Assembly: GCA_963676835.2 (NCBI GenBank)
Contig: CAXXFF010000002.1
Span: forward strand, 32,001-96,000
DNA from: Marispirochaeta sp.
GTDB lineage: Bacteria; Spirochaetota; Spirochaetia; JC444; Marispirochaetaceae
Direction: 5' to 3'
DNA: 64,000 bases
In this document: positions 1 through 64,000 of the stretch, piece after piece
Numbering within the stretch: the first letter of the stretch is position 1
Layout of the letters: every line of letters starts with the position of its first letter
The notes under the pieces: model-generated
Seen by the model: the letters and a program-made list of their open reading frames with translations, nothing else
Database searches by the model: none
Told to the model about the DNA's origin: nothing
Program-made: the position numbers and the translations under genes

Positions 1-59
1 GGCGGATAGTCCGGCTTGCAACCGCTGGTTCAATCCTGCTGAGTGCAGCCCTCTGCCTG

Positions 60-1727
60 ATGAACGGCAGCCCTGTTCTGTTGATCCTTCCAGCAATGCT
101 GGGACTTGTTTTCTTTCTTTTTCTGCCTTCATGGTTCAGACCCAGACCACTTATCTCAGACAATCTTCTCACCGACCTGATTCAGAATGAGCAGCTGTTT
201 TTAATACTGCTGAACGCCGGGGATCAGAAAATACTCTACATATCTCCCGGAGGGGACGCATATTTTGACTCCGACGGAAAAACCTGGGATTCCGGCTTCA
301 GTCAGCAGGACAGAGAAACCCTGGAGAGAGATTTTAATGAAACCCTGGGCGGAGAAAATCAGCAGTCAGGAGAATTCCGCCTGTCCTGCAGAAATGATGT
401 TGAAACATGGCTTTCCATCCGCATGTACGGGATCCGCACAGGAGAAAGAGCCGGACAGGTAGCAATTGTCTGCAGAGATGTTACGGAAGACAGGAATTCC
501 AGACTGCAGCTGGTGAAGGCACGGGAATATGAAATTGAAGTGGGTGCACGGATTCAGCAGTCCCTCCTCCTGGGCCGCCCTCCTGTACAGACCCCGGGAA
601 TTGTAATTGATACCTTTACCCTGCCCTCCCAGAAAATTGACGGTGATTTTATCGACTTCTTTAATGATTCCATTATGGAAACAAGTGATTTTCTTTTAGG
701 CGATGTTATGGGAAAAGGGGTTCCCGCAGCCCTTATGGGTGCAGCTGCGCGTTCGGAGATAATGAAAGCCCACTGTCTTTCCGGAACAAACAGCGAATCC
801 GGCCATAGATCGGGTACCGACTCGCCCGCGTCTATTCTCTCCCTGGCCTCCACCAATCTGGCGGGAGAACTGCAGAAGCTGAAATCCTTTGTTACCCTTG
901 TCTACGGCCGGCTGAAAAACCAGGGCCGTATACTGGAGTTTGTGGACTGTGGACACACCAGCATGATCCACTATGACGCCGCGGCCGAAAGCTGCTGGAG
1001 ACTGAAAGGCGCGGATATGCCTCTGGGTTTCAGTGCAGCCCAGAACTTTACCTCCTATATGGCAGACCTGGGCCCGGAAGACATTATCTTTGCCTATTCA
1101 GACGGAATCACAGAGGCTGTAAACAGCGAGAATGAACTCTTCGGTGAAGAACGGCTCATGCTGCTGATCCGGGCATCTCACAATCTCTCCCCGGGTGATC
1201 TTTTAAACAAGATAAAACAGATAACCTTTGCCTACTGCGGCGGAAACTTCCGGGACGATATAACCTGTATCGCTCTTAAAGTGCAGGACCAGGCGGACAG
1301 CCCCGGGCGTAAGATAATCCAGAAAGAGTTTGCCCATAATCTGGATTCGATCCGGGAAATTCGCATGTTTTTTGCCGAAAGCCTGAATCTGCTGCTGAGT
1401 ACAAACGAAGCTGCTGCTGCAGCGGAGGAGATTAATATTGCCGCAGCCGAGGCAGTCTCCAATATTCTCAGGCATCAGGCGCCCACGGACAGCAGCCTGA
1501 AAATTACCCTGCGCAGGACCGCTTCATGGCTTGCAATTCACCTTGAATACAGCGGGGAAGAGTATAACTGGCAGGATATCGCCATTCCCGATGCAGAGAG
1601 CTACCAGCTGGGAGGCTATGGTCAGTACCTGATGAACACGGTAATGGATTCGGTAATTCTCGAACAGGGAGAACATCAGCGTCAGCGGCTGGTTATGATT
1701 AAGTCCCTGAAGGAGGAATCCCTGTGA
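60..1727 (+). CDS. Membrane-anchored PAS/PAC + SpoIIE-type PP2C phosphatase + C-terminal RsbW-like HATPase domain (frame open to the window edge, possibly 5'-truncated)
   Basis: PP2C motifs IDGDFIDF, GDVMGKGVPAAL, YSDGITEA, DDIT. C-terminal EAVSNILRH...GGYG...MD resembles anti-sigma kinases. The frame has no stop from position 3 to 60. Confidence 0.85.
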   Translation: MNGSPVLLILPAMLGLVFFLFLPSWFRPRPLISDNLLTDLIQNEQLFLILLNAGDQKILYISPGGDAYFDSDGKTWDSGFSQQDRETLERDFNETLGGENQQSGEFRLSCRNDVETWLSIRMYGIRTGERAGQVAIVCRDVTEDRNSRLQLVKAREYEIEVGARIQQSLLLGRPPVQTPGIVIDTFTLPSQKIDGDFIDFFNDSIMETSDFLLGDVMGKGVPAALMGAAARSEIMKAHCLSGTNSESGHRSGTDSPASILSLASTNLAGELQKLKSFVTLVYGRLKNQGRILEFVDCGHTSMIHYDAAAESCWRLKGADMPLGFSAAQNFTSYMADLGPEDIIFAYSDGITEAVNSENELFGEERLMLLIRASHNLSPGDLLNKIKQITFAYCGGNFRDDITCIALKVQDQADSPGRKIIQKEFAHNLDSIREIRMFFAESLNLLLSTNEAAAAAEEINIAAAEAVSNILRHQAPTDSSLKITLRRTASWLAIHLEYSGEEYNWQDIAIPDAESYQLGGYGQYLMNTVMDSVILEQGEHQRQRLVMIKSLKEESL

Positions 1728-3697
1728 GTATTCATCCCGTGGTGCCGGACCGGGGAATTTTTCTGGTAAAAAGCAGCCGTACCCCCCGGCTGATCCCCTG
1801 TCATACCTATCTGATAATCGAGGGCAATTCCGCAGTCCTTATCGATCCGGGACCCGAGGAAGATTTTGCCGAAACCTACAGCAGCGTAACTGCACAAATC
1901 GGCTGTGAACAGATTGAGCATATAGTTCTTACCAGCGAACTGCCCGAAGGAGCTTCCAGCCTGGCACTCTGGGGTCATGCCGGATTTTCCGGCAAAGTGG
2001 TTGTCTCCTGGCAGAGCTACATTGCCGCCCGTTACTATGCTCCAGATATGGATTTTCACTCCCTGGCAGGAGCGAAAACCTCTCTTGCAATAGGAGAAAA
2101 CCGTATTCTTGAGTTTCTGCCCATTCCGGGGTTTCCCACTGCCGGCTCTCTTGTCTGCTGGGACAAAAGCTCACATACCCTTTTCTCGGGCAAACTGTTC
2201 GGATCAATTATGGGCGGTATATCGGAAGAAACCGAAGGCAACAGTCTTGAGCTGATAAGTTCCTACCACGATATCTACTTTGCCTCTGCTGTGCCGGACA
2301 ATCTTGCAGGCCGGCTTGCAAGCCTGAATCCTGCAAGGATATGCCCCCAGCACGGGGAGCCCCTGGATCAGAGAGAGACCAGCATACATGACATCCTGGA
2401 ACGTCTGGATATATCCGGCGGGTGCGGAGACTGCGGCTCTCCGGATCTGCAGCGCACAGGGATTCTGCATAAAATTTATCAGCAGCTTACCACATTATTT
2501 TCTCCAAAAGAGACAAGCTTCCTTGAGAGAAACCTGCCCGGCCATACCCAGGGGATCGACCATAAGGACTTTTCCGCTTTCTTCACAGAGATGCTCAATA
2601 CCCGGGGGTACACATGGCTTGCCCTGATCGATTCCGACCTGCGCAGGCTGTGCACAACCTCAGACCTGGAACTGCCGGATATCTACCGTAACCATGAAAA
2701 CGAGATCCAGAGCGGCCTGGGCAACCTGGTACGAGAGTTGAAAAACCTGCGGGAAACAAATTTCCAGCTGCAGCACTCCATTATCAAGGCCAGTGATGAT
2801 CTTATCCGTGATGGTGTTACCGGCTTGTATAATGAAAAATTCTTCAGTGAATATCTGACCAGTACCGTGGAAAGCGGCACCAGCTCGGGAGATTCTGTCC
2901 TGGTTATCCGCCTTGACGGTCTTAAAAACCTCAACAGTCGCTTTGGTGCCGAATCGGGAGATCTGACCCTCAAAGCCCTGGCCTCATTTCTGATGAACCG
3001 CAAAACAGAGTCGGGCGCCCTGTTCCGGCTCAACGGGCCGGCGTTTCTCTGGTATCTCCATTCCACAGAACGAAAAGGAGCGGAGGAATATGCCCGGGAC
3101 CTTCAGCAGCAGGTGGAAATAACAGGGGAGTTTATTGCCCCCATTACCGTTTCCGCAGCCCTGGTTGGAATGGATGAACTCATTAAGGCTGAAACCCCAA
3201 AAGACAAGATCTTCACCGAGCTGATGAAAACAATCAAACAGCGAATAAAGACCCTGGACCGCATGGGACCGGGGTCCATCTGCACATCCACGGGAATCTC
3301 GCTTTTCAGAAACTTATCCGGCTCCATAATGCTCATTGAAAGCAGTTTTTTTGAGGCACGGATAATGATGCAGATCCTGGAGGCCGAGGGCTTCGAAGTG
3401 CAGCATGTTGCCCATGGCGCCGAGGCTCTGACCGAAGCGGACCGGATACGGCCGGATGCAATTGTAAGCGAGATGTTCGTGGCCCAGATGGACGGGTTTC
3501 AGATTCGGAAAAACCTCCTGGCAACCCAGGATCTCAAGAATATTCCCTTTATTCTGGTCTCCCGGGAAAAAAGTGAAGCATCAATCCGCCGTGCCCACGA
3601 AATGCAGATTCTTCACCACTTTCGAAAACCTCTGGTTCCCGCGGAACTGACAGGAACACTTCACGCCCTTATTGCAGAGAGGAACAGGAACCAGTGA
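1724..3697 (+). CDS. Multidomain signalling protein: MBL-fold (ODP/FprA-like) + degenerate GGDEF + atypical receiver
   Basis: YLIIEGNSAVLIDPG...ICPQHG (MBL fold); RDGVTGLYN...LDGLKNLNSRFGAESGD (GGDEF fold, active site reads NGPAF); C-terminal REC. GTGA overlap with the upstream gene. Confidence 0.8.
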   Translation: MSIHPVVPDRGIFLVKSSRTPRLIPCHTYLIIEGNSAVLIDPGPEEDFAETYSSVTAQIGCEQIEHIVLTSELPEGASSLALWGHAGFSGKVVVSWQSYIAARYYAPDMDFHSLAGAKTSLAIGENRILEFLPIPGFPTAGSLVCWDKSSHTLFSGKLFGSIMGGISEETEGNSLELISSYHDIYFASAVPDNLAGRLASLNPARICPQHGEPLDQRETSIHDILERLDISGGCGDCGSPDLQRTGILHKIYQQLTTLFSPKETSFLERNLPGHTQGIDHKDFSAFFTEMLNTRGYTWLALIDSDLRRLCTTSDLELPDIYRNHENEIQSGLGNLVRELKNLRETNFQLQHSIIKASDDLIRDGVTGLYNEKFFSEYLTSTVESGTSSGDSVLVIRLDGLKNLNSRFGAESGDLTLKALASFLMNRKTESGALFRLNGPAFLWYLHSTERKGAEEYARDLQQQVEITGEFIAPITVSAALVGMDELIKAETPKDKIFTELMKTIKQRIKTLDRMGPGSICTSTGISLFRNLSGSIMLIESSFFEARIMMQILEAEGFEVQHVAHGAEALTEADRIRPDAIVSEMFVAQMDGFQIRKNLLATQDLKNIPFILVSREKSEASIRRAHEMQILHHFRKPLVPAELTGTLHALIAERNRNQ

Positions 3698-6537
3698 ATA
3701 TTCCTGTTCTTCTGCTTGTTTTCTTTATCCTGCTTGATTCAGCGGCAATTCTGCTTTTTGTCCTGCTTAAACGGCATCAGAAGAGCAATTTCCGGAAAGA
3801 GATGCGTGTCCGGGATCTGCTGCTCCAGGCGGCTTTTTCAAAAGAACCTGTTCCCCCCTCATCCATGCATACCCTGCAACATCATTATTGTGTTGCCATC
3901 CGGGAACTTTCGGCTCTTTTCGGTATCATGATCCCCGGGAAGGATGAGCAGGAAAGGCTGCAGATGCTTTTCCGGGAGGCGGGAATTACAGAAAAGCTGA
4001 AGAAGCTGCTTGCATCACGAAACCCCCGTCACCGCTATATGAGTGCCTTGACCCTTCGCCATCTTTTACCGAAAAACCAGCGGGAATGTCTTGCAAAAAG
4101 ACTGAGAATTGAATCCAGGCGCCATGTGAAGACCGCACTTGCAAAGGGACTCCTCGATTCAAGCCGGGGAACCTGCTTCGACGCTCTGGCGGAAAGCCTG
4201 GGATCAGACCGGGAATATAATAAGACCGTGGCAGCAATGGTCAGTGTCTCCGGCACCCGGTTTATCGGCTGGGCCAGACAGAATCTGAAAAATACTGATA
4301 TGCGCTACCGGCTGCTTATCCTCTACGGGGCCAGGTTTCATACAGCCTCCTGGCTGAGAGATTTTGCATATACTTCACTCAAAGACCCAAGCGGGGAAAT
4401 TCGTGAAGCTGCGCTTGAATGTGTCCGGATTTATCCGGATATTGCCTCGGGTGGCGAAAACCTCACCTCTTCAGACCCCGCTGTCTTACGGGCAACTGTG
4501 CTCTCCCAGGCGAGACAAGGCGGAGACCTTGATATTTCCCTCTTTGCCGCACATTTTACCCGGGACGAAACATTCCAGGCTGCTGTTGAGGGATTAAGGG
4601 ATTATATCCAGCGGTTTCCCGAGGCTATTAATTCGGTTCTTAACCTGATAAACACCACCAGCGAGGAGACAATCCGCCGAGGCGCGTCCATCTGCCTGGC
4701 TGGAAGAATTCCATATCTGCTGGCACAGGATTTTTCCCTTGAGAAAATAGATTCTCTTGTACGTATATGCGCAGAAGAGGGCTTCTCCTCGGGGCTTATT
4801 GCCTTTATCAACAACAGTAAAGACAGATCACTTATGGAGAGGATAAAACCACTGTTACTGTCCATGATAGAGGATATTCCCGATTTTCGTCGTGAGGCAA
4901 ACCGCTTTCTCAATCCGGACCTGCTGACTGAACTGGGAATGACGCAGGATACTAAAGCACAGAATATTCCCCGGATTCCATTGAACATGAAAGACCGCAT
5001 CCTCATTCTGGTACTGCTGATTCTGGTTATCGCGGTACCTCTGTCGGCAATGGCGGTAAGTTTTGTAATTTCAGATACTCCAATCTCATTGCCGGCCTTC
5101 GCACGCCATGCGGTACACAGCTATACCGCTATTTTCGCCTGGTACGCCGCCGTCCTGAATACGGTATATGTGCTGCTGCTGCTTTCTGCCATTCTCAATC
5201 TTTACCGGCAGACCAAATACTGGAAGATCCAGGATAATGACTTTCTCTTTACCCCCGGGGTTGTCCCCTCCATCGCGGTAATTGCACCGGCGTATAACGA
5301 AGAGAAAACCGTTGTGGAGAGCGTAAACTCTCTGCTCACACTGGTTTATCCCGATTATCAGGTTATTGTGGTCAATGACGGATCTGCGGATGACACCATC
5401 GGGGTGCTGAAAGAGGAGTTCCAGCTTATCCGCATAGACCGCCAGCCGGAGGGAAATCTCAGCACCGCTCCGGTTAGGGGCATCTACCAGTCACCCCTGA
5501 ACAGCAGGCTGCTGGTGGTGGACAAGGAAAACGGCGGCAAGGCGGATGCCCTTAACTGCGGAATCAATTACGGAGAAAAAGAGTTTGTCTGCAGTATCGA
5601 CTCCGACTCCCTGCTGGAACCGGACTCCCTGCTGCGTATGACCTCGGAGGCAATGACAAGCCGGCACGAAACCATTGCCATCGGCGGCAATATCCTCCCG
5701 GTCAACGGCTGTTCCGTTAACCACGGGGCACTGCAGAAGATTGCCCTGGGGAAAAATCGCTATGCCCGGCTTCAGACCATCGAATACCTCCGCTCCTTTA
5801 TTGCAGGGCGCCTGGGATGGGCCCAGTTGAATGCCCTGCTGATAATTTCCGGGGCCTTCGGGCTTTTCAAGCGGGAGCGGGTACTTGAAATAGGAGGCTA
5901 CCTCACCGGCAGAGGGATCCACAAAAAAGACACCGTCGGGGAAGACATGGAGCTGGTGGTGAGGCTGATCCGCCATATGGGAGAAATACGGAAGCCTTAC
6001 CGTGTTCAATATGCCGCTACGGCAAACTGCTGGACCGAGGTCCCCGAAGACCTGAACAGCATCTACAAACAGCGGGACCGCTGGCACCGGGGACTAACCG
6101 AAATTATGACCTTCCACCGCCGGATGCTCTTTAATCCCCGCTATGGAACAGCAGGGTTAATAGGCCTGCCCTATTTTCTCATATTCGAAATTATCGGCCC
6201 TTTTTACGAATTCTCCGGCTACCTGTTTCTGCTCATAGGCTTTATTGCAGGACTCCACTCCGTGGCGGTTTACCTGATACTTTTCAGTGTCTGCATTCTC
6301 TTCGGCACCCTGGTCTCCCTGATTTCACTGATCCTGTCGGAGCACGGCATTGTCTACTTCAGCCACCGGGAAATAATAAAACTGCTTTTAAGTACCTTCA
6401 GCGAAAACTTCGGCTACCGGCAGCTTATGGGTTGGCTGAGGGTATTCTCGTTAACGGGAATGCTCTTCAAGAACAAGGGTTGGCAGAAGCTTGAAAGAAA
6501 AGGCTTTTCCCCGGCGCCGGCCAAAACGCAAAAATAA
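3694..6537 (+). CDS. HEAT-repeat-like region fused to a processive GT2 glycosyltransferase (PgaC/IcaA/CesA-like)
   Basis: PAYNEE, NDGS, NGGKADALN, IDSDS, GED, QRDRW (D,D,D,QxxRW) and C-terminal TMs. N-terminal helical repeats such as LKDPSGEIREAAL. Confidence 0.88.
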   Translation: MNIPVLLLVFFILLDSAAILLFVLLKRHQKSNFRKEMRVRDLLLQAAFSKEPVPPSSMHTLQHHYCVAIRELSALFGIMIPGKDEQERLQMLFREAGITEKLKKLLASRNPRHRYMSALTLRHLLPKNQRECLAKRLRIESRRHVKTALAKGLLDSSRGTCFDALAESLGSDREYNKTVAAMVSVSGTRFIGWARQNLKNTDMRYRLLILYGARFHTASWLRDFAYTSLKDPSGEIREAALECVRIYPDIASGGENLTSSDPAVLRATVLSQARQGGDLDISLFAAHFTRDETFQAAVEGLRDYIQRFPEAINSVLNLINTTSEETIRRGASICLAGRIPYLLAQDFSLEKIDSLVRICAEEGFSSGLIAFINNSKDRSLMERIKPLLLSMIEDIPDFRREANRFLNPDLLTELGMTQDTKAQNIPRIPLNMKDRILILVLLILVIAVPLSAMAVSFVISDTPISLPAFARHAVHSYTAIFAWYAAVLNTVYVLLLLSAILNLYRQTKYWKIQDNDFLFTPGVVPSIAVIAPAYNEEKTVVESVNSLLTLVYPDYQVIVVNDGSADDTIGVLKEEFQLIRIDRQPEGNLSTAPVRGIYQSPLNSRLLVVDKENGGKADALNCGINYGEKEFVCSIDSDSLLEPDSLLRMTSEAMTSRHETIAIGGNILPVNGCSVNHGALQKIALGKNRYARLQTIEYLRSFIAGRLGWAQLNALLIISGAFGLFKRERVLEIGGYLTGRGIHKKDTVGEDMELVVRLIRHMGEIRKPYRVQYAATANCWTEVPEDLNSIYKQRDRWHRGLTEIMTFHRRMLFNPRYGTAGLIGLPYFLIFEIIGPFYEFSGYLFLLIGFIAGLHSVAVYLILFSVCILFGTLVSLISLILSEHGIVYFSHREIIKLLLSTFSENFGYRQLMGWLRVFSLTGMLFKNKGWQKLERKGFSPAPAKTQK

Positions 6538-6538
6538 C

Positions 6539-6566
6539 AAAAAGAGCCCGCCGAACGACGGGCTCT
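6539..6566 (-). terminator. Intrinsic terminator between the convergent GT2 and MCP genes
   Basis: Stem AGAGCCCG/CGGGCTCT with an A-tract on the left (U-tract on the minus strand). Confidence 0.7.
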
Positions 6567-6587
6567 GTGACTGCATTTAATGAAGGA

Positions 6588-8825
6588 TTACTCTTTGTCT
6601 GTTTCTTCGCCGGAATCAAGTCCGGGAAGATCCTGTTCATCAAGGGCATCTTCTTCACCAAGGGGAACAGATCCTGCGCTTTCCCCAAGGGTATGTTCCG
6701 ATTCAAGAACCTCTTCCTCAGAGAGGTAGAACTTCTTTGTCTCCTGCTGTACCTGCTGGATACTCTCGGTGTTTTCATCGGAAAGATCGACAATACTGGC
6801 AATGGCCTTGTTGATTTCGCCGGTTCCCCGGGCAATCTCCTCTATGGCGTTCTTAACTTCCTGACTGATGGCGTTAAGGCTGGTTATAACCTCAATAATC
6901 TGGGTATTACCCTGATTCATCTCCACCGAGCCGGAACGGACGGTGGTGGTTATATCCGTCATGCCGCTGAGAATGCTGAGGAGCTCCTCTCCACCAGAAG
7001 CCTGTTCTCCCATGGCGGAACGGATCTCTTCAAAGATCTGCTGTACTCCGGAGATGGAACCGGCAATTCGACCGAAGGCTTTGTCGGTCTCCGCGGATAT
7101 ATCCACAATATGCTTTACCGCCTGGGTCACATCCTTCAGACGTCCTTTGACAATCTTGGCCTGGTCCGAGGCGTTCTCCGCAAGGTTCCGGATTTCGTCG
7201 GCCACAACGGAGAATCCCGCTCCGGCGTCCCCTGCGTGAGCCGCTTCAATAGCAGCATTCATGGCCAGCAGGTTAGTCTGGGAGGCTATATTGGCAATAA
7301 CCGTATTGGCCTCGCCCAGGGCATCGGACATGCCGGAGATATCATTGATAAGGTTTACCATGTTATCCAGCTGCTCTTTTCCGTTGCGGGATACATCTTC
7401 AAGAACCCGAACCTCTCCGGCAGCTTTTTCAGTGGTGCTGCTGATAAGCCGGACACTCTGAACCATCTCTTCAACGGCGCTGGAAGACTGGGAAACACTC
7501 TCCGACTGTTTCTCGATTGAAGCTCCCAGGGATTCAATATTCTTGGTCATCTCCTCTACCGTAGCGGAGGTTTCGGTGATATTAACCGACTGATTGGCAA
7601 TCTGCCCGCGGGTGCTTTCGATATTGGCATTTATCTGATTTATGGCCGCCGCAGTCTGCTGTACGTTGGCAGACAGATCGTGACCGCCGCTTTCGAGAAC
7701 ATTCATACGCTCCCGAACCTGTTGTATAAGCAGAACCAGGTTGTGAACCAGACGGTTGAAACGCCGGCTGATATCGGAAAACTCATCGTTGCCTTTTTCC
7801 GGGATTTCTACAGTAAGGTTACCGGTGGACGCCACCTGCAGCAGCTGAGCCAGGCTGTGAACCCGACGGATAAGAAAGAGCCGGATAAACACCGTCAACA
7901 CCGCAATCATTAAAATGGCTGCAATGAGTCCGCTTCCCATGAGTACCTTGAGTATACTGATGGTAGGAGCCTGAATTTCCTCCTCATCCATGGTAACCGC
8001 GGCAATCCAGCCGGTATCACCCATGAGGGGACGGAAAACCAGGGCTTTTTCTCTTTTCTGATAGGTATAATTAACGGCATTCTCCTCGTTGTTATCCTGC
8101 TCAATTTCCTCCTGGATTTTTATATAAAAATCCTCACTGGAAATATCCTCACCGATAAGACCGGAATTAGGATGTGAAACGGTTATTCCTTCATTGGTAA
8201 CAACAATGGGGTAGCCGGTCTCGCCAAACTGCAAATTAGACAGATAGATGGAACTGAAAACTCTTAAGTCCAGAACAGCTATAAGGGTTCCAAGCTCCTG
8301 CCGGTCGGCATAGAGGCGCACCGCATAATAGATTACCGGATTACCGGTAAAAGGCGATTCCGATGGAATATAATCCGCAGGGTAGGCCGCTCCGCCGGCA
8401 ATTTCCTGCCAGATTCGGGTAGACCGGATACTGACTCCCACATGTTCATCCGCAGCGGCGGCTATAACCGTACCGGAGGTATCTACGATCAATGCAGCAT
8501 CAAGTATCTGCAGGTTGGAGTTAAGAATGCGAAGAAGCCCGGTAGCAGGATCCAGATTGCCGCTTTTTACTGAATCGGTATAGGTGCTGTTGAGAATATG
8601 GGCCCGGAGAATCCGTTCCACCAGTTTGGTCTGAAAACCGACAAGGCTCTCTATGGCGTTTACCTCGCTGTCGAAACTCTCTATCTGAATCTGATGTACA
8701 TCATCATCCAGTTTCTGGCTGACAATTAAGAGCATAATCCCAAGAATTACTACCAGAAGGATGGCTGTTATAATTGAAACCCTGGCGGAAATCCCCATGC
8801 GAAATCCTTTGGGCAGTCGAAGCAT
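6588..8825 (-). CDS. Methyl-accepting chemotaxis protein (Cache-HAMP-MA)
   Basis: IASQTNLLAMNAAIEAAHAGDAGAGFSVVADEIRNLAE, two TMs, Cache motif GETGYPIVV...HP. Start moved to ATG 8825 because GGAGG precedes it. Confidence 0.95.
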   Translation of the reverse strand: MLRLPKGFRMGISARVSIITAILLVVILGIMLLIVSQKLDDDVHQIQIESFDSEVNAIESLVGFQTKLVERILRAHILNSTYTDSVKSGNLDPATGLLRILNSNLQILDAALIVDTSGTVIAAAADEHVGVSIRSTRIWQEIAGGAAYPADYIPSESPFTGNPVIYYAVRLYADRQELGTLIAVLDLRVFSSIYLSNLQFGETGYPIVVTNEGITVSHPNSGLIGEDISSEDFYIKIQEEIEQDNNEENAVNYTYQKREKALVFRPLMGDTGWIAAVTMDEEEIQAPTISILKVLMGSGLIAAILMIAVLTVFIRLFLIRRVHSLAQLLQVASTGNLTVEIPEKGNDEFSDISRRFNRLVHNLVLLIQQVRERMNVLESGGHDLSANVQQTAAAINQINANIESTRGQIANQSVNITETSATVEEMTKNIESLGASIEKQSESVSQSSSAVEEMVQSVRLISSTTEKAAGEVRVLEDVSRNGKEQLDNMVNLINDISGMSDALGEANTVIANIASQTNLLAMNAAIEAAHAGDAGAGFSVVADEIRNLAENASDQAKIVKGRLKDVTQAVKHIVDISAETDKAFGRIAGSISGVQQIFEEIRSAMGEQASGGEELLSILSGMTDITTTVRSGSVEMNQGNTQIIEVITSLNAISQEVKNAIEEIARGTGEINKAIASIVDLSDENTESIQQVQQETKKFYLSEEEVLESEHTLGESAGSVPLGEEDALDEQDLPGLDSGEETDKE

Positions 8826-8993
8826 TGTATAGTCCTCCGTTAAGTCTTCGTTAGAACTATAAGTGTAATTCCAATGGCAACCGGGTGCAACCATAAAAAG
8901 CTTATATATTGAGTCATACTCCACCGGCAGACGCAAATAGAGAAATTTGGTATCGTCCGGATATACATCCTTACTTTATGAGAAAAGGATTCC

Positions 8994-11792
8994 ATGAAAA
9001 AACCGGTAATGTTTCGTTCCTTATACCTGTCCGCCCTGGTTCTTTTGAGCATTTGTATTGCACCGAAGCCCGCTCCACTCTCTGCACAGGTGCTTATGGC
9101 GGACTTCCCTGTTCTGCGCACCACCGGTGCCAGGTGGCTGAGCATTGAGACCGAACATTTTGAGATTGTGTATCCAGACGAGATGCAGCTGCAGGCGGAG
9201 CTCTCCGCCGAAGCACTGGAGCAAACAGCCGCCCTCTATAGTGAGGAGCTTAAGCTCACCGGTAAAAGCACCTTCACGGTTATCCTGGACCGTGCGGAGT
9301 TCACCCCCAACGGTTATGTGGTGATTCTTCCCCGGTCCAGCGTCTTCTACAGCCTCCCGGCGATAGATCAGAATATTGACTGGTATACCCTGCTTTCTGT
9401 TCACGAAGGCCGCCATATAGCCCAGATTAAGGCGGCAAACAGAGGAGTAACCCGGCTGCTGAATCTTGCCTTCGGCGATCAGGGACTGATACCCCTCTTC
9501 TTTGCCCCGGACTGGATATATGAAGGCGATGCGGTTATGGCGGAAACCCTCTATACAAACGGAGGACGGGGACGGAATCCCCTGTTTACCATGCCCGTAA
9601 AGGGGATGATTCTTGAGGATTCCATGCCCTCATATCAGACCATGATCCACGGATCCTATACGGGTCCCATGCCCAACGCCTACACCATGGGCTACCTGAT
9701 GTATGCCCACCTGCGGACGGCCTACACCAGGGATGCCCCCCGGCTGCTCGCCGAAGGCCTGGGCAGCCTGCCCCTGCCTCTGGCCGGAACCGCCCTGGGT
9801 ATGCACCGGGCGGCAGGAATTTCCGCATCCGATCTGTACAAAGAGAGTATTGAGACAGCCGCTTCCTTCTGGAGCAGCCAGGCCGCAATACTCCCTTCGG
9901 GAAGCAGCGTGCCGTTTATTCCCGATGATGAAGAACACCGTACTGAATACAGTATACAGCGGGAGCTTCACTACCTGAAAAACGGGAACATGGCAGTTTG
10001 GCAGTACAGTTATGCCCGGGGAAACGAGATTCTCCTGCTAAACAGAAGCGGCGAAGAACTTCAGCGTATTACCGCTTCACCCCACAGCGCCATGAGTGCC
10101 GGGGGAGGGTTTATTGCCTGGGATCAGCACCGCTCAGACCTGAAGTTCAGCGAATCATCCAACCGGATTCTGCTCTATTCTGCGGACACGGGAGAAACCC
10201 GGGCCGTTACCGGGTGGGGACGGGTTCTGAGTCCGGCATTAAACAGCAGTGGTAAATATCTTGCCTGTATAAACTGGAGCACAGACCAGAGAGGTACTCT
10301 CACCATAATGGAAACCGAAAACGGCACAGTTCTTTATGAGTGGCCCCTCCCGAAGGGTGAGTTCTGGCAGGAACTGGACTGGTCGGAGGATGACAAGAGC
10401 ATCTACTATCTGGCAACAGGCTCCTTCGGGCAGTATATCGGCAGTATAGAGACCGAAAGCGGCAGACATATCTCCATAGAGCACGGGGGAGAATATGTAT
10501 TCCGAACCCCCAGGTCGATTCCCGGAGGGCTCCTCTACACAGCATCCTATTCGGGGGTACCCGCAGTCTACCGCCTGATGAAAACTTCAAACGGATGGAC
10601 AGAGGGAGAACCGGAGCTCCTGTATCACGGACTAAGCGGCTCCTGGTCAGCGGAACTCTCCCCGGATCCGGATAAAAGGGGTATCGTTTTTATCGATTAC
10701 ACCGGCCGCAAAGGAAGCAGCATCAGATATGCCTCCCTGGAAAACTCAGGGATTCCCCTGAACGAAGTACCGGTGGTGAAGGAAGAGTTTTACCGTCCGC
10801 TGCTGGATCCACAAGCACAACCTGTTGCAGAGCAGAGCCCCATGCCGCAGTACAATCCGAAGGAATATTATTTCGGGTTAAACGGTCTGAAGCTCCACTC
10901 ATGGACTCTGCTTCCCCGCTCCGCTGACGTGCTGGATGAGCCTTCGGTGGGGCTGACCCTCCGTGCTGATTCGGTGGCTCATACATGGGCGCACGAAGCT
11001 GACTTTCTATGGAACGTTAATGAAGAGACCTTTTCTACCGCCTACACCCTTACCTACCGGGCACTGCGGCCGGATATTTCCCTTGGTACAGTCCTTGAAA
11101 ACAGAAGAACCGGAACTGAAGAATGGACGGAACTCTTCGGCAATGCCTCCATCAGCCTGCCCCTGGGAAAGTCTTACGGAACCCACAGCTGGAGCTTCGA
11201 ACCGGGAGTAGAGATTTCCGCCACAACAGAGCTTGATGAGCAGAATGATAATCCGGAAACTGCGGCAGCACTGACTCTGAACACCGGGATTACCGGCCCC
11301 TCATCCATGCAGAGCCTGCAGTCCCGCTGGGGGCTTCTAAGCGAAAATTACTATAATCCAGACGGGCACCTCTACTCCGGAGCAGCCCTGCTTCTGCCGG
11401 GTATAACCTTTCCCCAGGGTCTGCGCTTTACCGGCTTCTACGAAGAGAACAGCCTGGAAGAAAGTTCCTATGTTCCCTTTCCCCGGGGATGGGCTTATGA
11501 AAAACTGGAAAGGCTCTGGTCTGCCCGCAGCGACTACCGGCTGCCTCTGGGCTATCCGGATATTTCCTTAGGCAATTTCGCCACCCTTAAACGGGTTAGG
11601 GGAAAACTGTACGGAGACATGCTGGGAGATATGGATTCGGGAGATCTGTACCGTTCCGCCGGAGGAGAAATCAACTTTGACTTTCATCTCCTCCAGCTGC
11701 CGGTGGAACTATCCGCGGGAATCCGCCTCTTCTACCAGGTGGAGACGGAAAAGGCGGGGTTTCAGTTCCTGCTACTCGGCGGAGGAATCTGA
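8994..11792 (+). CDS. Exported protein: gluzincin-like HExxH domain + TolB/PD40-like beta-propeller + probable C-terminal beta-barrel
   Basis: Signal peptide; HEGRH...WIYEGDA; propeller-like repeats (SPALNSSGK, LDWSEDDKSIYY); amphipathic beta-strand pattern in the C-terminal third. Confidence 0.65.
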   Translation: MKKPVMFRSLYLSALVLLSICIAPKPAPLSAQVLMADFPVLRTTGARWLSIETEHFEIVYPDEMQLQAELSAEALEQTAALYSEELKLTGKSTFTVILDRAEFTPNGYVVILPRSSVFYSLPAIDQNIDWYTLLSVHEGRHIAQIKAANRGVTRLLNLAFGDQGLIPLFFAPDWIYEGDAVMAETLYTNGGRGRNPLFTMPVKGMILEDSMPSYQTMIHGSYTGPMPNAYTMGYLMYAHLRTAYTRDAPRLLAEGLGSLPLPLAGTALGMHRAAGISASDLYKESIETAASFWSSQAAILPSGSSVPFIPDDEEHRTEYSIQRELHYLKNGNMAVWQYSYARGNEILLLNRSGEELQRITASPHSAMSAGGGFIAWDQHRSDLKFSESSNRILLYSADTGETRAVTGWGRVLSPALNSSGKYLACINWSTDQRGTLTIMETENGTVLYEWPLPKGEFWQELDWSEDDKSIYYLATGSFGQYIGSIETESGRHISIEHGGEYVFRTPRSIPGGLLYTASYSGVPAVYRLMKTSNGWTEGEPELLYHGLSGSWSAELSPDPDKRGIVFIDYTGRKGSSIRYASLENSGIPLNEVPVVKEEFYRPLLDPQAQPVAEQSPMPQYNPKEYYFGLNGLKLHSWTLLPRSADVLDEPSVGLTLRADSVAHTWAHEADFLWNVNEETFSTAYTLTYRALRPDISLGTVLENRRTGTEEWTELFGNASISLPLGKSYGTHSWSFEPGVEISATTELDEQNDNPETAAALTLNTGITGPSSMQSLQSRWGLLSENYYNPDGHLYSGAALLLPGITFPQGLRFTGFYEENSLEESSYVPFPRGWAYEKLERLWSARSDYRLPLGYPDISLGNFATLKRVRGKLYGDMLGDMDSGDLYRSAGGEINFDFHLLQLPVELSAGIRLFYQVETEKAGFQFLLLGGGI

Positions 11793-13424
11793 AGCGAAAT
11801 CTTCAACTACCCGAAGAACCTCAGGCAAAAGCTGTTTTTTCCGGCTCAGTATGCCCGGGAGATAAAACTCATTGGGAGCAGTCTTCTTATAGATTAGCTT
11901 CTTGTCTGCTGCAAAGCCGCTGGAAAAGAGCACACTTTCTGCCTTCATTACATCCGAGACCAGGAGCATAACCCAATCCAGACTCTTCTCTGCAGCGGCT
12001 TTCTCGACCACAGCTACAAGGTTGTCGCGAATCTCCGGCAGATCCTCAAGGGTAACAACCTCCGCCTGGCCGATCCCGAAGCGGATGCCCTTTTCATCGT
12101 AGATCTTGAAATCAGAATTGAGAACCTCTTCGGGATTCCGGTTGCGGATGGAGCTTGAGTGGGTAAAAAGATCCTGGCCCCAGACCTTCCATTCAACCTC
12201 GGCAATACGGCTCAACTCCTCTACAGCCCGGACCTCTGCATCGGTTGTGGTGGGGGACTTGAGCATAACCGTATCTGCAAGTATTCCCGCAAGCATAAGG
12301 GATGCAACATGTTTCTCGATTGTAATGCCCCGGTAGAGGTACTCGTGGTAGACGATGGTACAGGTGCTGCCCACGGGTTCCATTTTCAGGGTAATGGGCT
12401 CCCGGGTCTTTTCAAAACCGAGGCGGTGATGATCCACCACCTCCAGAATCTTTGCCTCTTCCGCACCGGGAACGCTCTGGGCAATCTCATTATGATCAAC
12501 CAGAATCAGGCAGCGCTGAGGCTTGCCGATAAAACAGCGGCGGGTAACAATTCCGGAAAACTGGTCTCCCTCAAAAACCGGAAGACCGCGGTAGTCGGAA
12601 TTCACCAGTCTGGATTTAGCCACCTCGTAGTTTTCATCGCTCTGTACGGTAACCGGTTCGCTGTTGAGAATATCCTTAACCGGAGCGGAAAGCCTTAAGA
12701 GCCGGACAGTTTCGGCGGTATCTATATGAGAGACATAAACCGAACCCTTGTAGGAGGAGAAATCCACGGGAATAGCCCGGTCATCCTCCATACCGGTAAG
12801 AATAATTGCGGGGAACTCGTTTTCCACGGCATAGGAGATAATATCCTCCCGAAGCCCCACTATCAGAATGGGTTTAACATCCCCCAACTCCCGGATCCGC
12901 TGAATGCTTATCTCGTAGGGCATGGCTCCGATCATAATCGGGGCGGAAAACTCCCGGTCCTGACCTATGCGGTAGAAATAGCCGGGGACAACATCTTTGA
13001 AGTTATCCATAAGAAAACGGTAAGCCGGCCGGGTGTGCAGATTATCGCTCATAAGAAAGCGGGTTATCTCGTGGATACTTACAATGCCCTTGAACTCGTG
13101 CATGTCTTCAAAGACGGGGATCATGCTCAGGGTGCGTTCATCCAGCTCTTTTATGGCGGTATAGACCGGGTCGGTGATATCCAGGGTAATAACATCCCGC
13201 TTGGCCACATCCGCAACCTTGGGATAGACATCCTTTACCAGAGCTGGCGGCTCAACCCCGATGCTGTCGAAGACATACCGGGTCTGCTTATTGAGGGCGC
13301 CGCAGCGGATGGGTACATACCGCTTTTCTTTATCAATACTGTTCTTGAGCTCCGCATAGCAGTAGGCGGAACAGACGGAATCCATGTCGGGGTTCCGGTG
13401 TCCCGTAATATAGACTGTATTCAT
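11772..13424 (-). CDS. ppaC: Manganese-dependent family II inorganic pyrophosphatase with CBS/DRTGG insert
   Basis: GHRNPDMDS, LVDHN, DHH, GSTCT, SRKKQ motifs; CBS regions. Confidence 0.95.
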   Translation of the reverse strand: MNTVYITGHRNPDMDSVCSAYCYAELKNSIDKEKRYVPIRCGALNKQTRYVFDSIGVEPPALVKDVYPKVADVAKRDVITLDITDPVYTAIKELDERTLSMIPVFEDMHEFKGIVSIHEITRFLMSDNLHTRPAYRFLMDNFKDVVPGYFYRIGQDREFSAPIMIGAMPYEISIQRIRELGDVKPILIVGLREDIISYAVENEFPAIILTGMEDDRAIPVDFSSYKGSVYVSHIDTAETVRLLRLSAPVKDILNSEPVTVQSDENYEVAKSRLVNSDYRGLPVFEGDQFSGIVTRRCFIGKPQRCLILVDHNEIAQSVPGAEEAKILEVVDHHRLGFEKTREPITLKMEPVGSTCTIVYHEYLYRGITIEKHVASLMLAGILADTVMLKSPTTTDAEVRAVEELSRIAEVEWKVWGQDLFTHSSSIRNRNPEEVLNSDFKIYDEKGIRFGIGQAEVVTLEDLPEIRDNLVAVVEKAAAEKSLDWVMLLVSDVMKAESVLFSSGFAADKKLIYKKTAPNEFYLPGILSRKKQLLPEVLRVVEDFASDSSAE

Positions 13425-13432
13425 ACGGGAAC

Positions 13433-13461
13433 ACTATAAACCTGCCGGTACCCCATGACAA
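13433..13461 (-). promoter_or_regulatory. Sigma70-like promoter of ppaC (near-leaderless)
   Basis: TTGTCA-17 bp-TATAGT, ending 8 nt before the ATG; no SD. Confidence 0.6.
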
Positions 13462-13482
13462 GATTGGAACGAAAAAATATGC

Positions 13483-13875
13483 CTACTCGTCGGAAGGGTT
13501 ATCCATTCCTATGCCGGTTATCAGGACAAGCTGGGTATCATCCAGCGCTGCCTTCGACGAAGCCGTGCAATTTAACGTAACAGAACGTGTCGTTGAGCTG
13601 CCGGAACTCAGATAAAACTCTGAAGACCAGCCGGATGCATCAATACTTGAGTTGTTATCATAGTCTGCTTCAAAGTAAAAGCGCAGATCGGGGATATCAA
13701 AATCACCTTCGTTATCAACGTAATAGGTAATAACGATATCACCAGGAAGAGTAGTGTGTGAAACACTTACCACGTAATACTCAAGCTGAAGTTCCGAGTT
13801 GGGTTCCAGAATACATCCACTCAGTACAACTGCTGCTACCACTGAAAGCAGCAGCCCTTTTACAAACTTGTTCAT
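13483..13875 (-). CDS. Small hypothetical lipoprotein
   Basis: MNKFVKG...VLSGC lipobox; GAGG SD upstream. Confidence 0.8.
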   Translation of the reverse strand: MNKFVKGLLLSVVAAVVLSGCILEPNSELQLEYYVVSVSHTTLPGDIVITYYVDNEGDFDIPDLRFYFEADYDNNSSIDASGWSSEFYLSSGSSTTRSVTLNCTASSKAALDDTQLVLITGIGMDNPSDE

Positions 13876-13993
13876 ATTAAATACCTCGCATAAGAACGAT
13901 ATTGTTCACTTTTTGAACACTTAAAGCATACATCAGTGTTACAAAATTTCAAGGTTGGAGAATAAAAAAATCCAACAACCTTTTGTATTATTT

Positions 13994-14032
13994 TTGTATA
14001 CAATTGACGTACCATCGTATCTGACTTACAAT
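13994..14032 (+). promoter_or_regulatory. Sigma70 promoter with an adjacent TTGTATACAA palindrome (GntR-family-like operator)
   Basis: TTGTATACAA 13994-14003, TTGACG 14004-14009, 17 bp spacer, TACAAT 14027-14032. Confidence 0.65.
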
Positions 14033-14059
14033 ACAGGGACCACACAAAAGGAGTACATT

Positions 14060-15130
14060 ATGCCAGGAGTAGAAGGCGGAATAATCTTTCCCGCAGAAGA
14101 ACTGCGGAGCTGGACAGAGAAGATTTTCGAGAAAGCAGGCGTTCCAGCCAAAGATGCAGTGCTGGTCACCGATTCCCTTATTGAAGCAAACCTCCGGGGA
14201 GTAGATACCCACGGAATAACCAGAATGCTTAAGGTCTATGTGGACCGGATAAAAGCAGGCGTAATGAAGGCCGAAACAAAGTGTGACATTGTCAGAGAGA
14301 AGGCATCTACCGCACTGATCGACTGCAATAACGGTGTCGGCCAGGTTGCCTCCCACTTTGCCATGGATACAGCCATAGAGAAGGCTAAAACCACCGGAAC
14401 CGCCTTTGTGGCCACCACCCACTCCAACCATTTCGGCGCCGGAGCCTACTGGGCCATGAAAGCCCTTGAACACGGCATGATCGGCTTTGCCTGTACCAAC
14501 GGCCCCGCCTCCTTTGCTCCCACCGGCGGAACCTATCCAATGCTTGGAACCAACCCCTTCGCCGTTGCCATCCCGGCAGGCAAAGAGCTGCCCTTCGTCC
14601 TGGACCTGGCAACCACCGTGGTAGCCCGGGGACGGGTTATACTTCATGCAAAGCAGAATCTTCCCCTTCAGCCCGGCTGGGCCCTGGACGAAAAAGGCCG
14701 GCCCACAACCGATCCCCATGAGGCGGTGAAGGGCCTTCTGGCCCCCATCGGCGGCTATAAAGGGTACGGCATTGCCCTGGCCATTGATATTATCTCCGGC
14801 ATAATGACCGGCTCCAACTACGGAACTCACTTCCCCGGATTCCTTGCGGACAATATGGAAGATCCTTCCGATATTGGAAGCATCTTTGCAGCCATCAGCA
14901 TCGACAGCTTTATGGATCTGCCGGAATTCACCGCCGGCATCGATAAAGCCATTCAGGAGATCAAAGCCTGCCCCAAAGCCGAAGGTGTAGAGAAGATCTA
15001 CATTCCCGGAGAGATCGAAGCGGGTATCCGGGCAGAACGCCTGAAAGAGGGAATTCCCCTGCCGGAAGCGGTGGTGGAAGATTTTGCCGCCCTTGGAAAT
15101 ACCATGGGAATTGCCTTTCCCTCTCATTAA
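14060..15130 (+). CDS. Ldh_2 family (malate/L-lactate/ComC/AllD/YiaK-like) oxidoreductase
   Basis: RGVDTHG, SNHFG, GTNPFAVA, GGYKGYG, IPGE. ATG 14060 follows AGGAG. Confidence 0.93.
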   Translation: MPGVEGGIIFPAEELRSWTEKIFEKAGVPAKDAVLVTDSLIEANLRGVDTHGITRMLKVYVDRIKAGVMKAETKCDIVREKASTALIDCNNGVGQVASHFAMDTAIEKAKTTGTAFVATTHSNHFGAGAYWAMKALEHGMIGFACTNGPASFAPTGGTYPMLGTNPFAVAIPAGKELPFVLDLATTVVARGRVILHAKQNLPLQPGWALDEKGRPTTDPHEAVKGLLAPIGGYKGYGIALAIDIISGIMTGSNYGTHFPGFLADNMEDPSDIGSIFAAISIDSFMDLPEFTAGIDKAIQEIKACPKAEGVEKIYIPGEIEAGIRAERLKEGIPLPEAVVEDFAALGNTMGIAFPSH

Positions 15131-15178
15131 TTTGTGACCTCCCGGTAGACGTCCTCCTCGTTTTACCGGTTTATGCCT

Positions 15179-15221
15179 CCCCGGGACTGCTTTGTAGCCG
15201 GCAGTCCCGGGGTTTTCTTTT
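15179..15221 (+). terminator. Intrinsic terminator
   Basis: 12-bp stem CCCCGGGACTGC/GCAGTCCCGGGG followed by TTTTCTTTT. Confidence 0.85.
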
Positions 15222-15247
15222 ATCAGTTTTCTTTTCCCACCCTGCTA

Positions 15248-15276
15248 TTGCAATCTGTTCTCAATATTTATACACT
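15248..15276 (+). promoter_or_regulatory. Sigma70-like promoter for the ABC operon
   Basis: TTGCAA-17 bp-TACACT. Confidence 0.55.
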
Positions 15277-15351
15277 GATCCCGATCTGAGGAACCGGCTT
15301 TATCCCTGTTCCAAGGAGAAATCTTTATATCTGATCCAAAGGTAGGAACTG

Positions 15352-16149
15352 ATGGAGAAGAACCCCGTGTCCTCTGAGAAGAACTCTGCCGGCAGCAGAT
15401 CTATGCTTCAGATACTGCCGGTTCCGGCACTGATAGTCAGCATATACTGCCTGGTAAGTGCCTCAGGGATGGTTAGCCCATACCTCATACCCCCTCCAGA
15501 AAGGCTGCTTGCAAGCTTGCTCCGTCTTGCTTCAGACGGAACCCTGCTCATGCACATTGTCTCATCCTTCCGCAGGGTGTGCTTCGGATTTTGTGCTACC
15601 CTGCTCACCGCCATTCCCCTTGCAGGGCTCTTCTATTTTTCACCCCGTTACAGCGGCTTTCTCAAGGGAACAGTTCACCTTATGCAGAGCATTCCTCCCC
15701 TGGCCATGGTTCCCCTGCTGATCCTCTGGTTCGGCATCGGCGAAAGTTCCAAGATTGTGCTGATCATTCTTGCATCGTTCTTTCCGGTTTTTCTCAATAC
15801 CCTGAGCGGCCTTAATCAGGTTTCTCCCCAGCTCCTTGAGATGGGGAAAACACTGGAGCTGACTCCTTTCCAGAGTGTTGTACATATTCTTCTTCCCGAA
15901 GCCCTGCCCACCATACTCACCGGCATACGCATTGCCTTCGGATACAGCTGGAGAGCCCTTATCGGCGCGGAGATGATAGCCTCCTCAAGCGGTCTGGGCT
16001 ACATGATTCTTGATGCCCAGGAGATGGCCCGCACCGACCGAGTAGTTATCGGCATACTGACCATTGGCTTCCTCGGACTGGTGTTTGACAGCCTTTCGTT
16101 CCGCTGTATCCGCCGCTTTTTCCCCTGGATTCAGGAGGACGGCCTGTGA
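15352..16149 (+). CDS. ABC transporter permease, SsuC/TauC/NitT type
   Basis: IPPLAMVPLLILWFGIGE, LIGAEM, GLGYMI. Confidence 0.92.
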   Translation: MEKNPVSSEKNSAGSRSMLQILPVPALIVSIYCLVSASGMVSPYLIPPPERLLASLLRLASDGTLLMHIVSSFRRVCFGFCATLLTAIPLAGLFYFSPRYSGFLKGTVHLMQSIPPLAMVPLLILWFGIGESSKIVLIILASFFPVFLNTLSGLNQVSPQLLEMGKTLELTPFQSVVHILLPEALPTILTGIRIAFGYSWRALIGAEMIASSSGLGYMILDAQEMARTDRVVIGILTIGFLGLVFDSLSFRCIRRFFPWIQEDGL

Positions 16150-17039
16150 TGGAACAATTGTCTACCACATCACCCTCTATTACCGACTCATATAAAGGTT
16201 GCAAACCTCATGAAGGACACAAAGGACACAAAGGACAGAAAAACAGTCTTCTGAAAATTGAATCACTCTCCACGACCTTTCATATTCCCGGAACCCGGAT
16301 AACAGCCCTGAAAGATTTCAGCTGCACCATAGAGGCCGGAGAGTTTGTAACCCTGGTGGGTCATTCCGGCTGCGGGAAAAGCACCCTGCTGAAAACCATT
16401 ATGGGCCTACAGCAGCCCGATTCCGGGTGTATCGGTTTTTCCGGAATGGAAGGACGCTCTGCCATGGTCTTTCAGGAGCCGCGGCTTTTGTCTGCAAAAA
16501 CAGTTGAGAAAAATCTCCGCCTGGCTCTTAAACACCGAAAAAGCAGGGCCGGTGCGGATGAGGTGATAAACAGAACCCTTTCCATGCTGGGATTGTCCCC
16601 TTTCCGGCAGGCTTACCCCTCTCAGCTTTCCGGAGGAATGGCTCAGAGAGTAGCCCTTGGCCGGGCCCTCTGCCGGGAGCCGGAACTCCTGCTTATGGAC
16701 GAGCCTTTTGCAAGCCTTGACGCCCTGACAAGAGGCTGCCTGCAGGAGGAGCTCTCCGAAATACACCGGAAAAGCGGTGCAACCGTACTGTTTGTTACCC
16801 ACGATATCCGGGAGGCCCTCATTTTAGGCTCCCGGCTGCTGATAATGGCGTCCGGCTGCCTTATTCAGGATCTTGCAGTGGATCTCCCGTTTCCCAGAAA
16901 TCCCTCCTCCCGGGATTTCAATCATCTCTACGACACAGTTATCACCAGCCTGCATGCCAGCCAGCAAAACAGGAAAAACCCGGAGGAAAATCCGGATATT
17001 TCAATAATTCAATCACCTTCAGGAGTACCCCATGTCTAA
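16146..17039 (+). CDS. ABC transporter ATP-binding protein, SsuB/TauB type (alternative ATG at 16149)
   Basis: GHSGCGKS, LSGGMAQR, LLMDEPF, VTHD. Confidence 0.93.
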   Translation: MMEQLSTTSPSITDSYKGCKPHEGHKGHKGQKNSLLKIESLSTTFHIPGTRITALKDFSCTIEAGEFVTLVGHSGCGKSTLLKTIMGLQQPDSGCIGFSGMEGRSAMVFQEPRLLSAKTVEKNLRLALKHRKSRAGADEVINRTLSMLGLSPFRQAYPSQLSGGMAQRVALGRALCREPELLLMDEPFASLDALTRGCLQEELSEIHRKSGATVLFVTHDIREALILGSRLLIMASGCLIQDLAVDLPFPRNPSSRDFNHLYDTVITSLHASQQNRKNPEENPDISIIQSPSGVPHV

Positions 17040-18006
17040 TGTTGTCCGTAAAAATTATTCCTTCCTTCTTGTTCTTATGTTTTTATTTGCCGCCGCCCTC
17101 CCCTGCTTTGCCGGCGGACAGAGCGAGGAACAGCCGAAGACCATCCATGTATCCTATGTAAAATCACCCTTTAACCTGCCCATGATGGTGATGAAAAACC
17201 GAGGAATTCTGGAGTCCAACTTCGATAAGCTGGGAATAAGCGTGGAGTATCATGAGATTAACTCCGGGGCGCAGCAGGCCCAGGCAATGGCTGCGGGATC
17301 GCTGGATATCGGCGGGGTAATGAACACCACCTCCATTCTGCTGGCAAGGAGTGCCGGAAATGATATCCGCATTGTCAGCGGGTTCAGCAAACCGGTAAAT
17401 ATTTTTGCCATAGTCAGCGGCACCGCTGACATACAAACCGTAAACCAGCTTTCCGGAAAAAAGGTGGGCGGCCCCAAGGGAACGGTTCTGCACCAGCTTC
17501 TGGCAGCTGCTCTCGAGAAAGAGGGCATGAGCATGAACGACGTTGAGTTTATTCAGATGGGCCTTTCCCAGGCCTATACAGCCATGCTCGCAGGGCAGAT
17601 CGATGCCTCACTGTTGGCTGCAAACCTTATTATACATGCTCAGAAGGAAGGTGCAGCGGTTCTGGCAACTGCCGACGGACTTATTGTTCCCAAACTGGTT
17701 ATAGCCTGCCGGGGCGGCTTTATTGATGCTCACCCGGACCTGGTAGATCTCTATCTTGCCAGCCACCGGGAGGCATCCGCATGGATGGAGTCGCACCTGG
17801 AGGAAGCCTTAAGAATGGGTGCTGATGAGCAGGATATAAGCCTGGAAGAGGCAAAGCAGCTCTATGAATGGACCCGTTTCAGCGACACACTGGATGATGC
17901 AGATATTGTGAGTATGCAGGAAGATATCGATTTTATGCTGGAAAACGAAATGCTCGAATCAGATATATCTGCTGAATCATGTTTTGCTGAGTCTGCGCTG
18001 CGGTAA
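17032..18006 (+). CDS. ABC substrate-binding protein, SsuA/NMT1-like
   Basis: Signal peptide; QAMAAGSLDIG, LSGKKVGGPKGT; operon context. Confidence 0.88.
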   Translation: MSNVVRKNYSFLLVLMFLFAAALPCFAGGQSEEQPKTIHVSYVKSPFNLPMMVMKNRGILESNFDKLGISVEYHEINSGAQQAQAMAAGSLDIGGVMNTTSILLARSAGNDIRIVSGFSKPVNIFAIVSGTADIQTVNQLSGKKVGGPKGTVLHQLLAAALEKEGMSMNDVEFIQMGLSQAYTAMLAGQIDASLLAANLIIHAQKEGAAVLATADGLIVPKLVIACRGGFIDAHPDLVDLYLASHREASAWMESHLEEALRMGADEQDISLEEAKQLYEWTRFSDTLDDADIVSMQEDIDFMLENEMLESDISAESCFAESALR

Positions 18007-18034
18007 AACAGAGAATAAACGCCTGTCCGCTTTC

Positions 18035-18277
18035 TTAGAATTTCATCAGGAATGGAACAGTAGATTCATCAATTTCGTGGACACTGTTGCGGATCTCCTG
18101 TTCCATCCACCACTTATCGTCGAAGTGCCGGGTCTCCTCCTTAATTACCCTGCGGAAAAGCGGATTATAGATAAAGACCCGGCCGCTTACGGTTCTGCCC
18201 TCATCAACCTCGGTAATGTGGTAATAGCGTTCTTCCCGTTCGCCGCCAAACTCCTTGTACCAGCGGGATTCCTTCAT
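18035..18277 (-). CDS. Small hypothetical protein (80 aa)
   Basis: ORF from ATG 18277 fills the intergenic gap. It is preceded by TTGCCC-17 bp-TACCAT ending 6 nt before the ATG. Confidence 0.6.
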   Translation of the reverse strand: MKESRWYKEFGGEREERYYHITEVDEGRTVSGRVFIYNPLFRRVIKEETRHFDDKWWMEQEIRNSVHEIDESTVPFLMKF

Positions 18278-18393
18278 ACTTTTATGGTAATTCCCGGACT
18301 CTTTCAGGGCAAGGAAAAAACTCCCTTTCAGGCTTGATCTCCCCCGCCCGGGGGGATTACCATGGAGACCAGTTCCCGCAAAGGAGTCTGCCC

Positions 18394-19833
18394 ATGGGCA
18401 AAATGCCCCTGCTGCTGCTGTTTTCCTTTCTACTTGCACCCCTTTACAGTCAGAACAGCGGAGATTTTTCAAGCTGGCTCAACCGGGAACAACAGGCCTT
18501 TAAAGGTTACAGAGAAAAAGAAGACAGGGCATTTCAGGATTACCTGCGCCGGGAATGGGAAGCCTTCAATGCCAGCAGGGGCACCAAACAGTACGACGAA
18601 CCTAAAAATCCACGCCAGCCGGTTCTCAATGCGGGAAACAAATCCATAGCCGGCCGTCCGGATCTTTACAGCTGGAACAGCGGCAACAGTTCACGGATTC
18701 AGGCCAGCAGCTTTCTCGATTTTTCGGTCCGGGGAGTACCTTCCACCATGATCGAGCTTTTCGGCGTTTCCCTGCGGCTCCCCCGGCCCCGGCAGAATCT
18801 TCCCAGGCTGAAAAGCAGCTCATCCAGGGATATCTCTGATTATTTTGCCGACCTTTCCCAGACGGATTTCTCCAGCGTGGAAGCAGCCCTGAACAAAGCG
18901 GCGGAAAACCTCAACCTGCAGGATTGGGGATACACCCGGCTTGTACACGCCTTTGCCGCCAGAGAAGCGGGAGAAACCGCGGCAGAAGCCTACCCTCTTA
19001 CCTGGTACCTGCTTCTGAGGGCAGGATACGATGTCCGCCTTGCTTCTGACGGCACCCGGGACGGATACTATCTGCTTCTGCCGGTATCCCGAAAGCTCTA
19101 TAACATTCCTTTTGCAGGTATTGACGGCAAGGTATTCTATTTTATTGATTTTACCGGCAGGGATCGGCAGCCCACCCGGTTTTTCACCTATCCCGAGGGG
19201 CACCCCGGTGCAACCCGCATTCTTGAAGTATCTTTTCATGATCAACCGAGCCTTCCGGAGTCAGTACAGCAGAGAACCCTGGGGTTTGATTTCCAGGGGG
19301 TTCGCCATGAAATTCCCCTGCAGTACGACCGGAGTGTAATCGATTTTTACAGCGAATTTCCCCAGACCGACTTTTCCGCTTACATGGAAGCAGGAACATC
19401 AAAAACTTTTATAGCCTCCATCCATAACAGCCTTCAGCCCACACTGGATTCAATGGCTCCCCGGGAAGCGGTCAATTTTCTGCTCCGTATGGTGCAGTCT
19501 GGACTTTCCTACAGAACAGATCAGGATCAGTTTAACCGGGAAAAATGGATGCTCCCGGAAGAGACTATTCATTACCCCTATTCAGACTGTGACGACCGGG
19601 CTTTACTTTTCTCGTGGCTGGTAAAAGAGCTGTTGGGATTCAAGGTTCTCGGTATTCAGTGGACCGGACATGCCTCGACTGCAGTGGCTATTCCCGGGGC
19701 AGGAGAGGGGACACTCTTTTCCTACAAAGGTACCCAATGGACTCTATGCGATCCGACCTATCTTGGAGCAGATGCGGGAATGGTCATGCCTGCCTACAGC
19801 GGCAGCTCTTTTTCCATTATCGAAGCCCCTTAA
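18394..19833 (+). CDS. Exported hypothetical protein with a C-terminal transglutaminase-like Cys-His-Asp motif set
   Basis: Signal peptide after AAGGAG SD; YSDCDDRA, GHASTAV, CDPTY. Confidence 0.7.
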   Translation: MGKMPLLLLFSFLLAPLYSQNSGDFSSWLNREQQAFKGYREKEDRAFQDYLRREWEAFNASRGTKQYDEPKNPRQPVLNAGNKSIAGRPDLYSWNSGNSSRIQASSFLDFSVRGVPSTMIELFGVSLRLPRPRQNLPRLKSSSSRDISDYFADLSQTDFSSVEAALNKAAENLNLQDWGYTRLVHAFAAREAGETAAEAYPLTWYLLLRAGYDVRLASDGTRDGYYLLLPVSRKLYNIPFAGIDGKVFYFIDFTGRDRQPTRFFTYPEGHPGATRILEVSFHDQPSLPESVQQRTLGFDFQGVRHEIPLQYDRSVIDFYSEFPQTDFSAYMEAGTSKTFIASIHNSLQPTLDSMAPREAVNFLLRMVQSGLSYRTDQDQFNREKWMLPEETIHYPYSDCDDRALLFSWLVKELLGFKVLGIQWTGHASTAVAIPGAGEGTLFSYKGTQWTLCDPTYLGADAGMVMPAYSGSSFSIIEAP

Positions 19834-21157
19834 CAGTCCGGACAAACCAGAAATAGGCGAACAGCCCTCCCAGAATATTCGCTGCCGCAGCTGCTGCAAA
19901 GACACCCTTCCATGCGAAAAAGATCCGCAGAACAAAGGCTATGGGAATATAGAGCAGAAACATCCGTGAAAGACTTACCATGGCGGAGCGAAAGGGCTGA
20001 TTGAGACCGTTAAACCCGGAACCCGAAATCAACAGCATTCCATGAATACCGTAACTGGCGCTTACCAGCAGAAGAAAAAAGGCTGTCACCTCGATAACCG
20101 CGGGACTGGAAGTAAAAATACCTGCAATAAAAAAGCGGAAGGGAATAAGCAGTACCGTAAGCATCAGCCCCCAGGCCAGAGAGTAGCCCGCACCAGCTCT
20201 TACCCCCAGAAGAGTCCTGTCCCATTCCCGGGCGGCTGAATTCTGTCCCACGAAAGGCACCATTACCGCAGCCAGAGCCCGCATGAAACTCAAAGCCAGA
20301 GTCTCTATTCTGGTGGCAACACCGAAACCGGCCACAACATCGGTCCCGTAGACCGCAATAAGCCGGGTTATAATCCCCACGGAAACGGGCATTATCATAT
20401 TGGTGGCAGTAGCGGGTACTGCGAGACGGAACAGACGGCCCCAGTTATCCATAAGAGCCTTGAAGTTTAACCCCTCCAGACCAAGCATCTTCTCCCGGCG
20501 GATAAGAATAAACAGAGAAATGGTAAGGGTGGTCATCCGCCCGAAAACCGTTGCCAGGGCCGCGCCTTTAATTCCCATAAAGGGAAAAGGGCCCAAGCCG
20601 AAGATAAGCAGAGGATCCATTACGGCATTCATGGAGGCGCCGATTATCATAATCATGGCGGGAATACGGGTATCCCCGGTTGCCCGCAGAGCATTATTTC
20701 CCACCATGGGGATAACCACAAAGGGCATCCCCAAAAGCCAGATCTGCATGTAGTCGAGAATAAGCACCATGGTGCGGCTGTCCGCACCCAGCATGGCAAA
20801 AATAAAACGCAGCAGGGGAAAAAGCAGAACAATAAGGACTACCACCGTAGCGAGAGCAAGGAGAAGCCCGCTGGTAACAATACGCCGCACCTCTCCATGA
20901 TCTCCGCCGCCGATTGCCCGGGCTGCCAGCGCAGAGGTCCCCACTCCAATACCCAGGGCAATGCTGTTTACCACAAAAACCAGGGGAAAGGTAAAACTCA
21001 TGGCTGCCAGCGGTATGGTTCCCAGTCGGCCGACAAAAAAGGTATCCACCAGATTGAAGGCAACCATACCAAGGATCCCCACCAGCATGGGGCCGGCCAT
21101 TCTGAATATCCGTACCGAAGGGGACCCGGTAAGGAGAGATCTGCGCTGCTTATTCAT
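19817..21157 (-). CDS. MATE family efflux transporter
   Basis: NLVDTFFVGRLG, LRATGDTRIP, MDPLLIFG, GAALAT; about 12 TMs. Confidence 0.95.
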   Translation of the reverse strand: MNKQRRSLLTGSPSVRIFRMAGPMLVGILGMVAFNLVDTFFVGRLGTIPLAAMSFTFPLVFVVNSIALGIGVGTSALAARAIGGGDHGEVRRIVTSGLLLALATVVVLIVLLFPLLRFIFAMLGADSRTMVLILDYMQIWLLGMPFVVIPMVGNNALRATGDTRIPAMIMIIGASMNAVMDPLLIFGLGPFPFMGIKGAALATVFGRMTTLTISLFILIRREKMLGLEGLNFKALMDNWGRLFRLAVPATATNMIMPVSVGIITRLIAVYGTDVVAGFGVATRIETLALSFMRALAAVMVPFVGQNSAAREWDRTLLGVRAGAGYSLAWGLMLTVLLIPFRFFIAGIFTSSPAVIEVTAFFLLLVSASYGIHGMLLISGSGFNGLNQPFRSAMVSLSRMFLLYIPIAFVLRIFFAWKGVFAAAAAANILGGLFAYFWFVRTVKGLR

Positions 21158-21246
21158 ATAATAGAAAGAGTTGCATATAGAGCCTTTCGGTACAATAGTA
21201 TATTTTGTATATTAATAGAAATTCTAAAAATGCGAGGAGTTGGTAT

Positions 21247-22059
21247 ATGTTTGAATGGCTTTCTGGCTTTAGCCCCATCATGCAGGCACTTTTCGGTACA
21301 CTGTTTACCTGGTTTGCCACCGCCCTGGGTGCCGCCATGGTATTCTTTTTCAAAAAAGTAGAAAAAAAATATCTTGACGGCATGCTTGGCTTTGCTGCAG
21401 GAGTAATGATTGCCGCAAGCTTCTGGTCACTTCTGGCTCCAGCCATAGATCTCTCAGAAGAGATGGGTCTTATTCCCTGGATTCCTCCGGTTGCAGGGTT
21501 TCTTCTTGGCGGTGCCTTTCTGCGCCTGGTAGACCGGATTCTACCCCACCTGCATATAGGAGAGCCCATAGAAAATGCCGAAGGACTGAGTACCCAGTGG
21601 AAGAAGAGCATTCTCATGGTTATGGCTATTACACTGCATAACGCTCCGGAAGGGTTGGCGGTAGGTGTTGCATTCGGTGCCGTTGCCGCGGGTATTCCTT
21701 CGGCCTCGCTGGCGGGCGCAGTAGCTCTGGCGATCGGCATCGGCATACAAAACCTTCCCGAAGGCGCTGCCGTTTCCGTACCATTACGAAGGGAGGGCTT
21801 AAGCCGAAAAAAAGCCTTTATGTATGGCCAGTTATCCGGCATGGTGGAACCTGTAGCCGGTGTCCTTGGTGCAGCCCTGGTGCTGGTTATGCGGCCCATC
21901 CTCCCTTATGCTCTGGCTTTTGCGGCGGGAGCCATGATCTTCGTTGTGGTGGAAGAGGCAATTCCGGAATCCCAGAACTCGGGAAACACCCACATTGCAA
22001 CCCTGGGAGCAATGGTCGGCTTTGCGGTAATGATGAGTCTGGATGTGGCTTTGGGCTGA
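21247..22059 (+). CDS. ZIP family (GufA/ZupT-like) metal transporter
   Basis: [29 protein letters not shown] 21247 follows GAGGAG. Confidence 0.93.
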
Positions 22060-22060
22060 C

Positions 22061-22819
22061 CTATCGGGCCAGCCAGCCGCCGTCTACTGCAATTGTTTCC
22101 CCGTGCATATAGTCCGAAGCTGAAGATGCGAGAAAAACCGCCGGCCCCATCATATCTTCCGGGTTTCCCCAGCGCCCTGCAGGAATCCGTTCAAGAATTG
22201 CCGCGTAACGCTGCTTATCCGCCCGAAGGGCCTCAGTGTTGTTGGTAACCATATATCCCGGTGCTATTCCGTTAACATTGATTCTGTGAGGCGCCCACTC
22301 ATTTGCCATGGCTTTCGTAAGCCCTAAAACAGCACTCTTGCTGGCAGTATATGAGGGAACCCGGATACCCCCCTGATAGGAGAGCATGGAAGCAATATTG
22401 ATTATTTTTCCCCCGCTTTTCTGCTGGATAAACTGACCGGCTGCCTTCTGGCTCAGAAAGAACAGTGATTTAAGATTCAGGTTCAGCACATCATCCCAAT
22501 CTACTTCACTGAAATCAATTGCATCCTCACGGCGGATAATTCCCGCATTGTTAACCAGAATATCAACATGGCCGAAAGCAGCAAGGGTCTCAGACAATAT
22601 TCTCTCCACCGGCTCCACAGACGTGAGATCCGCTTTTATGGAAATAAACTGCTTTCCAAGATCCTCGATGGTTTTCCGGGTTTCTGAAGGTTCGCTCAGC
22701 CCCACACCGACGATATTGGCTCCAGCCCGGGCCAGTCCCACGGCAATACCCTGGCCCAGACCAGTGGAACAGCCGGTAACAATTGCTGTTTTTCCGTTTA
22801 AATCAAATGAATAACTCAT
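22061..22819 (-). CDS. kduD: 2-dehydro-3-deoxy-D-gluconate 5-dehydrogenase (SDR)
   Basis: TGCSTGLG, NNAGIIRR, QGGIRVPSYTASK, VDGGWLAR; adjacent to kduI. Confidence 0.95.
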   Translation of the reverse strand: MSYSFDLNGKTAIVTGCSTGLGQGIAVGLARAGANIVGVGLSEPSETRKTIEDLGKQFISIKADLTSVEPVERILSETLAAFGHVDILVNNAGIIRREDAIDFSEVDWDDVLNLNLKSLFFLSQKAAGQFIQQKSGGKIINIASMLSYQGGIRVPSYTASKSAVLGLTKAMANEWAPHRINVNGIAPGYMVTNNTEALRADKQRYAAILERIPAGRWGNPEDMMGPAVFLASSASDYMHGETIAVDGGWLAR

Positions 22820-22846
22820 AAACACATCCTTCCTTGCAGTACAGGC

Positions 22847-23680
22847 CTAGGCCATATCATCCATGGACGCCCAGTCCATATCATCAAAGGTTTGATTCTC
22901 ACCCACCATGCCCCAGATAAAGGTGTAATTGCCCGTGCCGACGCCGGAATGAATGGACCAGCTGGGAGAAATAACTGCTTCCTCATTGCGGACAAGAATA
23001 TGCCGGGTTTCATCGGGTTTGCCCATAAGGTGAAAAACAGCCTGGTCAGAGTCCAGTTCAAAATAGAAATAGACTTCCATCCGGCGCTCATGGGTATGGG
23101 CAGGCATGGTATTCCAGACATTCCCCGGTGCAAGTTCGGTATAGCCCATTACAAGCTGACAGGATGTTGTTACATCGGGGTGAATAACCTGCTTTATCAC
23201 CCGCTTGTTACAGGCTTCATCAGACCCGAGACGTACTTCCCGGGCATTTTCCACCGGAATATGGCAGGTGCTGTGTTTTTTATGGGCCGTTCCGCTGAGA
23301 GCATAAAATTTTGCCGGGTTTGAAGGATCACTGCTGAAAAACTCAATATTACGGGTACCCATACCTATATAGATACCGTCTTTATATTTGAGAGAGTATT
23401 CACTTCCGTCAGCCGCAATTTTCCCTGGACCACCAACATTGATTACCCCCAGCTCACGGCGTTCAAGGAAATAGTCAACGCCGAAAATCTCTCTACTTAC
23501 TTCTATGTGAAGAGATTTTTCAACAGGACAGATTCCGGCGGTAACAATCCGGTCGATATGGCTGTAAACCATCTTTACCTTGCCGGGCTGAAAAAGTTCC
23601 TGAATTAAAAACTCTTTTCGAAGACCAACTGTATCGAGCTGCTTGCCATGATCGGGATGTATGGGATGACGTATTTCCAT
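22847..23680 (-). CDS. kduI: 5-dehydro-4-deoxy-D-glucuronate isomerase
   Basis: YSHIDR, FLERRELG, WNTMPAHTHERRMEVY, SPSWSIHSG, GENQTFDDM. Confidence 0.97.
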   Translation of the reverse strand: MEIRHPIHPDHGKQLDTVGLRKEFLIQELFQPGKVKMVYSHIDRIVTAGICPVEKSLHIEVSREIFGVDYFLERRELGVINVGGPGKIAADGSEYSLKYKDGIYIGMGTRNIEFFSSDPSNPAKFYALSGTAHKKHSTCHIPVENAREVRLGSDEACNKRVIKQVIHPDVTTSCQLVMGYTELAPGNVWNTMPAHTHERRMEVYFYFELDSDQAVFHLMGKPDETRHILVRNEEAVISPSWSIHSGVGTGNYTFIWGMVGENQTFDDMDWASMDDMA

Positions 23681-23697
23681 CTAATGCTCCTCATAGA

Positions 23698-23734
23698 GTT
23701 CCATATTATGAAACTCTGTTTCATAATATGCATA
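23698..23734. promoter_or_regulatory. IclR/KdgR-type operator upstream of kduI
   Basis: GTTCCATATTATGAAAC (23698-23714) and GTTTCATAATATGCATA (23718-23734) together form the 13-bp inverted repeat CATATTATGAAAC-tct-GTTTCATAATATG. Confidence 0.75.
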
Positions 23735-23794
23735 ATGCACCAGATGTGCCGACAGGTCAAGGCAAAGATGAGAAAGCGAGCTAAAGAGAGTTAA

Positions 23795-24595
23795 TCAGGA
23801 GCCTGAGGAAAATCTGCTGCCAGTATATCCAAGACGAGCGGATATTTTCTGCGCCGTGTCACGAACCAGAGATCCTACATCGTCAACGGAATTTCCGGAA
23901 TCAGGCCCGTTCCAGGCCGTGCTGATGGCAGCAATAACCCGGCTCCGGTAATCATAGATCGGCGCTCCCGCACATCGGGTACCGTATTCCCACTCTTCGT
24001 CATCGATACTGTAACCTGTACTGCGGAATCGATGTATCTGAGAGATAAGGGCCTCAACATCCACCACACTGTTCGCTGTCCGTTGTTCACGCTGTTCGCC
24101 GGAAAAGATTCGGTTAAGGGATGCATCATCCTCATCAAAAAGCAGACACTTTCCAATAGCAGTACAATAAAAAGGTCGCCTCTGGCCGATAATGGCAAAT
24201 CGTCGGGAACTGTCATACTTTTCAATCTTATCGATATATACAACTTCATTATCTTTACGGATGGCAAGAAACACAACCTGCGACAACCGCCCGGCAAGTT
24301 CGCGCATATAGTACTCAGCTTCTGTTTTAAGTTCTATTCGGCTGAGATACAGACCCGACATATGCACGAAACCGAGCCCCAGTCTGTATGTATTGGTCCT
24401 GCTCTCTTTTTCAACATATTTTCTCTGTAAAAGTTCACCTAACAGGCGGTGAACAGTGCTTTTATGCAGGGATAACTGTACAGATATTTCTGTAAGAGTA
24501 AGTCCTTGATGATCCCGGGAAAGAAGTTCAATTATATCAAATGCACGCCCTATAGACTGTACAGATGTCTTCGGTGCTGTTTCCGGCTGTTTCAT
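23795..24595 (-). CDS. IclR family transcriptional regulator (KdgR-like by context)
   Basis: VQSIGRAFDIIELL, LHKSTVHRLL, CTAIGK, GYSIDDEE. Start moved to ATG 24595. Confidence 0.93.
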   Translation of the reverse strand: MKQPETAPKTSVQSIGRAFDIIELLSRDHQGLTLTEISVQLSLHKSTVHRLLGELLQRKYVEKESRTNTYRLGLGFVHMSGLYLSRIELKTEAEYYMRELAGRLSQVVFLAIRKDNEVVYIDKIEKYDSSRRFAIIGQRRPFYCTAIGKCLLFDEDDASLNRIFSGEQREQRTANSVVDVEALISQIHRFRSTGYSIDDEEWEYGTRCAGAPIYDYRSRVIAAISTAWNGPDSGNSVDDVGSLVRDTAQKISARLGYTGSRFSSGS

Positions 24596-24607
24596 ATTGT
24601 GGAACAG
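24587..24607. promoter_or_regulatory. Second IclR-type operator overlapping the regulator's start codon
   Basis: CTGTTTCATATTGTGGAACAG; its reverse-complement core GTTCCACAATATGAAAC matches the kduI site at 15 of 17 positions. Confidence 0.7.
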
Positions 24608-24635
24608 ACTACCATATTTGAAAAACTCAGTACAT

Positions 24636-24668
24636 AAAAAAGTTCCCGCCAAAAAAGCGGGAACTTTT
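24636..24668 (-). terminator. Intrinsic terminator (possibly bidirectional) after the DUF2202 gene
   Basis: AAAAGTTCCCGC/GCGGGAACTTTT. Confidence 0.8.
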
Positions 24669-24689
24669 ATCCTTGTATCAGGAATTCTA

Positions 24690-25517
24690 TCAGAATACGT
24701 AATCAGGATCCTCAATGGGAGCAGTCTCCTGGTTTATGTTGATCACCTTTTCCAGATAATCCTGGCTGATAAACTGCGCCTCATAGGACTCATTTTCCCG
24801 GTCAAGCTGCCGCAGGAAAGAACGCAGATGATTCCTGCTTCCCTTCATTAGATTCTGATACAGAATTCCGATATCCTTGTTGTCAGACTCTGCAAGGGCA
24901 TCCTGAAGATCCTTTATATCCAGATCCTCAATGGTCGCTCCGATATTGAGGGCAGCCACGATGGAACTGCGTCCTTCTTCAGTGAGGGAATCGTACAGCT
25001 TCTGAAGTTCGGGGTTTTCAAAAACGCCGGGTGCGGAATCTGCTGCAGGATCTTCAAGACCATAGCGGTCAAGAAGCAGCTTGATTGAATCCATGTGCTG
25101 CGCTTCGCTTCGGGCTATGTTATTGAATACCGGAATATTCCAGGTTTCATACAGAGCCAGGTATACATCCCGGGCCAGTTTTTCCTCTTCCCTCATATAG
25201 GCAAGTGCATCCGCTTCTGCAGCATCGACGGACTCTTTTTCCGTTGCATTCAGAAGAACCTGCATATCTCCTGCGAAGCCCTCTTCGTAGCCATAGGCTC
25301 CGCCGGCACCATTTCCTGCAGCACTCTGGCCTGCACCGTTGCCGCGGCCGCCTCCCATTCCACCGCCGGCACCCCGGCCGGATCCGTCACGCAATCCCTG
25401 TCCTTGTCCCTGCCCCTGTCCATATATGGACGACTCCTGTGATCCGTTTGCAAATAAAAGTCCTGCCGCAGCAACAACCAGTGAAATAACTAAAACAGTA
25501 AGGATGATTTTCTTCAT
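24690..25517 (-). CDS. Exported DUF2202 ferritin-like protein with a Gly-rich linker
   Basis: MREEEKLARDVY, SEAQH, IEDLDI, GSRNHLRSF; GQGQGQG/GGG linker after the signal peptide. Confidence 0.88.
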   Translation of the reverse strand: MKKIILTVLVISLVVAAAGLLFANGSQESSIYGQGQGQGQGLRDGSGRGAGGGMGGGRGNGAGQSAAGNGAGGAYGYEEGFAGDMQVLLNATEKESVDAAEADALAYMREEEKLARDVYLALYETWNIPVFNNIARSEAQHMDSIKLLLDRYGLEDPAADSAPGVFENPELQKLYDSLTEEGRSSIVAALNIGATIEDLDIKDLQDALAESDNKDIGILYQNLMKGSRNHLRSFLRQLDRENESYEAQFISQDYLEKVININQETAPIEDPDYVF

Positions 25518-25563
25518 CTTAACACCTCCAATCAGTGAATATGAAATAAATCTAACCGGGCCG

Positions 25564-25666
25564 TATGGAGATCATGTGAAGATAATCTGAAAGATTTGTG
25601 GACTTTCCCGTTCATTCTTCACTATTTCTTCACAATTCCTCCATCGTCCCTCCACAGGGGTAAAAT
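25564..25666. promoter_or_regulatory. Divergent promoter region with two oppositely oriented arrays of ~11-bp direct repeats (OmpR/BaeR-type boxes)
   Basis: Plus strand TTCTTCACTAT-TTCTTCACAAT-TCCTCCATCGT-CCCTCCACA then TAAAAT. Minus strand GTCCAC-AAATCTTTCAG-ATTATCTTCAC-ATGATCTCCAT. Confidence 0.6.
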
Positions 25667-25737
25667 ATTCTCTATACTATCTTATGGTTAATAGAACGAT
25701 TTTCGTTCTCATTAAAAACAGAAAAAGGAGAAAAGAA

Positions 25738-26586
25738 ATGGCCAGGAACCGGACAAAAGGCGGAAGAATCCGTCTGGGATTACAGATTTTCTTTCTGGTG
25801 CTTATCGCTCTCATAGCGATAAATCACAGCCTTGCCGAAACAGGAGTTGAAATTCCTCTGGTTGGAGCAGCCTCGCTGCATGCAATCTGTCCCTTCGGCG
25901 GAGTTGTATCTATTTATCAGTATATTACTGCCGGAACTTTTGTGAAGAAAATTCATGAATCTTCATTTATTCTCATGTGGATAGCATTTGCCCTGGCAGT
26001 TGCATTCGGGCCGGTTTTCTGCGGCTGGATATGTCCATTCGGGACCTTCCAGGAGCTTCTGGCCAAACTGGGCAGGAAGATCTTTAAAAGGCGGTATAAC
26101 ACCTTTATTCCCCCCAAGGTCGACCGGGTGCTCCGCTATCTCCGCTATCTGCTTCTGGCGCAGGTGCTGTATATGACCGCCCGCTCCGGGACCCTGCTTT
26201 TTGCCGATATTGATCCCTACTATGCCCTGTTCAATTTCTGGACCGGCGAAGTGGCTATATCAGCCTATATAGTCCTTGGTATTGTTATACTTTCATCCCT
26301 CTTTGTTGAGCGGCCCTTCTGCAAGTACGCCTGCCCCTACGGAGCAGTGCTGGGGCTGACCAATCTTTTCCGGATATTCGGGATCAAGCGCAACGCGTCC
26401 ACCTGTATAGACTGCAAGGCCTGCGATAAGGCCTGCCCGATGAATATAGAAGTCTCCACCGGAAAGTCCGTAAGAAACCACCAGTGCATAAGCTGCATGA
26501 AATGTACCAGCGAACAGTTCTGTCCTGTGGAATCCACCGTCGAGATGGCCTTCGGCTCCATCGAAACCAAAAAACTGGAGGCATAA
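25738..26586 (+). CDS. Membrane 4Fe-4S binding protein (NapH/YccM/NosR-like)
   Basis: CPFG, CGWICPFG, CKYACPYG, CIDCKACDKACP, CISCMKC...CP. ATG 25738 follows AGGAG. Confidence 0.92.
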   Translation: MARNRTKGGRIRLGLQIFFLVLIALIAINHSLAETGVEIPLVGAASLHAICPFGGVVSIYQYITAGTFVKKIHESSFILMWIAFALAVAFGPVFCGWICPFGTFQELLAKLGRKIFKRRYNTFIPPKVDRVLRYLRYLLLAQVLYMTARSGTLLFADIDPYYALFNFWTGEVAISAYIVLGIVILSSLFVERPFCKYACPYGAVLGLTNLFRIFGIKRNASTCIDCKACDKACPMNIEVSTGKSVRNHQCISCMKCTSEQFCPVESTVEMAFGSIETKKLEA

Positions 26587-26587
26587 G

Positions 26588-27325
26588 ATGAAACTGCGTT
26601 CAAAACAGCTGGCCCCGATTATTGCCCTTGCCTTTATTGTCGGCATAGGACTTACCATGGTCTTTAATATCTGGATTACCGAATCAAGCAAGGTGCCTGC
26701 CACCTATGTAAGCGGCGAGTTTGCAGGAGAGTACAATCCCGGAGATATCCGCGGCTCCTACTCCTTCGATGATATTGAGAAAGCCTTCAAGGTTCCCGTT
26801 GAGGTTCTGGCAAAGGCCTTTGGCGTAGAAGACCGCTCCAATCCCGGAGATTTTCAGGCAAAGGAACTGGAAGAGATGTTCGGACCCCAGGATGACGGCG
26901 GTGAAGTGGGAACCGATGCGGTAAGGCTTTTTACCGCCCGTTACACCGGTCTGCCCTATACTCCGGAAGAGACCACCCGCCTTCCCAACCCTGCTGTAGC
27001 CCTGCTGAAGGACAAACTGAGTACCGCAGACTTTCAGGCACTTCAGAAAATCGGTGTAAGCCTTGGCGATCTGACTCCGGCAGAGGCTGTTGAGGGAACA
27101 GCCGAAGTGGTGGAGCACGCTACAGATGAAGAGATGGCCATAAAGGGCAAAACAACCTTTGACGATCTGCTCAGCTGGGGCCTCACCAAAGAGGAAATTG
27201 AGGGTATACTGGGAATGCCCATGGGAACCCGGGCAACCGCCATCAGGGATTTTGTGATGGAACAGGGCCTGGAGTTTTCTGAGTACAAGGACCAGCTTCA
27301 GCAGCTGCTTGATGCGAAGAACTGA
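26588..27325 (+). CDS. Membrane-anchored hypothetical protein with two related small domains
   Basis: N-terminal TM; IRGSYSFDDI and IKGKTTFDDL repeats; coupled to the upstream gene. Confidence 0.8.
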   Translation: MKLRSKQLAPIIALAFIVGIGLTMVFNIWITESSKVPATYVSGEFAGEYNPGDIRGSYSFDDIEKAFKVPVEVLAKAFGVEDRSNPGDFQAKELEEMFGPQDDGGEVGTDAVRLFTARYTGLPYTPEETTRLPNPAVALLKDKLSTADFQALQKIGVSLGDLTPAEAVEGTAEVVEHATDEEMAIKGKTTFDDLLSWGLTKEEIEGILGMPMGTRATAIRDFVMEQGLEFSEYKDQLQQLLDAKN

Positions 27326-27348
27326 TACCAGACCGACAGGAGAGAGAG

Positions 27349-28035
27349 ATGACCGTCTATATTGTGGAAGACAACCCCAATGTACGAGAAGCACTGGCGG
27401 GATATCTTAAACTTGAAGGAATAGAGGTCGCCGAGTTCGGCGACCTCACCTCAGCTGAAAGCAGGTTGAAAAAAGAAACGCCGGACCTCCTGGTGCTGGA
27501 TGTAATGCTTCCCGACGGTGACGGCTTTCTGTTTGCAAAAAACATTAAAAAGAGGATGGATGTCCCAATTCTCTTTCTTACCGCCAGAGATCAGGAATCC
27601 GACCGTATTACCGGGCTGGAATTAGGTGCAGATGACTATGTGGTTAAGCCTTTCAGTCCAAGGGAAGTTGTGTTAAGAATACAGGCAATCCTTAAACGTA
27701 CCCAAACAGCAGAAGTGAGCCTCCAGAAAACCGGAACCTACACTCTGGGGAATAATACCCTGGAACTCCAGAAAGAGACCCACCGGATTCTCATAAACGG
27801 AACCGCCGCCTCCCTCACTGCAGCAGAATGGAACATTCTTACCCATCTGATTGAGCATCAGCCCCAGGTTTTCAACCGCCTTCAGTTACTGGAAAGCTGC
27901 CTTGGTTCTCTGGCGGAAGGTTCTGAGCGGACTATAGATACCCATATAAAAAATTTACGGCGAAAACTGGAGAACGAAACCTGGGTGGAAACCGTTCGCG
28001 GCTTCGGTTACCGCTTTAACGGCGAACCACAGTGA
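27349..28035 (+). CDS. OmpR/PhoB family response regulator
   Basis: VEDN, LDVMLP, GADDYVVKPF, TIDTHIKNLRRKL, VRGFGYRF. Confidence 0.96.
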   Translation: MTVYIVEDNPNVREALAGYLKLEGIEVAEFGDLTSAESRLKKETPDLLVLDVMLPDGDGFLFAKNIKKRMDVPILFLTARDQESDRITGLELGADDYVVKPFSPREVVLRIQAILKRTQTAEVSLQKTGTYTLGNNTLELQKETHRILINGTAASLTAAEWNILTHLIEHQPQVFNRLQLLESCLGSLAEGSERTIDTHIKNLRRKLENETWVETVRGFGYRFNGEPQ

Positions 28036-29297
28036 AAACCGCCCGATCCTGGCTGCTTCAGGGATTCATCCTCGCCTTTCTGCTGCTCATTCTTACACAA
28101 TTGCTGATTCTCACCCTGGGGATTGCCCCGATAATGAACAGTTACAGCAAAAACCAGTCTGCCTATCTGGAAGATCTGGCCAGAAAAATCCTGATTAATC
28201 CCCAGAACATATCCGTCTCGGCTCCAGAACATGCAGGACCTTTCTTTGTTTTTTCCGCCGACAAAACCCTGCTCTACACCAATCGGGGCAAAGGACGGTC
28301 AATTCCCAGCACAGACTATACTCCCATCGAGTATAAAGGCACGGTTATAGGCTATTACTATGCAGGAGAACTCCGCTTTCTCGACTCCAGTGCCAACAGG
28401 CTCTTTCTGCTGGGCCTGACATTTCTTTTCGCCGGATCCCTGATTGTATCTCTGTTGATTGCAGCGGCAGCAGCTTTACTGATAGCCCGGCGCATTACCG
28501 CCCCGGTGGCCATGCTGCAGCTGGATATTTCCGCCCTTCAGAACCTGAAACCTGTTGCTTCACGGGAACTCCCGGTAAAGGAACTCAGCGAAATATCCCG
28601 CAGCCTCCACAATGTCAGCACCCTGCTTGCCGGCGAAGAGGAGTACAAGCGGCAGTGGATGCAGAATATCGCCCACGATCTGCGGACACCCATAAGCGGT
28701 TTGAGAGGTCAGCTTGAGGGGATGCGGGACGGAGTACTGCCGGCTGTTCCCGAGCGGTTCACCAATACCCTGGTGGAAGTACAGCGGCTTGAAGAGCTGG
28801 CCCAGGCGGTCAGCGAACTCTACCGGATAGAGAATCTCCGGGAAATAGAGATAAACCGATTTCCAGTCAGGAGCTTTATCACCGAACTGGAAGCATCCTT
28901 CGGCCAGGCCCTCAGTTCCCGGAAAATGTCCTTTGAGACGGAAATCAATACAGAAAGCCTGTGGGCAAACCAGTCTCTCCTGACAAGAGCCGTGGGAAAC
29001 ATAATCGGCAACGCAGTTAAATACGCAGGAGAAGGAACCCGGGTAAGACTGAAGATTGAGAGGCATGAAAACAGTCAGGTACTCCGGATTTCAAATAACG
29101 GCCCCTCCCTGCCGGAGGATGGGCTGGATAAAATATTTCAGCGTTTTTACCGGGGAGAAGAGAGCCGAACCAGTCCAGGAACCGGCCTTGGGCTCAACAT
29201 TGCGGCAGAAATTGTACACCGTCACAAAGGAAGCCTGAAGGCAGAGAATCTTTATCCCAGAGGAGTTGAGTTTATAATAACTCTTCCTGAGGCATAG
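28032..29297 (+). CDS. HAMP-containing sensor histidine kinase (BaeS-like)
   Basis: IAHDLRTP, NAVKY, IFQRFYRG, GTGLGL. Confidence 0.95.
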   Translation: MKTARSWLLQGFILAFLLLILTQLLILTLGIAPIMNSYSKNQSAYLEDLARKILINPQNISVSAPEHAGPFFVFSADKTLLYTNRGKGRSIPSTDYTPIEYKGTVIGYYYAGELRFLDSSANRLFLLGLTFLFAGSLIVSLLIAAAAALLIARRITAPVAMLQLDISALQNLKPVASRELPVKELSEISRSLHNVSTLLAGEEEYKRQWMQNIAHDLRTPISGLRGQLEGMRDGVLPAVPERFTNTLVEVQRLEELAQAVSELYRIENLREIEINRFPVRSFITELEASFGQALSSRKMSFETEINTESLWANQSLLTRAVGNIIGNAVKYAGEGTRVRLKIERHENSQVLRISNNGPSLPEDGLDKIFQRFYRGEESRTSPGTGLGLNIAAEIVHRHKGSLKAENLYPRGVEFIITLPEA

Positions 29298-29334
29298 AGT
29301 TTTTACCAGCCGTTTATTATACTGTGCAGTAAGC

Positions 29335-30351
29335 ATGCAAGTAATGATAAACCGCCAGACCGCGATCCTTTCAGCGATGCTGAAAATCCTGGTTATTTTT
29401 GGTTCAATAGCCTATATTCCCAGCCTTTTCGCCTGTTTCTACGAAGAACTGTACCTTCTCGCAATCATCGATACCATCTGCTATGCAGCTCTGATCACTG
29501 CATATCTTAATAAGCTGCACTACCTGTTTCGCATGGTAATTATTCTACTTGTCTCACTGGTGCTGGGCGCTGCAGTTCTCTATTACACCGGAACCGACGG
29601 GGCTGGTTATCTCTGGCTTATCTTCGCGGTGTTCATTGCCGCCCTCTTTGGAAAAAAAACTGCTATTATTCTCACCATAAGTGCAACCCAGGGGATTCTT
29701 CAGCTTTATATGGTTTTGAACATTCTGCACATTCTGAATCATTCCACTTCACTCCTCGGAATGATCACCATCAGCGCCAATATGCTGATCATTTCGGGAA
29801 CCGTTGCATACATTGTACACTACCTCCTGGGCTCACTGAACCATGAGCTCGGGCAGAGAGAGAAGCTGCTTCGACTTTTACGTCACCGGATTATGAATAA
29901 TCTTCAGACACTGGAAAGCCTTATTTCCCTGGAAAAAACCGGGGGCAGCCACTCAAGAGATCTCCAGAGAAGAATAGAAGCCCTGTCAACAGCAACAAAC
30001 CTGCTGCTGGAGAAAGAATACCGTCAGGAGATAGAGCTCCCGGAGCTGCTGCGAATTCTTGCCAGGGATATCTCTGTGGTTGTAAGCGATGAAAGTGATC
30101 AGACCTTAATGATATCCGCGGAACAGCTTACCGAGCTGACCATAGGCTTCAGCGACATTTTTAACGCACTGAAAGCCTACGGACCGCTGCATGTACAAAT
30201 CAAACAGGTTATCCAGATATCAACGGAAAAAAATCTGCCGGAAGAAGGCGGTGCGGAACAGCTTTTTTCCAATTGCCTCATTCCGGAATACTGGATCGAC
30301 CGGAATCAGACTCCAGGAACCCCTCTCAGGATAAAACTGCAGGCTAGATAG
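29335..30351 (+). CDS. Multi-TM protein with a HisKA_2-type H-box and a degenerate ATPase domain
   Basis: About 5-6 TMs then LRHRIMNNLQTLESLISL; no recognisable DxG or GxGL boxes. Confidence 0.7.
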   Translation: MQVMINRQTAILSAMLKILVIFGSIAYIPSLFACFYEELYLLAIIDTICYAALITAYLNKLHYLFRMVIILLVSLVLGAAVLYYTGTDGAGYLWLIFAVFIAALFGKKTAIILTISATQGILQLYMVLNILHILNHSTSLLGMITISANMLIISGTVAYIVHYLLGSLNHELGQREKLLRLLRHRIMNNLQTLESLISLEKTGGSHSRDLQRRIEALSTATNLLLEKEYRQEIELPELLRILARDISVVVSDESDQTLMISAEQLTELTIGFSDIFNALKAYGPLHVQIKQVIQISTEKNLPEEGGAEQLFSNCLIPEYWIDRNQTPGTPLRIKLQAR

Positions 30352-31108
30352 CTGCAGTGATTCCGCCGTCTACATAAATCAGCTGACCATTAATAAAGTT
30401 GGAAGCCTCGGAAGAGAGAAACAGCAGAGTACCGATCAGCTCTTCAGGGTCGCCCCAGCGGCCGGCGGGAGTTCTTCCGCAGATCCAGGAATCGAAGGCA
30501 GGATCGTCTTTCAGGGGTTTTGTCATTTCCGTGGCGAAATAGCCCGGTCCGATACCGTTAATCTGAATACCGTATTTTGCCCAGTCAACGGTCATACCTT
30601 TGGTCAGCATTTTTATGCCGCCTTTGGATGCAGCATAGGGTGCGATGGTATTGCGTCCAAGGTCGCTCTGAAGGCTGCAGATATTAATAATCTTGCCGGC
30701 TTTTCTTTCGATCATGCCCTTAACCACTGCTTTTGATACAAGAAAGGCCCCGGTAAGGTTTATATCCAGGATTTTTCGCCACTCATCCTCGGGAAAATCC
30801 TCCAGAGGGGCCCGGAACTGTACGCCTGCATTATTCACCAGCACATCAATATTGCCAATTTCAGCGTGTATAGTGTCGATTCCTTTGCTTATACTGCCAG
30901 AATCGGAAATATCAAAAGAGACAGCCTCAGTCTCAAGCCCCTCCTGCCGGAGCTCATCTTGAGCCTTTTTAAGCTGTTCAGGATTCCGCCCGTTCAGAAT
31001 AACCTTTGCTCCCGCTTGGGCAAACCCTTTTGCCAGAATAAACCCCAGGCCGCGGCTTGAACCGGTAACCAGGACAACCTTTCCGGCAACATCAAACAGA
31101 TTCTTCAT
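30344..31108 (-). CDS. Gluconate 5-dehydrogenase-like SDR (Gno/IdnO family)
   Basis: TGSSRGLG, NNAGVQFRAP, YAASKGG, GIGPGYFATEM, RTPAGRWG. ATG 31108 follows AGGAG. Confidence 0.9.
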   Translation of the reverse strand: MKNLFDVAGKVVLVTGSSRGLGFILAKGFAQAGAKVILNGRNPEQLKKAQDELRQEGLETEAVSFDISDSGSISKGIDTIHAEIGNIDVLVNNAGVQFRAPLEDFPEDEWRKILDINLTGAFLVSKAVVKGMIERKAGKIINICSLQSDLGRNTIAPYAASKGGIKMLTKGMTVDWAKYGIQINGIGPGYFATEMTKPLKDDPAFDSWICGRTPAGRWGDPEELIGTLLFLSSEASNFINGQLIYVDGGITAAI

Positions 31109-31171
31109 TATGATTCTCCTTTGCATAAATCATTATAATATAAACCCTTACATTCAAACTTCTCAAAACCT

Positions 31172-32020
31172 CTACTCCTCATTAAGTCCGGAGTAAAAGG
31201 CAATTTCCGATTCACTGACACGGATCATCTCCGAAGCGGTTTCCCCGAAATGGGCTGCAAAGCGGAGCAGGGCATCATGCAGCTCTGCATCAAGATTTTC
31301 TATCAGTTCCGCATTTCCCAGCATAAGATACTTCGCCTGGGGATCCCCCGAAGCATACCGGGAAGCAGTCCACTGGTTCCAGTCCTGATAGTACCAGTCA
31401 AGAAGATCGAGCACAACAAAGCCCGCCTTGCCCTCCCGTACGGATTTGAGCAGCAGATCGGAACTGAGCTTCAGCGGAGTCAGATTCAGACTGATAAACC
31501 GTTCATCAAGAACAGTATCCCCGTACACAACAGCAACTGTATCGTTATTATAGGTCAGTTTCTCCCGGATCTTCCAGATATACTGGACCGGGCTGCTGAT
31601 CTCAGCAAGAAGAACTGTTCCCGAGACTGCATCCAGGTTTTCCGCGTACAGCTCCTCCCTGACCAGGCATATTTCGAGGGTCCCCCGGGAGGTTCCCTTA
31701 AGGATCTGTTCATCCGGGCCCAGGGAGCCCTCGGGATAGATTTCTACGATAAACTTGAGGTCCGTACTGGTCTCCAGCACCGTGGCAAAATCCTGACTCA
31801 AGGCCTGATGGAGAGGGTGATACCGGGGAAGACTGTGGGCGATTTTTATAACCTGGAATGATACTGCTTCATTTCCCAGCCGATAGCTTCGTCCCTGCTC
31901 CGAAACATAGGGAAGCCCGGAAGGAACAAAATAGGGAAGAATAATTATGTAAGCGAGGCTTACGATGACAATAAAAGCGACAATTATGCCCAGGATAATA
32001 AGTATGAATGAGTTTTTCAT
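31172..32020 (-). CDS. Membrane-anchored degenerate DctP-like (TRAP SBP-fold) protein
   Basis: Long N-terminal TM; IKIAHSLPRYHP...IVEIYPEGSLG...RGTLEI aligns with the DctP N-terminus. ATGA overlap with the AraC gene. Confidence 0.7.
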   Translation of the reverse strand: MKNSFILIILGIIVAFIVIVSLAYIIILPYFVPSGLPYVSEQGRSYRLGNEAVSFQVIKIAHSLPRYHPLHQALSQDFATVLETSTDLKFIVEIYPEGSLGPDEQILKGTSRGTLEICLVREELYAENLDAVSGTVLLAEISSPVQYIWKIREKLTYNNDTVAVVYGDTVLDERFISLNLTPLKLSSDLLLKSVREGKAGFVVLDLLDWYYQDWNQWTASRYASGDPQAKYLMLGNAELIENLDAELHDALLRFAAHFGETASEMIRVSESEIAFYSGLNEE

Positions 32021-34311
32021 TTTGACTTCCCCGTTGAGAGCACGGCACTTCTGTAGCGGCCGGGAGAAAGTCCTTCATATTTCTTGAAGACCCGAATGAA
32101 GGTCTGCAGATTTGCAAAGCCCGCCATGGAAGCAACCTGATGCACCGGGAGGTCCATCTGCTTTAACAGCTCCCTGGCGGAATCCACCCGTCGGCGGTTC
32201 AGATAGTCTACATAGTTGGTGCCGTAGTGCTCTTTGAAAACCCGGCTGACATAGCTGGCACTGAGGCCTACGGCATCACCTATATCAACGAGGGACAGTC
32301 CGGGATTGTCCAGGTTTTCATCAATATATGCAGCAATATTCCGGGCACTTCCCCCGGTTTTCTCAAGGCTGCCATGCTTTATTTCCCGGGCAGCCCGGGT
32401 ACAGACAGGAATTAGCCAGGCATATATCTCATCCAGGGTTTCCAGATCTGCTAATTCAGCGTAAAGGTCACCGCTGCACTCTGATTCTCCACTGAGATCA
32501 AGACCGCAGCTTATTTCCTTGATACGGGCGGCAATACGGTTAAACACCTCCCGCACGGCAAAGGTATCCCGGGAGCTGAAACCGCGGATACGTTCCATGA
32601 GGGAGTCAACCACAAAAGGAACATCCTTCTCATTGCCGTTCTCGACACAGTTGATAAGGGTTTTCTCCATCTCCGGCCCGGGAAAGGGAGCCTCCCTGCC
32701 GGACTCTTCAAACCGGGAAGACTCAATAACCGTCCCGCCGCCGTCATAAAGCCTGAATCCCAGGGCAGTCCGGGCCTGGTCATATGAAAGGTGTACTTCC
32801 TTGAGAGAAGAACAGGGCTGACCGATTCCGCAGGTAACAGAAAAGGTAAAACCCCGTTTTACCATGGCAATTACTTTCCTGGAGAGAGTGAGGACCAGCC
32901 GCTCTGTCTCGAAAGAATTATCACTTATATTCAGCAGAAGCCCGATATTCCCACCCTCTCTTTCGGCACAGATGTTTGGAACCCCGGAGGGTACCGCATC
33001 ACCTATCCGTTGGCGCAGAGTGCTTTTCAGCAAGCGCAGAGAAACCTGATCCCGGGAAACAACAATACGCCTGTAGTGATCGATACCGAAAACAAGGACC
33101 ACAAAGCGGGACTGAATAAACTTGATGCCGATAAGATCCAGGGCAGAACTGAAATCAGCCTCACCGTTCAGCTTGTTGGTAAGTAGATGATGCAGAACAT
33201 TTGCCTGCATTATAGGCAGCGCGTTTTCCAACTGCCGGGTGGAACTGTCCAGCATCTGTACCGGAAGATACATCCGCATCGAAATGCGGATAACCACAAT
33301 AAAGATGGAAGCCACCGCCAGCAGGATAATAAAAGAGTTAATAAGCAGCATCCGCCGTTCCAGGGAAAGCAGCTCACCCAATCCCACCTGATAAACAAAA
33401 ACCCAGCGGGTGTGAGCAGCGGAAGCAAAGGCCATAACCCGGCTGCTTCCCCCCTCTTTTCTTACGAAATAACCGGAATCCCGGTTCAGAGCCAGCTGCA
33501 GGACCGGATCATCACCGCTGAAATTTCCTATCCGCCCCGAATCGGGATGATCAAGGATGTATCCGGTATCATTGAGAACATAGGCCTGATGCCCGCCCTC
33601 ATACAGCTGATGGTAGCCTGAAAAGAGCTTTTCCCGGTTGATATTCACCACCAGGCCGGCACTTTTATCCCAGCTTCCCGAAGGGAGATTCCCGATAAGG
33701 CTGATTACCGAAAGTGTCTTGCTGTTACGGTCTTTTACCACCCGGGTCGGCAGGCGCTGTATCCCCAGAAAATGGCTGTTAAAAGCATCAACCCAGCCGG
33801 TATCCGTAAAGGTGGTTATTGAATCCAGACCTCCATTCGACGACAGCACCAGCCCCTCAACAGAACTGTAAAGGTAAATGGAACTGATAAAGTCATAGGA
33901 TGAGACCAGGGAATTCATGGCATCGATAATACGGGTATTACGGTGGTAATTGTCGGGATCCGGATCAATGACAAAGGATATAACATCTTCGTCACTGCCC
34001 ACTACAGCCATCATCTTTTCAACTCCCCGGATACTTTCATCCAGAGAAGCTGAGTAAGAAGCCAGACTCTGGCTCATGCTCAGAAGATAGTTCTGCCGGG
34101 TATAGGAAAAAACCAGATGATTAAGGAGAAAACTGATAATTAGTACCGGAAGAATGGATACAGAAAGAATCCTGATCAGAATCCTGACAAAGCCTGATGA
34201 GGAATTCTGCAGCCCCCCGGTGGGGTTTATGGTGTCACTCACGCAGGAATCAATTATACAAATTTGCGCTTCTTTGTCATCATACTCGCATTTTTTGTCA
34301 TTCCTGTTCAA
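32017..34311 (-). CDS. Transmembrane Cache-sensor AraC family regulator (YesS-like); start uncertain
   Basis: TM-Cache-TM, CdaR-like region (VTCGIG...SYDQARTAL), C-terminal AraC double HTH (LSASYVSRVFK...GFANLQTFIRVFKKYEGLSPGRYR). Confidence 0.9.
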   Translation of the reverse strand: MNRNDKKCEYDDKEAQICIIDSCVSDTINPTGGLQNSSSGFVRILIRILSVSILPVLIISFLLNHLVFSYTRQNYLLSMSQSLASYSASLDESIRGVEKMMAVVGSDEDVISFVIDPDPDNYHRNTRIIDAMNSLVSSYDFISSIYLYSSVEGLVLSSNGGLDSITTFTDTGWVDAFNSHFLGIQRLPTRVVKDRNSKTLSVISLIGNLPSGSWDKSAGLVVNINREKLFSGYHQLYEGGHQAYVLNDTGYILDHPDSGRIGNFSGDDPVLQLALNRDSGYFVRKEGGSSRVMAFASAAHTRWVFVYQVGLGELLSLERRMLLINSFIILLAVASIFIVVIRISMRMYLPVQMLDSSTRQLENALPIMQANVLHHLLTNKLNGEADFSSALDLIGIKFIQSRFVVLVFGIDHYRRIVVSRDQVSLRLLKSTLRQRIGDAVPSGVPNICAEREGGNIGLLLNISDNSFETERLVLTLSRKVIAMVKRGFTFSVTCGIGQPCSSLKEVHLSYDQARTALGFRLYDGGGTVIESSRFEESGREAPFPGPEMEKTLINCVENGNEKDVPFVVDSLMERIRGFSSRDTFAVREVFNRIAARIKEISCGLDLSGESECSGDLYAELADLETLDEIYAWLIPVCTRAAREIKHGSLEKTGGSARNIAAYIDENLDNPGLSLVDIGDAVGLSASYVSRVFKEHYGTNYVDYLNRRRVDSARELLKQMDLPVHQVASMAGFANLQTFIRVFKKYEGLSPGRYRSAVLSTGKSK

Positions 34312-34453
34312 AAACTATTAATTTTTTAACATTTGAGAGTAATATTTTATCGTTACAAAAGTGTCGATTTACAGATCTTCAAAGCGCCTCCAATAATCAT
34401 GGTACGACTGCTGATTACTCAGCGGCCAAATTCCTACAGGAGGTTTCACTCTA

Positions 34454-35440
34454 ATGAAACGAGCTCTGATTGTACTCTCTATCATCAGCCTGCTGTTCTC
34501 CGGCCTTTTCGCCGAAGGAAAGCAGGAAGCAGCCGACAGCTATACTCTTCGGCTTTCTCACGTACTCCCCACAGACCACCAGAACCACAAAACTGCACTT
34601 AAGTTTGCAGAACTGGTCAGCGAAAAAACCGGCGGCAAAGTAACCATCGAGGTTTTCCCTGCAGCACAGCTTGGTAACGAAAAAGAGATCATCGACGCGG
34701 TAGCCATGGGTACCCTCGATTTCGCACTCTGCGGTTTCGGCGAAGTAACCAAGCGTTACCCCGTTTCCGGAATCTTCGATGCACCCTTCGTATTCCGCAA
34801 CCGCGAGCACCTTGCTCAGGTGTACAAGACCGATGTTTTCTGGAACATCATGGAAGACATGAAGAAGGTAAACATTGAAATGATTGCTCCCGGCTACTAC
34901 GGTACCCGTCACGTAACCACCACCGACACCCCTGCAAAAACTCCTGCTGACCTGAACGGCCTCAAGCTGCGCTGCCCCGATCAGCCCATGTTCGTTGCAA
35001 CTACCAAGGCAATGGGTGCAACTCCCACTCCCATGGCTTTCTCTGAAGTTTACCTTGCCCTTCAGCAGGGTGTAGCAGACGGACAGGAAAACCCTGCAGC
35101 TGCTATTACTTCAATGAAGTTCTACGAAGTTCAGAAGTACCTGGTTAAGACCGGTCACATCATCTACGGAAACCACATTTTCGGAAGCACCAGAACTCTG
35201 GATAAACTTCCCGCGGACCTCCGCGCTGCAGTTGAAGAAGCAGGAAAGGAAGTATCCGAGTACTGGATCAACGCATCCTTCTCTGATGAAGACGCTCTTC
35301 TCAACGGACTTGTTGAAAAAGGCATGACTATCATCGAGCCGGACCTTGATGCTTTCGTTAAGAACGCACAGTTCATCTACGATGATAACGAAGCTACCTG
35401 GGGCGAGGGTCTCCTCGAAACCCTCCGGGCAGTAAAATAA
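34454..35440 (+). CDS. dctP: TRAP transporter substrate-binding protein
   Basis: FPAAQLG, GLKLR, PMAFSEVYLALQQGVADGQEN, FYEVQKY. Confidence 0.95.
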   Translation: MKRALIVLSIISLLFSGLFAEGKQEAADSYTLRLSHVLPTDHQNHKTALKFAELVSEKTGGKVTIEVFPAAQLGNEKEIIDAVAMGTLDFALCGFGEVTKRYPVSGIFDAPFVFRNREHLAQVYKTDVFWNIMEDMKKVNIEMIAPGYYGTRHVTTTDTPAKTPADLNGLKLRCPDQPMFVATTKAMGATPTPMAFSEVYLALQQGVADGQENPAAAITSMKFYEVQKYLVKTGHIIYGNHIFGSTRTLDKLPADLRAAVEEAGKEVSEYWINASFSDEDALLNGLVEKGMTIIEPDLDAFVKNAQFIYDDNEATWGEGLLETLRAVK

Positions 35441-35463
35441 TCTACCCGGGATATTAATTCTCG

Positions 35464-35505
35464 AGCAGAAGAGAGGCTGTCCTTTACGGGACAGCCTTAT
35501 CTGCT
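35464..35505 (+). other. Intercistronic stem-loop between dctP and dctQ
   Basis: AGGCTGTCC/GGACAGCCT with outer AGCAGA/TCTGCT; weak U-tract. Confidence 0.6.
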
Positions 35506-35527
35506 GCCAAACTTTTGGGAGTTTTTC

Positions 35528-36073
35528 ATGAAAAGCAAGACCCTAAACATCCTTGCGCGGATTGACACCATTTTCCTCATAACCTGTCTTGCGGTTATGG
35601 GAACTGTACTGTTTGCCCAGGTTGTTACCCGTTATCTCTTTCAGTCACCGTTAATCTGGAGTGAAGAAGCTGCACGCTATCTGCATGTCTGGATTGCTCT
35701 TTTCGGTATCCATTACGGATTCAGGAACAGTGCCCACATCCGTGTTACGTTTTTCTACGACCGCATGCCTGCCAGGGTAAAGTCGGTAGTTGCACTGCTT
35801 TCCAATCTGATTATCCTTATAACCCTGATTGTATATCTGCCGGGTTCAATTATTTTTATCCAGGACCAGGCCCTAATCGTCTCATCTGCAATGGGCGTGA
35901 ATATGGGACTCGTATACTTCCCCTCATTCTTTGGTCCCCTCGTTGCTATGCTTTACTTTCTTTTTCAGACTGTCAAATCCGCAATCTACCTGATAAAGGG
36001 TATTCCCGCAGATTCGTCAGCAACCGAAACAACGACAGCAGCCATCTCTTCAAAAGGTGATAATACGTTATGA
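35528..36073 (+). CDS. dctQ: TRAP transporter small permease
   Basis: QVVTRY, WSEEAARY, HIRV. Confidence 0.93.
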   Translation: MKSKTLNILARIDTIFLITCLAVMGTVLFAQVVTRYLFQSPLIWSEEAARYLHVWIALFGIHYGFRNSAHIRVTFFYDRMPARVKSVVALLSNLIILITLIVYLPGSIIFIQDQALIVSSAMGVNMGLVYFPSFFGPLVAMLYFLFQTVKSAIYLIKGIPADSSATETTTAAISSKGDNTL

Positions 36074-37338
36074 TAATCCTGTTCAGCATTTTCTTCCTGC
36101 TGCTCATTGCAGGAGTGCCAGTCGCTTTCTGTCTGTTTTCAAGCTCAGTTATCTACATGCTTATGCATGATCTGCCCATTCAGATGGCGGCAGCCAAGCT
36201 TGTTGCAGGACCCGACTCCTTTCCCCTTCTGGCCATAGCTTTCTTTGTTCTGGCCGGAGCGATTATGAACTCTGCGGGTATAACCAAAAGAATCTTTGCC
36301 TTTGCGGAACACCTGGTCGGACACCTTACCGGTGGACTGGGACACGCTAACGTACTGGCATCGATCATTTTCTCAGGGATGTCCGGTTCTGCCGCAGCAG
36401 ACGTTGGAGGCCTCGGAGCAATCGAGCTTCAGGCAATGAAAGAGGCCGGCTACGATGAAGATTTCAGTCTGGCCGTAACCGGGGGGTCATCCATCATCGG
36501 TCCGATTATTCCCCCCAGTATTCCGGCGGTAGTATTCGGTGTTGCTTCCGGTGTTTCCATCGGCCGTCTTTTTGTAGGCGGCATTGTGCCGGGATTTCTC
36601 ATGGCCATTGCCATGTCCATTCTTATCTACTTTCAGTGCCGCAAGCGGGGATATGAAAAGAAAAAGATGGCCGGAATCAAGGTCATTGCCTCCTCTTTCG
36701 TGGAATCTTTCTTTCCCCTTATGACACCGGTAATCATCATGGGCGGAATCATGGGTGGAGTGTTTACCCCCACAGAAGCGGCAATTATCGCAGTTTTCTA
36801 TGCCCTGATCCTCGGATTTGCCTACAAATCAATAACCGTAAAGGATCTGCCCCGCTTCCTTATTGAAACCCTGAATACCACCATCGGAATTCTCTTCATT
36901 ATTGCTTCGGCAACTCTTTTTGCCTGGGTACTGACCATTTCCCAGTTTCCCCAGCACTTTGCTGAGACCTTCATGGGCCTGGTGAGCAACAAGTACATTG
37001 CCCTCTTTCTGCTGAACCTTTTTCTGCTGGTTGTCGGCTGTTTTATGGAAACAACTCCGGCTCAGATGATCCTTGTACCAATCCTTCTGCCGATCTTTGT
37101 TTCTTTCGGTGTAGACCCGGTACACTTCGGTATTATCATGATCCTGAACCTTATGATCGGACTGATGACCCCTCCTCTGGGACTGGTCCTCTATGTTCTT
37201 TCTTCGGTTTCAAAGGTGTCCATCGAACAGCTTTCAAAGACCGTTCTGCCCTATGTTGTGGTAATTGGGATTGTTCTTCTGTTCGTAACCTATATCCCGG
37301 CCCTTGTACTGACCCTGCCAAATCTGATATACGGTTAA
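36070..37338 (+). CDS. dctM: TRAP transporter large permease
   Basis: SGSAAAD, IIPPS, FTPTEA, DPVHFG, TPPLG. Confidence 0.96.
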   Translation: MIILFSIFFLLLIAGVPVAFCLFSSSVIYMLMHDLPIQMAAAKLVAGPDSFPLLAIAFFVLAGAIMNSAGITKRIFAFAEHLVGHLTGGLGHANVLASIIFSGMSGSAAADVGGLGAIELQAMKEAGYDEDFSLAVTGGSSIIGPIIPPSIPAVVFGVASGVSIGRLFVGGIVPGFLMAIAMSILIYFQCRKRGYEKKKMAGIKVIASSFVESFFPLMTPVIIMGGIMGGVFTPTEAAIIAVFYALILGFAYKSITVKDLPRFLIETLNTTIGILFIIASATLFAWVLTISQFPQHFAETFMGLVSNKYIALFLLNLFLLVVGCFMETTPAQMILVPILLPIFVSFGVDPVHFGIIMILNLMIGLMTPPLGLVLYVLSSVSKVSIEQLSKTVLPYVVVIGIVLLFVTYIPALVLTLPNLIYG

Positions 37339-37375
37339 TATATTACGTACTACATACTGTTCAAGGAGTAGATGG

Positions 37376-38398
37376 ATGTTACAGACTGTTCTTCCAGAAG
37401 CCTATACTATTGAATACCGGGATGTTCCGGTTCCAGAAGTCGGTCCCGATGAGGTTCTGATTAAAATCAAACGATTCGGAATCTGCGGTTCGGATATTCA
37501 GATTTATCACGGTCTCCATAAATACATGACTTTTCCTGTTGTCCAGGGCCATGAAGCCTCAGGCACAATTGAAAAGGTCGGCGACAAGGTGACCGAATTC
37601 AAACCCGGCCAGAATGTTACCGTTCAGCCCCAGATCTTCTGCGGAACCTGTCAGCCCTGCAAAATGGGTCATGAGAATGTGTGCCAGAACCTGAAGGTTT
37701 ATGGCGTACATGTGGACGGAATGGCTCAGGACTATTTCGCCGTATCTGCAGAAAAGGTCATTCCCCTTCCAGACGGGTTCTCCTTCGACGACGGCGCCCT
37801 TATTGAGCCGATTGCGGTAGCAGTAGGTGCAATTAGACGCTGTGGCGATGTGTCCGGAAAGAATGTCTGCGTTCTCGGAGCAGGACCCATAGGTAACTTT
37901 GTTGCCCAGGTAGCCCAGGCCAAAGGCGCCAATGTAATGCTGACCGACATTAACGATAAAAAACTGAATCTGGCCAAATCAATGGGCGTAGAAAAGAGCA
38001 TCAATACTTCAGAGAAAACCCTGAAGGAAGCTATCGCTGATGTATTCGGAGTCAAGGGTGCGGACTTTATTATCGACTGTGCCGGTGCCCCTTTCAGCCT
38101 TACTTCTGCAATTCAGAGTGCCCGTCCTGCTTCTACAGTGGTAATCGTTGCCAACTTCAAGGTTCCTGTAGAAATTGAGATTCCCCTTATTCAGCGCCAG
38201 CAGATCAATGTGCTGGGTGTAATGATGTATGTGAAGGAAGATTTCTTTACCTCCGTCGACCTTGTACAGAAGGGACTGGTTAAAACCGAAGGCATCCTGA
38301 CAAAATACTACGATATTCATGAGCTTAAAGAAGCCTATGAGTTTATCGATGAAAACCGTCTTGATGTCATGAAGGTTATGATGACCTTTCCGGAATAG
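37376..38398 (+). CDS. Zinc-binding dehydrogenase (IdnD/sugar-acid type)
   Basis: GICGSD, GHE, CGTCQPC...C, GAGPIG. Confidence 0.9.
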   Translation: MLQTVLPEAYTIEYRDVPVPEVGPDEVLIKIKRFGICGSDIQIYHGLHKYMTFPVVQGHEASGTIEKVGDKVTEFKPGQNVTVQPQIFCGTCQPCKMGHENVCQNLKVYGVHVDGMAQDYFAVSAEKVIPLPDGFSFDDGALIEPIAVAVGAIRRCGDVSGKNVCVLGAGPIGNFVAQVAQAKGANVMLTDINDKKLNLAKSMGVEKSINTSEKTLKEAIADVFGVKGADFIIDCAGAPFSLTSAIQSARPASTVVIVANFKVPVEIEIPLIQRQQINVLGVMMYVKEDFFTSVDLVQKGLVKTEGILTKYYDIHELKEAYEFIDENRLDVMKVMMTFPE

Positions 38399-38421
38399 TC
38401 AGTAACTGATTATTCACTTAC

Positions 38422-38453
38422 AACTCCGGCTTTTCTGGCCGGAGTTTTTTTTT
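38422..38453 (+). terminator. Intrinsic terminator
   Basis: AACTCCGGC/GCCGGAGTT with a long T-tract. Confidence 0.88.
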
Positions 38454-38504
38454 GCTTATATATTAGCTTGCTTCCCTGTTCATTGCAGGCGTATATTTTC
38501 ACCC

Positions 38505-39377
38505 ATGGCATCAATCGTAAAAGTTGACAATCTGCGTAAACAATACGGAAGTCTTACTGCCGTTAACGGATTGTCATTTGAAATACCTGAAGGTGTTTGC
38601 TTCGGGCTGCTCGGCCCCAATGGAGCCGGAAAGACAACCACCATCGAGATGATGGAAGGCATCCTCAAGCCTACGGCGGGAACTATACTGTTCAGGGATG
38701 AACCCATCGGGGCTAACTTCCACGAAAAAGTGGGCATTCAGTTTCAGCATACCGCCCTGCAGGAGTTCATCACCGTTGAAGAGACAATAAAGCTCTTCTC
38801 AGCTCTCTACACCCGCCAGCGGGATCTGGATGAGATTATCGAAATCTGCAATCTGAAGGATATCCTCAAGCAGGATAACCGTAAGCTCTCAGGGGGACAG
38901 AGGCAGCGCCTCCTGCTTGCTCTGGCAATCGTCAACGATCCCGAACTTGTCTTTCTGGATGAACCGACTACAGGGCTGGACCCCCAGGCACGCCGCAATT
39001 TCTGGGCCCTTATCGAAAAAATAAAGGGCGAAGGAAAAACGGTCATTCTTACAACCCATTACATGGATGAAGCGGAAGAACTCTGCGATGACATCGCCAT
39101 AATGGATCAGGGTAAAATTATTGCCCGCAATTCTCCGTCTAAACTGCTGGCGGCGAACTTCACCGGGGTGATCGTAAAACTCCCCTGGAGAGAAGGACTG
39201 AACCTGCCCGAAGATGCCCGCCGGGTTAACGATCATGTGGAGATACACTCCGACGACGTGGATGCTACCCTGCACCACCTTATCCACGGTGGAGTTCACC
39301 TGGAAGGGCTCTCCATTCATGCCCCGGACCTGGAAGATCTATTCCTGAAGCTTACCGGCAGTTCCCTGAGAACCTGA
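38505..39377 (+). CDS. ABC-2 type exporter ATP-binding protein
   Basis: GPNGAGKT, LSGGQRQR, LDEPTTGLDP, TTHYMDEA. Confidence 0.95.
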   Translation: MASIVKVDNLRKQYGSLTAVNGLSFEIPEGVCFGLLGPNGAGKTTTIEMMEGILKPTAGTILFRDEPIGANFHEKVGIQFQHTALQEFITVEETIKLFSALYTRQRDLDEIIEICNLKDILKQDNRKLSGGQRQRLLLALAIVNDPELVFLDEPTTGLDPQARRNFWALIEKIKGEGKTVILTTHYMDEAEELCDDIAIMDQGKIIARNSPSKLLAANFTGVIVKLPWREGLNLPEDARRVNDHVEIHSDDVDATLHHLIHGGVHLEGLSIHAPDLEDLFLKLTGSSLRT

Positions 39378-39415
39378 AGCGAAAAGGCAATGAGACACAA
39401 AAGGAGAAACCTGTA

Positions 39416-40408
39416 ATGAGAAAATTTCTTGCCCTGCTCCACGCCAGAAACATGGAGTTTCTTCGGGACCGGGGTACCCTGTTCTGGAACCTGATTTTTC
39501 CCCTGTTTCTGGTTTTCGGCTTTGCCTTTGCCTTTTCCGGCGGGGACGAAGAACTCTTCAAGGCGGGCATTATCGGTAAAGACAGCAGCAGCACGGCCTT
39601 TCTGAAGGATCCCGTGGTCACACCCGTCACCTATGACTCCGTTGACGAAGCAGTTTCCAGGCTCAGGCATCACCAGCTTGATTTTGTCGTTGATTTTACA
39701 AGCGGCAGCTATTACATAAACGAGGAATCCGCCAAAGGACGTATAGCAGAGAAACTGCTTACAACGGACGGCACCACCGGCTTAAGCAGGGAAACCGTCA
39801 GCGGCCGGCCTATTCGCTATGTTGACTGGCTGGTCCCCGGGGTTATCGGCATGAACATGATGTTTTCCTGTATCTTCGGGGTAGGCTGGATCATTGTCCG
39901 CTACCGCAAAAACGGTGTACTCAAGCGGCTTAAAGCCACACCGGTAAAAGCCATTCAGTTTATCTCCGCCCAGATGGTATCCCGGCTGTACATTGTTCTC
40001 GGCACCGCCGCCTTCGTCTATATCGGCAGTAATGCAGCCCTCCACTTTATGATGCTCGGTTCCTACATCAACCTGATTCTGGTCACCATTGCGGCCACCC
40101 TCTGCATGATCAGCTTCGGACTTATTTTTGCCTCCCGGCTTAAAAGCGAGGAGCTTGCCAACGGCCTGATGAACCTTACAACCTGGCCGATGATGATCTT
40201 TTCCGGGGTATTCTTTTCCCTGGAGGGAACACCGGAAATTCTGCAGAAATTCTCCCTGGCACTGCCCCTGACTCACTATATAAAAGCCTCCCGGGCAATA
40301 ATGCTGGATGGAGCAGGCCTGCTGCAGGTTCTGCCCAACATTACGGTACTGCTGGCGCTTACCGCGGTTTTTCTGCTTATAAGCTCCATCAGCTTTAAAT
40401 GGGAATAG
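39416..40408 (+). CDS. ABC-2 type exporter permease
   Basis: YVDWLVPG, GVLKRLKATP, SGVFFS, LPLTH. Confidence 0.93.
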   Translation: MRKFLALLHARNMEFLRDRGTLFWNLIFPLFLVFGFAFAFSGGDEELFKAGIIGKDSSSTAFLKDPVVTPVTYDSVDEAVSRLRHHQLDFVVDFTSGSYYINEESAKGRIAEKLLTTDGTTGLSRETVSGRPIRYVDWLVPGVIGMNMMFSCIFGVGWIIVRYRKNGVLKRLKATPVKAIQFISAQMVSRLYIVLGTAAFVYIGSNAALHFMMLGSYINLILVTIAATLCMISFGLIFASRLKSEELANGLMNLTTWPMMIFSGVFFSLEGTPEILQKFSLALPLTHYIKASRAIMLDGAGLLQVLPNITVLLALTAVFLLISSISFKWE

Positions 40409-40463
40409 CCCCGGGTTGAGATAAGTATCCCCGGGGTACGTTCTTCCTGTTATACTTAAAGTT

Positions 40464-41600
40464 ATGGAAACAATACTCATTAAAAACGGCCGGATCTTTG
40501 ATGCGGCAGCGGGAACGTTTACCGCAGGCTCAGTTGCCGTGGCTGGCGGTAAAATTGCTGATCCCGAAAAAGTCTCCTCCCCGGATATCACCATTGACGG
40601 AACGGGTTGCATTGTCACCCCCGGGCTCATTGATGCCCATCTTCATATAAGCAGTCACGGAGGCGTACCCGTCGACCTTGCCTGTATTCCCAATGGTGTA
40701 ACCACTGCGCTTGACGGCGGCAGCTGTGGAGAAAGCAACTACCAGATTTTTCATTCACAGATAGCAGCCCCTTCATTAACAAGGGTTTATAGTGCCCTGA
40801 ATATGTCTTCCACCGGCCTCGGCACCTCTCAAGCACCGGAGAACCTTAATCCTGCCGGTTTTGCACCGGATCGGATAAAAGAGTGCTTTGTAACCTACCC
40901 CGACGAACTGATCTCCCTGAAAATACGGCTCTCAAAAGGTATTATTCCGGACAACGACACTTCCGCCCTGGAGGCGGCCCTGAACCTGGCAGACGAAATA
41001 GGCTGCAGCCTGACTGCTCACATAACCAATCCGGCTATCCCCCTGGAAACAGTAGCCTCCATGCTGCGGAAGGGCGATATCTTTTGTCACTGTTTTCAGG
41101 GAACCGGAGAAACCATATTGTCCGATAGAGGTGAGGTAAAACCTGCAATTATTGAAGCACGGGAACGGGGAGTTCTTTTTGATGCCTGCCACGGAATGGT
41201 GAACTTTGACAATAATGTAGCGGCAACGGCAATCCGCCAGGGCTTCTATCCGGACATTATCAGTACTGACTACAGCCCGAAAACCTTCTACCGCCCGCCG
41301 GTGGTTTCACTCCCAAGGCTTGTCTCCAAGTTTACCGCTCTTGGAATGAGCCTGGAAGAAACCCTGAAACGGGTAACCCTCAACCCGGCAAGAATGTTGG
41401 GAGCTGCTTCAGAACTGGGAGACCTGAGTCCTGAAAGCACTGCGGATATTGCGATTTTCAAGATTGAAGAAACAGCGCAGAAGTTTCCGGATTTCCAGGG
41501 GAATCCCCTTGAGGGGAATATTCAGCTTTCTCCAAAATGCACTATCAGAGAGGGCAAAATTCTCTATACCTCAGCAGATTTGGATATGACAACAGTATAG
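40464..41600 (+). CDS. Amidohydrolase/deacetylase (dihydroorotase-like superfamily)
   Basis: PGLIDAHLH, GVTTALDGGS, IISTD, TLNPARML, ADIAIF. Confidence 0.9.
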   Translation: METILIKNGRIFDAAAGTFTAGSVAVAGGKIADPEKVSSPDITIDGTGCIVTPGLIDAHLHISSHGGVPVDLACIPNGVTTALDGGSCGESNYQIFHSQIAAPSLTRVYSALNMSSTGLGTSQAPENLNPAGFAPDRIKECFVTYPDELISLKIRLSKGIIPDNDTSALEAALNLADEIGCSLTAHITNPAIPLETVASMLRKGDIFCHCFQGTGETILSDRGEVKPAIIEARERGVLFDACHGMVNFDNNVAATAIRQGFYPDIISTDYSPKTFYRPPVVSLPRLVSKFTALGMSLEETLKRVTLNPARMLGAASELGDLSPESTADIAIFKIEETAQKFPDFQGNPLEGNIQLSPKCTIREGKILYTSADLDMTTV

Positions 41601-41713
41601 CCCCGGAAATAATATTCATGCCTCTTATCTCCACATGTATCCATCTCTTGTAAAATCTGAATACGGTCATCATTGACAGGTGTAAAAGACCGCAATATAG
41701 TACAAGAATAGTT

Positions 41714-42100
41714 ATGAAAAAAGTTTCCATTCTCTACATTGATGATGAACGAATCAATCTCCTTGCATTTGAAGCCCTCTTCCGGCGCAACTACACGGTC
41801 CACTGTGCCGCCAGTGCTGAAGAAGGATTTACCTGCCTTACTCATAACACCATAGACTATATTTTCTGCGATCAGCAAATGCCCGAAATGTGCGGAACCG
41901 AATTCTTCCGCAAGGTAAAAAGTAAATTCCCGGAGATCCATTGCTGTATTCTTTCCGGCTACATTCAGGACCAAAGTATTAAAGCAGTGGAACAGGAAGG
42001 GATTATCGATAAAGCCTTCGAAAAACCCTTTAATCCGGGCATATTGGAAAAATACATAAACAAAACCTGTAAAAATGAAGCGGAATATCTGCGGAAATAA
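41714..42100 (+). CDS. Single-domain response regulator
   Basis: IDDE, CDQQMPEM, EKP. Confidence 0.9.
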   Translation: MKKVSILYIDDERINLLAFEALFRRNYTVHCAASAEEGFTCLTHNTIDYIFCDQQMPEMCGTEFFRKVKSKFPEIHCCILSGYIQDQSIKAVEQEGIIDKAFEKPFNPGILEKYINKTCKNEAEYLRK

Positions 42101-44381
42101 CATATTTTTTATTGGTCTCTTTTTTTGCTTTTTCTTTACCGGGATACCTCTGTCTGCAGATACTCCCCGGACAGTACGTATCGGCATTTATGAAAATCCC
42201 CCGAAGATATACACCGACCAGAAAGGAAAACCGGGGGGATTTCTTCCGGAGCTGCTTAAAAGAATAGCCGCAGAACAGGGATGGCAGCTTGAATGGGTTC
42301 ACGGAGACTGGGCAGAACTGCTGGATATGCTGGAAAAGGGCAGTATTGATATGATGCCGGATGTGGCCTTTTCCCCGGAAAGAATGTCCCGCTACCTGTT
42401 TAACCTTGAAGACATTTTTATCAACTGGGGCGTTGTATATTCACGGAACCGCTACCACCCCCAATCCTTTTTCGACCTTAACGGCAAGCGTGTTGCAGGG
42501 ATGAAAGGAGACATCCACATTGAAGGCAAAACCGGGATTATTGCACTTGCCCATTCCTTCGGAATAAATATCACCCTCATAGAAACAGGCAGCTACCGGG
42601 AAGCCTTTGAACTTATTAACAGCGGCGATGCTGATGCAGCGGTGGTGAACCGGATATTCGGCTCCACCTATGAAAATGAGTACGATATAAACCGGTCATC
42701 CATTGTATTCAACCCGGTCTCGATCCGCTGCGCCTTTCCTTTCACATGGCCGGAGGCCCCTCAGGTGATTAAAGAACTCGATGAGTCGCTGGCACTGTAT
42801 AAAGCGGACAAGGGCAGCATTTACTATAAACTCCTCGATACCTATCTTATCCGCTACATTGCTCATAAGGCGGTAATCCCCTTATGGCTGATTGTTCTTC
42901 TGTCCGGAGCCCTTGTTTTCGCTCTGGTGCTGGGAATTCTGCTTTTCAGACTCCGCAGGGAAATACACCGGAGAATAAACACAGAGAAAAAGCTTCGACT
43001 TGCCAGAGATGAAGCAGAAAAAGCAAACCGGGCAAAAACAATTTTCCTTGCCGGAATGACCCACGAACTGAGAACTCCAATGAACTCCATCCTGGGCTAC
43101 TCCGAACTTCTGCAGCGAAGCCCGGAACTCAGACCAGAGCAGAAAAAACAACTTGAGGCCATCAATTCCAGCGGGCAGCACCTGCTTAATCTGATAAATG
43201 AAGTGCTTGATATGTCCAGAATAGAGTCGGGAAAAATTTCTCTGGACCAGAAAAATTTCAATCTGTCGGGAGTAATTACGTCCTGCATCGAACAGATGCG
43301 TCCGGGAGCAGAACGGAACAATCAGAACCTGACACTTCTGGCCGGCCCGGGACTGCCGGAAAATATATTCAGCGATGAACTGAAGATCCGGCAGATTCTT
43401 CTCAACTTGCTGAGCAATGCGGTTAAATATGCCGACAGCGGTGTTATTGAGGTTATCTGCAGCCCGATACCCGGTTCAGAAAACATGATCCGTCTGGAAG
43501 TACTCGACTACGGACCGGGTATCCCCGAGACCGACGGGCAGCACCTTTTTGTCCCCTTTGAGCGGGGAATTCACAATAACAGCGGAACTTCCGGAGCCGG
43601 CCTCGGCCTTTCCTTAAGCCGCCGTTACGCCCGCGCTCTTGGCGGCGACCTTATCTATCAGGAGAACCCCCAGGGGGGAAGCATATTCTCTTTCAGCTTC
43701 AGCTTTCAGCCGGGAACCAACTCGGCGGACAGTTCTGTACCCCTGACAGGGGAGATTTCCGGGATCGCCCATGGAGAAACGCCTTTAAAGATCCTCCTTG
43801 TTGATGACCGTGAATCGAACCGGGATATCTTTTCGGAAATGCTGGTAAGTGCAGGCTTTTCGGTATTTACCGCCGGGAGCAGTTCAGAGTGCCTTTCGAT
43901 GATAAAGGAAACTCTCCCGGCCTGCATTCTTCTGGACATCCTCATGCCCGGGACCAGCGGAATTGAAACCACCCGTATTTTAAATACCCTGCCGGAAAGA
44001 AGGCAGTTCAAAATCATAGGCCTCAGCGCCAGTGCACTTCCGGAAGACCGGGACAGCATAATGAATGCAGGAGCCGACGATTTTCTCCTCAAACCCTGCA
44101 GCCGCCGGGATCTGCTGGAAACAATAAGCCGGACATGCGGTGTGAAGTATGCATACGAAAACGACGCAATAGAACCGGCCGAGATCAATATCCCGAATAT
44201 TGCCTTGCCCGATACCGGTAAGCTGCAGGAACTGATTGAAGCTGCCCGTATGGGCAACCGTAAAATGATCCTGGAAGCCCTGGAGTCAGAGGTTCCCCAT
44301 GAACTTTCTTCGGCTGTCCGGCTTTTAGCAGGAGAATACCGGTTTAAGGAAATTATCAGAGTTATTGAAGAGCTCAATTAA
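42075..44381 (+). CDS. Hybrid sensor kinase: periplasmic SBP_bac_3-like sensor, HisKA, HATPase, REC
   Basis: MTHELRTP, NAVKY, DYGPGI, GAGLGL, LDILMP. Confidence 0.95.
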   Translation: MKRNICGNNIFFIGLFFCFFFTGIPLSADTPRTVRIGIYENPPKIYTDQKGKPGGFLPELLKRIAAEQGWQLEWVHGDWAELLDMLEKGSIDMMPDVAFSPERMSRYLFNLEDIFINWGVVYSRNRYHPQSFFDLNGKRVAGMKGDIHIEGKTGIIALAHSFGINITLIETGSYREAFELINSGDADAAVVNRIFGSTYENEYDINRSSIVFNPVSIRCAFPFTWPEAPQVIKELDESLALYKADKGSIYYKLLDTYLIRYIAHKAVIPLWLIVLLSGALVFALVLGILLFRLRREIHRRINTEKKLRLARDEAEKANRAKTIFLAGMTHELRTPMNSILGYSELLQRSPELRPEQKKQLEAINSSGQHLLNLINEVLDMSRIESGKISLDQKNFNLSGVITSCIEQMRPGAERNNQNLTLLAGPGLPENIFSDELKIRQILLNLLSNAVKYADSGVIEVICSPIPGSENMIRLEVLDYGPGIPETDGQHLFVPFERGIHNNSGTSGAGLGLSLSRRYARALGGDLIYQENPQGGSIFSFSFSFQPGTNSADSSVPLTGEISGIAHGETPLKILLVDDRESNRDIFSEMLVSAGFSVFTAGSSSECLSMIKETLPACILLDILMPGTSGIETTRILNTLPERRQFKIIGLSASALPEDRDSIMNAGADDFLLKPCSRRDLLETISRTCGVKYAYENDAIEPAEINIPNIALPDTGKLQELIEAARMGNRKMILEALESEVPHELSSAVRLLAGEYRFKEIIRVIEELN

Positions 44382-44392
44382 GGAAGGAAGCT

Positions 44393-45634
44393 ATGTATAA
44401 CCCAGCGTCAACAGTATTTATCGCCGATGACAACCCGCGGAACCTGAGTCTTCTCTCATCTATTCTCGAGGAGGCAGGATACACCGTCCGCGCAGCCATT
44501 AGCGGAGGAGAACTGCTGGAAGGAATAGAGCTCTCCATTCCCGACCTGGTCATTCTGGATATTCATATGCCGAAGATGGACGGGTATGAGGTCTGCGAGG
44601 CCATGAAAGCAGATGAAAGATATAACGAAATCCCGGTGATTTTCTGCAGTGCGTTGAATGAAAGCTATAATATCGTTAAAGGCTTTGATGCGGGTGCGGT
44701 GGATTTTATCAGTAAGCCCTTCCGCAGCGAAGAGATCCTGGCCCGGGTAAAAACCCATCTGACCCTGCAGCAGCGGCACACTCAGCTGAAGAACGCACTG
44801 GAAACCCTCAAGGCGGCACAGCAGCAGCTGATTCAGACAGAAAAAATGACCAGCGTGGGTATTCTTACCGCCGGTATCGCCCATCAGATCAATAATCCGT
44901 TGAACTATATTGTAAACTCACTTGAAGGGTTCAAAAAGGATTTTGAAGATATTATCAGTCTGGTGGAATTTTACGGTGCCAACGAGGAACAGCAGAGCCC
45001 GGATTTTCAGGAAAAAGCAGAAGCTCTCCGAACAGAAATAGGCTACCCAAAACTGGTTGAAGAAATGAAGGCCCTCTTTGATGGAATATACACCGGCAGC
45101 ATGAAGGTTCATGAGACAATCAAGGCCCTCCAGGCATTTACCACCGATACCTCCGGAGAGGCTGTTGAAATCAGCGTGGAAGATGAAATACAACGGGCGG
45201 TTCTGATGATGGAGAACCAGTTTAACGGAACAGTAAGGCTCAACAGCAGTATCAGCAAACTCCCGGAAATAGAGGGAAGGCCGGGGACCATAAGTCAGGT
45301 GGTTATGCAGCTGCTGCAGAACGGCCTGGATGCAATCAAAGAGAAGGATCAACCGTCGGATAATGACGCAGTAAGCCTCAAGGCGGAAATAACCGGAGGC
45401 AGAGGCAACTCTCAGGTGGAAATACGGGTTCATGATACCGGAGCCGGCATGCAGGGGACTGCCGTTGAGCATGCCTTTGACCCATTCTTTACCACCAGTA
45501 AAACAAACCTGCGAAACGGACTGGGACTGACAAAATGCTACCGTATAGTCACCTCCCTGGGAGGAAGCCTTGAGTTTGACAGCACAGAAGATGACGGAAC
45601 AACTGTAACCATACGACTGCCTCTGCTGCGGTAA
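44393..45634 (+). CDS. REC-histidine kinase hybrid
   Basis: ADDN...LDIHMP; AGIAHQINNP, DTGAGM, FDPFFTT, GLGL. Confidence 0.93.
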   Translation: MYNPASTVFIADDNPRNLSLLSSILEEAGYTVRAAISGGELLEGIELSIPDLVILDIHMPKMDGYEVCEAMKADERYNEIPVIFCSALNESYNIVKGFDAGAVDFISKPFRSEEILARVKTHLTLQQRHTQLKNALETLKAAQQQLIQTEKMTSVGILTAGIAHQINNPLNYIVNSLEGFKKDFEDIISLVEFYGANEEQQSPDFQEKAEALRTEIGYPKLVEEMKALFDGIYTGSMKVHETIKALQAFTTDTSGEAVEISVEDEIQRAVLMMENQFNGTVRLNSSISKLPEIEGRPGTISQVVMQLLQNGLDAIKEKDQPSDNDAVSLKAEITGGRGNSQVEIRVHDTGAGMQGTAVEHAFDPFFTTSKTNLRNGLGLTKCYRIVTSLGGSLEFDSTEDDGTTVTIRLPLLR

Positions 45635-45738
45635 CCCGGCACTTTCTCACTATTTATGACATTTATTATTAGAATTTCCTCGACAGACACAGCTCATATC
45701 AGTATTTTATTAGCGATTAATACTGCAAGGATACTGTC

Positions 45739-46968
45739 ATGAACATTACCACCGTAACAGACGGCATATACCGCTTATCCGCAAACGTTGAAAACATTCT
45801 CTTTGAAGGTCTCTGGCCCATACCCAACGGGGTTTCCATGAACTCCTTTGTTGTAAAGGGTGAAAAAACCGCGATTATCGACGGGGTCTGCGGCTGGGAT
45901 GGTGTACCGGAGACCCTTATCGATCAGTTTAGCCAGGCAGGAATTAATCCGGATACCATTGATTACGTGATCATCAACCATATGGAGCCGGACCACTCCG
46001 GTTGGCTGGAAGCTTTCCGGAAGATCCGGCCGGACTTTACCGTGGTAACCAGCAAAAAGGCGGTGCCTCTGCTGGAAGCCTTTTTCGGCATAGAAAACGA
46101 GGTAATCGAAGTCGGCGACGGCGACAGTCTGGATCTTGGTGCCGGCCGGGTTCTGCAGTTTGCGGAAATTCCCAATGTACACTGGCCGGAGACCATCGCC
46201 ACCTTTGATTCTCTTTCCGGCACCCTCTTCCCCTGCGATGCCTTCGGGAGCTTCGGTTCAATTAATGACGCCCCTTATGATGATCAGCTGAGCGAAGATG
46301 ATCTGGCCTTTTTCGAGAATGAATCGGTCCGGTACTACTCAAACATTGTAGCGGCCTTCTCCATGCCGGTAAAAAAAGCAATTGCGAAATGTGCGGACCT
46401 GCCCATTAAAATAGTGGCTCCCGGCCATGGTATAGTCTGGAGGAAAAATCCACAGAAAATTATCGACGACTATATACGCTATGCAGACTATCAGAAGGGT
46501 CCGGCAAAAAACGAAGTAACCGTAATTTGGGGCTCCATGTACGGTATGACCGAAAAAGGAGTTGCCCCGGCGGTGGAAACCCTCCGCGCTGAAGGGCTTA
46601 CCGTTCACGTTCACCAGGTTCCGGAAAGCTCATGGGGGGATATACTCACCAGTGTATGGACCTCATCGGCAGTTGTTCTTGCCATGCCCACCTACGAGTA
46701 CAAGATGTTCCCTCCCATGGCGTCAGTTCTGGAAGAACTGGGCAAGAAGAAGGTACATAACCGCATAGCCTTCCGCTTCGGCTCATACGGCTGGTCCGGA
46801 GGAGCCCAAAAGGAGCTGGATGCAATCATGGAACGCTACAAAACAGGCTGGGAGTTTCTGGAGCCGGTGGAATTCAAGGGCAGTCCCGCAGAAGCAGACA
46901 TAGACAGGATACAGACTCAATGCCGCAGGGTAGCTGCTGCGGTAAACGAAGCAGTACTTACCGGCTAA
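45739..46968 (+). CDS. fprA: Class A flavodiiron protein
   Basis: HMEPDH, HWPET, CDAFG, PGHG; flavodoxin SMYGMT and GSYGWSG. Confidence 0.95.
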   Translation: MNITTVTDGIYRLSANVENILFEGLWPIPNGVSMNSFVVKGEKTAIIDGVCGWDGVPETLIDQFSQAGINPDTIDYVIINHMEPDHSGWLEAFRKIRPDFTVVTSKKAVPLLEAFFGIENEVIEVGDGDSLDLGAGRVLQFAEIPNVHWPETIATFDSLSGTLFPCDAFGSFGSINDAPYDDQLSEDDLAFFENESVRYYSNIVAAFSMPVKKAIAKCADLPIKIVAPGHGIVWRKNPQKIIDDYIRYADYQKGPAKNEVTVIWGSMYGMTEKGVAPAVETLRAEGLTVHVHQVPESSWGDILTSVWTSSAVVLAMPTYEYKMFPPMASVLEELGKKKVHNRIAFRFGSYGWSGGAQKELDAIMERYKTGWEFLEPVEFKGSPAEADIDRIQTQCRRVAAAVNEAVLTG

Positions 46969-47000
46969 AACCTCGAAGTAATAAGTTTCATACTGAAGAT

Positions 47001-47025
47001 CGCCCCTTTTTCGGGGCGTTTTTTT
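47001..47025 (+). terminator. Intrinsic terminator
   Basis: CGCCCC/GGGGCG followed by T7. Confidence 0.8.
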
Positions 47026-47109
47026 ATACTTTCGCACAAAGTTAATTGACATTAACGCTTAATGCGCATAAACTTTGTTCATCCTAATTTACTTTGGAGG
47101 ACCAACCAT

Positions 47110-47358
47110 ATGGTTCCAACATCTGCCACCATGGCACAGGTAAAAGCAGGCCGTTGCTGTAGAATCCACGGTCTTGGTAAAGGCCGCAGCTTCCGGGCAC
47201 GCATGGTAGCTCTGGGAGTTCGCCCGGGTGCACATTTAAAGGTTGTCAGCGGCTGTGGAGACGGCCCGCGTATTGTTGAACTGGGCAGACAGCGAATCAT
47301 GATCGGCGCGGAGATGCTCCACCACATATATATCAATGAGGAAGGAATGGAGAGATGA
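47110..47358 (+). CDS. feoA: FeoA family protein
   Basis: RMVALGVRPG...GP...RIMIG; ATG follows GGAGG; upstream of feoB. Confidence 0.88.
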   Translation: MVPTSATMAQVKAGRCCRIHGLGKGRSFRARMVALGVRPGAHLKVVSGCGDGPRIVELGRQRIMIGAEMLHHIYINEEGMER

Positions 47359-47603
47359 GTAAAGCAGAAACAGTAAGCCTGGCCGGAATGAAACCCGGAG
47401 AAGGCGCAGTAATTACAGGCTACCGGGCAGGCGGCAAAGAGTACCGCAGGAAGCTGCTGTCCTTCGGTCTGACCGCCGGGACCAGAATAACCCTGGTAAA
47501 AAAGGCACCCATGGGGGACCCCGTAGAAATCAGTGTTCGGGGCTACTCTCTGTCACTTCGTAAATCAGAGGCTGAAGTACTTGAGCTGAGGAGCAAAATA
47601 TGA
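47355..47603 (+). CDS. feoA: FeoA family protein
   Basis: KLLSFGLTAG, APMGDP, LSLRKSEA. Confidence 0.93.
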   Translation: MSKAETVSLAGMKPGEGAVITGYRAGGKEYRRKLLSFGLTAGTRITLVKKAPMGDPVEISVRGYSLSLRKSEAEVLELRSKI

Positions 47604-49927
47604 GTATCGCAGCACCGGCACGAACAATGACCATTGCCCTGGCGGGAAATCCCAACTGCGGAAAAACCACGATCTTCAACGCCCTTACCGGTTCTTCGGC
47701 AAAAACAGGCAACTGGCCCGGAGTAACCGTTGAGCGCCGGGAAGGAATAATGCATTCAGCTAATGGAGAGACTGCAGTAATCGACCTGCCGGGAATCTAC
47801 AGCCTCTCCGCTGAATCCGAAGACGAAAGAGTTGCCAGGGACTTCCTGATCAGCGGAAGTGTAGATGCGGTGGTCTGCATTGCAGATGCGGCCAATCTTG
47901 AGCGCAATCTCTATCTAACCTCTACCATCATGGAAAGCGGAGTTCCTGTAATACTGGCTCTGAACATGATGGACGCCGCAGAAAAAGCCGGACTCCGGAT
48001 CGATATCAAGAAGCTTTCTACAGAACTGGGATGTCCGGTGCTGCCCCTGAGTGCGGTCAAACCCGACAGCCTGAGAAGCTTCAGAAAAGAGCTTGAAAAA
48101 GAGCTTAGCGGGAACCTTAAACCTGCTTCCGTCAAAATTACCTATGCAGCTGAAATTGAAAAGGCTGCCGGCGAGTGGGAATCGGCACTTGCCGCTGATG
48201 CACTTAGCCTGGGGCTGAATAGCCGCTTTCTTGCCCTGAGCATTCTTGAGGAAGATCCTTTTATTATAGAGAAGTTCGGCGATAACATCGGTAAGGGAAC
48301 CATAGAAAGCATAATAACGAAGATCAGTGATATTTCCGGAACTACCGTTGATATGCTCATTGCCGATAACCGTTACAGCTGGATCACCGATGTCTGTACC
48401 AGAAGTATCAGAGAAACCCGGGAGAGCAGTGAAGCAAAGACCTCAACCGGAGGGCTGGACAGCATACTGCTGCACCGCTTCTTTGGTATACCGATTTTCC
48501 TCATGGTTATGTACCTTGTTTTCTGGGTAACCATGGCAATAGGCGGATCGTTCATCGACTTTTTTGATATTCTTTTCGGCGGCATTTTTGTTGATGGCCT
48601 GGGAAGTCTCATGGCAAATGTGGGCAGCCCGGAATGGCTTATTGCCATAATCGCCGGTGGTATCGGCGGCGGTATCCAGACGGTTTCCACCTTTATACCC
48701 ATTATATTCTTCATGTTTGCCATGCTTGCAATCCTCGAAGATTCAGGCTACATGGCCAGGGCAGCCTTTGTCATGGACAGGGCGATGCGGGCCATCGGGC
48801 TGCCGGGGAAAGCCTTTGTTCCCATGCTGGTGGGCTTCGGCTGTACTGTACCCGCAATTATGGCAACCCGCACCCTGGAATCAAAGCGGGACCGCTTTAT
48901 GACCATATTTATGTCACCCTTTATGTCCTGTGGTGCCCGGCTTCCGGTTTATGCACTTTTTACCGCTGCATTTTTCGGCTCCAGTGCAGGACTGGTGGTC
49001 TTTTCCATCTACCTGGCAGGTGTAGTTCTAGCCATTCTTACCGGGCTGCTGCTGAAACACACCCTCTTTAAGGGCAGCCACAGCCCCTTCGTAATGGAAC
49101 TTCCCTCCTACCACGCACCCCGGTTCGGCCATATTGTGACCAGTGCATGGCGTAGACTCAAGGTGTATATGTTCAGAGCCGGAAAGGTAATAGTCCTGGT
49201 AGTGCTGGTGCTTTCTGTTCTCAACTCATGGGGAACCGACGGCAGTTTCGGCAACGAGGATTCTGAAGAGTCCGTACTTTCGGTAGTAGGTAAAACCATC
49301 ACGCCTCTGTTTGGCCCCATGGGAATCGAAAAAGAAAACTGGCCCGCAACAGTGAGTCTCTTTACCGGACTATTTGCCAAGGAAGCGGTGGTTGGGACCC
49401 TGAACGCCCTCTATTCCCAGGAAGCTGTTGCTTCTTCGGCTGAAGATGAAGAAGCAGAGCCTGAAGCATCATGGAGCCTTGTTCCGGTTATCAGTGAATC
49501 CCTTGCAAGCATTGGAGAAAACCTTGCCGGAGTACTCGGCAGCCTGCTGGATCCCCTGGGAATCGGCCTTATATCGGGAGATGAAGCGGCCACCGCAGAA
49601 GAACTTGAAACAGAAGACAGTGTCTTCACAGGACTGAGAAACAATTTCAGCCCTGTAAGCTCATATGCTTATCTGCTGTTTATCCTCATCTACTTCCCCT
49701 GTGTCGCGGCACTGGGTGCGGCTGTGCAGGAAACAGGAAGAGGTTATGGAACCATACTGGTCACCTACCTCACCCTGCTTGCCTGGATAACATCCACCCT
49801 GGTGTTTCAGATTTTCCAGGGACACAACCTGCTCTGGATAATTGTTCCCCTTCTCCTTCTGGGCGGAATCTTTGCCAGTTTCGCATTCATGGGACGGGGA
49901 CGAGAAAAAATTCAATATCCCGGTTAA
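47600..49927 (+). CDS. feoB: Ferrous iron transporter B
   Basis: GNPNCGKT, GNWPGVTVE, DLPG, NMMD, GFGCTVPA, PFMSCGARL, YFPC. Confidence 0.97.
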   Translation: MSIAAPARTMTIALAGNPNCGKTTIFNALTGSSAKTGNWPGVTVERREGIMHSANGETAVIDLPGIYSLSAESEDERVARDFLISGSVDAVVCIADAANLERNLYLTSTIMESGVPVILALNMMDAAEKAGLRIDIKKLSTELGCPVLPLSAVKPDSLRSFRKELEKELSGNLKPASVKITYAAEIEKAAGEWESALAADALSLGLNSRFLALSILEEDPFIIEKFGDNIGKGTIESIITKISDISGTTVDMLIADNRYSWITDVCTRSIRETRESSEAKTSTGGLDSILLHRFFGIPIFLMVMYLVFWVTMAIGGSFIDFFDILFGGIFVDGLGSLMANVGSPEWLIAIIAGGIGGGIQTVSTFIPIIFFMFAMLAILEDSGYMARAAFVMDRAMRAIGLPGKAFVPMLVGFGCTVPAIMATRTLESKRDRFMTIFMSPFMSCGARLPVYALFTAAFFGSSAGLVVFSIYLAGVVLAILTGLLLKHTLFKGSHSPFVMELPSYHAPRFGHIVTSAWRRLKVYMFRAGKVIVLVVLVLSVLNSWGTDGSFGNEDSEESVLSVVGKTITPLFGPMGIEKENWPATVSLFTGLFAKEAVVGTLNALYSQEAVASSAEDEEAEPEASWSLVPVISESLASIGENLAGVLGSLLDPLGIGLISGDEAATAEELETEDSVFTGLRNNFSPVSSYAYLLFILIYFPCVAALGAAVQETGRGYGTILVTYLTLLAWITSTLVFQIFQGHNLLWIIVPLLLLGGIFASFAFMGRGREKIQYPG

Positions 49928-49949
49928 TGCCGGATTTGTAACTTCCCTG

Positions 49950-49987
49950 CTCCGCTCCCGGTTCCCTTGTCCGGGAGCGGAGTTTTT
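49950..49987 (+). terminator. Intrinsic terminator
   Basis: CTCCGCTCCCGG/CCGGGAGCGGAG followed by TTTTT. Confidence 0.85.
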
Positions 49988-50029
49988 ATTGGATTAAAGA
50001 TGCAGAATGCTGTACAATCAGCTCCGGCT

Positions 50030-50728
50030 ATGAGTAAAACCGTTGAAACCGAGATGCAGGAGCTGCAGAAACGCTTTCCCGCAGCCCTCGATTATCTTAC
50101 CGAAATATTTCTTCTCCACCGCGAATTCGGTCAGGTGACCAACAGCAAGCTGGCTCAGGCCCTGAGAGTCTCCAAACCTGCAGTAACCCAGGCGGTAAGC
50201 AGACTGAAAAAGCATAAACTGGCAGAACAGGATCTGTACGGCACCATCCGCCTGACCCCAACGGGAAGAATTTATGCTTCCACTGTTTTAAAGCGCCATT
50301 ACCTTATTGAACACCTGCTTATACAGAAACTGGACTACCCCTGGCATAAATCCGACGAGGAAGCACAGCGCCTGCAGGGGGCAATCTCAGAAGAGTTTAC
50401 CCAACACCTTTATGAAGCATTCGATCATCCCCAAACCTGCCCCCACGGGAATCCCTTCCCCGGATCAGACAGAGAGAAAGAACTGGTTACCGCACCCCGC
50501 CTGGCTGATGCACCGGAAAACAGTCCCCTGAAGCTGATACGTATAACAGAAATAGGCGAAGCAGTAGACGGGCTGCTGGAGTTCTGCCACCGGCATAATC
50601 TTCATCCAGGGCGGATTATTCTTGTTATAAAAAAGGAGGAGAATACCATCTATACCGGTTGCTGCGACAATCAGGAAATCCCCATTCCCATGGAGATTGC
50701 CCGGCATCTGTGCTACGCTCTGGAATAA
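50030..50728 (+). CDS. DtxR/MntR family regulator with atypical metal ligands
   Basis: DYLTEI, VSKPAVT, HYLIE, CPHGNP, C-terminal FeoA-like domain. Confidence 0.88.
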   Translation: MSKTVETEMQELQKRFPAALDYLTEIFLLHREFGQVTNSKLAQALRVSKPAVTQAVSRLKKHKLAEQDLYGTIRLTPTGRIYASTVLKRHYLIEHLLIQKLDYPWHKSDEEAQRLQGAISEEFTQHLYEAFDHPQTCPHGNPFPGSDREKELVTAPRLADAPENSPLKLIRITEIGEAVDGLLEFCHRHNLHPGRIILVIKKEENTIYTGCCDNQEIPIPMEIARHLCYALE

Positions 50729-51345
50729 TGAGAAGAATAACCTGTAGATTTTTTTTTCTGCTTTTCTGTTTTCATATGCCCCTGATGGCTCACCCGCATA
50801 TGTTTATCGATACTCAGCTTGATATTACCCTCGAAGCTGGAAATTTGAAGAGTATTGATATAACCTGGCGGTTCGACCCTCTGTTCACTGCCTCCATTAA
50901 AGGTGATTTTGATGAAAACAGGGATGGCAGATTTGACGCCCGGGAGATCGCACTTATAAGGGAGTACGCGTTTACCAATCTGAAGAACTACGATTACTTC
51001 ACTTTCGTAAACATCGAAGGAAAAACCCATGTGCCTGAAGAAATAGACGCGTTCACCGCCAGAATGGAACAGGAAACCCTGGTCTATGAGTTCACCACCT
51101 CATTCAATCTTCCCCTGGAAAAAGAGGATTTTGCAGTGGCGATCTATGATGACACCTTCTGGTGCGATATAACCTATACAGATACTAATCCAGTCCATAT
51201 TACCGGGAATCCTGGAGCGGATTGGAAACTGGTGGAAAACCGGGACATGGCCATCCAGTATGATAATGCAACAACTATAGACCGGAACGGTAAAACCTAC
51301 TCAGGTACCGCATATCCACAGCAGATTGTGGTAACCATTCCCTGA
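50728..51345 (+). CDS. DUF1007 family periplasmic protein
   Basis: Signal peptide then AHPHMFID, W.FD, YD.TF; TAATG coupling. Confidence 0.85.
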   Translation: MRRITCRFFFLLFCFHMPLMAHPHMFIDTQLDITLEAGNLKSIDITWRFDPLFTASIKGDFDENRDGRFDAREIALIREYAFTNLKNYDYFTFVNIEGKTHVPEEIDAFTARMEQETLVYEFTTSFNLPLEKEDFAVAIYDDTFWCDITYTDTNPVHITGNPGADWKLVENRDMAIQYDNATTIDRNGKTYSGTAYPQQIVVTIP

Positions 51346-51346
51346 G

Positions 51347-52234
51347 ATGAAAAGAATAATCCTCTTTACACTGCTCATGCTGCTGACACAGACAGTAATC
51401 TTTTCCCAGGGCAATCCTTTTCTGGGGTCTCCCGGGGATTCCGACAGAACGGAAAAAGAGGATCCCCCCGGGGAAGTGAAACAATCCGCCTGGCTGCAGA
51501 AATCCGCATCCATACAGAAAGATCTGCAGAAACAAATAGCCGCTGCCCTGAAGGGAGAAAACGGATTATCAGGAATGCTAATATTCCTGGGTCTCTCTTT
51601 TCTCTACGGATTACTCCATGCCCTGGGGCCGGGACATAGAAAAACCGTCCTTTTCAGCTACTTTATCGGAGAAAACGCCCGGCCGATCACAGGAATCATG
51701 ACGGGACTACTCCTGGCTGTGCTGCATGCAGGCAGTGCCGTCCTGCTTGTAGGCGGCACTGCCTGGTTTACCACCCGTTCGCTGCTGCTCTCGGTAAATC
51801 AGGCGGAAGCATGGCTCTATCCGGTAACCTACGGAATCATACTGATCCTGGGCCTCTGGATGATTATCCATGGAATTATTGATTTCCGACACCATAGTCA
51901 CTCTCACGGCTCCTCTTCAAAGGGCCTGACAGGAATGCTCCTCTCCGGGCTGGTTCCCTGTCCGGGAGCCTCGGCAATAATCATCTTTTCCCTTGCTTCA
52001 GGCACGGTTCTGCCGGGGATTCTGGCGGTACTGGCCATGTCTCTGGGAATGGGAACTCTTCTTGCGGGAATAGGCCTGGCAGCTGTGCTGTTCCGGGAAA
52101 AAATAGGCAGGCTCGTAAAAACCCGGAGAGACGGCAGCCAGGGCACAGCTCTGCTGGAATTGAGCCTGCATACAGCGGGCGGGCTTTTTCTTGCAGCTTT
52201 CGGCGCCGTTTTTCTATTGCCAGGCCTTATCTAA
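51347..52234 (+). CDS. RcnA/NiCoT-like nickel/cobalt transporter
   Basis: HALGPGHRK, His-rich loop HHSHSH, GLVPCPGA, MSLG. Confidence 0.9.
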   Translation: MKRIILFTLLMLLTQTVIFSQGNPFLGSPGDSDRTEKEDPPGEVKQSAWLQKSASIQKDLQKQIAAALKGENGLSGMLIFLGLSFLYGLLHALGPGHRKTVLFSYFIGENARPITGIMTGLLLAVLHAGSAVLLVGGTAWFTTRSLLLSVNQAEAWLYPVTYGIILILGLWMIIHGIIDFRHHSHSHGSSSKGLTGMLLSGLVPCPGASAIIIFSLASGTVLPGILAVLAMSLGMGTLLAGIGLAAVLFREKIGRLVKTRRDGSQGTALLELSLHTAGGLFLAAFGAVFLLPGLI

Positions 52235-52373
52235 ACAGCGGCGGTCATCAGATCAAAATTCTTCATAGCGAGAAGGTACCAAAAAACCAATTGGCAGACA
52301 AATGGCTGGAAGGTATTGGCACACCCCGGGTCAAAGCGGTAAGCTACACGCCGCAGACACAGGAGTTACATCG

Positions 52374-54200
52374 ATGCGATTCATTCCCGAACAGTGCAGA
52401 ATTATCTATACAAAAAGGGGCGAGAAAAGCCCCTCCGTTCTGGCCGGCCGCTGGCCCCTGGAAAATGATGAAATAAGCCTTAAACTGGAGGAGGAACGCA
52501 ACGAAGACAATCCTGCCTACCGTTTTTCCTTCTCTGTGAAAGCTGAGCTTTTCGTCGAGGAAATTGTTCTGAACGGAAGACTCGATGGAACCCTGCGGCC
52601 GGTTTCGGCGCTTACCGAAGGATTTCAGTCCCGCAGCACTACGGGCATCGCCACCCCTGATATCCGGCAGAAGTCCCTGCAGAAACAGAGTATCCCCGGA
52701 CACAGTTCTCCCTGGGGCGACAGCGCCGGAAAAGGCGGGGAGGCCGTATCCGAAAGCCTGCTGCTGCTGGATGACGGCCTGAATGAAAGCCTGCTGATAT
52801 CTCAGGAGGCACCTTTTTCGGAATTTGTCTTCTTCGAAGCAGGGATTCAGCAGCAGCCGGTAAAACTCAATGCCCACTGGCATCTTTCCATAGCTCTGGA
52901 GCTGGGAAGCACCTATACAACAGGCTGGGTATCAACCTCATCAGGAACCGGAGAAAAACTGCTTATAGAATGGAGCCGCCGGTCCTCAAAGGCATCTGGA
53001 ATAAACTGTGAAGGATTCACTACCCCTCCGAGAATCTGGACCAGCTGCATGGATAATTCCCGGGAAGCAGGTCCGGACTACATAGAGAAAAATATCAGCA
53101 CTGCCGCCGGCAGTAAGCTGCCTCTCGATGTTTTTCTTATAGACGCAGGATGGGAGGAATTTCCCGGCGACTGGCACCGACCCTCCCCTGCCTTCGAAGG
53201 CAGGCTGCCGCAGCTGGCCCGGTCTGCAGCAGCGGCAGGATTCCGCCCGGGAATCAGCATTGCACCCTTTATTGCAGCCAGGAACTCTGAAGCATTTAAA
53301 CAGCCGGGCTGGATACTCTGTAACGTGAAAGGCAAACCGGTGCCTATAGCCGCAGGGCTTTTAGGACGAAAACTTTTTACCCTGGATCTCAGCAACCCGG
53401 AAGTGATCAACTACATAAGCTCAAGCATCCGTACCATTACCCGGGACTGGGGCTTTCAGACGATAAAACTGGATATGCTCTTTGCGGGAACCCTCCCCGG
53501 TATGCACAGCGATCAGACAAAAGGGATTTACCGCCTGTTTACCGAAGCCATGCAAATTATCCGGGAAGCTGCCGGAAAAGAAACTCTGCTTATCGGGAGC
53601 GGCATGCCCCTAACCGGCGGAGCAGGCACCATTGATATCGCGGGAATCTCCTGCGGCGATGCCTCTTTGTGGGATAAAAATGTCTGCCTTATTCCAAGAA
53701 AAACCAACGGACTTCCGGCACTTCAGTCGTCTGTCCGCAGCACTATTATCCGAAGCTTTTACAACAGACAGTTCTGGCTCAACGATCCGGGACTGCTGCT
53801 TACAGAAGAGCCGGAACGGGATGTTCTGCTTACAGCTGCACTGGTCACAGGAGGAGCACTGAGTTTCGGCGATAACCTGGCAGAAATGAGTGAAGAATCC
53901 CTTGAAAAGATGAAGAGTATCCTTGAGAAGGCTCAAATTTATGCTCAGGGAAGGACTGCTCCCTTAAGGATTTTCGGAGACAGTGAGGTCTTTGCATTGT
54001 ATAACGATACCGGGCTTATACTGCTGTTCAATCTGAACAGTGAAGAAGTAACCATCGAGTTAAGACTGGCCGGGTACAGGGATATTCTATCCCCCTACAC
54101 CGCCTATAAGCCCTTTACAGGAGCCGAAGATCACCCGCTGGAGGCTCCGCGGAACATGACTATTCCCGCTGTGGGCTACAAGGAAATCAGGCTCTCCTGA
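52374..54200 (+). CDS. GH36/GH27-clan alpha-galactosidase-like glycoside hydrolase
   Basis: IDAGW, LDLSNPEV, KLDML, WLNDPG. ATG 52374 follows AGGAG. Confidence 0.8.
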   Translation: MRFIPEQCRIIYTKRGEKSPSVLAGRWPLENDEISLKLEEERNEDNPAYRFSFSVKAELFVEEIVLNGRLDGTLRPVSALTEGFQSRSTTGIATPDIRQKSLQKQSIPGHSSPWGDSAGKGGEAVSESLLLLDDGLNESLLISQEAPFSEFVFFEAGIQQQPVKLNAHWHLSIALELGSTYTTGWVSTSSGTGEKLLIEWSRRSSKASGINCEGFTTPPRIWTSCMDNSREAGPDYIEKNISTAAGSKLPLDVFLIDAGWEEFPGDWHRPSPAFEGRLPQLARSAAAAGFRPGISIAPFIAARNSEAFKQPGWILCNVKGKPVPIAAGLLGRKLFTLDLSNPEVINYISSSIRTITRDWGFQTIKLDMLFAGTLPGMHSDQTKGIYRLFTEAMQIIREAAGKETLLIGSGMPLTGGAGTIDIAGISCGDASLWDKNVCLIPRKTNGLPALQSSVRSTIIRSFYNRQFWLNDPGLLLTEEPERDVLLTAALVTGGALSFGDNLAEMSEESLEKMKSILEKAQIYAQGRTAPLRIFGDSEVFALYNDTGLILLFNLNSEEVTIELRLAGYRDILSPYTAYKPFTGAEDHPLEAPRNMTIPAVGYKEIRLS

Positions 54201-56053
54201 TTCCGGCGGATAAGGACATCTTCATAGGGAGCAAAACGCCAGCCCTGGGTATAGGAGTCGGGCTTTCTGTCGGGACTGATTATGGTCCCGATGCCGGCAG
54301 TTTCCAGATGCCGCCGCAGAACCTGTATGCGCTTGTAGATGGACTGATAGCGCCGGCACATGCTGGGCTTGCAGCCGCCGTCCCCGCAGGAATCCTTCCC
54401 GTCCCCGATTAAAGCGCTTATATCGCCGCAGAGCAGTACTCCTTCCGGAGCAGAAAGAAACCCGCTAAGGATTCTCATATTTGCCTCGGAAAGACCGGAC
54501 TCAAGACGGCGGCCTTCAAAGTAGACCTCATCATCCTTTACCAGAAGATTCTTCGGCCGCAGGGAATGGAATATCAGGGCTCCCGCAAACAACAGAACCA
54601 ACAGCAGCCTGTCCAGAACAGCAAACACCATGGAACCCGACAAAACCGGCCCGGGAAATGCAACAAGCATTACCATGTAGAACCAGATAAGCCAGAAAAT
54701 GCTTCCGCTTAAAAGCCGGCGCAGCCTTTCCGGATTGCGGTCGCCTTCAAGCGCAGGAAAACGCAGAAGCTGGAGAATAGTAAAGACGGCCATATTCTTC
54801 AGAGCAAATGAAAAGGCAGCCAGCTCAGTAATTCCGGGGATGAGCAGAAAGGGCAGGAATACTATTCCCGCCAGGGAGAGGGCAAATACAATCTTAAGAG
54901 AAGTTCCCCGGGATACAGTAAGTGACCCGAGCATGAAAAGTGCTTCAAAAACCGCCCAGGGAAGGAGGATTCCGGAAGCAGCTGCATTCATCCGGCTGAG
55001 TTCTGAAATTATCAGAAAACTTCCTGCAAAGGCGGCAAAAAAGGGCATTCCCCTTTGAAAAACGGTAAACCAGGAGTTCCCCCGGATACGGGTCTGTTCC
55101 GCCGCCTGAGTACTATCCAGTTTAGCCGGAATTAATCCTGCAAAAAAGAGACTCTTTTTTTCCGTTGCAGTAACAATCCCCTCTTCGAGCTCAAGCAACC
55201 AGCCCTCCGATGTGATGTCCCGCTTGTTAGCCGGAGGCACCAGCCTGCCTATTCCCAGGTTCTCAAGTTTCCCCGAAAGGGCACTTATATTTCTATAGAT
55301 AACCGCATAGGCAGGGCATTGGGACGCCTTGCACTCTCCACCGGGGACACAATGCTCCGCTCCCGGAGTAAGATAAGCAAAATCCCTGCAGAAAACCTTT
55401 CTGTCCCGGCTCTGAATACAACCTTTCAGTATTGCCTGCTGCAGATCAGAAAAGAGATCACTGACATCCTCATCCCGGAAGAGTATCCTCTCCCCGGCAC
55501 TGAGCACATCGTTTTCGGAACCTCCCCGGAGAATCACCAGCAGCAGAAGTGCGGGAATATAACTGAGACTCTCATACACCCCGATAAACACTGCATCCAA
55601 CTCCTGTACCGCCATTCCTACCGTAATAAATTGATGCAGCTGCAGGATTACCAGCAGGGCGGAATAGGAACCGAGAACCAGGATAATAAGGTTCAGGCCC
55701 CGGGCCAGTCGGTTGAAATCCCTTCGTCTGGCAAAACGGTACACAAGGCTGTAGCTTACCGCCAGGAGCGGCCCGGGATAGAGTTTCATCAGAAAACCGA
55801 GAAAGGCAGCATCGATATAGATACCGCCTGCAATGGCAATAGCGGAAACCGCCAGCCCCAGTACTGAAAGCAGTGTAAAGGCATAGCGGCTGCTGCTGCG
55901 CCGGAAAACAAGAAGAACTCCCCCTCCCTGCAGCAGGGCCATCAGCCCCCCGGCATAAACAGAATACTCTCCCGCTGCCGCAAAGCCTGTAACCAGGGCC
56001 GGCAGGGAGGAATAGACGGCCAGAGCAAAAACAAACAGACGGAAGGGAATCAT
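54176..56053 (-). CDS. Internally duplicated membrane protein: 2 x (about 6 TM + Cys4-containing OmpR-like winged helix)
   Basis: Two homologous soluble domains with C-x12/13-C-x4/5-CKxSxCxxYxxIY...LExxGIG...GW, each following a hydrophobic block. Confidence 0.8.
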   Translation of the reverse strand: MIPFRLFVFALAVYSSLPALVTGFAAAGEYSVYAGGLMALLQGGGVLLVFRRSSSRYAFTLLSVLGLAVSAIAIAGGIYIDAAFLGFLMKLYPGPLLAVSYSLVYRFARRRDFNRLARGLNLIILVLGSYSALLVILQLHQFITVGMAVQELDAVFIGVYESLSYIPALLLLVILRGGSENDVLSAGERILFRDEDVSDLFSDLQQAILKGCIQSRDRKVFCRDFAYLTPGAEHCVPGGECKASQCPAYAVIYRNISALSGKLENLGIGRLVPPANKRDITSEGWLLELEEGIVTATEKKSLFFAGLIPAKLDSTQAAEQTRIRGNSWFTVFQRGMPFFAAFAGSFLIISELSRMNAAASGILLPWAVFEALFMLGSLTVSRGTSLKIVFALSLAGIVFLPFLLIPGITELAAFSFALKNMAVFTILQLLRFPALEGDRNPERLRRLLSGSIFWLIWFYMVMLVAFPGPVLSGSMVFAVLDRLLLVLLFAGALIFHSLRPKNLLVKDDEVYFEGRRLESGLSEANMRILSGFLSAPEGVLLCGDISALIGDGKDSCGDGGCKPSMCRRYQSIYKRIQVLRRHLETAGIGTIISPDRKPDSYTQGWRFAPYEDVLIRRNQESLISL

Positions 56054-56740
56054 CTAGGCAGCCTTTTCCTTAAATGTCAGTCGAGCCATAAGAATAGGGG
56101 TAATAAAGAAAACGGCAGAGAAAATACCGAAGCGGGGATAGGTGAGAGCGATGATGACCGCCGCAAAGGCAGCGGTGAGGGCATCGGCATAAAAGGGTTT
56201 AAAGACCTGGGAAAGATAGTGGAGAAAGTCCCTCCCCTCCTCCAGCCGGTAAAAGAGGGCATTGAGAACACAGGAAATAAGAAACAGAAAGGGAGCGGCG
56301 CCGATGGCCGGCAGAATATACATCCCCCCGGTCAGATTTATCAAAAGACCATAGACTTTATCAACAGCATAGAGACCAACAATAAAATGGCTGACATTAA
56401 AAAGGGTAAGCCGGAAATGGGTATTAAACAGGTGACGAAAGCCCCCCTCTTCAATGCGGAAGCTCAATAACAGACTTGCAGCAATACAGACCAGAGCGGT
56501 GACAGGCCCGCCGGAAAGATAGGCGGCAAAAAAGACCGCTTCCAGGGTGGAAATATAGATATTTCCGCGCCGGTGGTGTACCGAGAAAGACTCATTCAGA
56601 ATGCCCAGAAGCGACCAGACCAGCACAGCCGCAGGGTCGATTGTGAATGAAGAACCGGAGAGCAGCAGAAAAGTTGAGGCTAAAGCTCCAAGGGAGAGAA
56701 CTATCAGAAAAACTGCAGCACTTACCGGATAATCGGACAT
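56054..56740 (-). CDS. Stand-alone polytopic membrane protein resembling the membrane sensor region of HD-GYP/GGDEF proteins
   Basis: About 7 hydrophobic segments; ESFSV...ISTLEAVFFAAYLSGGP...LFN pattern; GAGG SD. Confidence 0.7.
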   Translation of the reverse strand: MSDYPVSAAVFLIVLSLGALASTFLLLSGSSFTIDPAAVLVWSLLGILNESFSVHHRRGNIYISTLEAVFFAAYLSGGPVTALVCIAASLLLSFRIEEGGFRHLFNTHFRLTLFNVSHFIVGLYAVDKVYGLLINLTGGMYILPAIGAAPFLFLISCVLNALFYRLEEGRDFLHYLSQVFKPFYADALTAAFAAVIIALTYPRFGIFSAVFFITPILMARLTFKEKAA

Positions 56741-56751
56741 TTTAAAACCTC

Positions 56752-56793
56752 AGAAACATGTTTCTCCACAAAATCGTACGGAAGCATGTTCTT
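56752..56793. promoter_or_regulatory. Palindromic operator-like pair in the divergent intergenic region
   Basis: Perfect AGAAACATGTTTCT (56752-56765) and variant GGAAGCATGTTCTT (56780-56793). Confidence 0.5.
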
Positions 56794-56876
56794 ACTGCCT
56801 GACGGCAGCTGTTTTTTTCTGCTGGTATGATACGTTTCCTGAATAGAGAAGTCAATTGATCTGAAAACCAGTTAAA

Positions 56877-57019
56877 AGAGGTATAAAAATGAAAAACAGA
56901 CTATTCGGCCTTGCTGTTCTAACAGCAGTTCTGCTTGCACTTCTGTCCTGCGAGAGCGCAGGCAGCGGCGGAAACTCTTCACCGGAACCAGGGCCCTTGA
57001 AATTCAGCGACGCAGGAGC
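56877..57019 (+). repeat. 5' direct repeat copy 1 (RBS, signal peptide, linker); partner at 58231-58373
   Basis: Identical AGAGGTATAAAAATGAAAAACAGACTA; 56946-57000 vs 58300-58354 differ at 1 of 55 nt. Confidence 0.9.
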
Positions 57020-58121
57020 TGGATTCAACGGCAACCGACAGGGCCCTTCATGCTCCACTGCGGATATAGATAATGACGGTGACATTGATATCTTTTTCTC
57101 AGGTTACCCCGCAACCGCCCTTTACCGGAATAAAGGAAACAACACATTCGAATCCGGAGGATTCCTGGAGTTCACCAATACAGACTATTCAGCATCGGTT
57201 TTTGCAGATGTTGACTGCGACGGGGATTTTGACCTCATCCGAATGGGAAGAACAGGATCCAGTTCTACCGCCTATACTGTGGTTGAACTAAACAACGGCA
57301 GTGGTAGTTTTACCTCTGAGACTGCAGGTCTTACCGCTCTCCGCCAGGGGGATATTGCTGCCGGGGATGTTAATAATGACGGGTATCCGGATATATTAAT
57401 TCAGGGTATGGACAGTTCTGGAAACTTTATGACGTGTCTTTATCTTAATAATGGGGATCCCGACGACGATGGATGGGACTTCTTCAGCGAATCGACATTC
57501 ACCTTTATAGAACTTGCCAGAGGTTCGGTTGAATTCGGACATCTCAATGACGATGACTACCTTGATCTGTTAATCACCGGCCTTGACAGCAGCAGCACGA
57601 AACAAACCATGATCTACCTCAACGACGGTGACAGCGGAGATGACGGGTGGGACGACACCTTTTCAGAACTCCCGGGACATCCGCTCCCCGGCATGTACAA
57701 TTGCGAAAGCGCAATTGTGGATATAGACAACGACCAGGACAACGACATTATCCTGGCGGGAGATACAGGTCAGGGAGAGTGCCTGATCTTTACCAATGAC
57801 GGAAACGCCGGATTTACTGATGGTCAGACTCTAACTGGGGTATCAGCCGCCTTCCTTGTAACCGGCGATCCGGATGATGACGGCGATCCCGACCTTATTG
57901 TGGGAGGTTGGTACGGTCAGGATGGATATACAGCCCGAACCTTCTTCTATCGCAACAACGAAGGAACCTTCGAAGAAGAGGAGAATATAGAACTTACCGA
58001 TATGCAGGACGGTGCGGGCAGTTTTTTTGATTCCGACAACGACGGAGATCTGGATCTGGCCATCTGCGGCGGCAGTGGTGCAACTGCCTATGGCTTTCTT
58101 TACCTGAACGGCCGGTTCTAA
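56889..58121 (+). CDS. FG-GAP/VCBS-repeat beta-propeller lipoprotein
   Basis: Lipobox LLSC; seven DxDxDG-type repeats (ADIDNDGDID, GDVNNDGYPD, FDSDNDGDLD). Confidence 0.92.
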   Translation: MKNRLFGLAVLTAVLLALLSCESAGSGGNSSPEPGPLKFSDAGAGFNGNRQGPSCSTADIDNDGDIDIFFSGYPATALYRNKGNNTFESGGFLEFTNTDYSASVFADVDCDGDFDLIRMGRTGSSSTAYTVVELNNGSGSFTSETAGLTALRQGDIAAGDVNNDGYPDILIQGMDSSGNFMTCLYLNNGDPDDDGWDFFSESTFTFIELARGSVEFGHLNDDDYLDLLITGLDSSSTKQTMIYLNDGDSGDDGWDDTFSELPGHPLPGMYNCESAIVDIDNDQDNDIILAGDTGQGECLIFTNDGNAGFTDGQTLTGVSAAFLVTGDPDDDGDPDLIVGGWYGQDGYTARTFFYRNNEGTFEEEENIELTDMQDGAGSFFDSDNDGDLDLAICGGSGATAYGFLYLNGRF

Positions 58122-58194
58122 GCTCACAACCTTCCTCCATCGGGAAGTTAAGACCTTGCAGACCCTTCCGGGGACACCCCCGGAGGGGTTGTTT
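58097..58194 (+). repeat. 3' direct repeat copy 1 (last codons plus two hairpins/terminator); partner at 59457-59553
   Basis: 58 identical nt (58097-58154 vs 59457-59514) followed by a near-identical GACCCTTCCGGG...CCCGGAGGGGTT hairpin. Confidence 0.92.
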
Positions 58195-58230
58195 ATATCC
58201 AAATCTGAACAGAAGCCAAGTTTTTAAGAG

Positions 58231-58373
58231 AGAGGTATAAAAATGAAAAACAGACTAATTAACCTTGCAGTAATTACAGTAGTGCTGCTGGCACTCCTTT
58301 CCTGCGAGAGCGCAGGCAGCGGCGGAAGCTCTTCACCGGAACCAGGGCCCTTGACATTCAGCGATGCGGGAGC
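58231..58373 (+). repeat. 5' direct repeat copy 2
   Basis: Matches 56877-57019. Confidence 0.9.
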
Positions 58374-59481
58374 AAACCTGACAGGGGTGCGCTATAACCC
58401 CACCTGCAGCATCGCCGATGTTAACAACGACGGGCATACAGATCTACTTATTTCTGGACACTCAAGCAGCGGTGATGTGACAAAACTCTACCTCAATGAC
58501 GGCACTGGCACATTTTCCCATGCCAATGCCGGAATGGCGAATCTGCGCTACACAATGAGCGGCTTTGCCGACATGGACAATGATGGTGATATGGATTTAT
58601 GCCTGGCAGGCAACAATAGCAGCGGGAACCCCAGGGCCTACCTCTACATAAACGCCGGGGACGGTACCTTCAGCGAATCAGCTCAGACTGTTTACGGGGC
58701 TTCGGATGGATCACTTGCCTTCGCAGATGTAGACAATGATGGAAATATTGACCTGCTGGTATGCGGTAAGCATGATATTGATGGGGATGACAATATTGAA
58801 ATCAGTTCCATTCTCTATATAAACCAGGGAGATAATAATTCAGATGGCCAATGGGATGGGTACCAGCCATCCACAGAGAGCCTTACCGGGGTAAGAAACG
58901 GAACCTGCAGCTTTGCTGATATTAATAATGATGGCTACCCTGAAATTCTCATCAGTGGAAAAGCCGATGCATCACCGGACACCTTTACCGGGCTCTATAT
59001 AAACAATGGAGACCGTACTTATGCAGAATCCGGGACAGTTTTTCCCCAGCTGGGATACGGTCAAGGAACAGCTTTTGCCGATGTCAACGGCGATGGAGAC
59101 CTGGAAATACTCCTGGCCTATGAGGATAGTGAACTGAAAACCGAGGTATGGGGACTGAACCTGTCGGGGACATACGAAAAGGAATCAGATTTTGCGGAAC
59201 CCGCTTCAGGGAGAATTATTTCCGGCGACCCCGATTCTGACGGAGATATAGATATTATTATCTACGATTATAGTTCCGACGAAACAGCAGGGACCAATTT
59301 CTATATCAACGACGGATCGGGCCTTTTCAGCCGCAAGAACATGGGCCTGTCCAGCATAGAGTCATGCGGGGAGGGACACTTCTTCGATGCAGATGGAGAC
59401 AGTGATCTGGACCTCATTATCTGCGGCAAGGACAGCACCGGCAGTGGAAATACAACTCTTTACCTGAACGGCCGGTTCTAA
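58243..59481 (+). CDS. FG-GAP/VCBS-repeat beta-propeller lipoprotein (tandem paralog)
   Basis: Same LLSCESAGSGG start and LYLNGRF end; seven DxDxDG-type repeats. Confidence 0.92.
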   Translation: MKNRLINLAVITVVLLALLSCESAGSGGSSSPEPGPLTFSDAGANLTGVRYNPTCSIADVNNDGHTDLLISGHSSSGDVTKLYLNDGTGTFSHANAGMANLRYTMSGFADMDNDGDMDLCLAGNNSSGNPRAYLYINAGDGTFSESAQTVYGASDGSLAFADVDNDGNIDLLVCGKHDIDGDDNIEISSILYINQGDNNSDGQWDGYQPSTESLTGVRNGTCSFADINNDGYPEILISGKADASPDTFTGLYINNGDRTYAESGTVFPQLGYGQGTAFADVNGDGDLEILLAYEDSELKTEVWGLNLSGTYEKESDFAEPASGRIISGDPDSDGDIDIIIYDYSSDETAGTNFYINDGSGLFSRKNMGLSSIESCGEGHFFDADGDSDLDLIICGKDSTGSGNTTLYLNGRF

Positions 59482-59553
59482 GCTCACAACCTTCCTCCAT
59501 CGGGAAGTTAAGACTATTCAGACCCTTCCGGGACACCCCCGGAGGGGTTGTTT
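59457..59553 (+). repeat. 3' direct repeat copy 2, including a probable terminator
   Basis: Matches 58097-58194; hairpin followed by TGTTTTT. Confidence 0.92.
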
Positions 59554-59610
59554 TTCTCTTCTCGTTCCCTTCTTTCTCCTCTTTTTATCCTTTTTATTCT
59601 TTAGTTCCCT

Positions 59611-62535
59611 TTATTCTCCCTGTTCCCCATCCTTTCCAGCTTCAGCTTTCCCCCCGATACGTCCGTACATCCAGTTCATACCCAAAAGCACTGCACCTGC
59701 CAGAATAAATACCACCGCCCGTTCCAGGGTATCCGATCTGGCCATATCGAGAATAATCAGACGCCCCAGGCTGAAAAGGATAAGCAGAAAGGAGCTCAGG
59801 CGGAAGCTGTTCTCCCGCAGAATCATACTCATGGTAAAGAGGGCAAAGCTCTCGAGGATAAGCAGAGAGGTAAGCACAGGACCGGAAAAACTGAGAAAGA
59901 GGAAGAATCCTATACCGATAAAATAGGGATAGAGCAGCGCCGCAGAACGCCTCTCTGTAAGAAGAAGAGCAAGCTTGCCGGAATACTCATCCCCGGCAAC
60001 CTTCAACCCGTAGACCCCGCCCAGGTAGGCCAGTCCCAGAAAGACTGACCCCAGGGCGGTCCACCAGGATAGATCAAAAACCTCAACCCGGAATGATCCG
60101 GACTCCAGCCCGGAAAAGGGGAGAAAGAAAAGCCCGATCCAGAAAAAGATGAGGGAGAATGAGTAGTAGCTCCGCATATACCGGGGACCGAAACGGCCGG
60201 AGAGAAGCAGAATTATAGCTGCCGCAACACAGATAAGCCCGGTCCAGACCAGACCTGCCTCAAGCCCGACAAAGCCTGCCCCCGCAAGGGCTGCCAGAAA
60301 AAGCACCCAGTTTCTGCTGCCCGAAGCCTCCGTTCCCCGCTTTCGCCCCCAGACGAGCATGGAGGCAAGCACCAGCACATCCTGAACAATACGCTGCCAG
60401 CCGTGAATCTTCTGATTCAGAAGCGGCTCGGAGCCCATTAAGGCAAACAGAGCTGCCACCAGGGAGACCCCGGTGCCGCAGATAACAAAACTCCGGGCAA
60501 TGTCCGACCGTAAACGGGGAATATAGGTTGCGACATAGAGCAGTATGGAAACAACAGCCCACAGGCTTACTGCAAGCCAGACCTCATGCTTGCCGGCAAA
60601 ACTCAGAATGAGAGTACAGGTATTCAATACCCCGAAAAAAACAACAGGAAGAGCCCGTACCTGCCTGCGGATAAGGGGCAGGCTGAGAACAAGCACCTGA
60701 ACAAGCAGCATGAGAGTCAGCAGGTTGAGACTGAAGTCCCCGGGGAAAATGGCCTGAAGAGGAAGAGTAACCAGATAGGTGATTCCGTGAAGCAGAATAA
60801 CCAGCCCCAGGAGGAGCCTGGAAAGGAGCTTTTCGCGGTTGAGAAAAGAAACTAAAGCCGCTCCCGCGGTAAGGGGAAGGACCATACCGCCGCCCAGGGA
60901 AAACCACTCGGGAAAATCAAAGAAAGCACCGGTAAGGATATAAAGGGAAACCATTCCCAGTGCGGCTGCCGCCATGAGACTTCTGGATGCAATATCCGCC
61001 TTTTTATAGAAAAACTGCAGCAGCACCAGGGTTCCGCCGCCCATGGCATACAGAAAAATAAGCCGGTGAACAGCCTGGATAGTACCGGCATCATCCCCAT
61101 AGGAGATAGACCCCGCCTCTATAATGGTTAGAACCAGAACTGCAAGAGAGGCCGCTGCGGCAGCTATGGAGAAAACAATCCGCAGCACCTTCTCCCGGCG
61201 GACATCAAAGGCAGCTAAAAGCGCTACCAACCCGGCAATTTCCACCGCCGCATAGAGATCGAGATTGAATTTGCTGAATCCGAACACCGCAGCCACCGCC
61301 AGGGCAAGCCCGGCTATTGAATCAAGCCTGCGTATAGCCTCCGGGAGACGCCGGGTAAAACGGCCGGAAAGGTAGGCCCCAGCTCCCAGCAGAAGAAACA
61401 GAAAGGAGATCCATTTGTATTCCGCTCCCAGGGCGGTTGTTCCCGCACCAAGATAGAGCCAGGCGGCAATACGGGCGGCATTGGCAAAACGGTCGTGCTT
61501 ATAACCCCGTACATAGGGAGCTGCCATTCCGGGAAGCAGCCCTCCCGCAAGTGCCCCGAACAGGGGCAGGTCGATGCCGGTAAAGGAGAAAAGAGCATTT
61601 GGATCGCCATGAGAGACCCAGAGGACGGTGAAGACAAAAAATCCACCCTGGGCCAGAAACTGATGAAGCCCCCAGGGACGCCGCAGAAGAGGGACGGAGC
61701 TGAAAGCAGTAACCACCGCAGCGGCGGTGAGGGATGCAGCAGAAGGAGGAGCGGATGCCAGAGCTGCAAGGCTGATCAGCACATGAAAGGAAGAAAAGAG
61801 CTGGGCATGTACCCGCAGGGCAAAAAAGAGGTTGGCCCCGATACCCAGAAAAAGCAGGGCGTATCCCTGGGGTGCGGACTGTACCCACTTCAGCCAGGGA
61901 ATGGATGATGCTCCCAGAGAGGCAAAGAGAAACAGGGCCCCCGCAGCAGACTGAAACCAGCCGGAGGCGTCAAGCAGCCCTTTTTTTCTGTTCAGGTAGA
62001 TACTAACAAACCAGAAGAGCAGGGAAATTACCATGAGCATGAGAAAGCGGGCAACCTGCCCCATCTTCAAGGCGGTTAATACTGCCAGAAAACTGAAGCC
62101 GATAACCAGGGCAAACACGCCGAGAATACCCGTCCAGCGGTCGGAAAAACGGTCTTCCAGATTCTTTAGCAGCCGTGGGATCTTCCCCGGACCGGTGCTT
62201 TCAGCAGGTTTCCTGCTTTCTTTACCCTGAGAACCGGCTTCGTCTGCCCGGGAAGCTGCAGATGTTGATGAAGGTTGTACCGAAGAAAGGGCAGCAGAAT
62301 TATCCGGGATATCCTCCTGCTTCTCTACAGATTCTGCAGATTCTGCAGCAGAAAAATCACTGTTTTTCCATTTTTTTTCTACCGTCTCAAGGTCTTCAAT
62401 CCGGCCATGGAGCCGGTGAACCAGAGTCTGGAGATCCTTGACCTTTCTGCTTAAGCCTATGGTGCGGAAGCCCAGTATACTTCCTGTAAGAAAGATGAGT
62501 ATTATACCGCCGAAAAAAACTATCTCAAAATCCAT
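59611..62535 (-). CDS. DUF2339-like large polytopic membrane protein
   Basis: N-terminal TM, coiled coil and linker, LEDRFSDRWTGILG, more than 20 TMs, C-terminal GRLIILDM...RAVVFILAGAVLL. Start moved to ATG 62535. Confidence 0.8.
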   Translation of the reverse strand: MDFEIVFFGGIILIFLTGSILGFRTIGLSRKVKDLQTLVHRLHGRIEDLETVEKKWKNSDFSAAESAESVEKQEDIPDNSAALSSVQPSSTSAASRADEAGSQGKESRKPAESTGPGKIPRLLKNLEDRFSDRWTGILGVFALVIGFSFLAVLTALKMGQVARFLMLMVISLLFWFVSIYLNRKKGLLDASGWFQSAAGALFLFASLGASSIPWLKWVQSAPQGYALLFLGIGANLFFALRVHAQLFSSFHVLISLAALASAPPSAASLTAAAVVTAFSSVPLLRRPWGLHQFLAQGGFFVFTVLWVSHGDPNALFSFTGIDLPLFGALAGGLLPGMAAPYVRGYKHDRFANAARIAAWLYLGAGTTALGAEYKWISFLFLLLGAGAYLSGRFTRRLPEAIRRLDSIAGLALAVAAVFGFSKFNLDLYAAVEIAGLVALLAAFDVRREKVLRIVFSIAAAAASLAVLVLTIIEAGSISYGDDAGTIQAVHRLIFLYAMGGGTLVLLQFFYKKADIASRSLMAAAALGMVSLYILTGAFFDFPEWFSLGGGMVLPLTAGAALVSFLNREKLLSRLLLGLVILLHGITYLVTLPLQAIFPGDFSLNLLTLMLLVQVLVLSLPLIRRQVRALPVVFFGVLNTCTLILSFAGKHEVWLAVSLWAVVSILLYVATYIPRLRSDIARSFVICGTGVSLVAALFALMGSEPLLNQKIHGWQRIVQDVLVLASMLVWGRKRGTEASGSRNWVLFLAALAGAGFVGLEAGLVWTGLICVAAAIILLLSGRFGPRYMRSYYSFSLIFFWIGLFFLPFSGLESGSFRVEVFDLSWWTALGSVFLGLAYLGGVYGLKVAGDEYSGKLALLLTERRSAALLYPYFIGIGFFLFLSFSGPVLTSLLILESFALFTMSMILRENSFRLSSFLLILFSLGRLIILDMARSDTLERAVVFILAGAVLLGMNWMYGRIGGKAEAGKDGEQGE

Positions 62536-62655
62536 ATTTTCTCTTCCTGTTCCGCTAGTGTATAGCCCGGGAGAAAATCTGTCGAGGGCGGAAAAAGCGT
62601 GGTATGTGATATAATGGTTGGGGTAATGAAAGATGTAATGAAAACAGGTGAGAGG

Positions 62656-63171
62656 ATGAAGATTCGAATCAGCTACATGCAAACCCCTGCGGGGGAACTC
62701 ATACTCGGCTCCACCGATTCCGCTCTCTGCCTCTGCGACTGGCGCTACCGTAAAATGCGCACTGCCATAGACCAGCGCATACAGAAACATCTCAAGGGAG
62801 TCTTTGAGGAGGGATCTTCAGATATTATTACGGAAGCTGAAAGGCAGCTGGGGGAATATTTCTCCGGAGACAGGAAAATCTTCGATCTGCCCCTGATATT
62901 TGCCGGTACGGATTTTCAGAAACGGGTATGGCAGTATCTGCAGACCATACCCTACGGCGAAACACGGAGCTACCTGGACCTGGCCGAAGCCCTGGGCGAC
63001 CGCAACAGCGTGCGGGCAGCAGCCTCAGCCAACGGCGCAAACGCCCTTTCCATAATAGTACCCTGTCACCGGGTTATCGGCTCCGACGGCACCATGGTGG
63101 GCTACGCCGGTGGACTGTCTGCCAAGCGCAAACTGCTTGAGCTGGAGCAACCCCAGCTCAAGCTGCTCTGA
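62656..63171 (+). CDS. ogt: Methylated-DNA-protein-cysteine methyltransferase (start could be 62626, 62638 or 62656)
   Basis: GTDFQKRVW, IPYGETRSY, VPCHRVIG, GYAGG. Confidence 0.95.
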   Translation: MKIRISYMQTPAGELILGSTDSALCLCDWRYRKMRTAIDQRIQKHLKGVFEEGSSDIITEAERQLGEYFSGDRKIFDLPLIFAGTDFQKRVWQYLQTIPYGETRSYLDLAEALGDRNSVRAAASANGANALSIIVPCHRVIGSDGTMVGYAGGLSAKRKLLELEQPQLKLL

Positions 63172-63195
63172 ATTATAAGAAAAAAGAAAAATACA

Positions 63196-64000
63196 TCAGG
63201 ATTCCACCGCATGGCGGCGGATCTTTTTAGTCGTGGTCATCTCCATGGGTTCATCAAGGACTGTTACCCGTTCTATCTTCTGATATCCCGCCAGCCCCTG
63301 ATTCACCTCACTGACTATCTCGTCCATTCTGCTATGGACAGCTTCGGCATCGGCATTGCCCAGGGCGTCACTGCCGGGATAAATAAGCGCTTCGATACGT
63401 TCTCCCGGAACATCCGCATGCAGGGTAAACCCCCGGATTAGAATCTGTTCAACCTCGTCATAGAGCTGAAAGGCATCTTCAAGCTCTTCGGGGTACACAT
63501 TCTTTCCCCCTTCGGTAACTATCAGATTCTTGGCCCGGCCGGTTAAATAGAGGTAATTATCTGTATCCAGGTAACCCACGTCGCCGGTGCGGAAAAAGCC
63601 GTCGCTGTCCATAACCTCTGCGGTGGCCTCGGGATTGTTATAGTAGCCCTGCATGACCATTGGGCCCTTGATGGCAATCTCGCCGTTTCCGGCAGAATCG
63701 GGGTCAAGGATTTTTACTTCTGTCTGAGGAATGATTTTTCCAACACTGGTCTCTTTGTACAGCTCGGTAGGATTCAACGCCACGATGGGTGAAGTTTCGG
63801 TAAGCCCATAGCCCTGCACAAAATCAATTCCCAGCTGGTTGTACTGTTTAAATACAGAAGGAGCCAGGGGCCCTCCGCCGGATATACAGATACGGATGGA
63901 ATCCAGAGAGGCTTTTTTCAGAATTCCTCCGAAAATAAGCTTCCCGGGATTCACATGCAGGATCTTTTTTATCAGACCACTGAAAAGCATCAATCCCCGG
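63196..64000 (-). CDS. Long-chain fatty acyl-CoA ligase, C-terminal part (5' end outside the window)
   Basis: QGYGLTET, MQGYY, FRTGDVG, GRAKNLI, GKNVYPEE, TTTKKIRR. Confidence 0.92.
   Translation of the reverse strand, partial: RGLMLFSGLIKKILHVNPGKLIFGGILKKASLDSIRICISGGGPLAPSVFKQYNQLGIDFVQGYGLTETSPIVALNPTELYKETSVGKIIPQTEVKILDPDSAGNGEIAIKGPMVMQGYYNNPEATAEVMDSDGFFRTGDVGYLDTDNYLYLTGRAKNLIVTEGGKNVYPEELEDAFQLYDEVEQILIRGFTLHADVPGERIEALIYPGSDALGNADAEAVHSRMDEIVSEVNQGLAGYQKIERVTVLDEPMEMTTTKKIRRHAVES

Follow-up and report, generated by a model that had tools for sequence, protein, structure and literature searches.

ToxR, CadC and TcpP are regulators with a membrane anchor and an OmpR-like head that lies N-terminal to a single transmembrane (TM) helix, and their sites are placed near -50 of surface-structure genes. 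ToxR and CadC also have a periplasmic sensor domain, and ToxR is described in two reports as binding tandem as well as inverted sites (PMC10629549, PMC5430869). In ToxRS, VtrAC and TcpPH, the genes of the regulator and its obligately linked partner abut, the partner being a periplasmic lipocalin in ToxRS and VtrAC according to Kinch et al. (10.1101/2022.04.08.487670). Multi-pass transmembrane transcription regulators form an existing class that is reportedly enriched in Spirochaetota, as stated in a census by Demey et al., which was built on known DNA-binding domains (PMC10269533).

The locus described here lies in a window of 64,000 nucleotides from Marispirochaeta sp. and encodes P0001, a 625-aa tandem regulator of the form [6TM-D1]-[6TM-D2] (54176..56053, minus strand; ORF call, internal alignment and hydropathy). 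It resembles ToxR, CadC and TcpP in its membrane anchor, in its predicted OmpR-like heads and in predicted sites near -50 of surface-structure genes, but its heads lie C-terminal to six TM helices, and it has short loops without a periplasmic domain. It differs further in that four Cys map to the transactivation loop, that the two heads of one chain are not alike and that Trans_reg_C does not match. The initial annotation did not recognise this architecture, and no Pfam, NCBIfam or PDB family for it was found. The family to which P0001 belongs is a group of undescribed, putative spirochaete gene switches; no published description of the family or its motifs was found in a literature search that scarcely covers subscription journals. 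As neither Pfam nor NCBIfam matches the family, it would presumably escape the census of Demey et al. (PMC10269533). New here are the partner linkage, the lipoprotein neighbourhood, motif a at lipoprotein promoters and the palindromes of single-unit relatives.

Architecture and Topology of the Putative Tandem Regulator

P0001 is an old internal duplication of six TM segments plus a cytoplasmic 4-Cys domain. The initial annotation had proposed a duplicated unit of about six TM segments and a soluble domain, and the alignment agrees with it: D1 (aa 181-296; 55166..55513, minus strand) and D2 (aa 501-616; 54206..54553, minus strand), both predicted by profile comparison to be 4-Cys OmpR-like winged-helix domains, are 29% identical over 115 aa (pairwise alignment of ~181-296 with ~501-616, E=3e-15), and each half contains about six hydrophobic segments. 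The strong divergence that had been noted between the TM halves is equally evident, as TM half 1 (aa 1-176; 55526..56053, minus strand) and TM half 2 (aa ~336-496 by hydropathy; 54566..55048, minus strand) barely match each other (profile P=0.035). Both halves match the TM domain of the single-unit family, the first with a profile probability of 97% and the second weakly, at P=0.002. Because K+R residues are concentrated in the inferred inside loops (16 in the four on the inside and 2 in the six on the outside, with loop limits set by eye), D1 and D2 are both placed in the cytoplasm; the periplasmic location that the initial annotation had considered is not borne out.

In a domain tree made by a quick method only, with a support of 80 for the D1 clade, the two domains belong to distinct clades; their putative recognition helices, Y249-E264 in D1 and Y569-E584 in D2, also differ. 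Since clades and helices differ, P0001 is, judged by its sequence, a pseudo-heterodimer whose origin lies in a single-unit family that is the commoner form. The earlier description of a single-chain, pre-dimerised protein is retained as to the single chain with two heads and given up as to a simple pre-dimer.

Predicted Winged-Helix Heads

A comparison of the family profile with 36 OmpR-type DNA-binding domains gives a probability of 72%, collinear over 86 columns, which climbs to 86% once the Cys-loop columns are dropped. The match runs through the strands, helices 1-3 and the wing, and its score of 32.5 compares with at most 21.1 among 100 block-shuffles. OmpR was the best of 444 family profiles from the genome of the window, G000, by a thin margin (P 0.0041 versus 0.0072), and the Atlas clusters nearest to the domain bear OmpR/PhoB-type names (0.85, a lead only). 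The motif matches that had been reported by eye between the P0001 heads and the OmpR regulator of the window (27349-28032) are present and lie in register in the profile alignment, and the reading as a membrane transcription regulator with OmpR-like heads is favoured, as is a cytoplasmic topology.

Sequence searches of the P0001 family against Pfam, NCBIfam and PDB returned nothing significant, the PDB search giving no relative. Pfam Trans_reg_C (PF00486) matched 1 of 14 family domains at E=0.23, below the gathering score, and none of 111 family members, and OmpR genes were not among the best matches listed for a deep family HMM on G000. The family is collinear with the OmpR/PhoB DNA-binding domain, but it lacks a receiver domain, lies below every Pfam threshold and carries a Cys insert; OmpR/PhoB proteins use direct repeats, whereas single-unit family members are associated with palindromes. 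Taken together, the profile evidence supports, with moderate strength, an OmpR-like winged helix as the fold of the family heads.

The Cysteine Site

Cys site 1 in D1 (55316..55390, minus strand) has the spacing C222-x12-C235-x5-C241-x4-C246 (codons 55390-55316), and Cys site 2 in D2 (54356..54430, minus strand) the spacing C542-x13-C556-x4-C561-x4-C566 (codons 54430-54356), exactly as the initial annotation gave them in pattern and codon position. Its expectation that the cysteines would be conserved in homologues holds strictly for the outer pair, which is present in 167/167 family domains; the inner pair changes position, the exact CKxSxC spacing being limited to the tandem clade. At least four Cys occur in 164/167 domains and just three in the other 3/167, and the Cys frequency outside the site is 0.46%. 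In the profile alignment, the site maps onto the OmpR transactivation loop.

The four Cys of the P0001 heads most likely surround a structural zinc, to judge from their pattern in the family, and this role is preferred over a metal or redox switch because the inner ligands shift, having been relocated wholesale in the tandem clade, and the loop inserts reach 55 aa. The same regulator and regulon could alternatively be gated by the cysteines as sensor, through an O2/NO-labile Fe-S cluster or a thiol switch acting on DNA binding or RNA-polymerase contact, in line with the initial annotation; we hold this to be unlikely. Such a sensor would account for four Cys in nearly all domains, and the single-unit pattern C-xn-C-x2-C-x9-C resembles the WhiB-like Fe-S pattern. 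The coincidence with the transactivation loop, whose role is described in PMC10629549, points the same way. Against it stand the moved inner ligands with spacers of 5 to 55 aa and the domains with three Cys, the polar motifs conserved on the TM domain's outer face which, with the dedicated partner, suggest that the signal enters via the membrane, and the lack of a recurrent Fe-S or redox gene among the neighbours listed. Family domains gave no Pfam or NCBIfam match to the Fe-S regulators (WhiB-like, SoxR, FNR), and they do not show the Cys spacing of such a family, that of SoxR, C-x2-C-x-C-x5-C, being different.

The Linked Membrane Partner

P0001 is invariably accompanied by a second membrane protein. 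P0002 (56054..56740, minus strand), a stand-alone, MASE9-like multi-pass protein of 228 aa proposed from neighbourhood and Atlas features as the sensor partner, has a stop codon that directly adjoins the P0001 start. A MASE9-like membrane gene precedes all 13 of the 13 tandem genes having upstream DNA, and strong P0002 matches occur in 8/381 genomes, precisely those bearing tandem genes. The protein is hydrophobic throughout, with 7-8 hydrophobic stretches, and its invariant residues are E50, S51, R110, N115 and H118, the conserved polar ones lying inside predicted TM segments.

The proposed likeness to MASE9 (PF20972), a domain of about 8 TM segments, consists of these putatively intramembrane polar residues and of Atlas features (0.95; 216/256 shared with clusters in which 21-32% of members bear MASE9), but the Pfam model matches 0/10 P0002 members and finds nothing in G000 at E<=1. 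MASE9 is described by Galperin and Chou as fused to HD-GYP or GGDEF-EAL (10.1101/2021.11.05.467447), whereas P0002 stands alone. The abutting, obligately linked genes recall ToxRS, VtrAC and TcpPH, but P0002 is a multi-pass intramembrane protein and its complex with P0001 is putative. Homology of P0002 to either P0001 TM half was rejected by profile comparison. P0002 probably serves P0001 as a sensor or gate within the membrane.

DNA Motifs and Lipoprotein Promoters

A lipoprotein gene, called by an ad hoc sequence pattern, adjoins 17/37 family cassettes compared with 313/3515 genes in G000. Upstream of P0002 lie FG-GAP repeat lipoprotein 1 (56889..58121, plus strand; ORF, Pfam and neighbourhood count) and its 40% identical paralogue, lipoprotein 2 (58243..59481, plus strand), both proposed targets. 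The P0002-P0001 operon has a sigma-70-like promoter, TTGACT-17-TATCAT (56827..56855, minus strand; consensus match only), whose -10 is overlapped by a putative extended -10-like element facing the lipoprotein genes, TGG-TATGAT (56823..56831, plus strand). Rfam gave no match within 54000-60000. We dismissed an association with the neighbouring feo/DtxR metal genes, which do not recur at other loci.

Lipoprotein promoters in tandem-bearing genomes are marked by motif a, AACWYGTTTCCGTACG, which is asymmetric and 16 bp long. The target region suggested in the initial annotation, 56741-56888, indeed contains this conserved operator-like motif as a candidate double operator (56755..56790; motif matrix and sequence), made of a 15/16 copy at 56775-56790 (minus strand), a 4-nt spacer and an inverted 12/16 copy at 56755-56770 (plus strand), between the P0002-P0001 promoter and the start codon. 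With a matrix trained without G000, the top five G000 sites are all intergenic and the next 16 coding; three of the five precede lipoproteins, one precedes an operon of a secreted TPR protein and a lipoprotein, and one is the window site. The sites distal to the window are at C2:1117215, C3:891601, C4:22949 and C1:430400. Motif a was also recovered at two metagenome tandem loci held out of training. The exact 16-mer occurs in 5/8 tandem genomes and in 2/393 others, both within ORFs, a co-occurrence that is partly circular because five genomes in which the motif was first noticed were afterwards included in the count; the genomes are also kin. A looser pattern added six matches, in ORFs or before other genes, which were taken as chance.

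Single-unit clades are associated with palindromes b and c, centred 37-38 bp before the -10 hexamer. The top three motif b sites in G000 all lie upstream of lipoproteins, and TAnnnT follows 30-31 nt downstream in 10/11 sites against a background of 4.8%. As a reversed control pattern matched 5 genomes, genome counts for motif b are at chance level and site context alone is informative; matches in G319, G112 and G401, within ORFs, were discounted.

The P0001 heads most likely bind motif a before surface-lipoprotein genes, as the pairing of three recognition-helix variants with three motifs suggests. The motifs might instead be read by another regulator or sigma factor, or be kept by shared cassette ancestry, the family being a linked passenger or acting via protein contacts. 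The intact tandem genome G207, which has the protein without motif a and without lipoprotein neighbours, fits such a reading, as does the homology of some target lipoproteins, but motif a also precedes unrelated genes (fn3, FG-GAP, FGE-sulfatase, TPR) and is missing in 22/22 single-only genomes and in G002, a genome of the same genus that has lost the cassette; with the helix-motif pairing, this makes another reader quite improbable.

Whether P0001 would activate or repress is bound up with site position. Palindromes b and c, whose centres are 37-38 bp ahead of the -10 hexamer and thus outside the core promoter, occupy an activator position; ToxR-family heads bind near -51 (PMC10629549). A repressor freed by signal would suit the window site, which falls within the regulator's own leader, and the variable spacing of motif a to the -10 (35 nt in 5 rows, elsewhere 37, 39, 46 and 50), and is judged unlikely. 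The variable spacing also weighs against our preferred reading, as does the window site, where TATGAT is 48 bp rather than 38 bp away from the nearer core. The least credible proposal, with very little probability, is that the motifs serve mobile lipoprotein genes as sites of recombination or cassette capture, the Cys domain having some role other than that of a transcription factor: the patchy family distribution (31/401 genomes), the varied lipoprotein cargo and the clean loss of a target gene in G002 are compatible with it, but the constant distance from motif to -10 hexamer, the lack of any motif at the empty G002 site, the absence of a recombinase among the neighbours listed and the lack of a family relative in plasmid sequences and viral contigs all oppose it.

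Proposed Mechanism and Significance

In the joint reading, which we regard as probable, P0001 is a membrane-tethered, likely zinc-stabilised, pseudo-heterodimeric activator with an intramembrane partner, a lipoprotein regulon and self-repression. Each half would be a six-TM module (N-in, C-in) with an OmpR-like winged helix on its cytoplasmic side. In this helix domain the four Cys would tie the beginning of helix 2 to the loop ahead of the recognition helix, where OmpR has its transactivation loop. Single-unit relatives would bind lipoprotein promoters as homodimers, at 14-bp palindromes centred near -50, and one internal duplication would have yielded a single chain whose two different heads read the asymmetric motif a; two chains could occupy the inverted double site of the window (56755-56790). 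With P0002 as putative sensor or gate, P0001 would switch on adhesin-like surface-lipoprotein genes, both in cis and in trans, and would repress its own P0002-P0001 operon from that double site.

A bolder and doubtful extension holds that a spirochaete family of six-pass activators with a metal site in the RNA-polymerase-contacting loop forms an undescribed signalling class, in which a homodimer that read palindromes became, by internal duplication, a heterodimer within one chain that reads an asymmetric site, sensing moved to a stand-alone intramembrane MASE9-like partner, and the Cys site became a second (redox or metal) input gating the surface-lipoprotein regulon.

The family is a candidate transcription-factor family invisible to Pfam and NCBIfam, and because its operators, target genes and partner are all predicted, each regulatory step can be tested together. 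Palindromes with single-unit homodimers and an asymmetric site with a fused pair would provide a natural case of symmetry breaking, MASE9-like domains would, if the reading is true, gain an output that is not enzymatic as well as a way to approach their ligand, and the locus points to how non-model spirochaetes may turn on adhesin-like surface lipoproteins.

Relatives and Distribution

The family comprises 161 clusters at 50% identity, which are unannotated, spirochaetal and mostly single-unit. Medical reach looks small, since no member was found in sampled large genome families with small genomes (0/49 and 0/37, for example). Single-unit relatives surfaced only in a full HMMER scan; word-indexed searches aimed at relatives of smaller or greater length had missed them. 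P0117, which joins a glycosidase to a family domain identical to that of P0115, is probably a chimera and was left out.

Domain architecture and family

The open reading frame of the tandem regulator P0001 (625 aa; 54176-56053, minus strand) was recovered as the initial annotation had described it, together with both cysteine clusters, their codon positions and the quoted motifs. Its two 4-Cys domains, D1 and D2, are 29% identical, and averaged hydropathy resolves about six segments in each half. Because basic residues concentrate in alternate loops (16 versus 2), both domains are predicted to be cytoplasmic rather than periplasmic. The TM domain of single-unit relatives is matched in profile comparison by TM half 1 with 97% probability and by TM half 2 with P=0.002. 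In a quick tree, the D1 clade (support 80) is separate from the D2 clade (support 99, five fragments included) and similar to it in internal order, so one old duplication fits the origin of both domains.

The architecture had been put forward as unrecognised, and searches of Pfam, NCBIfam and PDB with the family domains returned no match; among the entries listed by literature searches, none described the family or its motifs. A 14-row domain profile run against 1.84 billion representatives retrieved 161 proteins at E<=0.001 and 151 at 1e-10, the best 150 of the 161 being listed, and the family is a closed one. Most members have a single unit and a length of about 300-340 aa, while two domains occur in 19 of the proteins examined. 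Of 401 genomes surveyed in the class, 31 have members, as do 5 of the 301 sampled across the phylum; the 31 comprise eight with the tandem form (one broken), one with a remnant only and 22 with singles only. Tandem relatives occur in six named records, all of them spirochaete assemblies, which suggests a spirochaete host for the window as well. In two members, P0083 and P0087, the domain follows a different sensor-like region, with one or two TM segments, a large soluble part and no match in Pfam, and is placed as expected of an output domain.

Fold and cysteine site

The proposed OmpR-like winged helix drew support from profile comparison, but HMMER and Pfam searches detected no link between the family and OmpR. 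Against OmpR-type DNA-binding domains, the family profile reached a probability of 32% with 14 versus 6 rows, 72% with 167 versus 36 rows and 86% once the Cys-loop columns were removed. The real score (32.5) exceeded the maximum among 100 block-shuffles (21.1), and the OmpR family ranked first, by a thin margin and through its C-terminal domain, of 444 family profiles from the window's genome.

Conservation of the cysteines in homologues was borne out: among 167 domain segments of at least 100 aa, out of 175, the first and last Cys are kept in all 167 and at least four Cys in 164, the Cys frequency outside the site being 0.46%. Singles mostly show C-xn-C-x2-C-x9-C and tandems C-xn-C-x3-5-C-x4-C. 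This constant number, with a shifted inner pair and spacers spanning 5-55 aa, argues for a four-ligand metal site; structural zinc is somewhat probable and is favoured over an Fe-S cluster or a thiol switch. Since helix 2 begins with the first Cys and helix 3 comes after the last in the OmpR alignment, the site would occupy the loop equivalent to the one that, according to a ToxR study, contacts RNA polymerase (PMC10629549).

The membrane partner

The stop codon of the membrane partner P0002 (228 aa; 56054-56740, minus strand) abuts the P0001 start. Its relatives lie immediately upstream of the tandem gene at 13 of 13 loci having upstream DNA, with one duplicate locus excluded and two loci ending before that region. 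The P0002 profile matches strongly in just those 8 of 381 genomes that carry the tandem form, and one further, stop-ridden match was taken as chance. The Atlas protein-cluster resource places P0002 near MASE9-bearing clusters (score 0.95); the MASE9 model PF20972 did not match it. MASE9 has been proposed as an intramembrane ligand binder (10.1101/2021.11.05.467447). The HRD and EPRWIES motifs, on the outer face of the TM domain and conserved in singles, are absent from the tandem TM halves, and sensing may therefore have been transferred to the P0002-like partner. The Atlas also holds stand-alone MASE9-like clusters of 220-243 aa, common in Acidobacteriota.

Operator-like motifs

Three motifs were found by eye in 25 upstream regions. 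Motif a, AACWYGTTTCCGTACG, is asymmetric (16 sites). A matrix trained on seven sites, all outside the window's genome, ranked five intergenic sites first in that genome, the next 16 all being coding; three of the five precede lipoproteins, one is the window site and one lies ahead of genes for a secreted TPR protein and for a lipoprotein. The chance that a random site takes a position of this kind is 0.85%. Of the 8 tandem genomes, 5 contain the exact 16-mer; 2 of 393 others have it too, both times within ORFs, and its reversed control gave 2 matches. Variants are present in G301 and G076, and a search of G207 found none. At two previously unused metagenome tandem loci, the motif separates the partner gene from a lipoprotein gene of opposite orientation.

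An inverted second copy lies beyond a 4-nt spacer at 5 of 16 sites, matching at 11-14 of 16 positions (chance of 11, 6e-4). The region 56741-56888, suggested earlier as the target, contains such a double site (56755-56790), which follows the predicted promoter of the regulator itself (56855-56827), ahead of the start codon, and is also upstream of TGG-TATGAT, which faces the lipoprotein genes. The CGTACG core of motif a stands 38 bp ahead of TAnnnT in five rows, other distances also occurring; in the window the nearer core is 48 bp from TATGAT, one helical turn further out. A 150-bp or so element (contig C2:1117229-1117385) with terminal inverted repeats of 16-17 bp looks like a MITE; it has 23 BLAST matches in the window's genome and many in same-genus genomes, and a motif a site is directly adjoined at its 5' end by one of the copies.

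Motif b, AGTCCATATGGACT, accompanies one single-unit clade, and its top three sites in the window's genome, set off by a wide score gap, all precede lipoproteins. The genome's one single-unit paralogue, P0009 (L001:10010-10933, equal to C2:444009-444932), lies downstream of two FGE-sulfatase-fold lipoprotein genes that have motif b ahead of them; two further motif b sites, C2:900859 and C2:1714636, also stand before lipoproteins. TAnnnT starts 30-31 nt after motif b in 10 of 11 sites (background 4.8%), an offset picked post hoc on sites that include two orthologous pairs. Motif c, with a CACGTG core, accompanies a third helix variant and stands upstream of the -10 element, by 37-38 bp at three loci and by 42 bp at another. 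As a -10 hexamer begins at -12, the motif centres would fall near -50, an activator position.

A natural deletion is seen in G002, of the same genus, where synteny is kept on both sides, the regulator is reduced to its last 137 codons, and the partner and lipoproteins are gone. A motif a search found no site there; one distal target is missing together with its site, and another is retained without it.

Lipoprotein neighbours and proposed mechanism

Lipoproteins, predicted by our own lipobox pattern, adjoin 17 of 37 family cassettes versus 313 of 3515 genes in the window's genome; in the 37, a broken gene was merged from two rows, three loci have no row, and kin are not independent. Pfam matched 24 of 30 hand-picked neighbours, with adhesin-like domains (FG-GAP, Ig-like, cadherin-like, LRR, FGE-sulfatase fold, Listeria-Bacteroides repeats, RCC1).

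The most probable role of P0001 is that of a membrane-tethered activator, gated by its MASE9-like partner, for a regulon of surface lipoproteins, and of a repressor of its own operon. Singles would dimerise on palindromes, and the tandem protein would act as a one-chain heterodimer reading an asymmetric site. ToxR/CadC and co-component systems work in a like mode (PMC10629549, PMC5430869, PMC10269533, 10.1101/2022.04.08.487670); the P0001 system, which lacks a Pfam match, differs from them in topology and partner type.

Two loci, L016:9175-16772 and L062:6366-16007, each hold two divergent partner-plus-tandem cassettes around mscS and lipoprotein genes, the second tandem gene being broken into three ORFs in L016 and intact in L062. 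In G207 (contig C35), an intact tandem cassette lies among transporter and GntR-like genes, with neither lipoprotein neighbours nor motif a at the locus, and its regulon may be different.

The window's metal-uptake cluster (45739-52234: flavodiiron-like, feoA-feoA-feoB, DtxR-like repressor, DUF1007, NicO; the feo and flavodiiron genes named from their sequence) was rejected as linked to the family, the linkage being absent at other loci. The two FG-GAP lipoproteins of the window share nearly identical initial 45 residues, and their genes are followed by near-identical 3' regions (58122-58242 and 59482-59560) with a common GC-rich hairpin, pointing to recent duplication or conversion. A large multi-pass membrane protein without a Pfam match (1059 aa; 59611-62790) is conserved in G002.
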